A stretch of 64,000 nucleotides of DNA, from the NCBI GenBank assembly GCA_036172245.1, contig JAYWIR010000038.1, positions 1,860,001 to 1,924,000 of the forward strand, written 5' to 3'. Shown here one piece after another: positions 1 through 64,000 of this stretch (position 1 is the stretch's first letter; each line of letters opens with the position of its first letter). A program made the position numbers and the translations under genes. Source of the DNA: Raillietiella orientalis. Its lineage: Eukaryota. The notes beneath the pieces are model-generated. The model did not search any database. It was given only the letters and a program-made list of their open reading frames with translations, and was not told the origin of the DNA.

Positions 1-283
1 AGCTGAGGCAGTGGAAGGGAGTGGCATCAAATGGTGCAGCTGAGGGTGATTGTGTTTTCGTTTTTCTTGGTTTTTCTGTTTGACGGGCGTGTCCGTGAAG
101 GTAAGTAGAGGAAGTGTAGAAGGAGACGTGTTGTGTGAGCGTTGCTCGAATCGTTCAGTTGAAAGTGTGTGTATGTGTGCGCGAGCGTTGTGTGTTTTGT
201 TTGTGGTTTTCGTGATTTTTGGACCGCGCACTCCCATTATGTGAGGTGAGTGCAGCTTTTGATCGTGTGCGCGTGTGTTTCAG

Positions 284-729
284 GTGCCTGGTGAAGTTTA
301 TTTATCTTGGAGAATTGAGCCTACCACTGCACAGCTACCAGGACTTTATTGAGACTGCTCGCGACCTGCAGATCAAGGGAATCGTCGACAATCCGCTGAT
401 CTCGGATTTTGACCCGAGGCTGGGTCAGCATGTTAGGCATGTTTACTCATCTGAGGGAGTCAGCCTGCAGAAGGGTGTTGGAGTGGGAGCGAGTACAGGC
501 TACGAATCGGAAAGCTGTGAAAAGCTGGACGATTACTGGGAGTGCAGGGACAGCGATGACCTGCAGTGGGAGTCTGGAGTGTGCGGCTCAGATGTACAGG
601 ACGATTCATCGTTGGACAGCATTGGGAACGTGGTGTGCAGCCTGCTGGAGGAGCTGGTGATGCAAACGGAAGTGAACATTGCTGCAAATAGTTGTGAACC
701 TTTGTCTCCCAGCACCATGGACAGCGAAG
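284..729 (+). CDS. BTB-ZF gene copy 1, coding exon 2 (C-terminal half of BTB domain); first coding exon lies upstream of the window
   Basis: Acceptor gtgtttcag|G at 283/284, donor GAAG|gtgagt at 729/730. Encodes CLVKFIYLGELSLPLHSYQDFIETARDLQIKG, matching the end of a Tramtrack-type BTB. Identical to 22495-22940. Confidence 0.85.
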
Positions 730-875
730 GTGAGTTGGAGGTGGTTTGGACACCAGGGTGGAGAGTGGTGCATGAGTGGTTGTGAGTTTTTTCTTGTGAG
801 CATGCGGTTATGGTTTTGATGTGTGGATTTGCATATTTGGAATTGTGATTCCATGGTTGTGTTTGTGTGCACCAG

Positions 876-1419
876 AGCCGCTGAGGGGATCTCGAGGAAC
901 GCGGGATCACCCTGTGAGGACATGTTCCCGCTGTCATCGTGCATTTCACAGCCGAATGCTGTATCAGTTGCATTCGTGCAAAGGGACCCACTCCCGTGCT
1001 GGGAAGAAGGCAAGCAGCCGTGGGAGGATGCGTCCTTCATTTGGTGTGTGCGACGGGCAGGTGGAGCGTCATCCTCTGGTGAAAGTGCGGCGGCTAGATG
1101 ATAGCCAGCTGTGCAATTTGGAGGAGCGGACGACCTCTCCTGGATCAGAGGAAACGTTGGATAGAGATGAAGAGAGCAGCTTCTGCTGCTTGGAGTGCAG
1201 CGAGCAGTTCTGCTCGTTGGGTGCGCTGCAGCAGCACATGAGCATTCATGCAAGGGTTCACCGCTGCAGCATTTGCGGCTGGAGCTTTGAATCGGAAGAA
1301 GGAAGACTGTTGCACGAGAATGAGCACAATGCGTCGCCGTTGCTGTGCGAATTGTGCGGGAAGGGGATGAGAGCACGGGAAGCATACATGCTGCACTACC
1401 GCCTGCATTCTGTGGACAG
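876..1419 (+). CDS. BTB-ZF gene copy 1, coding exon 3 (C2H2 zinc fingers)
   Basis: Acceptor caccag|AG, donor GACAG|gtgagt. Contains three C2H2 fingers (CLECSEQF..HMSIH, CSICGWSF..HENEH, CELCGKGM..HYRLH) plus an atypical CSRC..HSC finger. Phase consistent with neighbours. Confidence 0.85.
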
Positions 1420-1469
1420 GTGAGTGTTGGGTTTGCAGACGTTTTGGGTGCATTTCAGTGGTTGTTCAG

Positions 1470-1797
1470 GGAAGAGAGCGCGTTTTCTCTTCCGTCGCTG
1501 CTTGCCCGAAACAGCAGTTTCGGTGGTGTTGGCAGCAGCAATTCTTCTCAGGTGGGCAAGTCTCACAGGTTGCTGATGTCTGCACGTGCGAGGCTGAAGC
1601 ACAAGAGGCGAGGGAGGCCGCCGAACGGTGCGCATCGCGTGTCGGTGGTGGAGGTGAAGAGCACGCCCGTGAAGAGAATGTCTCTGGACAAGAACCAAGT
1701 GCGTCGACTGAACGAGACGATGGAGGAAGTTCTGGAGGACATGTGCAGTTGGTTTGCTGAAGATGGTTTGGTTACCAGCGATGAGGAGTACTTGTGA
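1470..1797 (+). CDS. BTB-ZF gene copy 1, last coding exon (AT-hook-like KRRGRPP, acidic tail)
   Basis: Acceptor gttgttcag|G after a 50-nt intron restores frame REESAFSL...DEEYL*; stop TGA at 1795-1797. Confidence 0.7.
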
Positions 1798-1849
1798 TGG
1801 AGCTCCAGCAGCTGCCAGTTGGTCGCATGGCGCGGAGACTCTTTGGGGA

Positions 1850-3800
1850 GGAACGGACGTCGTTGTGCGTCGTTTTGGGTGAAGTCGCCGTTTCCTCGAG
1901 ATGGGAGGTGTGCTGGAAGAAATCCGGAACTTCCCCCTGGAGCCATGACGTGTTGCAGGGAGGGAGGGTGCGTCTGGAAAGCTGGGAAGCGATCTCGAAT
2001 ACAGACCTGAATTTGTTTGCCGTGTCTGCGTTTGTTTTCGGACGATGTGCTTGTTATGGGAATGAGGAGGAGAGCTGGAAGGTTTCGATGGTGGGGGGGG
2101 GGGTGAATGGAGGGGATTACGTAGGTGTGAGGGGTGGACAGGTTGGTGTTTGGTCTTCGTCACGGGCGACGTACGCTTGTTTGGCAGGGAGAGATGTTTA
2201 GGGAAGGCCTGGTGTTCCGGTGCTGGCCCGTGAGCGTCCGGTGTTGGTGGTGTGCCAGATGGAGTCTCACAGCTGGTGATAGGTGTCTGTGTTGGTTGTT
2301 TTCGGTGTTCATGCAGTGTGGAATGGTTTGAAAGTGTTTGGGAGGAGGAGACGAGAGGAGGGCAAGATGAGTTGCTTGTAGCAGCACCATGCGTGTGCTA
2401 GTGCTGCTGGTTTCTTGGTGTTTGGGATCGTTGGCTGGAGGGCAGAATGGTGCAGGTGCGTGGTTGCTTTCAGCGGAAGCAGTTGTGTCGGTGGTGGTTT
2501 GAGGACGTCGAGGTTGGGTGCTGCTGTTGTGGCTGATTCGTTCGGACGGAGGGTCGCGAGGACGAATTGGTGTGTGTGGAAGCACCCAGTGGTCAGGTGC
2601 CGCGAATGCATTCGTAATTCGTTGGGATGCGGAAGGTGCGGATGAGGTGGAGTTGGCAGAGATGGGACTGTTAGTGGCACTGCCGTGTTGTGGATAGGTG
2701 GATGAAGGGTGCGCATGTTGTTTTGTTTGCTTGCAGTGTTTCGGGGCTGGATGCAGGTGCATGGATGGGAGCGTTTTTCCTGTTTTCGGGAGGGTGGTGT
2801 ACGTGGAGGTGTACGCAGGGGTGGTGCACGTTTCGTGTGCGACGTGTCCGTCCCGCTTGGGAAGCGGGCTGTGTGGATTGCGTGTTGATGGAAATTCAGG
2901 TGGAAGGAATGGAGGGTGTTTCCGTTCGGGATGTTTTGTTTCGTTGGCGTGTGTGTTTGTGGAGCGTGCCAATATTCGGGAGGTTGGTGTGAAAGGGTGC
3001 AAGGGTTGAGAGGAACGGGAGAAGAATGGAAAGAAGAAGATGTGTGAGTGTGGTCTGCACGGGGTAGGACGCACTGTGTTGGACCCAGCGCGGAGGATGG
3101 GTGTAGGAATTGTGTTGGAATCGCTGGTGGATGAATGGGTTGCAGACAGCAGCACTCTTTGTGGAGGTCGTGCCGGAGTTTTTAGGGGAGGAAGGGGTGA
3201 ATTGGTTTGGCTGGTGTAGGTCTTGCGTGTGTGGGGTGCTGTGTGTTTGGGATGCTGAGGTTTGGTGTTGCATTTGGAAGCGGTGGCGGAGGTACGGCGG
3301 GCTTCGTGGCTGATGACTGTCGCGGGAAGGTTTCTCAGAGAAGGGTTGTCGGGCGACGGTGGCGCGGCGGTGGGATTGAGCGCGATGTGTTCGGATGGTG
3401 GGAAAAGCTGAATCTGTTGTATGGAGTTGTTGTTTCAGTTTCGGAATACGGTCCACGGGTGGAGTGGGTTCGTCTCGGGAGGAGGTTTGCTGGGGTACTC
3501 CTGAAAGGAGGCCTCGCTGGCGTGGAGGTTACACGATCGTGAGAGGATGATGTCTTGGGATGGCGTGTTGGATCCGTGCATGGAGAGGAGAGTTTGAAGG
3601 ATTTGTCGTCGTCGTCGCCGCGTTGGTCTCGCGCGTGGCTGCTGCTGCGTTTGCGTCTCGGGGCTGTCCCGGAAATGGTGTGTGGGTGGTTGGATGCTGT
3701 ATGTGCGGTGATTGCTAGGTAACGGGTTGATGGGAGGCTGGTTGTACTGTGTGCATGTAGGGGGGGAGAGAACCCTGGGAAAGCTGGTTGATTTGGGTGA
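1850..3800 (-). mobile_element. Heavily eroded non-LTR retrotransposon (RT + CCHC, probably NeSL/Utopia-like)
   Basis: Minus-strand motif ghosts in the expected order: PTPILRAGSN..CRPHSHIFF (~PIRAGVKQGCPLSPILF), RILARST (~ILAYADD), FPSTRNP (~FNPRKC), HFQTIPHC..QHRH (~ETLPHVLNHC..RHN). Very degenerate. Duplicated at ~24060-26010. Confidence 0.4.
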
Positions 3801-4299
3801 CTCATCGGGATACGTGGAAGTGGGTCGTCATCGGGTGCTATCGGTAGGTTCAGTTTTTTTTGCTTATCCTTTTTTAGGAGGGAAAAGATGTTCTGGCTCC
3901 CCTTGTACGTTTAGGGAAGTGTGTGTGGCTGTTGAGCGCGTGTGCTGGAAGGCGTGTTGCGGTGAAGGAATTCCGGTGTGGGCTGCATGCGGTAGTGAAG
4001 CAGTGGTGAAGGAGCTGAGAATGTTAAGGAGAATGTGGAAGGAATGGGTGGTGGTGCGTGATTGGCGCTGATGTTGCGTCGTCTTAGTTGTGGCTGTGAG
4101 TGTTTGGTGGTTGTGCATCTCCAGGTGTGTGCATGTTTTGCCCGTTGGTGCGTGCGTTTTGCGGTTGTTGAATGTTTGGCGTTGTCGAGAATGGTGTGTT
4201 TCGTGTTTGTGTGTCGTTGTGAGTGTCTGCGGGAGATGTTTGGGCTGGGAGCGGTGTATGGTTGCAGTGTGGGAGTTGTGTTCATCTTGGTGATAAGGT

Positions 4300-5320
4300 G
4301 TAGGAGTTGCACTGATGACGGAAGTACGTTGACGTTGGTTTCGCCACGGATGTCTTTGAGGGTGTTTTGGAGTTGCGACGGTCCTTTTGAGAGTGGCACT
4401 GATGGTGTTGCGGCTTGCTGGTGTGGGAGGAGACGGTGGTGGCTGTTCGAAAGTGGATTGTATTGGGGTGTGACGGCGGTGGTTGATTGTGCTGTGAGGA
4501 AAAGGTGTGTGTTGTTGGTCGGGATGTGGATGGATGGTGGTGAGTGTGGTACACGTGTGGTGGTACGTTACTGGATATGTTGGATTTGTGAGCGGGCACG
4601 GTCGCGCGGTGTTTGGACGAAAGGGAAGGATTGAGTGTTTGACAGGCGAATTGAATGGAGTGGTGGCGGCTGTGTACAAAGGCGTACGGTTCGTTTGTGC
4701 GTGTGGTTTTCTGTGTTTATCCTTGGCGTGGGGCTGGAAGAGGGTTTGCGTGTTGAGGAAACGTGTGTGGTTGTGCTGGTGAGCTTTGAGAGTGAGACGG
4801 TGGATGTGGTGAAATGGAGTAGTGAGAGCAGTTCGTTGGTGCCCTACCGCTTCAGAAGAGGGTGTGGGGTGCCCTGTGGATGGGTGCAACCCGAACGAGA
4901 GTAGAATTCGAGGATTCGTGTGAAGAAAAGAGTGTGATAAGCTGAAAAAGGTGATGCTGATCATGGTCCGTGAAAATGAAAAGTTGGGGATTATGTCCAT
5001 ATGAATCACCTGGAAATGTGCACGTGTTTACACTTGCAGTTCCATCGCAGTTGTTGCTGCATCGTTTGTTTTCGTTTTTGAGCATTTTTCAATTAGGCAG
5101 TGAATTTTTTATCCCAAGATTGAACCACAGTTTTCGTTTCAAGGTTACTGATCGTGATTGAGAGTACGTTCTTCAGATGGTTTGCTCCTGGAAATCGAAT
5201 AAGTTGTGGTCGGAAAAGAAGATTGCTGTTTTCAATTGTGTAGATATTTTCTCCAAACTCCGAAACTCCCTGTCGGTCTACTCTGGAACTTGAGCCGCCA
5301 AGAAAAAGTATCATGCATTG
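4300..5320 (+). mobile_element. Degenerate piggyBac transposase remnant
   Basis: Ordered motif ghosts: PRMSLRVF (~MSRNRF), VTGYV (~TGYV), RRTVR (~GTVR), KCARVYTCS, LLHRLFSFL (~WYHRLFF), LNHSFRFK, PVGL..KKYHA (~VGLC..CFKKYH). Many stops and frameshifts. A homologous stretch starts at ~26510. Confidence 0.5.
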
Positions 5321-6049
5321 GTGACTGATTTGTGCAACTGCTGCACTTCAGTTTCTTGCACCAGCTAAGTTGAGCGTTTCCAGTTGAGAAATGTGATGTA
5401 AGCTTTTGATGGTTTGACCAAGTTTTCAATATTTATTTACTGAATTGATTTTAAGCAATCAATAGTTTGACATTCATGTATGATACAGGATTTAGTCCAT
5501 AGAGTCCAGTCATTCGTTTAAGTTTGTTAATGGATATTGGTTGATGAGTAGTTGATATCTACAGAGGTAAAGTGCTGTGTTACTCTCTTAAGTGTTTTTA
5601 ACCGAGGAAATCCAGATAACATCATTTCAGATACAGCAGTTATTTTACTTTAGAATTCCTGAAATGATTTTCAGTATGCGGAACGGAAACTGTGCAACTT
5701 CGTTGAAAAACTTCTTTTATCTGGAAAAACAGCCCGGTCACTTATCATAAAATGTCTGAGAACTGACCATCGCCCTTTTACATGCCCACCTGCTATGGCT
5801 GTATGCGCTGGAAAGGATCGTCTTGTTAGGGCAGAGTTGCATATGAATCAGTGATTTTCTGTTCATTCTGTTTCTAGAATGAGGATAATTGTTTTCAAGT
5901 GTTCTCTTAGCACAACTCTTACAAAGAAGTCCTGAATTGACAAGCTGGGTCAAGGGAGGGAAGAAGAGGGATACATGGTCGTCACGAGGTGGCATGTTAC
6001 CTAAACAAGAGGGTGCGCGTGATATGGTGCTCTTTCATAGTGTTGGCGC

Positions 6050-6880
6050 GAACGTGCGCAAACGACCTCCTCTTCTGCGAGATCCAGAAATTCATGGACT
6101 ACTAAAAGAGTACATCACTGACAGTTACGGTGTCTGTCAAGCACCTCACAATTTGCCGCTCAGCTATTGCTCTTCACGCCATCATCATGCTCGGGGGCGA
6201 GAGGGAATTTCTGGCGTCCCGTAGGGATTTTCTGTCATCACGTTCGTTTTTTTTCCTGCTAGTTCACATCCTGTGCACGGTGCTATGAAGTTTCGTCACT
6301 AAGAAGGAACTAGTCAGAACCATTCGAGTACAAGTGCTTTAAGTCTTTCAACGACCACTAATTGTCCGAAGTTGCAACCCGTTTTGCCTGTTGAGGCGCA
6401 AATGCAGTCCGCTTTGCGAGGAAGTCTGAGTGTGGCTTCTTCGTAGAGTATCACAAATTCCAAAAGAATTGCATTCTTGCTTGGTAGCGGACGAAGTGGT
6501 ATGCGTCCTGTTTTGCGCCAACTCCCACCATGTGATCAGGAGCGGAGCTGACGAACGGCTTGCTCAACTCTTCTCATCAGTTTCCAGATGACAGATTTTG
6601 CTGGTGCGCCGCTGCGTTCGAACGGTGTGCAGAGAGAGCATGGCTGTTCTTTGCTAAAAAAAAAAGATTTCTTTTGCAAGTAGGGTTCCAGCGCACCTGA
6701 AAGATTCATGTCTGTGTGCTGCAGCATACCATTGCTCATGACTCCTGCCGTGCACAGACGGTCAGGTAGTTGAAGTTCAGGGTCTCCAGAATTCTCCCTC
6801 AACAGAGCCGCCAAACATGAAATTTCTCTGATATGAAGATTTTGATTTGCTGATTTTTCCGATTTACCAGTGTTCACTTT
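6050..6880 (-). mobile_element. Degenerate hAT-like transposase remnant
   Basis: Minus-strand ghosts KQDAYHFVRY (~EQLSICVRY), ILLEFV and HSTVHRM..ELA (~HC.AHRLELA), in the correct order. Confidence 0.35.
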
Positions 6881-9199
6881 TTCAGTGCTTTCTATACAAA
6901 ATGATTATTCCATTGATGTGAACGAACATCTATATATTGGTTATAAATAAATAAGCATTGCATACAAAGAAAGAAGAGTATTTTACATGTTATTTATCGC
7001 GATATATTTATTAGTTCCTCATTTAAGCATTACTTGAATACTGTTGTCTCAATCATCAGTTCTTGTGTTGGTAAGTGCTGATCGCCTCTGTTGCTGTTGC
7101 ATTTTTGGTTCCAACTCCCATGCAACGCAAAGCGATGAAATGATTTGTTTTAAAGATTCAGGTCCTGGATGCCAATACGTTTAGAATGTGGTGAAGGTCA
7201 ACCCTATCGTCATCTTTGGGTTTTCCGTCAGGTTGTTAGGCACTACATGCTTTCGTTTCTTTGTTCCATTGCAGTATTTTTTTCTTCCAGTATCTTGCTG
7301 AAAACTTGTTACCTGCATGGCATCAATGAAGTACATCTGTTTTGAAGATCGCATCCTTCTGGTTCCCCCCCCCCCCCCCCCCTACTTGCTAACCAAATAT
7401 GAGGTGTTCTGAAAAGCATACAGCAAGGACATTCCAGTTCTGTGAAGGCTTTTGCCTACGGATGAGTGGCTCGGTTACAAGTACAAGTAGTGCTTGTACC
7501 AAATCGTGCTGATGGATTGAACACTGTGTTTCTCATGTGTTGCCATGCGAGCCATGCACACTACAGTATATAAGGGAAAGGTGTGCAGTGCCAGAGGAGA
7601 CCTTTCAGCAAGAATATCTTGGCTAACCTGCTAACTCATGCGCACCACAAGGCTGATACCATCAAAGATGTATGGAGAAGGTGTTCATGTTCACGTTCAC
7701 ATAGTTGACTGAAGTTCCAAATTCTTTTCGTGCCAACTAAACAAGAATTAAAGTGATTCCCTTTCAGAGACTCCGTTTCCATCGTCATCGTATTTCAGGA
7801 TGTGAGTGCTCTAAATTTTATCAAAGCAGAATCTAGAGTGCACAAGCGTGAAAGAGGGCAGAAGGCACAATATGAAGTATGAGGACGTGAATAATGACGA
7901 CGGTGGAGCCCCCGAGACTCAGCAATCCCAGAATTGATTCCTGATTGGGCTTGCATAATGCTGAGATGATGCAGACTGCTGGCATATGTTGCCATGGTCT
8001 CTTTTGCAAGGGTGCACTGAGAGTTAATGGGAATGATAGCACTCACCACCTCCTAGTACTCTGAAACCATGGTGAAAGTCTGGTTCCATCCAGATCTCTG
8101 CTGATTGCATGAGCTTCAGGAGAACAGATGTGAAATCTGAAAATTTCTCTGGCTGGAGACGATTCTCAAGGGATGGAAACAAGTGGAGTCCTGTCATGCT
8201 GTCAGGATGAGAGAGTGTCCCTTCACAACCTATACAAAATGCTTGCTGAAGTGATCTAGTCATGCACGCAGTTCAGCAGTTCTGTTTCCTTATTCTTGTT
8301 CCCTGCTGGAAGCAAACAGAAGCTCCCACATCATGAGAGCAGCCTGCTCCTCCATCTGCCTTTCTGTATGTTTGGATACACCGAATGGAGTATCCAAAGC
8401 AGATGCAATGAATGGATTGCTACTGCCCAGATTAATCTTGGTTTGCATGAGGACTCCCTTCATGTCAGAGCTCTCAAAGATGTTTTTTTTTCCCACAAGG
8501 AGTTTTCCCAGGTTCCAAAGGGCACACTGGAACTGTAAACTGCATTTCTAACCGGAGGAACTCTTCGGCTGGTGACCATCGCGGAGACTTTGCCAGAGCT
8601 GCTGGACTCAGCCGGAGATTCAGCCGACTAATCCGCCCTCTGGTGGATGCTCCGAGGATTTGTCCTGTTTCCTCATTTCCGTGTGCGTGACCTGCCTTTT
8701 CCGACATTTCAGTTCGGGAGCTGATGAGACATACCTTGGCTGTGGTTCGCACGATGGAGGATGGAGGCAGTCTCACGCGGTTCCTGTGGGTCCATAGTTG
8801 ACCCATCTCCTGTTGCCCCCCACGCCTGGAATGCTGAAATTTCCTCTGGAGAAGTAAGGCGGATACCAGGACTTTCCGAGAATTCCTTCAGCATAGCGTG
8901 AACGGACGAGTCCACAGTGGTAGAGAGAGGGAGAGAGAGAAAACGGCTATCTCCTATATCCCTGTGGATCCTTCGCTCGGGATCGAATCGCGTGTGGCAT
9001 CTGGGAGATGCTGCGGGCGGGGGACGCGGAGGGGAAAAAGCAATACTGACCTCAGGTCTCTCCAGATTGAAACGAAGCCCTCGGATTTTCCTTTTCCGAC
9101 TTCTCTGGCTTCACTCTTCCCTGGACCCTCTCAAGGGAGTGCAACAGTGAGCACTTTTCCATGCTCCACAGGATGTTCATCTCTCAGCAGGAAGAAAAA

Positions 9200-12100
9200 G
9201 AGGACACCTTGAGTCTGGAAAGCCCCACAAATCCAAAGGACACGGGAGATCAACTTCCTGCGTCCTTCCCTACCATTTACCAAGCGGAATCTCTCTCCAA
9301 TCGGAGGAGGAGTTAGGAGCATCGGGTGTTTCTGAAATCCTGGGAGAAAAGGAACAACACCGAGCTTTTCAGGATCTCCATCGGTGCAGATCAGAAGGGA
9401 GTGATTCAGCCTGCTGCTTAGCGACGCCGTCGGTACCCGTTAGGACTCAGGGAAGGTCCCAGTGGCTCGAGGAAGCGGCTCTCTTCGGCAGCCTTTCCGA
9501 AGTGCTCCATCAACTCATCCCAGGAACTAGTGGCGCCCCTCCTCTTGCTCTTTTTCCTGGATCAGGGGTTTTTCCATCTCCAGGAGCTTTACTCGGGAAG
9601 GCTCCACTTGCTGAGATTTCCGGTGTTTGTAAGACTCAACCTCTTCATTCAGGTGGACTGTCCTCCTTGGTCGCGCTACCCAAGAAGTCTTTTCTGTAGG
9701 AGAGTCCCTGGCTCCGTGGGCCATGATGTACAGGCCGGGAGCACCTTTCTCTGCTTTTTCTGTTGTGAAGCGTGGAAGGCATTCGTAGGTTTGGAAGTTT
9801 GGCAGACGTTCCACCGTCTTGCGTATGCCAAGCGCTCCAGGGATGAGGCTCCTGAAATCATTCTTTTCTTCCCCTCCGTTTCCTCCGTAGCGACTGTCCT
9901 CGATGTAAAAGCGCATTTCGTGATTTCTTTTGGAAAGCTGTCTCACGAATCGAAGGGCAAAAAGGAGGGTGCCAAAAATGCGTAGAAGAGCGAGCAGCCC
10001 AAGCAGAAGACGAACCAAGAGAAGAACGGGATGATGAACTAGGGCAGCGAAAGCACAGACGAGGGAGAACAATGGAGAAAACAAGCAACCTGAGAGTTCC
10101 CCAACGCTTGCTCTCGATTGTTTTCTTCGGCCATACAATTCCTACCTCAGGGAGTTATAGGAGCAGCATGCCGGGTGCTACCAGGTGTGGTGTGTGCATG
10201 AAGTTAACCTAGTGGAAAGTGCGCGTGCAGAGGGCGCGTGATGACTCCTAAGTTTTGGGAGCTCCGTCCTGAAGTGTGACCGACCTTCACGAAAGGGCGC
10301 GCCCGAGGGCGCAGGTCCATCTTTGTTGAGGGATGCTAGGGATGGTCTCCTTGGAAACCAAGCATCAAACCGCGCTGAATTCGCGCGGGATTGTGCGATG
10401 CAAAACTCGAACGGAAGATGGCGGAGTTAGCGGTAGGGTGGCGAATTCAGGCTTTTCAGCCGACTCCTCCCATCTGGACGGGAGACCCGCACCTCCTGGG
10501 AAGGGAATCCTCGCATTCTTTCACGTGGAGTAATACTCTCATATCACGCGGAGTGTGTGCTGTGCCACACTAGCAGCATGTTCCGTGGTGCTCCCCGGAC
10601 TCCGCTTCGTGTTTGTCCGTTCCTGGGAATGAAAGTACAGCAGAGCAGAAAAAGGAGAGGGGAGAGCGTTTCCAGGTCGAATCTCGAGGTCAGTCCGAAT
10701 CTATGGCGGGGGCTGAAGTGCAGGTTCAGCAGCACCCCGGGCTGACTGACAAGACAACGAAATGCTTCTTCCAGTGGCCGCTACCACTTTCGTGACCTCC
10801 GACAAACACCAGTGCTGATCCTGGAATGCCAGCGAAACCATGAGGAAGTCATCTGTTGGGGGATCAGCTGCTCTTTTCTTCTGGAGAGAGCAAGGTCTCC
10901 TACAAACTTGGAAGTGGTCTTCTGAGCTTTCGATGAGCTGTAGCGCCGATGTGAGAGAGGGGGCTGGTCAGGACAGGGCTACGACGATTCGTGAGATTGC
11001 AAGACCAACTCCTCTGTCGGTGTCATGCGGACTCGGGGAGGGCTCCGTTCGTTTAATCTGGAGGCTCTTGACACACGCTGCTTCTCAAACCAACCCTTCT
11101 CTTCATCATTCAGGTTTCGAAGACAAGGAGGGAATGCTGCAAAACATTAGTATCCCTGTTTGGAAAGAAGGATTCAGTCTTTCATTGGAATGGTGTGGTC
11201 TGCTTACCTCGTAATCCATACTCGCTTTGACGAAAACTTGCGTCGCTCCTGGAGAGCTCAGAGAACGCATCAGGTGGACCTGCTGCCGAGCCGCGTGCAT
11301 GCATGTGGTTTGCCACCATAGATAGTCATCAGCCCGGAAGATGGAAAATAACCTGAGAGATCTCAGAAAAGAAGAAGCTGTTGGGATGTCGGACGGCGCG
11401 TCATCTGGTGCAGCACCCTTCGCCCTTCTCAAAGGGCTTCTCCTCTGGGCAGATCGCCTTGAAATCCCGTTGGCAGTCGTAAAACACCGCCTGTGGTGTT
11501 TTACGACAGCTCCGTGCTTCCTCTAAAGTGGCAGGACTTGGCGTTGCGGTTACTGCATGGGACCATCTCATGCAAATGCGCGCCTCCGCCACTGGACCAG
11601 GGGAAGCGCGGGTCCTCGAGCGCGATAGGTGAGGCGGAAGAGAAACCTTGCCACACACCTGCTTTTCCATTGCTTTGCTTTCCGATGTGTGTGGGGACAT
11701 TTGAACACGTTCCTGAACTTTCTAGAGGACCACACGAGGGTAACGCCTCATTCAGAACGCCTCATCCTCTGGAGGGATGTCTCCTGCCGCGGAGATCTCA
11801 GTTTTGGCTGCGTCCACGGATTCGTGGCAGCTAACATCCCCTACGACAGAGCCTTCCTTTTGATTTCCCTGAGAGGAACTCTTCAGGCGACTGTTCTGAG
11901 CAAAGAACTCATCCGGAACTCCTCCATTACAGAAAGACTGGAAGATTTATTGATAAAAGATGTATCTTTTACAATAAGCACCCCGGCGTGGTCCAGTAAG
12001 GAAATCCACGTGGTTTGTATTCTGGCGAGGCAAGTGCTAAGAAACAGCAGTCAAAGCGTAGCTTACGGCTGGTAGGAAATCGGACAATAGTGCTGGACAT

Positions 12101-12400
12101 CTGCTGCCCGTTCGAGGGTGGAAGAGAGGCGTTCAACACAGCTAGGAGGAAAAAACAGAAAAACTATAAGGAAGTAGCCCTCCAGCTAAGCAGAGGAGGG
12201 AGAGAACAATGCAGAGTGCATGCTCTCCTCATAGGCTCTCTGGGAGCCTAGGATCCAGGTAACGAATAAGTGCTCCAGGGTCTTGAAATTCCTAAGAAGC
12301 ACTCGGAGAAGATGAGAAATCACCGGATGGTGTCTTCGTGCATCTGGTACTCCAGCGACATCTATGCAGTCCACGTCACACGAGGGACCGACTGCCACAT
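9200..12400 (+). mobile_element. Degenerate Utopia/NeSL-clade non-LTR retrotransposon (RT + CCHC + restriction-like endonuclease)
   Basis: C-terminus is clear: TIVLDICCPFEGGREAFNTARRKKQKNY..VHALLIGSLGA*DPGNE*VLQGLEI...RMVSSCIWYSSDIYAVHVT, matching the NeSL/Utopia RLE tail (DVTVPFE..ARARK..VGALGAWDP.NE..SRDIY.EH). CCHC ghost at ~11680-11760; weaker RT ghosts at 9240-9850. Confidence 0.7.
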
Positions 12401-13559
12401 GCAGCCAGAGAACTCCAGAGATCAGCTCTCGCGAGACGAAGGACAAGTAGCCGAGGAAGCAATAGGTTGAGGGGGGACGAGCGTGCCAGATGGACAGATG
12501 ACAACAACTTTAGCATGGCGTCTCTGTTGGAAGGCGTTGCATGAGAGAGGCGCAACAGCAAATTTGTTCCATCATCCAAACCCTCCTCTGAGCAGTTTTT
12601 TGACACCAGTACCCCAACAGCAAGTTGCAGTGAAAGTCCATTCACAGTTAAAGTCCCACAGATACTGGTGCCAGCAAGTGCAGCAATTTATCCATAATTT
12701 GCGGGAGCATTACAATATATTGAAACATGTTGATTAGTTAGCCGATGGCAGCGTTTTCAAATGTGACGCAATTAACTAGTTCTTCCTTCGGATAACGACC
12801 AGTGCTGTGTGATTGCATTCGGCTCCTCTCTTCTTTGAGCTACTCAGAGAATCGAGGCGTACAAGAATATCCCAGATATCCATCATTGGCTTATTGCTGC
12901 CACTAGAAGTCTTACTGGGACCAGTTACATCTTTTGATGATGCAGGAAGGAAGTGTGTAGGGATGGGTAATGAAATAAGCACATCCAAGGTATGTCTGTC
13001 AGATGGACAAATGAGCAATTCCGGAAGAATGTCAAGAACCCCCCTGTAACGTGTTGTAAAATGGTAAATCCGAGCGATAAAAAACATGACTGCACATGGT
13101 CGCAATGGAAAGACCCGCAAAGCCTATAAACACGTCACATGAAGGAAAAGAGGAGGGGCAAGGGAAGGAAAGGCGGACGATCTGCACCCGCGGAGTGTCG
13201 CAGGTGCATCGGGTCAGGAGCATTCCAAGCAGGGCCAGGTCGATCACGACGGGAGGACCCGTGCGGCCGCAGTCTTGAAGCTCATCGCTGGGTCCCGCCT
13301 GCCGCATCGCGACATGCGCGCGCCATCATCGCCGGCCGGGGCTATGCAGAGGGCGCGGCGTGCCCCCTGTCCTCTGCCCGGGGAACCGGCCAAGCACGCC
13401 GTTCCGGGAGGCACGGAAGCAGTGACCAGGGAAACACGCGAACCTCGAGGTGAGCGCCGTGCGGCTGCCTCCATAGCCGTGCTCGGACAAAGGAACGCGA
13501 CACGCACGCACTCTCGAGAAAAAAAAAAAAAGCTGCTTGAGCTTCCAGATAGCTCTGGG

Positions 13560-13990
13560 AACTTTCGGCTGCAGAAGGAGCAACGAACGGGAGAACGAAC
13601 GAGTGGTGGATTTGGACTCGCGGAAAGTACAAAGAGGTAGACGCCTTACGTATGTGATTGGCGCAGAGAAGTGCCCGCTGGAGAAGAACGGGACTACTGA
13701 AGCAACGGAAGGGAGCTCAGCCACGGGGGCTGCACAAGAATGGACCACTCGGATCCACGGAGGAAACCGTAATCTTCGGAACGATCCCATCCGGAGGAAG
13801 GTTCAGTCTTTCTCGGGATTCGCAAGACCCAGATCTCGTCACAGCATCTTCGGCAGGAAAAAGCCAATAGTAGGGTGGGATACCCCCTTCATCCATTTCT
13901 AAGTCCGTGGTCCTGGATATTAAGAGGATGGAATCCAGAACCCCCCCAAAAAACCAAGAAACCAAGGGAAGTCACTGACGACATCCTGTT
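13560..13990 (+). mobile_element. PIF/Harbinger transposase remnant
   Basis: YVIGAEKCP (~VIGAIDCTH), RPRSRHSIF (~WPGS.HDS.IF), GYPLHPFLSPW (~GDSGYPL.P.LMTP), in order across frameshifts. Confidence 0.5.
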
Positions 13991-14149
13991 TCGGTACGAA
14001 GGAAAAAAGGAAGGAGCCAGGGAGAAACAAAAGGAAGTAAAGAAACGAGGAAGACCAAGGGAAGCAAGCATCCCTGGGAGAAGTGGCTAATCTTACTGCT
14101 ACAGCAATTCGGATAATCGCTCTGAAATGAACATTTCGTTTCCTGCCAC

Positions 14150-14950
14150 TTGCGACCAAGTCCGCCCCTGATGATACCTGGATATGCAGGAGGTCATCTC
14201 TCCGGAGGGCGGGGATTTTCCCAGAGCTTAGCAGTCGACAGCGGGATGGTGAGATGGCGACCTCTCCTCCTTCTCACCCTGTTCCTGGAGGGAACTGAGG
14301 GATTCTCCGGAGCGCTTGGCTCGGTGAGACCCCCATCCGTTTTCGCAGCTGCTCTTCTCTCGCCCTGCTGCTGCTGCTGTGGACACACGAATCCTGCAAG
14401 CTCCCCCCTCCCCCAGCGCCGGCAGCTCGGACTGAAGAGGCTGGAGGCACGGGGGCTGGCCTTCCGAGGGAAGTCCTCGGCGTCGTAGCGATGGAGCAGC
14501 GAGATCATGGCATGGACCACCCGAGAAATCCCGTTTTCCCACCGATACTCCACAGGCATCGGAAGGAAGGCGCGCTCTCCCCGCTGCGACCTCTTGCACC
14601 GAGAGCGCTTTCCGAACGCACAGCCTCCATCGTCTGCACTCCGGCCCCGCCGGGGTTCGTGCCTAAGGGGAGACGCTTGCCTTGCGCTACCCTTGGAAAG
14701 TGGCTTCCTGGCTTCGCCCGCGTCGATCCCTGGTACTCCCGATTTCCAGAGTTGCCCCCCTCCCATCCCCTCGCTGCCCTCCCGGAAGCGCCTCTCTCCC
14801 CAGGCATGACGGACGAGTCGTTCGGTCGGATGAGGAAGGCAAAGGCGCACGCCGGCCAATGCGTCAGCCAGGAAGAGTTGAATGGCAGCTGTACGGCGCG
14901 TGCGGTTTCTTCCGAGGGAAATCAATTCCGTGGACGGAGGGAGAGTTCAG
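14150..14950 (-). mobile_element. Degenerate non-LTR reverse transcriptase fragment (L1/Tx1-like)
   Basis: Ghost SHFPRVAQGKRLPL (~F..RGVRQGCPL) with weak flanking RT motifs. Confidence 0.3.
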
Positions 14951-16084
14951 GGGTCTTCCTGATTGTATCCGACGTAGTAGGGGGCCTCCGACGCCCCCTT
15001 CCTCGGTAGGAACAAGCGCTCTTCCCTCTCTCTTGGATTTCCGAGCCCTTCCTCAATGATTCGAGGTCTCCTTCCTTTGCGGAGCACAAAAGAAACGACG
15101 CGCCGAGGAATTTCAAGCACCTCTGACGGTGTTCCCGATGCGCGCGCGGCGCGGTGTGTGCCGTCTGGCGCGAGGTGCTCCCCGCGCCGGGATCGTGCTC
15201 GCAGTTCCCGTTCTTCGTTACGCGCCGCCTGCTTTTCCGGATGACCCCCGCAAGGAACCGGTGCGGAGCCGGTAGGGTTTCTGCGCTCGTGTGCAGCGTG
15301 CCGGCTGCACACGCGCATGCGCATGCACGCGCGCGCAACCCGCAACCCTCGTCGCGTTCCCCTTTCTCCTCGCGTTTCACCGGCTTTATCTTTCAAACAG
15401 GTGCTTCATCACAAGGTATCGCAGTGGCGACCTGAAATATGAATGATCCTCGATTTTGCCTTAGCTTTCTCGAAGATCACTCGAATCTCGGTGAAGAATG
15501 ATCGAAGAGGCCGAGTCTGCGAATTTTTCAAGAGGAATAATCAGATGATGGGATTCCCATGAAGCTCCGCAGCTCCAAGGAGCCGTTGCAGGCACGCGCT
15601 TCAAATAAATAAATCAACGTGCATACACACATGCATACATATGTGATAGGCGAAGACAAAGCTTCGCGCAGCTTGGTTTTCGAGATAGGGAGGCTAGGGT
15701 GCGCCCAACGAAACCAGAAGGCATCTGCCAGGACCGAGAAGCTTCCCACGTGCGCACGATTTGCGAGATTCTCGAAAGTTCGTTGCGGGAATGAGCTCAG
15801 AAGGAACTGACGGCTCCGTCTGGCCGCGTCTCGGAGGCAGTAGCACGGTCGTTCTCTTCGAGAGAGCTCCTGCCGAAACCTCGTGCGAGTCTTGGGCGAG
15901 TCGGAAGTTCCCCCACGGCCGACCTCTTTTCCACGAGGTGGGGTACGCACAAGACAGGAGCGCACGTGTTGTTGCTGCCGTGTAGCGTCTCTTCCCTCAC
16001 CGGACCCGCTGCTGAAATCGTGTGCTCCAGGAGGGGCACTTGGACACTGAAGCGAAACTGCCCCATCTGATTGGGTGGTTAGGG

Positions 16085-16675
16085 ACGAAGCTCTTTGACG
16101 CTGCCTACGCCACCCGAGGGGGGCGTGTAACTCTTCAAATTAGGGGGTGACCTCGGAGGGACCACCCTATGAATCCAGGAAGGTTTCGGAGAAAACCATA
16201 TCCTTATTCTCTTCAGAGGGACCCCGTAGAGGGGGTCACTCCATGATTTCTTCTCCGGAGGGACCCCTGGGAAGGATTTGATTCTTTTTTCCTTCCTCTG
16301 AAGAGAACTCCGAAAGGATGCTTCCCGATTTCTCTGAAGGGCGTTCCCCTAAGGGAACAGCGTGCTTCTCGATACTCTGGAGAGACGACCCCGAGAGAGG
16401 TATTAATGAGCTCCATGGAACGCGTTGGAGGGTCCCCCGCAGGGGGAGGAGGGTCCCATTTTCACAACAGGAGGCGAACCCCAAAGGTTCCTTGATTCCT
16501 GGAAGGATCCCAGGGTGTCGACTTCCAATCTCGGCCGGTCAGGGATATCCGGCTTCTTCCACCAGTGCCGCATTCGTAGGCACCAGTCCCGCAACCAGGC
16601 CATAGACCTGCGGGAAGAGAAGGACTCCAAACCCACGACGCACCCTCCATTTCTCGGCGTCGACCTTTCCCTCCC
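16085..16675 (-). mobile_element. SINE-like dispersed repeat, copy lacking most of the tRNA-like head
   Basis: Shares ccctatgaatccaggaagg, ctctgaagagaac and ttgattcctggaagga blocks with 55040-55730 and 61960-62790. Confidence 0.75.
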
Positions 16676-16779
16676 GCTGCTCTTTGTATGATCGGTTTTT
16701 TTTTTCAAGAAAAATTGCTGAGGACTGCAGGAACGTTTCATTTCTCCTCTTCAGTTCCACGACGCCGCCGTCCTGTTGC

Positions 16780-16995
16780 CCGCCCATTTCACCCTAGGGA
16801 AGGCATTCCTTCCTCTTCTTGACTGAGCGAAATCCTCGTTGTCATCGTCTTCCTGCTTTGCCGAACAGCTCTCCCCGGTGACTCGATGGATGTTCCGCAG
16901 GCTCGCTGCTCGTCTTCCATCGACTTCTGTGATTTTCATCTTCGTAGACGACTGGCACGCTGCTTCTCCTTCCAGAACTCCAACGGCCCAGAGCT
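16780..16995 (-). mobile_element. hAT C-terminal dimerisation-domain remnant
   Basis: GPLEFWKEK ... CGTSIES ... ELFGKAG (~DPLEFWK..PATS..SERLFSKAG). Confidence 0.5.
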
Positions 16996-17859
16996 GATCA
17001 AAAAAAACAATAACAAAACTAATGGATGCCAAGGAGCAGCAGACTCTCGGGGGGGAGGGCTATGGAAAGCTGTTTTCGTGTTTTTTTTAAAGTGCTTTCG
17101 GAGGAGCACTCTCTGGTCTCATGGGCTCATGGATTTTCTCTTTTTTCTTTTTTTGGATTCTCTTTTCGAGCCTGCATCCGTGCGCCACACGACAACGCGC
17201 CCTGCCGCCGGCGGACGTGAGCTGGTCAGCGTGGCGTTCTAAAGAGTGTGCACTTCTGCTACCATGGTTAGCTTCTGTCGACCACGGTTTTCTATCCGCT
17301 ATATAAATTCACCCATCTACTGTGTTACGAGGGTAAGCAACTCGAACTTTGTGTCAGAAAGAGCAAATTCGCCTGCCACCTGCGATTCGGTGCTGCCTAC
17401 GCGCGCGTGCGCGCACCATTCGAGAGAATTAGGAAATTTCCCCCGTGCTTCCAACATGATTTGCATGCCGCGATCCAAGGACAAAAATAATGGCAGTAAT
17501 TCAGAGACTCCCCAGCTTTGCAGCTATGGCGAACTTCCACCAGAAGTGCAAGCGTCACGGAGGCTGCGAGTATCAGAATGCCTCCTTCTCGAAGTCGCAA
17601 ACTCATCAACCCACTCACTCAATACGATTCTTGGTTTCTTTTGGTCTTCCGCGCAAATCTGATCTCTTCAACAAAAGATGCCATTTTGAAGTTGCAACGA
17701 ACATAAGGGAGGCAAAAGGAGGAACCAGGGCGCCGAAACAAATTACACCCTCAATTCAAGCAACCACCAGCAGCAGTAACTCCCCGAACTTTCAAAAAAT
17801 CCTGTACATTTCAAAAATCCTTCTTTTTTTTGTTTGAAAAATCTTCTCATCTTTCCCAT

Positions 17860-18500
17860 GCTTTTGGCTTCCTGAAAATCCCTACACCTACAAGTGGAAG
17901 ATCCTGTGTCTTACAGCGGAAGAAAGTTGCTCGAGGCATTGTCATCAAAACACGTGTACGGATCAAGGCAAACCTATGCCAACAAAAGAAGCAGAGAAGC
18001 AATAGCGAGCACAGCAAGGATCAAATCCTTCTACACAGGCAAACCCCCAAAAAAGAGAAGACAGCCATCGGAAGTAACTCCATAAGAAAATAAACCCAGC
18101 AACAGTATCAAAAAGAAATTCCATAAATACATGGCATATAAGCTAACAACGAAAGTTGGCAACCAGATGCTTTTCGACAGAGAAGGACATCCTACCAAAG
18201 AGTAGCACAAGAACAAGACAACCAAAACAAACCACCATACTGATGATAGTCAAGATGACTGGACTGCAAGATTACAAGAAGCTCTCAAAATGTAGTATCC
18301 ACCAAATTTTTGTCTCGCAGACAAAGCAGAATACAACAGTTCATCCACTAGTAACAGTCCCCGACATTTACTGTTTACCAAACTCCCAATAAGTTCATCG
18401 AAGGCAAGAATGAGACAATGATACAAGCTCAAAGAGTGACCATTATGAACTCGAAATGTCATCAGTTTCTCCTCAACTGCCAACAAATCAACAATTCATT
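17860..18500 (+). mobile_element. Degenerate piggyBac transposase remnant (A+C-skewed)
   Basis: Ordered ghosts: LPENPYTYKWKILCL (~MPNKP.KYGIKIF.L), KSFYTG (~DNFYTS), TAIGS..IRK (~VGT.RK), TILMIVKM, DYKKLSKCSIHQ (~DYNKTKGGVD.VDQ), TTVHPLV (~TRRWPLV). Confidence 0.5.
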
Positions 18501-21500
18501 AAACGAAAGATGGAACAACACATTCAAAAGTTCTACTAAAATTGCAATCAGCATAATCAGAAAGAAACCGCCTTCCTCTCTATTTTGTGGGAAACAGAAT
18601 GGGGGCAAAAATGGGACCTGACTAACAACTTTCCACTCCTCTAAACCACACCGTCCTCACCAAGCCAGAGGACTCGCTCACCCAACTCAAGCGCGTTCCG
18701 AGCTACCATCTTGATACTGGGATGCAGGTTGAGCACTGGACGGCTCCAAGAAGTCCTACTGCACAGAAGCGCCACCGTCGCGACCTGGAGACCAACGAGC
18801 ATCTCACATCGCGTAGGGAGAAGCACGCTGAGCAAGCGCACCGGTGCTCCAACCTTTCCCCTCGCCCCAAACACGCGCCTCGGAAAGCTCACGGTTGCCA
18901 CACAACCCACAAATTCGGGAATTTTCCACGCGCTTCGAACGACAAAGGCGACCCACGAAAAGCGGAGGCGGTGACCTCTCCCAAAGGACCACGGGCTGAC
19001 GTGCGTGGAAACAGAGAAAGTGAGACTCCCCAGGAAGCACAGATGACTAGCAGAGCACATGGCGAACAGAGTCCTTCTGAGCACGGCAACCGCACGTGCG
19101 CGCAGTCGGGAAGCCACCAAAATGGGGACAGGAATTTCAGCAATGTGCTCTGACTTCGTTCCCACGGAGGCAAGAAAGCAAGCAGGGGATGAAGAATTTT
19201 CACGCATATCTCCTGGTCGTCTTTGCTCGCAAGGAGTCGGACTGCATCCTGAACCAGGTTGCACTTTTCCGAAACACAGACCCCAAAGAATCGCACGTAC
19301 GACCATCCCACGCTCCCTCCCTAAACCATCACCATGCTAGCAACGCCGACACAACGTCGAGCGTAGAAATCGGGGTGTTTCCTGGTCGCGCTGCTGCGTC
19401 TTCCCTGGAGAACACGAAGCCGCTGACGGTTGTTTCCAGGCTCGCAACAGCAGCAAGCGTCCAGTAGGCCGATATCTTCCGGGATGATGATCAGCATGTA
19501 GAACGGCAAGACTTTTGGAAGACTTACTGAAAGCACCTTACGTTTCCGAACCGCTCCAGGAAGGGCGTACTCAGGAACAACATTCCGGAACCTGTTTCCA
19601 AACAAAACATGAAACATGTGCTTTGGTTTTCCAACGACAAACCGACGAAGAATGAATTCAGAGAACACGCTTCCTTGCTCACGAAACAAAAGAAGGGGGG
19701 GGGGGGAAGTCTCAAAAACCCTGGCTCCTTCTAGACGGGGGGATCGGAAACCCGCGAGGTTGCGCGGCGCAGCAGCGAATCTTCCGAGTTGCTTCGGGAG
19801 ATGCTGCGCGCTGCCTCCGCGATCGCGAAGAGAACACCCAACAGTTGTCATCCCCAACGCACGTGCACGTTGCGCGGCAATCGGGCGAATCGACACGCAG
19901 AGAGCGGACGGAAGATGGTCAGGGAGGAGCGGACGGGGCGCTGGAGCAGTCGACGAGAAGACCCCCCTTCGTAGGTCCCGTTGCCGCGCTGGCGCGGGCC
20001 TTTCCGACGGCAAGTGGTGGCCAGTGGCAGAGCGGAACGTCGAGAAGAGAGCGCGGAAGAGAGAGCGGTTGCGGCAGAAGGCATTGCTGGTGACCACGCC
20101 CAAATCATGGCATTCAGATGCGTTCTCGATTCTTCTCTTCATGCTGACGAAGACGCGCTTGGGATTTTCAGGCTGGAAAGCGTGGGGCCATCTGAGCTCT
20201 TCGAGTCGGCAGCGGCCGCGCGCAGGCACGGATGGAAGAGGGCATGGCGACTGGACGGGTGGCGGGATGCCGCTGGCCTGCTTCCCCGCTCCGGTCCAGG
20301 AGTGGCGTGCACCTGAGGATGCAGATGCCGAAGGCGCGATCGCCGGGCGGGAAAGCGCTCGCCGAGGACGCTGAGCGCTTTGCTAGGTTTGGCAGTTCCG
20401 CACCATGGCGACATCCAGGGTGATGCCGCGACAGGGGTGGGGAAGTTGTGATGGGAAGGGAGCAGCAGGGAGGGCCGAACGCGTACGCCGTCGTCCCCCA
20501 CGAAGCGATCGATGCGAAGCGCTGATCCGTGGTCCGCGGTTTCACGGCGGGGGTCGAAATCCGTGCGCGGAAGGATCGGAGGAGGAAAACGGAAAGGAAA
20601 CGCGAAAAAAAAAAAAAAAAAAAAAAAAAGAAGAGGAAGAGGAGGAGGCAAAAAAGGTCGCAATAAACGCAGGGAAAAAGTGTACGATTCGCACACGTCG
20701 CGGCGGCTCGGAGGGGTCGAAGGGAGCGATCGGTCGGTAAGGTCGGCGAATGACGGGGAGGATGCAGCGCAATTGTCGTGGTTTTCACAAGCGTGCACTT
20801 CGGCGAGGGTGATGGAATTCGTGTTTCCCCGTTTCCGGTTCCCCGTGCACGGGGACGTGTGTCTTCCTTCGAGTGCGCCGCGAAACGAGCCCGCTTTTGC
20901 CAAGGTTATTGCAAAAACACGCGCCTCCTTGCCGTGTGGCCTTTCGAGCCTACGAACGAAGAAGGCAGGAAGGAAGGAAGGAAGCAAAAGGGGGGGGGGG
21001 AACGGAACGAAGATCGGAAATTGGGGAGGCCCCTGCAATGTTTTCCGAAGCGTCCTGGGGGCGGGTCAGGAGCCCTCGACTTGTAGACTTTGCTCTTCGG
21101 GTTGGGAGGTTCCCCGTTTTGCAAGCTGCTTGTAGCAAAGAAGCAGAGGAAAGCTTGCTCTGCTTGGTTGTGCCGCTTCGAGTTGCAACCACAAGTGGTT
21201 TTTTTTTTTCTTTTTCCCCCTTTTTGTTTTTTTTTTGTTTTTGTTTTTTGTTGTCGTTGTATTGCTGTTGGTAGCTTTTGGTGGTGGAGGTTATGAGGCG
21301 TGGTACGAATGGGAAGGTAGCCGAATAGCAGGCATTTGGCCAGAGGTTATGTGTGTGGTTTCCCATGGGGTTAGCTGGCCGACTTGGGGTGGGCTTGTCT
21401 GCTGATTTTTTGTGGGTTGTGCATGTGAGGCCAACCCATGGTGGGCCATGGGCTGAGCAGTGATGCTTTCCTTCTGGAAGTGTCCATGCCACAGGAAGCA

Positions 21501-21571
21501 TGGGCCATGTTGCCAGTGTTGATTGTGCACAGTTTTGTTGTAGGATGCGATTCGTCAAGTAAAAAGTGAAG

Positions 21572-21816
21572 ATGAATTCAATGCAGTATTTTGACTGCCA
21601 CTTGTCCTGGGACAATTATCATGAGTTTCTGATTGCTGAATTATGTGAATGCCATGGTGAACAAAAATATGCAGACCTGTTCATCAGATGTGAAAATAAA
21701 AGCATTGGTTGCCACAAGTCAGTGATGGCAGCCTCCAGTGATTTGCTGAAAGGCTTGCTGAAAAATGAAAATTCAGATGTGCTTATCTTATCAGGATACA
21801 AATTTTCCACAATAAA
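21572..21816 (+). CDS. BTB-ZF gene copy 2, coding exon 1 (N-terminal BTB, Tramtrack type)
   Basis: MNSMQYFDCHLSWDNYHEFL..YADLFIRCENKSIGCHKSVMAASSDLLKGLL resembles F.LRWNN...DVTL.C....AHK.VL.A.S. Donor AA|gtgagt; upstream acceptor ttgttgtag at 21543. The four exons sum to 1563 nt = 520 aa + stop. Confidence 0.85.
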
Positions 21817-22494
21817 GTGAGTAGTTTTTGTTTTGCATTGCAAGGGAGTGCGTTGGTCCGCCATGTATGAATTTTTGCCATGGGTGGCAGTGAAGTGTTG
21901 CCCATTTGGTCAATTGATGATGAATAGTCATGAATGGAAGGAGGTGTTGATTTCGTTGCTTGCAAGAGGAAGTGTTTTTGCTCATTGAATTGCTGTGCAG
22001 ATCGCATTTTGCTGTTTGTTTGATTCGCGGCATGCACACGTTTGCGTCTGCATGCCACTTTTGCCATGATGGATTTTTTTCCCTGCCATGTGCGGCCCGT
22101 GCAGTGTTGTGTTGCCTATTTTTGTTGGCTGGAAGGTGGAACGGGGATTGTTGGAAGTCGTGGTCCAGTGTTTTCGGTACTGCAGAAGAAGGGAGTGAGT
22201 GTGCCAAATGGAGCTGAGGCAGTGGAAGGGAGTGGCATCAAATGGTGCAGCTGAGGGTGATTGTGTTTTCGTTTTTCTTGGTTTTTCTGTTTGACGGGCG
22301 TGTCCGTGAAGGTAAGTAGAGGAAGTGTAGAAGGAGACGTGTTGTGTGAGCGTTGCTCGAATCGTTCAGTTGAAAGTGTGTGTATGTGTGCGCGAGCGTT
22401 GTGTGTTTTGTTTGTGGTTTTCGTGATTTTTGGACCGCGCACTCCCATTATGTGAGGTGAGTGCAGCTTTTGATCGTGTGCGCGTGTGTTTCAG

Positions 22495-22940
22495 GTGCCT
22501 GGTGAAGTTTATTTATCTTGGAGAATTGAGCCTACCACTGCACAGCTACCAGGACTTTATTGAGACTGCTCGCGACCTGCAGATCAAGGGAATCGTCGAC
22601 AATCCGCTGATCTCGGATTTTGACCCGAGGCTGGGTCAGCATGTTAGGCATGTTTACTCATCTGAGGGAGTCAGCCTGCAGAAGGGTGTTGGAGTGGGAG
22701 CGAGTACAGGCTACGAATCGGAAAGCTGTGAAAAGCTGGACGATTACTGGGAGTGCAGGGACAGCGATGACCTGCAGTGGGAGTCTGGAGTGTGCGGCTC
22801 AGATGTACAGGACGATTCATCGTTGGACAGCATTGGGAACGTGGTGTGCAGCCTGCTGGAGGAGCTGGTGATGCAAACGGAAGTGAACATTGCTGCAAAT
22901 AGTTGTGAACCTTTGTCTCCCAGCACCATGGACAGCGAAG
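22495..22940 (+). CDS. BTB-ZF gene copy 2, coding exon 2
   Basis: tttcag|G completes a Lys codon, then CLVKFIYLGE..ARDLQIKG; donor gtgagt at 22941. Confidence 0.87.
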
Positions 22941-23086
22941 GTGAGTTGGAGGTGGTTTGGACACCAGGGTGGAGAGTGGTGCATGAGTGGTTGTGAGTTT
23001 TTTCTTGTGAGCATGCGGTTATGGTTTTGATGTGTGGATTTGCATATTTGGAATTGTGATTCCATGGTTGTGTTTGTGTGCACCAG

Positions 23087-23630
23087 AGCCGCTGAGGGGA
23101 TCTCGAGGAACGCGGGATCACCCTGTGAGGACATGTTCCCGCTGTCATCGTGCATTTCACAGCCGAATGCTGTATCAGTTGCATTCGTGCAAAGGGACCC
23201 ACTCCCGTGCTGGGAAGAAGGCAAGCAGCCGTGGGAGGATGCGTCCTTCATTTGGTGTGTGCGACGGGCAGGTGGAGCGTCATCCTCTGGTGAAAGTGCG
23301 GCGGCTAGATGATAGCCAGCTGTGCAATTTGGAGGAGCGGACGACCTCTCCTGGATCAGAGGAAACGTTGGATAGAGATGAAGAGAGCAGCTTCTGCTGC
23401 TTGGAGTGCAGCGAGCAGTTCTGCTCGTTGGGTGCGCTGCAGCAGCACATGAGCATTCATGCAAGGGTTCACCGCTGCAGCATTTGCGGCTGGAGCTTTG
23501 AATCGGAAGAAGGAAGACTGTTGCACGAGAATGAGCACAATGCGTCGCCGTTGCTGTGCGAATTGTGCGGGAAGGGGATGAGAGCACGGGAAGCATACAT
23601 GCTGCACTACCGCCTGCATTCTGTGGACAG
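23087..23630 (+). CDS. BTB-ZF gene copy 2, coding exon 3 (C2H2 zinc fingers)
   Basis: caccag|AG acceptor, three canonical C2H2 fingers, donor gtgagt at 23631. Confidence 0.87.
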
Positions 23631-23680
23631 GTGAGTGTTGGGTTTGCAGACGTTTTGGGTGCATTTCAGTGGTTGTTCAG

Positions 23681-24008
23681 AGAAGAGAGCGCGTTTTCTC
23701 TTCCGTCGCTGCTTGCCCGAAACAGCAGTTTCGGTGGTGTTGGCAGCAGCAATTCTTCTCAGGTGGGCAAGTCTCACAGGTTGCTGATGTCTGCACGTGC
23801 GAGGCTGAAGCACAAGAGGCGAGGGAGGCCGCCGAACGGTGCGCATCGCGTGTCGGTGGTGGAGGTGAAGAGCACGCCCGTGAAGAGAATGTCTCTGGAC
23901 AAGAACCAAGTGCGTCGACTGAACGAGACGATGGAGGAAGTTCTGGAGGACATGTGCAGTTGGTTTGCTGAAGATGGTTTGGTTACCAGCGATGAGGAGT
24001 ACTTGTGA
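23681..24008 (+). CDS. BTB-ZF gene copy 2, last coding exon (AT-hook-like motif)
   Basis: Acceptor gttgttcag|A, in frame to TGA at 24006-24008; contains KRRGRPP. Confidence 0.72.
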
Positions 24009-27000
24009 TGGAGCTCCAGCAGCTGCCAGTTGGTCGCATGGCGCGGAGACTCTTTGGGGAGGAACGGACGTCGTTGTGCGTCGTTTTGGGTGAAGTCGCC
24101 GTTTCCTCGAGATGGGAGGTGTGCTGGAAGAAATCCGGAACTTCCCCCTGGAGCCATGACGTGTTGCAGGGAGGGAGGGTGCGTCTGGAAAGCTGGGAAG
24201 CGATCTCGAATACAGACCTGAATTTGTTTGCCGTGTCTGCGTTTGTTTTCGGACGATGTGCTTGTTATGGGAATGAGGAGGAGAGCTGGAAGGTTTCGAT
24301 GGTGGGGGGGGGGGGTGAATGGAGGGGATTACGTAGGTGTGAGGGGTGGACAGGTTGGTGTTTGGTCTTCGTCACGGGCGACGTACGCTTGTTTGGCAGG
24401 GAGAGATGTTTAGGGAAGGCCTGGTGTTCCGGTGCTGGCCCGTGAGCGTCCGGTGTTGGTGGTGTGCCAGATGGAGTCTCACAGCTGGTGATAGGTGTCT
24501 GTGTTGGTTGTTTTCGGTGTTCATGCAGTGTGGAATGGTTTGAAAGTGTTTGGGAGGAGGAGACGAGAGGAGGGCAAGATGAGTTGCTTGTAGCAGCACC
24601 ATGCGTGTGCTAGTGCTGCTGGTTTCTTGGTGTTTGGGATCGTTGGCTGGAGGGCAGAATGGTGCAGGTGCGTGGTTGCTTTCAGCGGAAGCAGTTGTGT
24701 CGTTGGTGGTTTGAGGACGTCGAGGTTGGGTGCTGCTGTTGTGGCTGATTCGTTCGGACGGAGGGTCGCGAGGACGAATTGGTGTGTGTGGAAGCACCCA
24801 GTGGTCAGGTGCCGCGAATGCATTCGTAATTCGTTGGGATGCGGAAGGTGCGGATGAGGTGGAGTTGGCAGAGATGGGACTGTTAGTGGCACTGCCGTGT
24901 TGTGGATAGGTGGATGAAGGGTGCGCATGTTGTTTTGTTTGCTTGCAGTGTTTCGGGGCTGGATGCAGGTGCATGGATGGGAGCGTTTTTCCTGTTTTCG
25001 GGAGGGTGGTGTACGTGGAGGTGTACGCAGGGGTGGTGCACGTTTCGTGTGCGACGTGTCCGTCCCGCTTGGGAAGCGGGCTGTGTGGATTGCGTGTTGA
25101 TGGAAATTCAGGTGGAAGGAATGGAGGGTGTTTCCGTTCGGGATGTTTTGTTTCGTTGGCGTGTGTGTTTGTGGAGCGTGCCAATATTCGGGAGGTTGGT
25201 GTGAAAGGGTGCAAGGGTTGAGAGGAACGGGAGAAGAATGGAAAGAAGAAGATGTGTGAGTGTGGTCTGCACGGGGTAGGACGCACTGTGTTGGACCCAG
25301 CGCGGAGGATGGGTGTAGGAATTGTGTTGGAATCGCTGGTGGATGAATGGGTTGCAGACAGCAGCACTCTTTGTGGAGGTCGTGCCGGAGTTTTTAGGGG
25401 AGGAAGGGGTGAATTGGTTTGGCTGGTGTAGGTCTTGCGTGTGTGGGGTGCTGTGTGTTTGGGATGCTGAGGTTTGGTGTTGCATTTGGAAGCGGTGGCG
25501 GAGGTACGGCGGGCTTCGTGGCTGATGACTGTCGCGGGAAGGTTTCTCAGAGAAGGGTTGTCGGGCGACGGTGGCGCGGCGGTGGGATTGAGCGCGATGT
25601 GTTCGGATGGTGGGAAAAGCTGAATCTGTTGTATGGAGTTGTTGTTTCAGTTTCGGAATACGGTCCACGGGTGGAGTGGGTTCGTCTCGGGAGGAGGTGT
25701 GCTGGGGTACTCCTGAAAGGAGGCCTCGCTGGCGTGGAGGTTACACGATCGTGAGAGGATGATGTCTTGGGATGGCGTGTTGGATCCGTGCATGGAGAGG
25801 AGAGTTTGAAGGATTTGTCGTCGTCGTCGCCGCGTTGGTCTCGCGCGTGGCTGCTGCTGCGTTTGCGTCTCGGGGCTGTCCCGGAAATGGTGTGTGTGTG
25901 GTTGGATGCTGTATGTGCGGTGATTGCTAGGTAACGGGTTGATGGGAGGCTGGTTGTACTGTGTGCATGTAGGGGGGGAGAGAACCCTGGGAAAGCTGGT
26001 TGATTTGGGTGACTCATCGGGATACGTGGAAGTGGGTCGTCATCGGGTGCTATCGGTAGGTTCAGTTTTTTTTGCTTATCCTTTTTTAGGAGGGAAAAGA
26101 TGTTCTGGCTCCCCTTGTACGTTTAGGGAAGTGTGTGTGGCTGTTGAGCGCGTGTGCTGGAAGGCGTGTTGCGGTGAAGGAATTCCGGTGTGGGCTGCAT
26201 GCGGTAGTGAAGCAGTGGTGAAGGAGCTGAGAATGTTAAGGAGAATGTGGAAGGAATGGGTGGTGGTGCGTGATTGGCGCTGATGTTGCGTCGTCTTAGT
26301 TGTGGCTGTGAGTGTTTGGTGGTTGTGCATCTCCAGGTGTGTGCATGTTTTGCCCGTTGGTGCGTGCGTTTTGCGGTTGTTGAATGTTTGGCGTTGTCGA
26401 GAATGGTGTGTTTCGTGTTTGTGTGTCGTTGTGAGTGTCTGCGGGAGATGTTTGGGCTGGGAGCGGTGTATGGTTGCAGTGTGGGAGTTGTGTTCATCTT
26501 GGTGATAAGGTGTAGGAGTTGCACTGATGACGGAAGTACGTTGACGTTGGTTTCGCCACGGATGTCTTTGAGGGTGTTTTGGAGTTGCGACGGTCCTTTT
26601 GAGAGTGGCACTGATGGTGTTGCGGCTTGCTGGTGTGGGAGGAGACGGTGGTGGCTGTTCGAAAGTGGATTGTATTGGGGTGTGACGGCGGTGGTTGATT
26701 GTGCTGTGAGGAAAAGGTGTGTGTTGTTGGTCGGGATGTGGATGGATGGTGGTGAGTGTGGTACACGTGTGGTGGTACGTTACTGGATATGTTGGATTTG
26801 TGAGCGGGCACGGTCGCGCGGTGTTTGGACGAAAGGGAAGGATTGAGTGTTTGACAGGCGAATTGAATGGAGTGGTGGCGGCTGTGTACAAAGGCGTACG
26901 GTTCGTTTGTGCGTGTGGTTTTCTGTGTTTATCCTTGGCGTGGGGCTGGAAGAGGGTTTGCGTGTTGAGGAAACGTGTGTGGTTGTGCTGGTGAGCTTTG

Positions 27001-28532
27001 AGAGTGAGACGGTGGATGTGGTGAAATGGAGTAGTGAGAGCAGTTCGTTGGTGCCCTACCGCTTCAGAAGAGGCTGTGGGGTGCCCTGTGGATGGGCGCA
27101 TCCCAATGTAGAATTCGGGGCCTCGTGGGAGAAGGGTGAAGTTCAATGATGTGAAATGTATGACAGTAACGTAACGTCCGAAGTTTCGATATATTATATT
27201 TGTGAAGGCTTGACAGGTTATTTGATGCAGTGACGTCACCGTATGTTGAGGAATGCGTCTTGTCCGATTAGTGAGTTTTTGAGGGTAGACGTGAGAGTTT
27301 TTTTTATGGTCGTGATATTTAGAGTTAGGTTGAAGGTTTGGGACTGCTGATACCTTCTATGTTTGTGGGATTTGAATTTTCAATAAGTGTGATGATGTGT
27401 GTTGTGTCTTGTGTTGAAGGAAGTTTCGCGGTGGCTTGTAAGAATTGGAAAGCAAGGAATGACCCGAAGGCATGTGTAAGATTGTGAGGCCATGGATGGT
27501 TTTGGAACTGTGTTTGGGTGGGTAAATTTCTCTTCGAAATCATGTGAATGAAATTATGGCGTGTGTTTTGAATTACCAATGGCAATGCTGATGTGTGCGA
27601 AGGGTATGTTGAGAAACCTTAACCCTGGTGTGTGTTTTTGGGATTGAAAATGAAGTGTTGTGAAGCGTTTGCTTTTCAGAAATGTCCCTGCCCCTTGAGG
27701 AAAATCGAGTTTTTCATTCAGTCAGTTCTGTAATTTAGTAGTTTATTATTCTCAACTGTCTGATTTTTTAAGGTCATAACGGTCGACTCTTCAAGATTCT
27801 AAAATACTGTATCATCTAACTGCTTCAGTGAGACTGACCAATGCTCCAGTGCTTTTCTTGAGTGATTGTCGCCATTACACATAATATAATTATTCTCTGC
27901 ATGTGAAATCTAAAGTTGCATCAGAGTTTTATATGATAACTGATTCGAGAAGGAAAATTTTGACTTATGTTTTAGAATACAACAGCCATGCGATTGTTTT
28001 GGGAACTCACATTTAGTCTTGGTTGGGGCTACAGTACATTTTTATAATGACACTACATTGATATCATGATTGTGTTACATCATCAGGCACAGAGATCCGA
28101 AAGAAGTTGGACATGGAAAACTGGACGTGCTAAATTGGGGGTTCTGTTTTTTGCATTTAATTAAAACTCACTAGATGAATATTTATTTACTGTTCATTAT
28201 TTCAAGAGGGACTTTAATATTTTTTTTTTCTTGCTGTGACTCTATTCAATTACCCTTTTTGTGTATCCTTAAATCTTTTGAAGTTGCTGGCGTTATCATT
28301 AATCATTTGATGCAACAAGATTTGTAACTACATAAATAATAACTCATCACCTCTGTCCACTTACAATAAAGTAGATAAAAAATGGTCACCCAATGCAAAA
28401 AATTGGTTGCAGATTTTTCGTTTCATCCATGCATAGGACATGGATTCTTATTTATCGGTTTCGTCTGGAAAACAAAAACAGAAAGGGATACGTTTCCCTC
28501 TTCGTGATACTTCCTTGAATTTTCAGACTTTC

Positions 28533-28731
28533 TCAAGTTCCATCGAAACATGCAATAGAACTGCATTTGGAGGAGGATGGAAGTAAAGACTCCGGGATAT
28601 CGACCTCCAGGATGTGCCATCTGCTAACGGGTTTCCTTGGAGACTTCAGCATATCCTTCCAGTGATCTCTTCCGGATCCACAGATATTTGAACCAATCAG
28701 TAAAAAGCCAACGTCACATTTGTTCCCATGT
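28533..28731 (-). CDS. Synaptotagmin-like gene, last exon (end of C2B)
   Basis: HGNKCDVGFLLIGSNICGSGRDHWKDMLKSPRKPVSRWHIL...DGT*: the canonical synaptotagmin HW..ML..PR.P...WH.L tail. Acceptor cttaag|A. Confidence 0.9.
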
Positions 28732-28774
28732 CTTAAGCACACTATGCGATCGTCCACCCGATTTGGTGTTTTAC

Positions 28775-28949
28775 CTGTTGCGTCCGCAGATCCTGACGAT
28801 GAGACTAACTTCGTGCATTTGATATGAAGAGACATCGAACGCCATATTATGATCAAAGACATTGTTCATGGAGTTCTTCCTTGTCACTGTCTTCTTCTTC
28901 TTCTTGACACACTTACGACCATTCATCAAGGATACCTTGATGCAAGGAT
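28775..28949 (-). CDS. Synaptotagmin-like gene, C2B exon (polybasic patch)
   Basis: DPCIKVSLMNGRKCVKKKKKTVTRKNSMNNVFDHNMAFDV; acceptor ttccttag, donor gtaaaa. Confidence 0.9.
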
Positions 28950-29002
28950 CTAAGGAAGAAAGACCCTGCCCAGTTCTGCGGGAGCCACCGTGCGACACGT
29001 AC

Positions 29003-29117
29003 CGTTCACTCCTGCTCGTTCCAGCCCGCGCACTTTCAGTAGGGTTAAGGTGATCCTACCGGCGGTAGGCAAATAGCAAAGAGAGCACAGCAACTGTATT
29101 TTCTCGTCATTTCCTAC
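29003..29117 (-). CDS. Synaptotagmin-like gene, start of C2B
   Basis: VGNDEKIQLLCSLCYLPTAGRITLTLLKVRGL (~SLCYLPTAGRLTV..KARNL); acceptor gttcaag, donor gtacgt. Confidence 0.9.
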
Positions 29118-29160
29118 CTTGAACAGACGTTAAGAAGAAGTAGAGCGCTACTTAGCAGAC

Positions 29161-29326
29161 CTTCCCGGGTGCTGAAAGCAGAAGAGTGAATAGCAGTTTT
29201 TGGCCAGAAAGTATGTCTCCGATGTCTCTGATTTCAGCCTCCCCTAAGAGCTCCTCATGTAGAAATTGTTCCACAGCGCAAATACAAAACCGGATGGATT
29301 TCCCGGAAATCTGATCAGCCTTCAAG
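29161..29326 (-). CDS. Synaptotagmin-like gene, end of C2A
   Basis: LKADQISGKSIRFCICAVEQFLHEELLGEAEI..; acceptor gctttag, donor gtctgc; phases match both neighbours. Confidence 0.85.
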
Positions 29327-30789
29327 CTAAAGCAAATATGAGAGACAAAGTGATCTTTGAGAGCATTTGCAAATATTTTTGCATGATGGTCTCGATTTCT
29401 TATCAGGGAACAACACAGCATTGAATACGCATGGAATGGAACACTTTTTCTAAAAAAAACAAAAATCTCGGGTAAAATCAGGCACGTGCGTGCAATCTTT
29501 TTGGAGGCAGCTGTGTTTTCAGCGGAACTCCGGACGTATCCTGGGGTAACGGTACGCGTATGTGGAAGATGCGTTTTCATTAGTATTTCAGCATCACGGC
29601 ATAAGCAAATTCGTAATTTTTACCAACTAGTGTTTTGGTGTGCACAAGTGTTTTGTGTTGTTGTGGTTATCCGCTAAATGCGGAAGCCATCAACGGTTAT
29701 CTCGAAAGCATCTGTAATTTCAAACGTTCCTTGCGCGATTTCGAGGCGCCACTGGCATCAGGGAGGAGGCTGCACTGCAGAAGGATATCGTTTTTCCATA
29801 TCAACGCTTCGGAGGAAGCACAATCATTGGACGGTCCAGAGAGCATCCCCCCCCCCCCAGATCGTTTGTGTCTATCTGCCGCGTTACTCCGTTCACGAGT
29901 CTTGGCACTTCTGAACTCGGCATCCGAGGAGCGCGAGATTCCTCCATTGATGCAGACAATAATTTGGGGATCACTTCCTCTTAGGTTTCCCGAGCTTTCT
30001 CACTTGAGGGACGGTTCCTCCTGCATGATTTCCGGGACTCAACCGCGAGGCAGGGCACTCTTAAGTTCCGTCGAAAGGACGGAAAGTGAGGAGCACTTCG
30101 GACCAGCCTTCTGCATCTGACGCTACGCCGTTTGGAAACTCTGCCCAGCCATGGTCTTTGAAGAAGGAAAGGCTTCTTCACCTCTCTTCGTGCACTTTGT
30201 TAAAGAGAGCTGTCCAACAGACATTCTCTCCAGGGAGGACAGATGCCTTCGGTGGTCCCCATTCTCCGGTGTTGGGAGTGCTGAACTTTCCCAGGAGCTG
30301 GTAGGTGCCTGCATTGTACGTTCGGGGATCAGCAACCCAAGGAACCTCTTTTTACAATGTCGGAGGCTGGACGCTCTGGGTTTCGGAATTCTCAGCATGG
30401 AGGTGTTTCTTCTGGAAGCGAAGTCTGCGCTGTTTCTACCACAGTGCTGTGCACAGGCGCGTCTATGCGCTGCTGTGAGTCGAACCGAATGCCGCCGCGA
30501 GCTCGCGCGGGATAAAAAAAAAGAAAAATCCCAGTTTTTCTGGTGGGAGCACAACAGAGTTCCCGACTGCATTGGCGGTGGTATTTGTCGCTGCTGTTGC
30601 TGCTTTGCTCCTTAAGAGCACAGCGAACTCTCGCGGATCGCGGTGTTTACTTTCTCTCGAAGAACTGGAAAACCTAAGATGTTGTTGTTGTGACTTCAAA
30701 CTCGGTTGACGGGTGTGCACATCAAATGACCCCCCCCCCGGTCCGCTCCATATCTGTTTCATCCGCTTACTGGCATTAAAGGGGGTTAC

Positions 30790-30941
30790 CTGAAGATGAA
30801 GTTCTCGTTGAAAGAGGAAGTTTCTCCAAGATTCCAGCATTTCGTCTGTACTTCCCTATTTATGTGAGGATGCAGTGATATCCTGACAAAGTAGGTGTTG
30901 GGTGCGTTGGCATCGTCCATTATGATTTTCAATCCAAGGAG
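30790..30941 (-). CDS. Synaptotagmin-like gene, middle of C2A
   Basis: LLGLKIIMDDANAPNTYFVRISLHPHINREVQTKCWNLGETSSFNENFIF (~YV...LLP....QTK......FNE.F.F); acceptor ttccgtag, donor gtaacc. Not in the supplied ORF track. Confidence 0.85.
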
Positions 30942-32139
30942 CTACGGAATCAAAGAACACAGCATGAGGCCGATGGTTAGGCTGCCAGCGCTTCCTGCAG
31001 AGAGTGCTACAAACAGAAGCGCATCGAAAAGAGCGTCCATCCTGTCACAGCCTCCGCCTCCTGATCTCCTACTGGGAATTTGTTTAGCATCGGTCGGTTT
31101 TTTGGGTAGCTCTTGTGGAAACAAAACAAAAACATAACGCGATAAGACAGGGAGGAGAGGTGTTTGCGGTGGTTTCGTCAGAACCGATTCCTCTTTCACT
31201 TTTGGTGAGATGGCAGGGGGAGGGAGGAGAGCTCTTCTCATACATGTCGAGTGCTTGTTTAAGAGCTCCGTAGTTCCGTCATAAGGAAACTCCTTGAAAG
31301 TGCAGCGTGTCAGCACACGCTGCTCGCCATCGTGCTATTCTGGTGCTGCTTTGGGCACATCCCGTGGGGAGCATCCTGCATGCTATTCGCCCGCCGCGGC
31401 TAGCAAAAGCGAATCTGCCGTGGCGAATTCATTTTTTAACAGTAGCAAAGTTTCCAGAAGAAGTGGACTTCGGTCACAAGACTGTGGCAGCGCGCGAGAG
31501 GAGGATTCTTTGTAAGGGCTGACGAAAACCAAATGGCGTCACTGATTTGGCAAGTTGCATCGGCTGGTATCGAAGGGCCTTTCAAAGTGGAACCCCAGGT
31601 TGTTTCTTGCAAAGTCATTTGAGAGACGATGGGAATTCCATGTTGAAAAATCATGAAACGCGTCGTCATTCACTTTCGCGGAGCGTAACAGAATGTCATG
31701 AATAATTCACCTTTGCGCTGCGTTTGTTTGGGTTGGAGGCTCAGACCGTAGTAATTCCTGGTGGCGTGTCTTCTAGTTGCCTGCTCCTCACGATTGTCCT
31801 TGCGTTCGTCGATGACGTACAACTTTTTTTTTTTTTTTTTCTGGCTCCCATGAAGATCCGCTGCACTCGTTGGCGGACGTTGTGGCCACGGAGTCCGCAT
31901 GAGGCACCTACCAGTCGGGGGTCGACTTGAGGATCGACGCCGATTCGGACGAGTCGTGAGTTTCCGGTATGCCCGCGAGATGCTGCTGGGGATGTCTCCC
32001 GGCTTCGAGTCGTGCATCGGTGGGAGGAGCTCATGACCTCCGCCCGATGCTCCGTTTGCCACTCGTGCGGGAGTGGACCCTTCGGTGATCTCTCCTCCCC
32101 AGCTTCGGGAGCACTTCCGCCGCGTGGCAGTGGAAAGAG

Positions 32140-32520
32140 CCTCGTGATCTCCGGTGTGGAGGCATTGTTCGAGCTACTTCGATACTCTATGGAGTGAAGC
32201 AACGGTTCTTGAGTACTCGGAGAACAACAACAAATTGCTTGAAAGTAGCAACCGATTTTATTACTGCTCTAATCAAGCATTTCCAGAAATCCTCCGCTAT
32301 GCAACGCCACTCTTTGACTTTCGAAACTTGAAGGACTTGAAATCCTCTAAAGCAGCTTTTCCGTATCTTAGTGCAAATGGTTGGATTCCTCAACTTCATT
32401 CCTTCAGTCGAATGAACGCCACCCATTTTGCACGAAGCACTTTTCCCATGTCTAATCTTCAACGGCAACTTTCGAATGGATCCACAGCTTCCGAGATTTT
32501 CGCGACTGTTTCATGTAAGA
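32140..32520 (+). mobile_element. piggyBac N-terminal transposase remnant (intronic)
   Basis: YFDTLWSEATVLEYSENNN (~YF.LFF..E.L..IV.ETN), KAAFPYLSANG (~KAF.G.LI.MG), FPMSNLQR (~MSR.RF). Confidence 0.35.
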
Positions 32521-35500
32521 TATAACAGTGGCATCCGAGTTAATTCGAGCTGCTCCTCCTAATGTGGTCCAGTCTTTCGTTCCATTACTCTTCCCAAAAA
32601 AGACGCGAAGAGACAAGGAGGCGTACCGTTAGGCGGTTTAGCCACACTCCTGCTGCAGGCCAGGAACCTCCCCGTTCGAACTGGCGTCCGAAGAGTGGTC
32701 ATATGTGCTCCTTTGATGGCAGTTCGATTGCACTCCATTCCCCTCGAAAGGCTGTGTAGGGGTTCAAGCCTCTGCACTTCAAGAGTCGCGCATGCACTCA
32801 TCCGTCTCTTCATCGTGGCAGCTTTTAGGCTGGCCAGTGCTTAGTCCCTTCAAGAGTGGGCGGATTCATTGCAACATTCTCACTTTGTGCGACAAACAAA
32901 CAAGCTCGAGCAACTTTTCGCGATCGAGGCCCGTAATTTCGCGGCCTTGGGCAGAACGAGTGGGAACACTGGTTCAGGGACACCGGTTCTCAGGTTCGGT
33001 CCAGTGGGAACGCCGGTTGTGCCCAAGACAGAACGTTTGTTCCAAAGGCTTTTTTTATTCCTCCTCCTCGGAGTGCTCAACGCTTTGAGGTTCTCGTTTG
33101 CCGTTGTCCACAGCTTCCCCTTTTCCTCTTTGAGGGTTCCAAAAGAATCGAAAGCTGCGGATCTCTCCGTATTGAATTTGGAAATCGTTTGCAGCTTCTT
33201 ACCGGAGAAAAAATTCACGGATCTTGTTCGACCTCCGCTGTCTTGTTCTCGTGCTCACTATGCGAATGCTTTATTAGAAATTTTTTTTTTCTAACAGTTC
33301 ATCTCTGTGATTCTTCGTTTCTTTCTTGTCTTTTGTTCTTCCTTTTTTCGGGCCAGTGTCCTCGTATTTCATCCGAGCACATTGGAAAGCACATGCGAAA
33401 CGTACAATCTGGTGATGAAGTTCTTCTCCGGCTTCGAAGTCATGATGAAGATGTCTTTTCCGTTCACGCCTTTCGTCTTCAGATGGGAGGAACGCTCTCC
33501 ATGGCTGGGAATGGCTCCGGGCATTTTAACTTTCTGATTCAAACAGATCCGTACGGTCGCGAGCATCCAAATACAAATATATATATTTATAATGATTCGA
33601 GACTGTTTGATTATTGAGGCTTCAGAGATTTTCAGTATTGGTGGCTCCCCTGAGTTTACCGCAACGAATGCTTTTTCTGGAAGCCTCTGGTGGCTGTCAA
33701 CCCAGCGGTTCTTTGCTGGCCTGGAAGTAGGGTGCTCTCAATAAAGACAGCAGTCCCCGCAGCCAAGGGTGCGGTGTGACACCACGTCACGAGACAGAGA
33801 AAGAACCAACGTAACCGGAATAGCTGTGATCGGGGAAAGAGAAGAGCACTGGTCTCTTCATCTGCCATTCTTTGAACGAGCAGCGATTCGGAATATTCGG
33901 TCACAAGAAGTGAACGAAGAGCAGCGGCACTTCGGGGATGTGTAATTCCATGCCAGCAATTGCACACTTGATAAAGCACCCCAAAGGACGGAGGAATCAT
34001 TCAGAATGGCGGCTACTGGAAGTGAAGTCCACTGTGAATGAATGAAGGGGGTGAAGAATCATGAATGACAGGAGGAAGGAGACGAGCAAACAGAAGAGTG
34101 GTTCCCATTGAAGCTCACTGAAAGACGCTCAAAACACGACTCACGGACTTTACTGTTTCCTGCGGAGTGCAATGCTAATGGCGTGAGGGGCACAAGCAGC
34201 AGACGCTTTGCTGTTCCCAAACTACACTGCAGGGAGAGAAGGCATGCTTGAGATCTGCTCTGCAAGCGCGGAGGAGGAAAGGTTAGAGGACTTCTAGAGG
34301 TAAAAACGTTCCCTCTGCTGGTAAACGCAGCCGAAGAGAGAGGATATTTTTTCCTTCCACTGGCGGCTTAGTGGTCCGTGCCCTCCGGACTGGTTCCTCC
34401 AGCTTCTCCTACCCGATCTTCGCTAGTTCTGCTTGGTATCATTTGCATCTGCCCTGCTACGGCACGACGGATGCTGTCGACAGCTTCCATCTCTCAGGTT
34501 CGGAAAAACAGTGGACATGAGAACCGTGCACGGGAAGTTTCGCACATCTTTCTTCTTGAGAAACAAATCACTCCATCTGTGGTCTTTTCTTCTCTTTTCG
34601 GAGGTAGAGACTTGATGCCGGCCACACACTGCCCTCGCACAGGTTTTCCTGCCACTCGAAACGCTCTCCGTTCCATCCGAAGTGCAGATGCTCAAGGTCA
34701 CTTGATTTCTTTGTGAATTGCTCTCCCTTTGCTTCTTGCTTCTCTTCTTCTCTTTAGTACAGAACCGCTGCTCAATGCAAATCTGTTCTTGAAGCACCTT
34801 CCATGACATCAGCATGCAGCATCCAACTGGAGCATTCCCTCCGCATCGCTTAACTTTGGAACAGGGACACCTGTTTTCTCACAGATGAGATCTTTACAGC
34901 CGTCTCTCGGAAAAAGAATCTTTTTCTGGAATCCAGGATTGATCTGTTCCCGAAAAGAGCTTTCCTCTCTTATCAGGGCCGCGAAGTTCCGTTTGATGAA
35001 GCCCTACACCGCTGAAGGTGACTTTTAGGAAGCAAGAAAGCAAGGTGCAAGCCACCTCCAGCTGGTACTGTAGCAACGAGGTGTAATGCAGTGGTTGAAC
35101 CTGTCTCCCATCTGTCATTTTAACCTTTATCCGCTTTTTCTCTGGTGGATAAGTCTCACTGTGAGGTTCGGAGTCCAGAGAAACTGTGGTAGACCACCAT
35201 TCCTGCATTGAAACCAAGCAGGGAGCTCTGGGGAGTATTCTGAAACCACTGAGGGTGGTGTTTTCAGTGATGGAGAATGTTGCCTTATCTTGCCGCATGT
35301 ATTAGATATCTTGGAATCTGAGCTCCAGAGACATTTAGGTTTCCACCTCCTTGATTCGGAATCTGGGAGAAGCAGGAGCAGACAGCTAAAGGTAGCGACA
35401 GCCTCCGGACATCGTAGAGAGAAGAGAGAGTACGCACGATATTCCTCTTCTCGTGACAAGCGTGAATCGGGCATGGAGGAGGGACGAGGAGAGGGACTTC

Positions 35501-36432
35501 CGGTCTATTAGCAAGACGGAGATCAGATCTTTTTGTCTCGGGGAAGTCTACTTCCAGCACTCGCCTCTAGATGGTGCTCCGGATCTGCTCACGTTACCTA
35601 CGAGTCTGTGTCCTCTTTCAAGGCGAAATCGAATGTGAAGACCATGGGAGACATTGAACAGCTTAAGAAGACTCTTCGAAGCTCTTCTTCATGATGGATC
35701 CCTTATCTCTCGGCTGTTGGCAAAAACGGACCCAAACGGTCCGCCAAATCCGGCTGTAAGGACCGAGAAGTATAGAACGCCCTCTTTTGCAACCCTGTGC
35801 GAATCGTGAAGCCCCGAGCTCGGCTCCATCTCTTGGTCGCTATCCTTACTGGCACAGGCTGCCCCCCCCCTGTCGGAAGGACGGAGGATTGGCGCAGGCC
35901 AAGAGGGAGGGAGGGGGGACGTCTCAGCAATCTCCCGCCCGGATGTCTGCTGCTTCTGAGGCAGTTCGTCCAGGTTACTCCGCGCTCGCCTCGCTGACCG
36001 TCCGAGATATTAGCGGTGCCTCCGCTTCCCAGGGTGACTCCTGCTCTTTCTCTGGGCGTGTTTCGGGGAGTGCCTCTTCTCGTGAGGCTTCTGGGACACC
36101 AGAGGGCCTCCCACACGGCCGCCAACGTCGCAGATCCAGGCAGGGCGCGGGTCTATCGCGCGCTCCCGGACCGATCGTCTGCGGCCTTCCCGAAGATTAT
36201 GATCTCCCTCCTGGAACCACCACCGCCTGCTTCCATCTCCCCCCGTTCCCTTCACGTCTGCCGCTGCGGCCTCTGACGAGCAGTGGGGCCTCCCAGAACA
36301 CCCTCTCCCGGCGACGGAAGGTGCTCCCTTGAGGCCGAGGAGGAGCGGCACGGGACGAGCTGGCGGGAGAGGGAGGGATTGCTGCGGGAGCGCGGGGACG
36401 GGGAGCCCTTCCCCTGTCCGTGGTGCGATCAC

Positions 36433-36567
36433 CTTCACAATGAGACTCTCCGCCACCGGGTCGAACTGGAGCTCCACTGAGAGCGTCCCCACCTTCCGCC
36501 TCTCCGCAGTCGCCTCCTCGGCGTCGTCGGCCTTCGTGGAGGCGGCGGAGGGTGCGTACAGTTTGGG
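36433..36567 (-). CDS. Synaptotagmin-like gene, linker and start of C2A
   Basis: PKLYAPS..RRKVGTLSVELQFDPVAESLIVK; acceptor gtgtttcag, donor gtgatc; 135 nt, phase 0-0. Confidence 0.85.
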
Positions 36568-37560
36568 CTGAAACACAAGAACGGAAAAGTCCTGCAGAGG
36601 GGACCGAGAAGAGCAAGCATAGATAGAGAGGGAGGGGGGGAATGGGGGGATCTTTGTTTGTGTGTGGCACCTATGCTGAACCGTGGAAGAAGAATAACAG
36701 GGAAGGAGGAACGAGAGGAAGGACGAGGGGGAACGCGTAAGGGTGAGAAAGGCAGGAGGCTGCTGCGCAACCCCGTCTGCCCCGGACTTCGCGCGCTGGA
36801 AGCTTCTGGAGAGGGGGCGCACGCTGTGTGGGGCCGCTGGTTCTCCAGGGAGCATCCTGGTCGCTTCTTCTGAGATTGCTTTCCGGGACGGGAAAGAATC
36901 AAATAAGGAAGTGGTGGTAGTGGAGGGAGGAGGAAAGGAGGAAGGGTAGAGGAAAGGATAAAAGGAGGACAAGAAGGAGGAAAGTGGGGTCGTTCGCGGG
37001 GGACGCTAGCAGCGGGAAGCTGACCGATCTGTGCGTGGGGTCGAGGAGGGCGTTGGCAGGAGTACAGGCGAAAGCACAGTCGTCGCATTCCTCCGCGGCT
37101 GTTTGGTTCGGCCGGCTCGAGGATCTGAGGCAGCTTCCCCTCTCCCCTTAGACAGGGGGCGAGTTCGCGCGGAGACGGCGCGGTTACGACCGCGGAGTCC
37201 CTCGTGAGCTTCACTACCTCTGGGCCGCGGGGACTTTTTTGTTAAATGTCCTCAGGACCCCTGCGCCCGATTTCGTTCGGCGAGGTCTGGTGCGTCTTCT
37301 TCCCGTTCCCTCAAGGCTATTTATTCTCCGGTCCATGGCGCCGGGGACGTTTCCCAATTTTCTGGCCGCAACTCCGAGGCGGATCCGCGCGCGCGCGCAC
37401 GAAACGGCTACCGGACGGACGTGTGCCGTGTTCTTCAGATGCATGCGAGCTCCGCAGGACCAGCGACAGATGGACACTCAAGGAGCGCAGGGAGGCGGTG
37501 CGAAGGTTTCAGGTCACGTCCGTCGATGAGCTTCCCAAAGAGCTCAGAGCGGGGCTCAGG

Positions 37561-38141
37561 GGATCCGAGGCGGTCGAGCTCATCGAGACGCCCACACATC
37601 CCACATCCCTCCTCCAACTTGATCGGCAAGAAGCGACCAGGATGGAAACTTTTTTGTGTGTTTGTTTTCTCTTCAAGTTGAATAATAAATAAACCCATCC
37701 GGTCTGCTTTCTTTTTGCTTCACAGTGGCATAATAAACATTTCCTGCTGTTATAACATTTTACAGCTTTTATAAATTCTATCAGATTTATAACCTATAGG
37801 ACTCATATAACGTGGATTCGTATAACAAGGAACGCGTTATACGGGAGCCTGCTGTACTCCTTTTCATCCTGCAAACAGAGGAACTTATCCCACTGACGGT
37901 AGTGCTCTGACTGGTGATATCATGCACACCAGCATTCCATGGGGTGGCAAGCGTTAAGAACGACGTGTCCATCCCAACAGATCGGGCTCTCCACTGTCCA
38001 CGAACACTGCTCGTCCGTCTTTCCCGCTCTAGAAAGCTCCTGCCTTCGCTCTTTCCCATTAATTGGTCCCTTCTTGGCGATCAAGTTGGAGGAGGGATGT
38101 GGGATGTGTGGGCGTCTCAATGAGCGACCGCCTCGGATTCC
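37561..38141. repeat. ~80-bp inverted repeat pair enclosing ~420 bp (MITE-like)
   Basis: 37561-37639 (ggatccgaggcggtcg..gagacgcccacacatcccacatccctcctccaacttgatcg..) is the near-exact reverse complement of ~38064-38141. Confidence 0.8.
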
Positions 38142-38354
38142 TTTATATAATCCATTTATACAATTCCATAATGGTTTCGTCTGTATCATCCTCGTTGTTG
38201 AGAAGAGCGTCTTCTTGATCTGTTTCATTCACGGAAATTTGAATGAGGTGGAATTTAATCCACTCAAAATCACGTGCTTGCGTTCCTTTCCAAAACAGCC
38301 AAGCTGACTGCATGCCACGAAATTACAACTTGTCCACACCGTCCTACAGGGCTA

Positions 38355-38432
38355 ATTGACCGCGTTATACGAGAGCAGTCGCAGCTTTTCCATCGCGTTA
38401 TACGAATCCTCGTTACACGAGGGTCTACTGTA
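38355..38432. mobile_element. pogo/Tigger-like terminal inverted repeat remnant (related mini-element at ~37790-37856)
   Basis: Reverse complement reads TA-CAGTAGACCCTCGTGTAACGAGGATTCGTATAACGCG, a typical pogo-type end with TA target. Confidence 0.5.
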
Positions 38433-38799
38433 AAGCGCAGCAAATTGTAGAAACACATGTGGATTGCACCCCGAAGGAAAGAAGGAGCCGCGTCTTGGTG
38501 GTGGCTGTGTTTTCTGGTCTGCATGAGGAGAGTAAGCAGCACGTGAATGAGGACCCCTTCTACCACTGATGTCCAGTACAACAGCGATCTTACCTTGAAA
38601 CCACTCAGATAACTCGAAGACTTGCCATGGGGCTTCATTGGCTTCCGGAAAAAGTTTTCTTTGTTTTCTTCGTAGGAGCAAAACCACTTGGACACTTTCT
38701 GAAAGAGAGAGAGAGAGAGAGAAAACGAATAAAAAAGCAGAAGACAAAAACACGATGCTCTTCCCAAGCCCAGGAGTGTTTGCGCCTACGTTTCAGGGA

Positions 38800-39200
38800 G
38801 TCCTGAGGAAACGGTTGCCTTAGAAGCAAATCCCATCTGGAAGTGTGGGATGACTGTCTCTTGGGCCACGGCACGTTTCCTTTCCCTCTATTTTGATGAA
38901 AGACCTGAAGATGCTCTTCCTTGTTTCCGGAGGCAACGATCAAGTTGAAGAGCAAACACCGTCACACTAATGCAGCAGGTGCTGCAGAAGAACCCAAACG
39001 CGTGATTCTGCAAGGTGCGCACCAGGACGGAGGATGCACACGGAACGTTGCCACGCAACGAGACCCTTCTCACGCGCGGTCGGATGCCATCCCACCGCCG
39101 TCGGGGACATCCTGTGGCACTGCTGAAGGCTCGAGCGCCGAAAATGCGAGCGAACAAACGGGAGTCGGAGGAGGAGGCAGAAGAGACCTCGACGCAAGCC
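38800..39200 (+). mobile_element. Harbinger-like transposase C-terminal remnant
   Basis: LLGHGTFPF (~LLGDSAFPL) and HPTAVGDILWHC (~P..V..II.ACC.LHN); weak. Confidence 0.3.
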
Positions 39201-40487
39201 GTCATTTCGTCTCGAAGACCCCAGCGTGCGCCCGCTGACAAACCAAGGGTGCTCTTTCGCTTGCTGAGTCGCCGTGACTTCCGCGCGCACAACCGCGTGT
39301 TTCAGACACCGGAAAACAAGGACGATGCCGCGAAACAAGCACCACCAGTGATGGCCTCCCCTCGTCTTGTGACGCATCACTGGGAGCATCCTCGTAATGT
39401 ACACAGTGATTCGCGTGACGGAAACCAGCAGGGGACATACAATTGTGGTGAAGAATCAAGCAGTGATGGTCACGGAGCCAGTCGGATCATCGGATGTTTC
39501 TTTTTGCTTGTAAATTCGGAAGAAACAGAGTTTTTGTTGCATCAGTGCTAACTGACAGCGTAGCATGCTTGGCTTTCGGAACACTTCTCGTGCTCCAGAT
39601 GGCAATCGCGGATAGATACACACGCAAGCTTAAACCGTTTTGGAGTCCTCGACACGCCGCTTTTTGTCACGAAAGCAGCTCATGATGGGCTTTTGTGGAG
39701 CAAACTGGACACGAGAATCCCTTCCTCCGTTCATCCCAGCTGCCGGTTTCCGCTCAAAGAGTCCCTTGCTCTCACGACAAGTGTTCCCTGGAGAAGCCGC
39801 CATTTCGAAAGCGGAAGTGACTCGCTAGATCTACGCTGGGTCATCTACTGGAGCCCATCAGGAAACAACTACCGGTTGGGTTTTCACATTGGCTCGTGAG
39901 ACCTCATGACGAAGGCCACACGGAACCGCAGCTGTCGATCATGTGACGTCATTTTGAGCTGACCCGGTGTGCGCACTACGAAGTCAGCAAGAAATCATCC
40001 CCCATCAGGGAGGAACGAAGCTCTTCTGAGGCTTCACGCGTCCTTGCTATTGGCAACAAAGCAGAAAGGCAACTGATTCCTTTCTCTCTCTCTCCCCTCC
40101 ATCCCTCAGAGACAACATTTCAAGAGCTCACGAGGATCCACTTCATGGGAAAGCATCGCGCGACCTTCGATAGGAACCCTGCGAGAAACAAAGGGAAAAA
40201 ACATAAACAAACAAGCTGATCGTCTATCAGCATCCCGCGTAAACACAGCTGGCAACGAAGTCTGAAAGTAAATCTGCCAGAGGAATTGTAGCAATAGAGA
40301 CGGGTCTCGCTAGCTCTCCAGCTGTGAAAGCAATGCATCAGTGCAGGAAAGCGTTGCTAAGGAACGGAGCTCGAGGTGATGTAACCGAGCTGCATGCATC
40401 GACTCTTACCCATACCAAGTTGTCCTGTCATGGGGGGAGGGGGGTCATGGGTAGGTAAGGGGAGGTAGAAGGACCAGGGAGTCTCAC

Positions 40488-40699
40488 CTTGTTTTCGCCT
40501 CTGGCGCTGGCCATCTGAGGGCAGAATGCTGTGGTTTCCGGTAGAGGGGCAGCCATTTCCAGAAGGGCAGAGGGCTTCCTAAGGGACGCTTCCTGTTTTT
40601 TCCTTCTGGGCAGCTTCCCCCAGGCGTAGGCCACAGCACCCAAGGTCACTAGGCAGGATAACGTTGCCGCTACCAACCAGACGATGGCTTCCGGGTGTT
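40488..40699 (-). CDS. Synaptotagmin-like gene, transmembrane exon (start-codon exon not identified)
   Basis: HPEAIVWLVAATLSCLVTLGAVAYAWGKLPRRKK: a hydrophobic helix followed by basic residues. Acceptor cttgcag, donor gtgaga; phase 0 end matches the next exon. Confidence 0.75.
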
Positions 40700-41369
40700 C
40701 TGCAAGATGGTGCGTCTCAGGGTGCGAGTCGGACGCGATCGGTGGCCTCCACCCCTTTTTCCCTCAACCCGCTTCCGCGTCCCCTTGTTTCTGCGCCCGG
40801 CTCCTGCTTTTGGCACCGGTTAATTCAGAGCTCTTCCCGTCCTGTGTCCCGAGATGGCCAGGTGACGTAACAGCACCCCGAGCTGCCGCCGGCTGGAACG
40901 GCGTCATCACTGGCGCAGGATCGGGAGAGGAAAGCGAGTACATGAGAACCAAGCAACTGGTTCTCCGACAGCAGATATCCCCTCCTCCGCTTGCCGTCTC
41001 CTCTTTCTCGCACTCTCTCACCGTTTTTTTTTTTTTTTTTAGCTCTTGCACAAACTATACGGGTGATCCAAAGCTATCATAGGAGCGTTTCCTCCCCTCG
41101 GTGCTGAGTCGAGGCTCGAAAGTGATCATCGCTTTCTCAGTTCCTTCTGAGCTTCCGCCTCCGAGGACCTATGCCACGATCACGTGACATCCACAGCTTC
41201 GCGCGGGGTCGATTGCCGGGGTTATGCGAGGGCTGTCGCACTTTCCCGTCGCGTTGTACGAAACCCGGAGTTACGCGGGGATCTGCCCGACGTTTCCGTG
41301 CAATCGCGACCACTGCTAAAAGCTCTCCCTGACTCCTCGTCTGCTTTGCTGTTACACAGTAACGTATTT

Positions 41370-42710
41370 TTTTTCCTTTTACGCTCGAGAGGGAACCTCG
41401 AAGAGAACCTCTTCCTTATTCTCTCCGGAGGGAACCCACCCTGGTTTGTGGAGGGGCTCTCTCCTGGTTTCTTCTCCGAAGAGAACCCGGAGAGGATCCT
41501 CTCCTGGAATTTATTCTCTGAAGGGAACTCACTCGCAAGGGAACCCAGAGGAGCTCTCCCCAAAGAAACACTTCCAGATTTCTCTGAAGGGAGCAGCGCG
41601 CTTCTTGACACTGGTGAGGTATCGTTCCACTAGCTCTTCCATGGTACGAGGTGTACGGTTCCATTTGGACAACCGAAGGGGAATTCCGAAGGGAACAGAC
41701 TTCTTGATGTCCTGGAAGGACCCTGGAGGATCAACCTCCAATCGCGACCAGTCGACGGGGGTATCCGATTTCTACCAGTGCGGCCCCCAGGGCGTGCTAC
41801 TGGGTATTTCGGAGGAAGACCTCCAGTGGCTCCCGGTGCTCATGAACACCCTCACTCTCCCCTTGAAGTGACAGGAGTCGGCATTGATGCTGCTGCACTG
41901 GGGACTCCTGTGAAGCTCCCGCCGGCATCAGTGGACACGGGGGGAGGGGTGGACTCGAACTGTGCAAGGTGTGGGGAGCGAGAATCCCTCCCTCACTTCC
42001 TAGTGGATTATGTTGTTCTTCGGCCCCTTTGGAGATGCTTTGCCGCGATCCTTGAGACCCTCGGCGGCAACCACAGAGACATTATAAAGTGCCTCTTCCT
42101 GCGCGGCTCCCTCTTGCAGGCCGCATCCCCAGCAGCACTTTCTGTCCACGCGGCGAGACCGTAGCTGCATGAAGCAGCTCCAGAGGAGACCAGGACGACA
42201 GAGAAGTCATCTATTCTGCTGTCCTCTTCATGAGGACAGCGTCGAGATGGTCCCATCTGGGAACAGTGAAACAGGAAATTGCCGGCATCCTCACAAGGAT
42301 GCAAAGGACAATCTCCAGCACACAGTGATCCCTTCCCAATCCCTCCAATTTTTGTGATCGTATGTTTTCTGGTTTATTTTTTTTTCTTTTTGTTTGTCTC
42401 TCCCTTCCCCTGTGCTGCCGAGGCGAACCCTGCTGGCGTGCGTGCCTGTTCCCGGCAGGTTCTTCTCGCAGTTGTAAGTAACATGACAGGATCAAATGTC
42501 CTGCCACAGACATGCATGTTTATTTTTTACAAATAAACACCCGGCGTGACCGGGTGTCAACCAGTGCCGCGCCGAAAGCCGACCGGGGCCAACCATCGTC
42601 ATCTTGCGGGGGAGACACGAACCAACGACCCATCCCCCGTTCTCGGCGTCGATCCTTCCTCGGGAGGGATTCGAGCCCGCAACGCTTGGCACCACGAGCG
42701 GAGGCCGCCC
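41370..42710 (-). mobile_element. SINE-like repeat copy split by an insertion (body 41370-41781, head 42560-42710)
   Basis: Body blocks shared with other copies; head has a B-box in reverse (gggattcgagcccgc at ~42666). Confidence 0.65.
41782..42559 (+). mobile_element. 3' fragment of a non-LTR retrotransposon (L1/Tx1-like CCHC knuckle)
   Basis: CARCGERESLPHFLVDYVVLRPLW (~C..CG..ESL.H.L..C...R.LW); aataaa near the 3' end; flanked by accagtgc on both sides. Confidence 0.55.
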
Positions 42711-44869
42711 ACGCGGGCTTGCTTTGCATACAGGAAACGGTACTTTTTCGGAGAGGCGACCGCTGTAGAACTACGCGGCGCTCTTGCATGTCGGCCCAGC
42801 AATAGCTGCGCAGACTGCAGGTCGCCTCAACATGATAGTCGGAAACCTCCGGAGCCGCGGTTCAAAGCGTCGGTTCCTTTGGCACCTTTTTTGTCACTGC
42901 CGCGTCACCTTGGAGAGAGCCCGAATCGAGACGCTTCAGCCCGTGGGGCCACCTCGCTTTTTTTTTTTTCGGAGTTCGCCCTCAGCGCAAGGTCGACTTC
43001 ATTTACTCCAGCAAAACGACTGACGTTCGATGCGGATCCACAGAAGCGGAATGACGTGCGAAAGCGACGAGGCGACGCGCGCACATAATGTCCGCTGACG
43101 CCTTCAAGGCATTTGAACTGGCATCCGCCTCCGGGATCTGGCGTAGTTTCGTGAGCACTTCGTTGCCATGCATCACTAGAGCTCTGGTTCCCGGTCCCCC
43201 TCCCTCCTCCTCCGACCGTCTACTCCTTTGTCTCCTCTACGAGACAGTCTCCGCCCGACGTCCTCGCAAATGTACCCATGGCACGCAAGCAGTCTCTCAG
43301 AGTACGTCGCCAACTTCGTGATTGGCCGCTAACCGCTCTTGTTTGAGGGCATGTGAAAATGCTCCAACAAATGTAATTTATCCCACTGCCGCACCACCGT
43401 ATCGCCTCGTTTTCCTCCCGCGTCCGGCGTTGCGGTGGCCACCTTCACGGTGAGGAAGGGACGGCCCGGAATCTTCCTGCAACTGCTTTTCGCAGTGGCA
43501 GGAATCTGCGTCGTGGCGCAGAGAGGACTAGCGCCGCCGTCCCCGGGAAATGACATGGCCATCGAGAACGGATGAGGCGCCACCCCCTCACCGCCGAGGA
43601 ACCGAGGTGGTAGTGCTGGAGCTCTCTCTCTCCCTTACGACGATGCAATGAGGACCGCGTGCGCGCAGTCATCATCTTGGGAATTCCGGGATCGACTGCA
43701 CGATGGGACGCAGCCAGGCCTGGAAGGAGTCGCGGACGCATATGGGAGACCGGGCCTTGCTCAACGACTTCCGGACCGATCCTTCCCGTCTTCACTCCCG
43801 CGCGACAGAGTCCACGGGACCCTTCTTCTCCTCCCACCGTGGAGGATTCTAGAAAGTTCCTCTGCGGAGACTGGGATTCCAAGATTATGGAGGTGGAGGA
43901 CGCAGACGGAGAAAGGGGCAAGGAACAAGATGATATCATTTTGATGACAACGATCCCCCGAGATCTGCAGCGGCTGCCTCTGAGCTTCCTGCCTCCGTGA
44001 GAGCTTAAGCAGGGAAAGAGCGTCTATCTGGTGACCTCGATGGGTCATCACTAAACCAAATCTTTTGCCTCAGCGTAAACTTGCGCCGCTTCTTCCCGTG
44101 AGGGTTTTCTCACTCAGGGGGGAAACAGCAGGTAGTGGGTCGCGACGCTGGTCGGGAGGCAGCGACCTCGGTCCACACTTAGGCGTCGATCACCCCACAC
44201 GATGACTTTGGGATGCGCTTTTGCCACGAGGAGAGTTATCTGCCACCCGAAGCGCTCGAGCCACGATTCAGCCTAACTTGTTCAGAGCAGATCTCCCCCA
44301 CGTTTCAGACTTCACGAGTGGGGCTGTGGATGCTGGAAAGAGCACGCGTCCGGCTTATTCAGAGCGCTCCCTTTTCGCCACTCTAGCCCTAGGACTTTCA
44401 GGGTCAAATCGATCGGTACCTTTCATCGGCCTCTCATCGGCATTTGGAAACCACAGGCTGGAGCTGCGTTTCCAATCGCGGCATCAGTCGACCGAGAATT
44501 GGGGAGCCCTCGCTTTCCTTGGGCGCCGGGGTCACAGCCGGTGGTCGCAGCCGATGCACCCTGCAGTGTGTTGCCACACGCATGTCCACTCGGGGGCGCA
44601 ACCCCCTCTCTCTTCTGCTCTCGCACCTTTCCTTCCTTTGAGTGACCCTCCAACGACCACAGCGACTTGAAACCTTCCAGAAAAATTGTGCATCGCATCG
44701 TGGCACACCTCACGCTGTCTCACAAAACACCTCGCCACGCTGCGGTACGTCGCGGCGCATCGGATGAGAAGGAACGCCGCGTTGTTCCGCTTCTTGCGTC
44801 TCCATAACATCCGCCAGACCAACGATCAGTACCTTCCCTGGAGATTCACATTTCCGGACAACTCAGAGC

Positions 44870-45200
44870 AGAAGATGAAGGTGAAGTTTTTGTTTTAGAT
44901 GATAATGAGATTTTGTTTTCGACGATGAAATTTGTTCCAGATGAAGATGAAGTTTTTTCCGAGATGAGGATGAAGCCTTTTTCCGGATGAAGATGAAGTT
45001 CTGTTGTTCCAGATGAAGACAAAGTTTTTTCCCAGGTGAAGATGAATTTTTTTTTTTTTTAGATAATAATGAGGTTTTTGTTCCAGATGAGGATGAAATT
45101 TTGTTCCTGGATGAAGATGAAGTTTTTTCCTGAACAATAATGAAGTTTTGCTCTCGATGGTACTGAAATTTTGTTCCAGATGAAGTTTTTTTCCAGATCC
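44870..45200. repeat. Degenerate minisatellite (~GATGAAGATGAAGTTTTTTCCA units)
   Basis: Roughly a dozen imperfect gatgaa(g)..ttt(g)ttcca units in tandem. Confidence 0.8.
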
Positions 45201-45212
45201 ATCAGATATACA

Positions 45213-46193
45213 CCCTTGACGTTCCGCGAGCTCCCAAGGACTCATTGATCCAAGAGCGACTTCTTCCCTTGTAGTGTTGAAGTTCCAGGTCATCATTTGT
45301 ATCGCGTCTTCTCATTTTTGAAAAATACATCTTACAGACGATAGAGGGCAGCATTGGGGGCGTTCTCAACATGGGCTTTCGGCGCAGATCCCCGAGGCTC
45401 CGGAGGTGCCATCTCGGCGCGTTCCTCGAGAAGTCCTCTTCTGATGACGAAGTGGTATATTTGCATATATGAAGACCACCAAAGAGTTGAGAAAAGAAAG
45501 ACTTGTAAACAGTTGCTAGTTATAGCGCACGGACAGGAATGGTGATTTCGCTACCAAGAAACGCCTTCCTGAATGTCAAGCTGTGGCACGAGCAAGCAAG
45601 GGAGTTCCCCGTTTCCTTTTCGTACCTACCGGTACGAGGAGGACGTTCCGGAAGCTTCCAGAAAGGTTCGATGCGTTCTCGACCTTCCCGAGCTCTTCTG
45701 TGGATCTGGCCTCATTCGCCCGTGCACGTTTCAACCCAGCAAATCTGCTTCCAGCAGATTCCCAGGCTACTTCTCTTGGAGATAAGATGAAGCACACGGG
45801 AAGACAAATCTCCCTTATCCTGCAAGATGACGTGGGAAACCAGAGAAAATCGATCCTCGCGTTTGCAACCTCTGCTGCTTTGCAATGCGATATGCTGGTG
45901 GGAGATGCCTGTGCATCAAGGAAGCTTTCGAAGACGGACCTTGCACTCTGGAAAAACGTGCAGCAACAGAGGATGTGGATGATGAGACGTCCTCCTCTGG
46001 GATTCTTATTTTTTCGGTTTGTTTCAGAGTTCCAGTCCGAGCTTTGTCGCAAGGGAGCTGGGAGACCCGCGGAGGTTGTGCTGCGGTGTCGGACCCTACC
46101 CTGGAGTGATGACCTGGGACTTCAACGAGACTAGAAGGGAAGAAGTCGTGCTTCAATCAGTGAGTCCTTGGGAGTTTGCGGGACGTCAAAGGG
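45213..46193. repeat. ~85-bp diverged inverted repeat pair (45213-45295 / 46107-46193)
   Basis: Arms align in reverse complement; seen in the ORF track as MTWNFNTTREEVALGSMSPWELAERQ (-) vs MTWDFNETRREEVVLQSVSPWEFAGRQ (+). Confidence 0.75.
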
Positions 46194-46879
46194 AGGAGAA
46201 GCCAAGGTGGAGAACCCTTGCATCTTGGCGTCCACGTCAGGGCGCAATCCAAGATCGAAGACGGAGTGAAGACTCGAAAAGTATCTGGGATGAGGGAAGG
46301 AGGCCAGTCTAGATTCCCGTTGTTGTCAGGAGAGCGGCAAACTTTGGCGCTCTTTTTCTTGAGCGCCGGTGGAGAGCACCACGCTCGGAACTGTACAACA
46401 CAATGCAGCGCCATCCACGGACGAGAGAGCTTCCCAGCCTTCGAACGCAAAAGACTCCTTGCAGAAGGTGGGCAAAAGAAAAAAAAAACAAAGAAAAAGA
46501 AACTGAAGACGTTGCTCTTGCGCTCTCGGACTGCTTGGGAGCTGTCCACTCACCCACTATGAGGTTCCGACGTGAACCTCAAGGTGCCTCTTAGCGACAA
46601 GGAACTGGGAAACGCCTCAGGTTGAAGCGCTGAACGGCGGCTGCCTCCCCTCCTGGGAGGAACAAGGCGGCATCCATGAGAGCGGATTGGAAGAAACGCC
46701 GCAGGATCGGAGAGACCCTCAAGTGCAATCGAAGTGTCAGGAGGCTCAGCCTAACTTGACGGGAATCGAATTACCCCCCCCCTCCCTCCCACTCTTTCTC
46801 TCTCCTCGCTGGTAGCTTCCGGTTCCACACACTGAGATGCACGGATTAAAGAGACCCCAAGACGCTGCACGTTCCCGCC

Positions 46880-47100
46880 TGCTTGTGGAGCAATTGACTT
46901 TTCCGGTTTCGCACCTCCGTGTGTGTCAAATGCCAGGTACAAAGATCTCTCCCCGACCCCGCATCCAATGGCAACCTGCCGGGAGAACACACCACCCTGT
47001 TGCACACGAACCACTGCTGGATCTGCAAGGAAGGAAGCAGAATCGACACCTACCGGAAAGTTGACTTCCGGATGTGTCCGCGTTCTCCGTGCCTGGTAAC
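46880..47100 (+). mobile_element. Gag/ORF1-like zinc-knuckle remnant
   Basis: CVKCQ ... GEHTT ... CWICKE ... CP spacing resembles decayed tandem CCHC knuckles. Confidence 0.3.
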
Positions 47101-49309
47101 TCTGCAAGTACAAAAAAAAAAAAAAAAAACAAGAGAAATGTGAAAATCGTGTTCATTGAGGGATAGTCAAGGGAGGGAGTTTCTTTACGGGACCGCGGAT
47201 GAGCAAAAAGACCTCCTGAAAGGAGAAGTTTCTGGTGCTCCGAGTTCGAGGGAGCAGACTCTGGATGTTGAGCTCCTCACGCTGCGCATCAAAAGACACT
47301 CGTGCACGTGCACAGTCGCTCGTGCACGTCTTCGAGTTCTCCAGCGCTCGTGTGGTGAAGTCACAGTCTGGAAGCCGCCATTCCCTTGTTCGAATTCCAT
47401 CCATCGAGATCATCGACTGGACACAACGAAATCAGAGCGCGTAATCGAACGCTTTCAGGCTTGCCAGAAGACATTTCTTTTGACTGCTGTTCGGGCGAGA
47501 AGGTAACGCTGCGTTCATCCGCCGTCACCGCCGGTGGGGCTGCGTCAGCGCAAAAGGAATTCAGCATCCCGTTTCAAGCGCTTCTTAACAACAGACAAGG
47601 CGACAATCCATTAGCAACAAGAGTGCACACGATGAGCTGGCTGTCTGGACGTCAGCGATTCGAGCTCTCGGTGAGTCCTGGCTGTTTGCCTCTGGCAGTG
47701 AGACTTCGCGCGACAAACCGTGCTTATTTTCAAGATGCCAGACGAGTGGACCGATCCGCTGCTCGTCACGTCTACGAGGAGGAGGAACTGTGACCCGGAT
47801 CCCGTAATCAGGCCGAAATGCATCCCAGAAGCATGCCTTACCCCCCAGCTCATGCTACATGATGTTGCCTTATTGGAGCCCGCCTGTTCCGCAACGAAAA
47901 TGGGCGGATCCCTTCTATACAACTGCGGGTGAGCGAGTTTGCAATTTTTTCGTGAGCGAAGTTTTTTTTTTTTTTCTTAAAAAAAAAGGTATAAATAGCT
48001 GAATGGAAATGAAAGTCTTCCTGCTTTTTTCTTTTCTCTTCGGTGAATGGACGTCAGCAAATCAAAGTTGAATCGATTTCCTAGAATCACTAGAAGGACC
48101 ACGTCGTTGCGACTTGTGGCGTGAAAGCAAGAGTGGGCTCTTCCCGCTGGGGAGGTGCAAAAAGACGGGACACGCTCCCTTCGCAGGAAGAAGAGAAAGG
48201 GAAAGCAAGTGGTGCTCCGGTGACGTCATCGCGGATGACGCCATGCTGGGATCCCTTGAGGCCGAGATGAGCTGGGTGGTTGCCAGAGTAGGGACGTATG
48301 TGCTTTGTCCAGGGTGTTCTCCGTTAGCCGGACGCTCACTTGCTTGTGAAAAACGCCAGTTGTCATCGCAGGGAGGAGGGCAAGAAACAGCAACCCCCTC
48401 CCTCTCCCCTCCTCCTATCTCAGAAGTAGGGCTGGCGTTCTCCAGCTCCTGGAGACGCGCTGAATCGCTTAGGTTCTTGGCTTTCGAGTTGCAGAACTTC
48501 CGGTGAGGGTGGACGTCGGCTTCCGCAGGCCGCGGAGCAGAGGAGCCCCGCGAGCGGACCCGATGGGAGCCGCCAGACGGCACTCATCAAGCAGGGCAGC
48601 AAAAGTCTGCGTGTTCTCATCATCCGCTTGCTCCACCGCAGAGCTCGGATGCCAGCAACTGGAAGAGAGCTCACGTTCGGGCGTCCATCCAGGAAAACGG
48701 GACCACCCCCTAGCGTGGAATCCCACCGATGACCCCATGGTTGGGTTTGGTCACGTATGGTCTGTAGCAGCGTCTTTCTCTGCTGCCAGCGTGAGTTCCC
48801 GCCTGGCGAAAGATGGCCCGTGAAAGACGTGGCCTCCCGATCCCAGCTTTTTTTTTTTCCGCCTTTCGAGACCTCAGTGGCGGGGCACAGCCTCCGGCGC
48901 TAGACCAACAGCAGGTCATTCGGGTTCTAGTAGAACACCTCGGCTCGGAAACCGAGCGCAACGAGCCGCCGCCCTGCGTACTTTTGGCAACCCAATCATC
49001 CCGCCGTCACCATGAACGAAACAGTGAACGAGAATTCTGCAGTTTGAGGTCACCGTGGTGTCCGGGCACTACTGATTCCTTCTTCCCAAATGGTGCTCGA
49101 GGCGGTTCCCCTTTCGCGACTTCTCGCCGATCACGTGTTTGTTTTCAGACTTTTCCGAATGATCGGCGGCGCGCCCCATGCAGCCGCCATGCAACTGCAT
49201 CCTTGCTCCCGTCGCCGTTTCGCTCGAGGCTGCTTCCTGTGTCTTCCTGGATCTTCCGAGAGCAGCTCGTGCCACGAGATGCCTTGCTCCGTTGGGGGCC
49301 GTGCGGCTC

Positions 49310-50260
49310 CGGCGATCTCCGCGCGTGGTAGCACCGAGCGTCGCGGGTTCGAATCCCTCCCGGGGAGGGTTCGAAGCCGGGAGACCGGGCCACGTACTGG
49401 ATTTCGAGTCCCCCCTGCAGGACGACACTGGTTGGCTTCGTTTGGCTTCCGGTGCGACACTGGTGGAATCCAGATGTCCTCGTTGACCGATCTGGCAGGA
49501 AGTTGACCTCCGGGGTCTTTTTATTAATGAAAGGAGACGATTTCCCTCTGGTTGCAAAAATGGAGCCGTATGGGTCTCCCTCCCCCGACCAAGGGCAGAA
49601 GAGGGCGACCTCCATCGCGTACATGGAGCTGGTTGACACCTTATTCGGGATGTCGTCTCTCCAGAGCGTAAGAAGCGCGCTCCTCCTTCGGGAAGCTCTC
49701 TTCATAAAAATCTCGAAGCGTCCCTTCGGGGTTTTCTTCAGAGAAGGGAGAGGCAAGGAGTGGATCCATTCCGGGTTCCCTCCAGGGAAGAAATGAGAAG
49801 TGGTCCCCTCTACATGGGGTCCCTCCGGAGAGAACAAGGAATAGGTTCCTTTCGGGGTTCCCTAACAAGTGTGAGAGGAACGGGCTTCTCCCACAGAAGC
49901 CTTTCTGGATTCCTCGACGGGGGTCACTCATAACTGGGAGAGTCACATGCAAGGCGGCGTGGGTGGTGTCCAAGAGCTTCGTGAACCCCTAGGAGAGCGG
50001 TTCTTTAGCACTCTGCGAACCACTTGAAAAGAGTAGAGGAGAACAAGGAAGAGGAGGTTCCCTTCGCGAGTCACTTCGGAGACCATCAAGGCGGGGGTTT
50101 CCTCCCAAGCGTGAGAATAACGGACTCCTTCCTCTGGAGCCTTCCTGGATGCATGAAGTGGTCCCTCCAGGTAACCCCCTGAATTGAAGGGTCACACGCA
50201 CCCTCGGGTGGCGTGGGACAATGTTGAGGAGCTCTGTGAGTCCCCCTGAGGAGGCGGACA
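49310..50260 (+). mobile_element. tRNA-headed SINE-like element with duplicated 3' part
   Basis: Head tggtagcaccgagcgtcgcgggttcgaatccc (B-box GGTTCGAATCC). The body is the reverse complement of 55040-55730 (e.g. cgtgaacccctaggagagcggttctt). The 3' block occurs twice (~49850-50010 and ~50095-50250). Confidence 0.75.
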
Positions 50261-50689
50261 GTCTTTCAGCGCCCCTCAAGAACCAAAAAAGAAGGAAACC
50301 CTTGAAAAAAGAACAAGCCGGAAGGAAATCAGCGGAAACGGAAGGGTCTTAAGGGGTTCCCGTCATCATCCCAGGACCATGGCAACGATCTCCCTGAGAG
50401 ATCGGTGCCGGCCTCTCTTTGAAAAGAGACGAGGAAGTTCCCCAATGCGCCCTCTCATCTGCACCGCTGCCGCGATCCTGTGCATCTTCTCCGGCTCCGC
50501 TCCTGCTTCGCGGCGCGCTCGCGGAAGTGCGCGCGCCTGGGCGACCGCTCCCGGGAAAGAACGCCGCGTCTTCGAAGGAGATCCCGACTTCCGCGACCGA
50601 CTGCCGCATGACGGCCCCCGGCCCGCTGCTCCCGCGAATCCCTTCAAGACATTCGGCTGAAACTGCGATCGATCGGTTCCCTCTTTGCT

Positions 50690-51720
50690 TCCCTTCTTGA
50701 TTTTGGGGGGAAATCCTGTGATCGTGGGCTGAGGGGAGTCCCATTCTCCCTGCTCTCTGAGGGTGCCGAAGGAAAGCAGGGAAGCGATACGACTCCCGCG
50801 TCAACCTGGATCAATAAATCCGGATTAAACAAACATCCGCGCAACAAATCCCTCGGGACGCAGGCCTGGAGCCTCTAGAATCGTCTCCGTGCTTCCCCGG
50901 CCCCCAGTGGGGGCTCCTTCCTCCTGGATGCAGCATCTCGGAGTGCCGGTGCGGTTTCCAGACGTCCGGAGCGACTTTGCAGTCATCCCTCGCGGACCCG
51001 TTCCTTCCACCCGTCGTCACCGACAGCGGGCGGCAGCACTCCAGCGGGGTGCCGCGGCGAGGTCCGCGGGTCCGACGTCGGTTCGGAATCGATCACACGC
51101 GCCCTAAAGACCCTTCGGGACCGCTGCGCTGCCGCCGCTGGGGAAGAAGTAGGAAGTCGTCTGCGGAGACGGAAAGCAGCCCGCTCGTTCGGGAAGGAGA
51201 GGGTTGGAGAGAGTCTGCGTCCGGAATAAGGGCAGACCCCTTTCCCTGACGAAATGTGCCCATTGCAGCCCTGGACCGGTGCTGATTCATCTCTCCTCTT
51301 CCTCTGCTCTCCCCGTCGCCCTCCTGGCATAGCAGAACCCGTTCCCGAAACGGGAAAGAGGTTCCAGATTATCCTGCGACCTCTGCTGCGCGTGCGGGCT
51401 CTCGGGGGTTCGTTGCTGGTCTCCTCCAGGCCCCTTCGGTCCACCTCCCTGCTCTCTTCGCGCCCTCCACTTCGTCTTCCAGCCGCCTCGCTAGGGGAGG
51501 TTTCTCACGGAATGGTGGGTTTTCCGGGAGAGCATGATGTGCGCTCATGGAAGATAAGAGAATTCCCTCCCTTTCCCAACTCTTGGGAATTCCCGGTGTA
51601 CCGTCGCGAGCCCCAGTGGCCAGCCTCCCAAATCCGCAGCTCCACTTTCGGGACTCCTTCCTCCTCCAACAATTTTCCCAATTGCCCCCGCGACAGTTCC
51701 ACGAGATCACCTCCACAGGA
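50690..51720 (-). mobile_element. APE endonuclease remnant of a non-LTR retrotransposon (L1/Tx1-like ORF2 start)
   Basis: MEVISWNCRG start motif, then DDCKV (~GDFN), DVWKPH (~DVWR..HP) and SAHDHR (~SDH), in order. Confidence 0.55.
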
Positions 51721-52691
51721 CGGAGGCACCCTCCTCTTCTTTCCCGGACGTTTCCCTCCTCTTATCCTTTTCATCCCGCCCTCCGTGCGAGGAGGGACTC
51801 TTGCTGAGAAAAATCCTCTGACGCGACAAGGTGCTCTCCTCATCCCGAGCCAGGAACCCCTCTTCGGCGCCCTTCTCCTCCTCCTCCTCCTCCTTCTCGA
51901 GCGAAGCAGCATCCCAGAAGCGTCCTCCCTCTTCTCCTTTGTCCACCCTTGAATTTTCCTTAGGGAAAGATCTGCTTCCTGCTTGAGCCACTTTGCCTCA
52001 TTTCCTTCTTCTTAGGAGCCCCTGGCCTTTGCCTCGGGCTTACCGAACAGTTCCCTGGACGTCCCAGGAGGGCCACGGCAAAGGACCTGCGTACTCTTCA
52101 AGAGTTCTTCCCTGAAGCCGGAATCCCTGTCATCCAGGAAAAGGAGGAGGAGATGCGCTACGGAGATTTGCCGGAAGGTGTGCGGGCGGTGTGGAGAGGG
52201 AGCTCTGCCCGCGACCGATGTAATTGAAAACCGAAACCATGGAGACGAAAAGGCTCATCAGGCATCTCTGGAGGCTCTCCTGAGCGTGTGTAGAGGGATC
52301 AGCGTGTTTTGAGAGATAGGAGGGGAGAGTAGAGACGCTCGCGTCCTCCCTCCTCGATCGGAATCCCGGACTTCCCGAAATAAAAGCCAGGGGCGGAAAT
52401 AAAGGGTGGGATGGATCGGAGGCGGCGAGCGGGGTGTTCTCGCCTTATCAGGATGAAACATCCGGGTTCCGCGTCTCTCACTTCTGCTTGAGTTCGCTCT
52501 CTTCCTGTAGGTGTCTCCCCACCCATGCACTCCTTTCCCGGAGCTTCCGGGGGCGCCTTCCTCCTGGCCCGACCTACCGACTGTCACGGAAGGCAGGAAA
52601 CAGACCGCCGATGGGGATATTTGCAGAGGGTGCGATAGAGCAGTGTGCCCTTAGCCGCATCCCGTTGCCTCATGCGGATGGACCTTTCGCT

Positions 52692-52945
52692 TAGGCAGAG
52701 GAGGAATGGAGTAAGAGTAGTAGGGATGGAAAGGGAGTGGCAAGAATGCGAGTGAAGTAGTAGGAATGGAGGGAGAGTGGTGGGGTTGGAAGTGGAGCAG
52801 TAGAAAGGAGGTAGGAGTAGTATGGATGGAGTAGAAGTAGTACGAATAGGAGTGGAGTAGTTGGAATTGGAGAAAGAGTGGTTGGAATGGAAAAGGTAAG
52901 GAGGAGGAATGGAAAGAGAGGAAGAAGAGGAAGAGGAGGAGGCAT
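52692..52945. repeat. Purine-rich low-complexity degenerate repeat (GGAATGG/AGTAG units)
   Basis: ~250 bp with almost no C on the + strand. Confidence 0.75.
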
Positions 52946-53149
52946 TGCCAAAGAGTTGGTCCAGGAAGGAGGTGAAGGCCGTTTCCGGGAAAGCGCTGGC
53001 GAGAGGCAACCGTGAGTGTGCGAAACCGCATCTCGGGGACAGTTTTTTCCCTTCTCGTTTCTCTTCCCGTGTCTTCCTCCCGATCTGCCGAGCTTGGTCG
53101 CAGGAAGGAAATCGTCAGGAAGTGCGTAGTCCAGGGCGTAACAGTTACC

Positions 53150-53750
53150 TTTCCAACGTCCGAGTAGGCCTCCTCGGCCGCTCCGCGCTAAGGTGGAGTT
53201 CCCTCGTCAGACGCAGAGCCCATTCCGTCTCGGGCGCAGAGGGGTCGCTCTCTCACTCCTTCGTGGCGCGCGCCACTAGGGTTCGGCATTGCCCGCCTGC
53301 CGGCGGCCCGCCGCGAGATGAGAGAGGGTCAGAGAGAGGAACCGCCGTCCTTCCGTTTCCAGACTCCTCCGTTCGGTCCTACCTTTCCTTCCCCTTTCGC
53401 TCCCAGGAACTCTTCTCGGTTCGTTCCGGGATCGCAGAGGCAGTTGGGACGCGTCGCAGAGCTCCTCGTCAGAGCGCAGATCCCAGTTCGTCCCCAAGGG
53501 ATCCAAGACGAGGGATCGCAGCTCGTCTCCAGAGAACGGCGCCCGAGGGGCGAAAGGCCCGGTCGTTTGCAGAGGATGAGGAAAATCCGGGATTCCCTGC
53601 ACTGCGGGGGGTAAACTCCCTCCAATTCCTGGATTTTGTCCGTCTCCTGGTTCCAGCGGCCTCCACCGCGCTTCTCGGGAAAGGAAAGTGCCATCCTCTA
53701 AGGAAGGGCGCCGCAGGGCTACCTGGCTTTGCCCGAGCCCCGTGCATCTC
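53150..53750 (-). mobile_element. Non-LTR reverse transcriptase fragment (L1/Tx1-like)
   Basis: KSRNWREFT (~KNWRPIT), CRESRIFLILCKR (~C.DYKI.AK.L..R), WIPWGR (~VPGR). Confidence 0.35.
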
Positions 53751-55039
53751 ACAGACCTTTTCGCCACGACAGAGAGGGTGATCGGGAGGGAGCGGGTAGG
53801 CACCCGTAGGGCTCAAGGAGGCACCCATCCCAACGCAAGGGATAAAAAAGGGAAGACGACCCTGTGGAGCGTTCCTCCGTATGCCAGGTGCCGGAGGAAG
53901 ACGACCGCTCGAGGCTCGCCATGGTCCTCCGGATGCTGCGCCGCTCTATCACTGCGCGGAGGACGACCTCATCTCTTCTGTGATCGCCCTCCTTCGTAGC
54001 GACCTCTCCTCTGGTTATCTGCAGTTCCCGGGTGCCCATTCCTCGCTGTTCCTCCCCTTCCTGATTCCTTCCGGTCGGGGTGCGCCCTACCCCTGTAGTC
54101 CAGCTTGCGCTTCCTTCCCGGATGAGCGAACCTTCAGGTCCTTTCAAGGGGGAATGCATGCCTCCCGCTCGTGTAAGGGCAGAAGCGCGCCATCTCCTAA
54201 ACGTAGCTGCCGCCTGCCTGTAGCCCCGGAAACCGAGAGGGGCGTTCGGACGGAGAGACGGAGAACGTCGCTCGGACGCACCTCGTCCCAGGGATTCTTC
54301 CTGCCCCTCGGACCACCGGGGCAGGAACACGAATGGCATATCCTGAGCAGCGACTGAGACGTTCCCGTGCAGGAACGGCTTCCGGGTTTGCTCCCCCCCC
54401 CACCCACTGCGGCGAGCTGGCGTCCCCTGCCTCGTCCTCGCAGGCACTCCGCCGGGGGATGGCACGCACGTCAGATGCGCCAAGCAAAACGATGGTTAGG
54501 AAGGCTGGAAAGAAGGACTGGACAGAGGCTGACAGTCCCGTTGCAGCACGCGCGATATCTGCTCCTTTCTCTTTTCCCCTCCTCTTTCCCTCAGCCTGCA
54601 CTCAGACTCAGCAGCGTGTCTCCAAGACAACGTTCGGAAAACAAATTCATCCGACCTTTCGAAGCCACACGTCCCAGAAGGAAAAAATGACCACGGGACG
54701 GAAACGGGGACAATCACTAGAAGCTCCCCGCACCTAAAAGAGAGATTACCACTCCTGCTTCAGCGCGAGGACAAGAATGAGTCCCGGAGGGTTCGACGGA
54801 AGAGGGACTGCTTCAAGGGTGCAGAGGAAAAGGGCTGTGGCGGCTGCTTCCTCCAGCAGAGGAGCTCCGGACACAGGTCCACCCACGCTTCCAACTCCCC
54901 ACTTCCCAACCTCTATCTTTCAGACTTTAATTCTCCTTCCGGCCTTCTCCAGTTCCCGCCATCCCTCCTGTCTCGACAGAGAGACCCACCTGTTCCTTTC
55001 TCTTGAGAAGAATGGAGGACTATTCTTCTCAAGAGGATC

Positions 55040-55730
55040 TAAGAGTGCCTAAGAACCGCTCTCCTAGGGGTTCACGAGGCTCTTCAGCACCGTCCACGCC
55101 GCCCGAGGGCGCGTGTGACTCTTAGTAGGTGTTAGGGAGTGACTCCGGAGGGACCGCCCTATGAATCCAGGAAGGCTCCGGTGGGAGGAGCCCGTTCCTC
55201 TTACGCTTGAGAGGAGATCCTCTACCCTAGTGGTCTCTGGAGGGATGGGATAGGAGGCCACTCCTCGTTTCATCTCCGGAGGGAAGGATCCGCTCCTGAA
55301 TTTCTTCTCCAGGAGGAACTCTCTAGGGAACCTCTCTTTTTTCCTCCTCTGAAGAGAACCCCAAAGGAATGCTTCCCAATTTTTCTGAAGGAGCGCTTCC
55401 CGAAGGGAGCAGCGCTCTTCTTGATACTCTGGAGAGCCCCTCCATGGTGCTCGACGGCTCCATTCCCTTAACCAGAGGGGAGCATCGATGCTGCTTGATT
55501 CCTGGGAGGACCCCAGAAGATCGAATTCCAATTCTGGTCAGTCAACGGGGGGCACCCAGCTTCCACCACTGCCTCACCCAAAACCAACCGAGCCCAGCCA
55601 GCTCCATCCTGTGAGAGGGACTCGAAACCCACGATGCGGCCCGATTTCTCAGTTTCGATCCTCCCAAAAGTGGGATTCGAACCCGCATCGCTTGATGATA
55701 CGCGAGAAGGAGACCAGAGCCACACCAACG
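55040..55730 (-). mobile_element. tRNA-headed SINE-like element
   Basis: gggattcgaacccgc at ~55672 (B-box on - strand), a second gggactcgaaaccc at ~55617, and a body shared with four other copies. Confidence 0.75.
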
Positions 55731-57660
55731 CGAGCCACCCTTCCGTCGGCCACTGCCTTCCTACCTCCTCATTCCGAGCGCCATCCCACCTCTCTTCGGC
55801 AAAAAAGGCGGTTTGCGTCACGAGGTCGGCCTCTATGAGGATCGCCTTCGTGAGTCGCAAATAGATGGCGCTCGCGTCCGTTTCGAGACCTCGGGGTTCA
55901 TCACGAGCGCTACGGCGACTCCGTGCGGACAGACTGGACATGGTGAAACTAAACGCATGGGCCCTCCCCGAACGCTGGGACACGGCGCGCAAATATTCTG
56001 GTGCTCCTGTTTCCTAGGCAACGGTTCTCCGGACTTCGGAGCCCGGAGGACTGAGGGAGGGGCAAAAACCGTACGGAGCGGCGCTTGCTGATGATCTCCG
56101 ATGCGTTCGCTCTCTTGCAGGTCAAGCAGTGCACTTCCTTGATCTCTCTATTCCCGGAAAAGCAGGTGGGATTCACATAAGAGATGCTCGTACCTTCCCT
56201 TTCTCCTCATCCTCACCTCCTCCACCTCCAGAGGAACAAAAAACAAAACAAAACAAAAAACACTGTTGGATACTATTCCTGGGATGTGAGTCTCTTAGAC
56301 TGCGGTTGCCTCGGCAACGAGCCTGGTGATACCCGAGCAGTGCCTCTCCGACCCACTCGAGAACTCCCCGCTTTCGGGCTCCTTTTCTCCGCTTGCTCGA
56401 ATTCGGGGACTTGAAGCAGTTGGGATTCGCGTACCGACCACCAGTGCCGGGGGTCAAAACGAATACGGGATCTTGCCTCGGAGGAAAAACTCCCGTGAGG
56501 CAGCTGGGAGTTCTCAATCGAGAGGAACGGGCGCCAGGAGTTTCCTGCATCCCGACTGAAAGTCAGCGGGATGAGCGCTGCCGAGAGGAGCAGCTGAAAC
56601 GCGAGCAGCAAGGAGCAGGGATCCCTCAGGCGAGCGAATGGGAAAATCGGAAATCAAAAGGAGGGATGCCCGCTTCCCACGAAGAAAGGAACTCGAGGGG
56701 TCACACGTGGCGCACAGGACCGCGGCGCGACACACGGTTGCTTTCCTGCTTGGACACTGCCTGCTGATGCTTCTTGCGCCCGAGCACCGGCTGCTGCCGG
56801 CAGGAAATTCCTGGGAGCTGGAAGGTGGGACGTCGCATGAGGTGCGCCTGCATGAGGTCCTCAGTGGGGAGAGGGGCGAAGTCCGCCGGGAACTTATGGC
56901 CGTCTTGTTCCTGAGAGTTCTACTGGGTTTGCTGCAGGCGAAGAGAAAAAAATCCTCGGAGAGAATCCTCGCCCCAGCTGAAGCTGAGGGATTGCCGAGC
57001 TCACTGTCTCCTGGGACACGGTCACCGCGTTCGTCGCACGCGGGACGAATGTCAGGCTCCACCTCCTCGGACCGGGAGGGAAAACCTGGGTCGTACTGCA
57101 AGGAAGGCGCTTCTCCTCCTCAGCGTGTTCGCAGGAGCGCGGTTGCGCACCCTTTCTCGGGGGTTTTCGGCACATTTTCCGCGTGTCAAGAACAGAGTGC
57201 ACCCCATCTCTTCTGCAGACACTGAACCCTACTTGCAGCACGTCATGGCAGGGATGTGCACGTCATTGTCACAGTCGGATGTCGGAGGCTTCCGACTTAA
57301 GTTCGTCTCGTTTGCCATCCTCGCAAGTCCTCCTCGAATTTCTAGGTCAACTTCAGGATTCTTCCGTTGAACGCGGCCCTCTTCGGTAGTCGTATCGCGG
57401 AAGGATAATCTGAGTTCCTGGAATGTAACAAGATCCGCTACCAGTTTCCGATCTTTGCATCTGAGTTGCTGCTGTCAGGACAAAGTGACCAGCGTCTTCC
57501 AAGAGGAATCTGCTTACGCAATGCGAAACGGGAAGCCATTTTGAACTTTCGCGCCAAAATAAATAAAGTCGCAGCAAGAAAGGACCACTGGTCCTTTTCC
57601 TCACACCTTTTTATGCCTCTTTCGACCAGCTCTTAGGCTACATTTCATCTCGCACATCTA

Positions 57661-58461
57661 CGAGGCGTATCTCAAAAGTAAGGGCCGATCGGATAGAAAG
57701 GAAGAACAGATGAGAGAAACAAAAATGTATTGGTGGTTCTAAACACATAAATCCCCGTGACATTTTAAAATTATACGTAGTCACCATTTTTTTTTCCAAA
57801 CACTTTTGATACCGTGGAAGAAGCTTTTTTTGAAAGCTTCTGCAGGTGATCAAAAAGTTCCCATTTGGATTTCTGAATTGTCTGGAACGTGCGGACAACA
57901 GGGTGTGGGACCGAAAGGGTATGTTTCTGGTGGACTTTATGGAGCCTGGAACAACTATCACTTCGCTGTGGAAACACTTTCAAAACACTGCGGCGTGTCA
58001 TTCAGAACCGACGACGTGGAATGCTGACATCAGGAATCGTTCTTCTCCTTCAAGACAACGCGCGCCTTGGCAACGCATGCTGTCTTCATGTTCCAGACAT
58101 TTCCAGACAATTCAAACGGGAACTTTTTGATCACCCACTTTACAGTCCTGCCAGTGACTACCACCACGTCTTTCTTCCCGCACCTCCAGAAGTGGCTCAA
58201 CGACTTGAGGGGGCAAGTGAGGAGTTGAAAACTGCAGTGCTGCTGAGCTGGACGAACCCCCAGGCGGCGGAATTTAATGCAGAGCATCTCAAAAAGCTTC
58301 TTCCACGGTATCAAAAGTGTTTGGAAAAAAAAAAACGGTGCCTACGTATAATTTTAAAATGACATAGGGATTTATCTGTTTAGAACCACCAATACATTTT
58401 TGTTTCTCTCATCTGTTCTTTCTTTCTACCCGATCGGCCCTTACTTTTGAGATGCGCCCCG
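57661..58461. mobile_element. Non-autonomous mariner (Tc1/mariner) fold-back element with long inverted arms
   Basis: TA on both sides (57659-60, 58462-63). Ends CGAGGCGTATCTCAAAAGTAAGGGCCGATCGG / CCGATCGGCCCTTACTTTTGAGATGCGCCCCG. Internal transposase fragment VWDRKGMFLVDFMEPGTTIT..LRRVIQNRRRGML..LLQDNAR..ELFDHPLYSP..KLLPRYQKCLE. Confidence 0.92.
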
Positions 58462-59329
58462 TAATAAGAAGAAAAAATGACTTTGGATTGCAAGAGCCTT
58501 GGACAAGATGAGATGCACAGTTGGTTCCACGCATAGCTGGCGGCACTGGGAAGTGCAAGCGCTCCCTCATTGTGCCCGCCGGCGCTACGAGAACCTCACC
58601 TTCCTCCTCCTTTTTTTCTGGTGTCTCCGCAATCACCGCCAGACTGCACGGACGCTCGAAGACCGATCCAGTTATGCATTCCGATTTCTTCGAGGCAGAG
58701 AGCTTCTCACCGGATCGGGTGTGTTCCTGGGGTCTCTCCTGCTACTCTCCTGCGCCGCCATCTTCGGCTTGTTCGCGCGATCCCCGTCTATCCGAGGGTG
58801 GATCGCCCTAATTTCCTGCTTGCCTCATTCGTTTGCGATGCCCGAATTATCTCGCATTCGTTCGGTCCCATCGTTATTCCAGAGGACGGCGACCTGACGG
58901 TATAAAAGTTGCACGGAGATGCCACTCAACTTTACGAGTTCCCCAGGAGAGCCCGCGTATTTTCGTGTGGTTGCATGCCATGACATCTTGCAACAAGCTC
59001 ATTAAAAACAACTCCACATATCGTCTACACGCATATCCACCCTTTTATAGAATGGAATGAAGTTATTCGTCTGAAAAAGGAAGAAGAAGGAAAAAGAAAG
59101 AAAGAAAGAAAAGAAAAAAAAAAAAAAAAGCAAGAAGGTTCTTATCGAAGCGCGAGTCCGAAAGCACCGTTTCGAATTCCCAATTTGGTACTCTTCGGAG
59201 TCTCCACTTTTCGGCAGGACGTTCGATGAGATGGGAATCTTCGTTTTTCCCGAATTTCCAAACGTAGGATGACACCGACAACAACGATGAAGAACGCTAT
59301 AAGAAGGTAATCGGTTTTCCGAAAGACTG

Positions 59330-61200
59330 CTTCCTTGAGACAGAAAAACCCAGCTGAGCACCTACCATTGGCCTCCTCCAGATTGAGTTCGCCTTACTGA
59401 GTCCTCTTTGCATTGATGCCAATCATGGATTCGCCTTATAACGCACTTGTTTATCCATCTCATGCTGGTACGAGTGCAGCTGGAGTGCGAGCCCGAGAAA
59501 GTGCCTATAAGAAGAGCAAGGCAAGGAGGAGGAAGGACTTGGGAGAAACGGAACTGCGAGCTGCAAAGGAACTCGGGAACCTATCGGATTTCTTGCGTGG
59601 CAGCCTCCTACAACACCGGAACGCTCATCAAGGAAATCGAAAAGACCGGCGTCAGGATGGAAGGAAACGAACGGTCGAATACGGAAGGAGGGAGCCGAAA
59701 GATCCAGACTTCGCCGATCCTCGGAGAGCCATACTAGGATGGATTTAGAAGAGGTCATCGAAAGTCATCCGAGGGAGATCTCAGCACGCGCAGCGCCATT
59801 CGCGGAGTGACCAGCAGCCAACCGGTCTCGACCCGAAAGCCTCGCCAGGAGCTCAGCGTTTCGTTTCTTTTCCCCGGACTGCCCGCTCGGACAGGGAGCC
59901 TCCGCTCGCTTCGTTCGTGCTGCGCGTTCGCACGCATCGTCCATCCCCGCATCCCCAGACATCCTGAAGAAATCTCAGAGTTTCGGGGCGTTCGGATGAA
60001 CGGGAAAGTTGATCGAGGGCTCCTTTATTTTCTGCCAACTTATCGGCTGGAGGAAACTTTGCCTTCGGGAATTCTGGGCATCACTTAGGACGAAGCCCGT
60101 CCTGTTTGGAGCAGCTGAAAAGACAAAACAACGAGCAAGGGAACCAAGAGTTTGCTTGCTCGCTGTTATGGCCCTTCGGTTGCGGTTTGCAGAGGAGAGG
60201 ACGAAACTTTCTGTGTTCTTTGGTTACTGGACCAAATAAGTGCCTCACTACAACATGAGAGGAGGATGCCAAAGATAGCTTTGGAGTAGATGATGCTACT
60301 TTTGTTGCAGTTAGGAAAAAATCAAAATCAAAATCCCTCAAAGTTATGTGACCTGGAGTAGAGAAAGCAAGGAGGATAAATAAAGCATCAGTGAATTATG
60401 AGATCGTTCGTGCGGAATAGGAGTTTGCCATTCTTGAGTTTTCAGCAAGGGCTTTTCCTTTGGCTCTCGAAATCAACTCAAGCTACCCAGATGAATTTCC
60501 ACTCTCCATCACCAAAGAGGAGCAACCAGGACCACCGTAGTAAAAACAGACAAACAGAGCGAACGGATCTGATCCTTTCCATTAGAAAGTTTCGCAGATT
60601 CAAGTGGTGAAACCTCGAGCAAGAAGAATTTGTTGGCTTTTCCGTCCTGCAAAACACGAGATGCTCCTCGTTTCAAAGTCCAACGGGAGAAGTTCTTGGT
60701 ATCTGTTCGCCACCGAAGGAGAAAGCAGAGCAGATGAGAAAACAACGGCAGCGGGAAGGCATCCAGCTTCCCTGTCCAGTAAGGATTAGGAAGTCCGTCA
60801 GCTATGCGACATCGTATCACACGTTTCCCAAGAGCAGCAGCCACCGGACTGCTGCTCTCTGTTTTGTTAAATGGTCCCCAGAACGAAATCTGGAACCGTT
60901 TAGAGGGAGTGACACAAGTAAAATGTAAACCCCCATTCCTTGGTTCGCCGGTTCGACCCGGAAGCGTTCCAGGCTCATGCTGCACCGTTCTGGAACCGTG
61001 TTTTCCGCCGAGGAAAACGGGAATGGTCGAAATGTCAAGGAATGTCTTCTCTGGACAGACGGGAGGAGGAGAGCGCTGCATCCCTCTTATTTTCCATTTC
61101 CCCTGCCTGCCTCTCGTCGTACTGATGTCTTCCGACGTGGTGATCCCCGCCCCAAAACCGACGGAAACCTCTCTGCATTCGATCTAAGCTCATCCAATGT
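59330..61200 (+). mobile_element. Scattered CR1/L2-like reverse transcriptase remnants
   Basis: YNALVYPSH (~LYNALV.PHL) at ~59440; SYATSYH (~AFDTV.H) and VRPGSVPG (~VPQGSVLG) at 60800-60975. Out of order, so at least two fragments. Confidence 0.3.
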
Positions 61201-61959
61201 GGGTCTCTAGGAACCTGTTTCAGCACTCTCGGGCAGTGTCAACGAGAGATGAAAACGAGGCAGATTGGATTTTCGTCTTGTATACCGGGTACATCTCAGC
61301 AGTGAAGCGAAAATCGACAGGTCCAGCTCGTAGAGGCATGCAAAAAAGAAAAAAAGGCGCAGACTTCGAATGCACTCGGGATCCTAGCAACAGGAGCGGC
61401 GCCACTTGCCGTGGCAAGTGGCGCCGGGTTCGCTCATGTCGCGTGAAGACAGATAGCGGAAGACAGGATGCTGCTGATCCCGCTGTGTTCTCGACCCAAA
61501 GGAAGGAATGTCTTCACAACAGGCATGGAAATGAAAATAAATAAAAACTGAATACATGAATGAATGAAGATCCTGATTGGCAAGCATTGGAAATATAAAG
61601 ATTTCCCAGTCCCACTCCCGCTGTAACAACTGCTTACAATATGTGATTTCTCATCACCTTTCAATCACATGCTCCTTATTCTTCCTTTTACTTCAACGTT
61701 GAGTTGTACATTGTATGTATAACTAGGAAACACAACTCCTGTTTCCTCATCACTGAACGAATCCCTCTGATTTTAAAAAATCCCTGCAAAGCGAATTTCC
61801 ATTATACTCCTGTATTTATACCATCTTTATATTGTGGAGTGTTTTTGTATACATTCGTGGAATCCACAAAAATAAATACATTGCCATTCCTGAACAAGTC
61901 TTTTTTTTCCCTTCCGGCATTTTTTTTTTTTCCAGGTTTTTCAGGTTTTCTTTTTTTTG

Positions 61960-62790
61960 GTTCGCTCAAGAGCCGTTCGCGTGCCTCGCGGCGCACGTGG
62001 CTCTTTAACACTGTTCCACGCCACCCGCGGAGGGTGCGTGTTCTTCAAGATAGGGGGGCACCTCGGAAGGGGGTCCGCCCTATGAATCCAGAAAGGCTCG
62101 GAGTCCCTTATTCTCACGTTTGGGGAGGGGGGGATCGCACCTCCCATCCTGGTTGTCTCCGAAGGGGAACCCCGAAGGGAATCTCCTTCCTCATTCTCTC
62201 CGGAGGGACACCCCCCTGATGGGGGGTGGTCCTCTCCATTTCAATTTCTCCGAAGGGAACCCGGAAAGGATCCGCTAGCAGGAATTTCTTCTCCGGAGGG
62301 AACCCGCAAGAGAACCGCTCCTGTTTACCCCTCTGAAGAGAACCCCGAAGGGGCGCTTCTGAAACTCAGAAGGGGCTCTGCAGCTCCCCGCAGGGAATCG
62401 CTCTCGCTTGCTTCCTTGCACTCTTCTGGAGAGCCGACGACTCGGAGGGTCCCCCTGCAACAGGGGGGTCCGCTCCTTTGAACAACTGGAGAGGTTCCTT
62501 TGAGGGCTCCTGCTCCATCTTGAAACCGGAGGGATCCCCCCGGTGAGGGGGGTCCGCTCTCCGTTGCACGACCGGAGGGGGAACTCCCACTCCTTGATTC
62601 CTGGAAGGACCCGAAGGTCGTCTCCCATTGTTCCGGCCTTCATCGGGGCCCTCCGGCTTAATCCACCGCCGGTGCCACTCCCGAATGATTAGCCAGCCAG
62701 CGCTATCTTGCAGGAGAAACTCGGAACCCAAACGACGCAGTGGCGTCACAGTTTCTGCTGGAGTGTTCGAACCCGCATGAGCCACGCGCG
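61960..62790 (-). mobile_element. tRNA-headed SINE-like element with internally expanded body
   Basis: gttcgaacccgc at ~62765; shared ccgccctatgaatccag, ctctgaagagaaccccgaagg and ttgattcctggaaggaccc blocks; internal ctccg(g)a(a)gggaaccc sub-repeats. Confidence 0.75.
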
Positions 62791-64000
62791 GAGGAAGCCT
62801 TAACCACAAAGCTTCTGACGCGGGCAAGTCTTTGAACAAGTCTTTGCCATTCTTGCCGAAGCGTGATGCTATCGAGAAGACGCTGAGAAGTGCTCACGGC
62901 TCTCTGTTATGATGACCCGAGACGAAACGCAGAATCGGAGCGAAAACACAGAGGCAGACTTCAACCGAGCACCGGCTGCCGAAAATCTGTCTACCTGCTC
63001 ATCGGCAACGGTCCGGACGGTTTCAGCGTTTCTACCTCGACCGTGTCTCTCGTGTCATACCGCTGTTTCAAAGTTTTCAGGTCACAGAAAGTTTGCGGAA
63101 CCCTTTTTGGATACTGACCTTTGCCCTGGTAACCCAAGCCAGAACGAAGGGGATTCCTCTTGATTCCAGCAGCGAACCTCGAGGGACTCCCAGAAAACTC
63201 AGAAGAACCTGAAAGAACAATTCTTCAACCAAAAAAAAAAGGAGAGAGGGAGGGAGAGAGAGAGAGAACGCACGTCTTGCGTCCCGGAGATTTGTTTCAA
63301 CAGCCCCTGCAAGAGGCTCCCCAATTTCTTGAGATCCAAACACACAGTAAGCAGACCAAGAAAACAGCCTAAAACTCGCGATACACTTGATCTCACTGAA
63401 GCTGCCCCTAAATCCTGGCTTCGTAGAGAGGGAAGCAAAAAGAATGCCGCGAACGCTGACAGTTCCTGGATTTCCCTCCCCCCTGCTCTGGCGGGAAAAA
63501 AAAAAAGGGATCATTCGTTAGTTCCTGAGCTGTGGAGAATCAAATCGCTAGCAGCATGACACACCCACTTTCAAGACACCCTCATTACCCGTTTCCTAAC
63601 GTGCTCCGTTGCTAGGAGATAATCAGTTGCTGCTTAATCTAAGAAATTCCCTGGTGCGCATTCGACTCAACTTTTTCTCAGGAAAAGGGTATCAGGAACA
63701 AAGAGACGTCGTTGCAACGTATTTCGCTATGTATCAAAGCGTTCCGTGTCAAAGTTCATTGCTTCAGTTATATCTCACGTCTTCCTCTGTGAGCCTTCCT
63801 GAGACAGCCCCACCGATAGCTGACGTCTCCTTCGAGCAGCCACGTTTGCGTTCTCTCTGTTCGTGACTTTCGGGATGACAGCGTGATCGATACTCTGCGA
63901 CGAAGCAGTTGTGTTTGGTAGTGAGGGAAACCCAGGCTCTGGGAACTCATTCCAGGAAGTGGGCAACGTAATGGCATGCTTCTCTCTCGCTACCATGCGC

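Follow-up and report, generated by a model that had tools for sequence, protein, structure and literature searches.

Genes and other features of the locus

The + strand of the window (the whole stretch of 64,000 nt that was analysed) carries a four-exon BTB/C2H2 gene (BTB-ZF) with GT..AG introns and an uninterrupted product of 520 aa (Table 1). Since a BTB domain and C2H2 fingers are combined in one spliced ORF, the product is assigned to the BTB-C2H2 zinc-finger transcription factors. At the place of the N-terminal FxLRWN motif of arthropod TTK-type BTB domains (PMC11426971) it displays C-H-L-S-W-D with matching L and W (two of the five fixed residues), and the top Atlas cluster for the product is commonest in Arthropoda, a weak indication. 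The minus strand harbours the 3' part of a convergent, synaptotagmin-like gene (stop codon at 28533-28535). ORF 28536-28865 has its match at the very C-terminus of proteins of 434-481 aa, three of the four checked containing two C2 stretches and one a single stretch; one C2 exon of the convergent gene was found, and its first C2 domain was not located within the window.

The 3672 bp following the BTB-ZF stop codon are presumed to represent a 3' UTR or read-through zone. Searches of this post-stop block for 3-base periodicity, Pfam domains and AATAAA/ATTAAA motifs on either strand yielded none, and apart from one 16-bp unit x2.5, neither tandem repeats nor an autocorrelation peak were seen. On the + strand, a canonical poly(A) signal is first encountered at 28160, ~480 bp past the end of the skew. 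Upstream of the gene, the A25 run and T-runs noted in the original prediction are present, as is the CpG-rich core (10.0 CpG per 100 bp compared to 6.5 in the background), which is presumed to act as bidirectional promoter. In the adjacent left arm, no gene or Pfam domain was found. A minus-strand ATG followed by GTAAG-type donors is possible at ~19525-19615.

Two piggyBac-like remnants and a minus-strand retroelement, from which imposition of the skew after insertion had been suggested, were not recovered: neither a piggyBac or other transposase domain nor a reverse-transcriptase domain was contained in stop-to-stop ORFs of at least 38 aa across 16939-28324 at the applied Pfam cut-off (E<=0.01-0.05), at which heavily decayed remnants could escape detection. 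Likewise, the interspersed repeats of the window have no copies inside either arm, and a search of the window in a purine/pyrimidine alphabet revealed no transition-hypermutated relative of either arm above shuffled controls. With no TE domains recovered, no basis was found for the argument that the skew was imposed on TEs after their insertion. The suggested piRNA-cluster-like transcription is likewise not upheld, since a dual-strand piRNA cluster is defined by dense nested TE fragments along with small RNAs from both strands, and neither TE domains nor repeat copies were found in the arms.

Table 1 Features of the locus (positions in the window)
Feature	Position	Strand	Basis and remarks
Second copy of BTB-ZF exons 2-4 and most of the G+T-rich post-stop block	1..4892	+	Self-blastn
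Left arm; + strand rich in A+C, minus strand with G+T.60	17450..19400	-	Composition; no gene recognised
CpG-rich core, polarity flip	19400..21130	.	GC.59; CpG density
A25 homopolymer run	20605..20629	+	Tandem Repeats Finder and sequence
T-rich run	21199..21263 (about)	+	Read from sequence; opens strongly G+T-rich arm
BTB-ZF coding exon 1	21572..21816	+	ATG 21572; first half of BTB domain (Pfam BTB, E 4.5e-06); GTGAGT donor at 21817
BTB-ZF coding exon 2	22495..22940	+	Gene model
BTB-ZF coding exon 3, C2H2 zinc fingers	23087..23630	+	Pfam zf-C2H2_4, E 1.2e-06; gene model
BTB-ZF coding exon 4	23681..24008	+	Gene model; TGA stop 24006-24008
Post-stop block rich in G+T (presumably 3' UTR or read-through zone)	24009..27680	+	Composition; non-coding, non-repetitive
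AATAAA, likely poly(A) signal of convergent C2-domain gene	27742..27747	-	Motif scan; skew edge
Last coding exons of synaptotagmin-like gene (second C2 domain and C-terminus)	28533..29055	-	Pfam C2, E 6.7e-06 for 28774-29055; unskewed

Strand composition

Compared to the background (94 windows of 500 bp; G+T mean.503, sd.029, maximum.574), the + strand of the right arm (21130-27680) has a mean G+T content of.66 (z 5.4), reaching.71 (z 7.1) in the right-arm core at 24200-27100, while the left arm has a mean of only.39 (z -3.9). Both arms agree with the original prediction, the base counts of which are exact (A+C 48/60 at 18181-18240, G+T 49/60 at 4201-4260). Base fractions are G.41, T.29, A.16 and C.14 at 24000-27104 and A.33, C.28, G.20 and T.20 at 17450-19400. 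No skew is apparent at 28-64 kb, and the stretch at 5.6-17 kb is likewise flat. The flip is staggered, with the cumulative G-C minimum at 19682, the cumulative T-A minimum at 21020 and a step in G+T from.57 to.76 at 21201. Strong skew begins at the T-run, ~370 bp upstream of the BTB-ZF ATG, and fades at ~27680-27800, adjoining the minus-strand AATAAA at 27742 and, as predicted, ahead of the convergent stop codon (~0.85 kb short of it).

Within the BTB-ZF unit, the G+T content amounts to.67 in the 5' leader, to.68,.75 and.78 in introns 1-3 (GC skew.40-.61) and to.70 in the post-stop block (G.40, T.30, A.17, C.13; GC skew.50, T-A skew.28), and the 211 fourfold sites have a GC skew of.56 (G.44, C.12), compared to G+T contents of.54 and.51 and GC skews of.19 and.23 at codon positions 1 and 2. 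Exactly in the coding exons, the skew is reduced, returning in introns of 50-146 bp. A mutational origin is indicated by the location of the skew at weakly constrained sites: it is present in introns, in the 5' leader, at fourfold sites and in the DNA past the stop codon but not at codon positions 1 and 2. BTB-ZF is the only skewed one of the two genes recognised in the window; as the C2-domain gene and the region at 28-64 kb are free of skew, genes here do not all share this property.

Transitions cannot alter purine content, yet the purine fraction rises from.494 to.568 in the skewed DNA. Deamination (C>T and A>G), the proposed source of the keto excess, is therefore insufficient alone. About.075 of composition is shifted net from C to G, about half of the lost C returns as G rather than T, and transversion asymmetry or selection for G is needed in addition. 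If transitions only were to account for the equilibrium, the product of the ratios A>G/T>C and C>T/G>A would need to be ~5.3. The skewed DNA shows no depletion of CpG (o/e 1.05 versus.89 in the background).

U1-like 5' splice-site words occur 24 times on the + strand of the right arm (8 times in the post-stop block) and never on the minus strand of either, and three times on the minus and never on the plus strand of the left arm, where AATAAA/ATTAAA is found twice on plus and not on minus. Thus, the directional signals agree on both arms, which is in part a consequence of composition. The post-stop block contains 20-33 G3+ runs per kb on the + strand versus 2-4 C3+ runs, which should favour R-loops for + strand transcription only; the combination of positive GC skew and G clusters on the non-template strand marks the block as R-loop-prone by sequence.

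Duplicated block at the window start

The G+T-rich DNA at 1-~5600 is genuinely skewed, as originally noted, but does not represent an independent block: 1-4892 is a direct copy of 22212-27104 with 99.84 % identity (99.837 % over 4893 columns, self-blastn) and is simply a recent or gene-converted copy carrying its own composition. This copy is already under way at the window start, its left end being located beyond the window, and the spacing of the two copies is 22.2 kb. They differ at 8 positions, 3 of them within the last 31 bp; the 7 substitutions (2 transitions and 5 transversions), though unpolarised and too few for a test, are not deamination-like. Homology falls to 89 % over 4801-4923 and then ends. 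The sharpest drop in skew of the first copy, at ~4790, is close to this duplication boundary, past which the skew is only.55-.57. The stop of the skew at the boundary shows that it is a property of the sequence and travels with it. At the second copy (22212-27104), the skew runs ~600 bp past the copy boundary.

Origin of the asymmetry

The right arm is, with somewhat better than even confidence, attributed to an unusually strong transcription-associated asymmetry of the non-template strand of the BTB-ZF unit. The G+T excess resides on the coding strand of the gene and is strongest at weakly constrained sites (introns and fourfold sites as opposed to codon positions 1 and 2). The arm at ~21130-27680 would then correspond to the transcription unit of the BTB/C2H2 gene, with transcript ends and transcription in the germ line being assumed, and its sense strand would have drifted to ~70 % G+T at every weakly constrained site. 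Excess of G over C on the sense strand would result in G-rich nascent RNA, stable R-loops and longer exposure; R-loops, as predicted from the sequence, probably helped to build the asymmetry. In closely spaced genes, R-loops and termination are linked to GC skew at the gene ends, both 5' and 3' (PMC3787257). At the same time, G/T richness would remove A-rich poly(A) signals and multiply U1-type 5' splice-site words, favouring long transcripts, such that the skewed state could feed back on and strengthen itself. The weaker, opposite skew at 17450-19400 may reflect an upstream-antisense or divergent transcript of the shared CpG-rich promoter core. The polarity is thus compatible with divergent transcription from the core, one of the initially proposed readings, whereas the fixed origin proposed alongside fits poorly with short, unequal arms and abrupt ends. 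Arguing against the attribution to transcription are the amplitude, the purine excess, the position of the + strand poly(A) signal at 28160 beyond the skew, the left arm devoid of a recognised gene or domain, and the substitutions between the copies, which do not resemble deamination.

Alternatively, the skew could be a selected feature, the G-rich, C-poor non-template strand being kept as an R-loop termination or insulation zone that separates two convergent genes or as a GU-rich regulatory 3' UTR. The skew is strongest and longest in the 3.7 kb that lie between the stop codon and the convergent gene's 3' end, this block lacks poly(A) signals on both strands, and the purine excess is not obtainable by deamination; moreover, human genes whose ends are GC-skewed lie close to one another and have R-loops at the 3' end (PMC3787257). 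However, a terminator or UTR role leaves the like composition of three introns, 5' leader and fourfold sites unexplained, the block displays no repeated motif, periodicity or structure signal, and the first copy contains it without a convergent neighbour, rendering selection unlikely as the main cause. The polarity (A+C left, G+T right on the + strand) would also be accounted for if the CpG-rich core held a strong, fixed replication origin that is bidirectional and enriches the leading strand in G+T on both sides, and CpG islands with flanking bidirectional asymmetry have been proposed as origins (PMC2817419). Such an origin is nevertheless quite improbable: instead of a long-range two-sided asymmetry independent of gene boundaries, the arms, 2 and 6.5 kb long, are unequally strong and break off sharply at gene boundaries (5.6-17 and 28-64 kb being flat), the skew follows the exon-intron structure as well as the duplication boundary of the first copy, and the origin-type asymmetries published in PMC2817419 are weak (A>G/T>C 1.1) and reach up to 1 Mb.

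The presence of gene and block in two nearly identical copies and the movement of the skew with the copy could also indicate a mobile or amplified cassette, copied by a rolling-circle or strand-displacement mechanism or hypermutated by a deaminase. This is considered very improbable, as no transposase, Rep/helicase or reverse-transcriptase domain is encoded in ORFs of at least 38 aa at 16939-28324, self-blastn did not report terminal repeats around the copy, hypermutated relatives of the arms are missing from the window (see above), and the skew of the second copy exceeds the copy boundary. Furthermore, the block is low-copy (depth ~2 in an independent DNA run, against a maximum of 46 at the known interspersed repeat of 16.1-16.4 kb). 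An assembly or sequencing artefact, conceivable for a near-identical 4.9-kb duplicate at the window edge, is extremely improbable, since four 151-bp contigs of the independent run match without differences (20371-20521, 23415-23565, 27526-27676 and 27728-27878), the gene model is unbroken and uses canonical splice sites, and the copies differ at 8 positions.

Comparison with known systems

A strand asymmetry associated with transcription was reportedly described for animal genes by Green et al. in 2003. A G+T excess carried by the non-template strand in animal genes is also covered in the pertinent sections of a review (PMC10030826) and of Polak & Arndt 2009 (PMC2817419), the latter giving human A>G/T>C ratios of 1.6 in introns and 1.1 in intergenic DNA, with the direction set by transcription. 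The BTB-ZF unit shares with this asymmetry the sense-strand excess of G over C and T over A, a direction following gene orientation, and a roughly even course in introns along the unit that weakens under selective constraint. It differs by its amplitude (GC skew.50 and T-A skew.28 over 6.5 kb; the product of ~5.3 compares with 1.6 for one ratio only in human introns), by the added purine excess and by its confinement to a single gene of the two recognised in the window.

Comparable one-strand enrichment of G and T is known from animal mitochondrial DNA (heavy strand) and, as a further case, from G-rich immunoglobulin switch regions; in either, it is ascribed to R-loops or to a prolonged single-stranded state. 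Unlike mitochondrial DNA, the BTB-ZF gene is nuclear and intron-containing, with no sign of strand-displacement replication, and unlike switch regions, the skewed block has no tandem repeats. In amplitude, the locus resembles both.

A feedback model for divergent transcription was reportedly put forward by Wu & Sharp (2013). As in the U1-PAS axis, to the extent that it is outlined in PMC6172195, the sense direction is rich in U1 words and devoid of poly(A) signals, the opposite direction being reversed, and this holds for both arms; here, however, the U1-word enrichment is largely a by-product of the extreme composition.

As at the GC-skewed, R-loop-forming human gene ends in the relevant part of Ginno et al. 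2013 (PMC3787257), CpG is undepleted, but here the skew spans the whole unit plus 3.7 kb post-stop rather than kb-scale terminal peaks, T>A skew accompanies GC skew, and R-loops are predicted. The flip from A+C on the left to G+T on the right of the CpG-rich core resembles the skew jumps at CpG islands and origins in PMC2817419, which in the portion concerned are weak, up to 1 Mb long and intergenic, as opposed to strong, 2 to 6.5 kb long and gene-bounded here. The designation as an undescribed system is too strong, since non-template G+T excess and bidirectional asymmetry at CpG islands are described for humans in the cited parts of PMC10030826 and PMC2817419; the kind of asymmetry appears already described, and the novelty would lie in the amplitude, which is far above the described cases. 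The GC skew of Drosophila R-loop genes is negative in sign (PMC9254486), and the sign of the present skew would be atypical if the host is an arthropod.

Strand composition and site classes

The background for composition comprised 94 500-bp windows drawn from 5.6-17 kb and from 28-63.5 kb (G+T mean.503, sd.029, maximum.574). Relative to this background, + strand G+T is raised in the right arm at ~21130-27680, which holds the BTB-ZF gene (mean.66, z 5.4), with a most strongly skewed part at 24200-27100 (mean.71, z 7.1), and is lowered in the A+C-rich left arm at 17450-19400 (mean.39, z -3.9). The + strand base frequencies are G.41, T.29, A.16 and C.14 at 24000-27104, and A.33, C.28, G.20 and T.20 in the left arm. 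The original prediction had quoted + strand spot counts of 48/60 A+C (18181-18240) and 49/60 G+T (4201-4260), both of which proved exact on recount, and had described an A-run, a T-run and a CpG-rich core between the arms, all of which are present in the sequence. It had also proposed a cumulative skew plot; computed within the window, this reveals a staggered flip of polarity, with turning points at 19682 for G-C and at 21020 for T-A. The core between the two turning points contains 10.0 CpG per 100 bp versus 6.5 in the background.

Positions of features in and around the skewed region (window-relative)
Feature	Position	Strand	Remark
A25 run	20605-20629		in the CpG-rich core
T-rich run	21199-21263		read from the sequence
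BTB-ZF coding exons	21572-21816, 22495-22940, 23087-23630, 23681-24008	+	GT..AG introns
TGA stop codon of BTB-ZF gene	24006-24008	+
AATAAA	27742	-	0.8 kb past the stop codon of the convergent gene (28533-28535)
Interspersed repeat copies	16107-16438, 41391-41528, 49603-50257, 55020-55436, 62165-62351	both	both orientations

The exons of the BTB-ZF gene predict a 520-aa product that combines a BTB domain with C2H2 fingers. Most informative is the breakdown of its sites by class: the skew is weaker where the protein sequence constrains the DNA, with introns as short as 50-146 bp lying between the coding exons, and is therefore a property of all weakly constrained sites within a single transcription unit.

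Skew of the BTB-ZF transcription unit by site class
Site class	G+T	GC skew	T-A skew
5' leader	.67	.33
Intron 1	.68	.40
Intron 2	.75	.61
Intron 3	.78	.58
Fourfold sites (n=211; G.44, C.12)	.68	.56
Codon position 1	.54	.19
Codon position 2	.51	.23
3672 bp after the stop codon	.70	.50	.28

Strong skew sets in at the T-rich run, ~370 bp 5' of the BTB-ZF ATG, and ends at ~27680-27800, adjoining the minus-strand AATAAA. The convergent gene beyond, read from the minus strand, is devoid of a sense-strand G+T excess, as is the remaining 36 kb. Its last exons code for a C2 domain (157 representative matches to the last C2 exon, best 5.4e-07), and its C-terminus aligns with the ends of proteins of 434-481 aa, of which four were checked, three having two C2 stretches and one a single stretch. 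Its earlier designation as a synaptotagmin gene is reasonable. The N-terminus of the BTB domain matches only two of the five residues that are fixed in the TTK motif of arthropods; neither the BTB exon-2 ORF nor a C2 ORF had a protein word-index match at E<=0.001. Two loci at 27 % identity, retrieved with the zinc-finger exon in a metagenome scan, are multi-finger genes devoid of BTB and were rejected as orthologues; the modest skews that they show were disregarded as having no bearing on the present gene.

An A-rich run (20606-20655) and a T-rich run (21200-21249), 74 % complementary over 50 nt, bracket the last 544 bp of the CpG-rich core. These runs may mark a nucleosome-free promoter or could pair within a transcript. 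If GTAAGG at ~20737 served as donor and TAG at ~21543 as acceptor, the T-run would fall inside a putative 5' UTR intron.

Duplicated block and transposon content

Self-comparison revealed that 1-4892 (copy 1) corresponds to 22212-27104 (copy 2) in direct orientation with 99.84 % identity, the copies lying 22.2 kb apart. The duplication comprises at least exons 2-4 of the BTB-ZF gene and 3.1 kb of downstream DNA, since the window opens within copy 1. Between the copies there are seven substitutions and a single-base indel, with three of the eight differences falling within the last 31 bp; the substitutions (two transitions plus five transversions, of which three are G/T) are too few to test, and coding sequence is affected only once, by a synonymous change in the first base of exon 4. 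Homology declines to 89 % over 4801-4923 and then ends; the decay of identity in the final 60 bp resembles the edge of a gene conversion or of a duplication. The steepest drop in G+T of copy 1, at ~4790, lies near this boundary, and the DNA beyond has a G+T content of only.55-.57; at copy 2 the skew extends ~600 bp past the boundary (G+T.65 at 27105-27680). The skew thus moved together with the duplicated sequence. The original prediction had counted 1-~5600 as a second skewed block of a regional process, but it provides no independent evidence for such a process because 1-4892 is a copy of 22212-27104. The copy boundary was also considered as a Helitron-type 3' terminus, which was rejected, as there is a small hairpin in copy 2 only and no CTRR end.

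The other argument for a regional process had been that the skew was imposed on transposable elements after their insertion. Among all stop-to-stop ORFs of at least 38 aa in 16939-28324 (including 90 of 38-69 aa), matches above Pfam cut-offs were confined to BTB, C2H2 zinc finger and C2; domains of piggyBac, other transposases or reverse transcriptases were absent from these ORFs, a scan which heavily decayed remnants could escape. The argument therefore lacks support. Across the whole window, 430 of 526 stop-to-stop ORFs of at least 70 aa were scanned, the remainder consisting of 35 in 1-3866, where the sequence duplicates DNA already scanned, 5 in 42495-43051 and 56 between 43006 and 64000, most of them shorter ones; in 4961-16997, the scan also took in 105 of the 106 ORFs with a length of 40-69 aa. 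The sole transposon-like match among the scanned ORFs, a weak one to Transposase_1 (57834-58127, E.004), is located far outside the skewed span. When the rest of the window was searched in a purine/pyrimidine alphabet, in which transitions are invisible, no transition-hypermutated relatives of the two arms scored above shuffled sequence (top scores 93 and 83 versus shuffled maxima of 106 and 85). Whether or not skewed genes prove common genome-wide, there is far less reason than the original prediction suggested to posit a localised, undescribed system that exposes ssDNA and is anchored at this locus.

The Transposase_1 (mariner-type) match is enclosed by 171-bp inverted repeats (93 % identity) around ~460 bp at 57659-58463, an arrangement that probably represents a MITE or a decayed element of the Tc1/mariner type. 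In addition, the window contains a short interspersed repeat family (75-87 % identity), of which self-comparison of the window found no copy within either arm.

Post-stop block

The 3672 bp following the stop codon (24009-27680) are non-coding and non-repetitive, lacking 3-base periodicity, Pfam matches and hidden tandem or long-period repeats. An Rfam search gave 0 matches at gathering score. Two minus-strand ORFs of 424 and 426 aa were discounted as genes: the three frames are all open, adjoining long overlapping ORFs (290, 218 and 210 aa) in other minus frames, and periodicity and Pfam matches are lacking. Such stop depletion results from the composition and the genome-wide shortage of TA, the o/e of which is.42 in block and background alike. 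Predicted folding of the + sense RNA is slightly weaker than that of GC-matched background (-53.5 vs -61.2 kcal per 200 nt), a difference that is not decisive. On the + strand, G3+ runs number 20-33 per kb versus 2-4 C3+ runs. U1-type words in the right arm occur 24 times on + and 0 times on -, and AATAAA/ATTAAA are absent from both strands of the block, the first on the + strand being at 28160.

An assembly or sequencing artefact is excluded by the sparse 151-bp contigs of an independent DNA run, which are identical to 23415-23565 and 27526-27676 at a depth of ~2. The block is real sequence; it is also not high-copy, the repeat at 16.1-16.4 kb reaching a contig depth of up to 46 in this run versus ~2 for unique DNA.

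Origin of the skew

On balance, we lean towards transcription-associated strand asymmetry, the predictions of which agree with the pattern, in an unusually strong case. Human introns have an A>G/T>C ratio of 1.6, versus 1.1 in intergenic DNA (PMC2817419), with a direction following that of transcription and a nearly constant value along introns. The present locus is the same in kind as such known non-template-strand asymmetry and additionally displays GC-skew features of the R-loop type, but differs by its amplitude (in the block about three times that of the strongest described transcription-associated asymmetry), by the extension of the skew over the whole unit including silent sites, by an added purine component, and by its restriction to one of the two recognisable genes of the window.

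The original prediction attributed the keto excess to deamination, which falls short as the full cause. With C/T of.44 and G/A of 2.33 in the block versus 1.17 and 1.18 in the background, a transitions-only equilibrium would require a product of the two complementary-rate ratios of ~5.3, well above the human figures. Moreover, the purine fraction rises from.494 to.568, corresponding to a net shift of ~.075 of the composition from C to G. Because transitions leave the purine content unchanged, transversion asymmetry or selection for non-template G must contribute; the block composition thus includes a C-to-G-type component beyond deamination.

Selection for a terminator or a GU-rich UTR would account for the position of the block and for its purine excess, but leaves unexplained why introns, leader and silent sites have this same composition, and is considered unlikely. 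A fixed bidirectional replication origin would share the polarity, yet long gradients independent of genes would then be expected, whereas the observed arms of 2 and 6.5 kb end at gene boundaries, rendering this explanation very improbable. Less probable still is a mobile or rolling-circle cassette, which would fit the duplication but should be multi-copy and carry element hallmarks, neither of which applies here.

With regard to transcription-associated asymmetry, a feedback is plausible in which skew would promote R-loops and reduce poly(A) signals, thereby prolonging exposure and increasing the skew further. The U1/PAS part of this idea reportedly originates from Wu and Sharp in 2013. One may speculate, although this is rather unlikely, that the locus represents a gene-bounded, self-reinforcing state of strand-specific hypermutation in an animal germ line. 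If so, it would represent a category of "hyper-skewed" genes that is new for animals; a literature search listed no comparable extreme gene-wide skews in invertebrates, which is weak evidence of absence. Should the amplitude be mutational, the locus would be a natural extreme for separating deamination, transversion bias, R-loops and repair in germ-line transcription-associated mutagenesis, and would permit testing the mutual feedback of skew and R-loop formation. Should many such genes exist genome-wide, the skew would rather be a compositional property of the genome, of mainly descriptive value.

Left arm and background composition

The left arm is more weakly skewed (G+T.60 read on the minus strand), and neither it nor any other part of the sequence between the two copies matched a Pfam domain. 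It contains three U1-type words on the minus and none on the plus strand; its canonical poly(A) signals, two in number, both belong to the plus strand. At ~19525-19615 the minus strand may be read as a putative ATG with donors of the GTAAG type behind it. The two ends of the left arm carry a 29-bp imperfect direct repeat (17427-17455 and 18912-18940, 23/29 identical) holding a GGAAATTTCC-like palindromic core, which could be due to chance.

At 12000-14000, a GC-rich stretch devoid of a recognisable domain, the + strand has an excess of A over T, with (A-T)/(A+T) of up to +.29, and no GC skew. In the background at 30000-64000 (GC 54 %), TpA is strongly depleted (o/e.42), CpG is near expectation (.89), and GA/TC and AA/TT are in excess (~1.3), a dinucleotide signature that is unusual among animal genomes.
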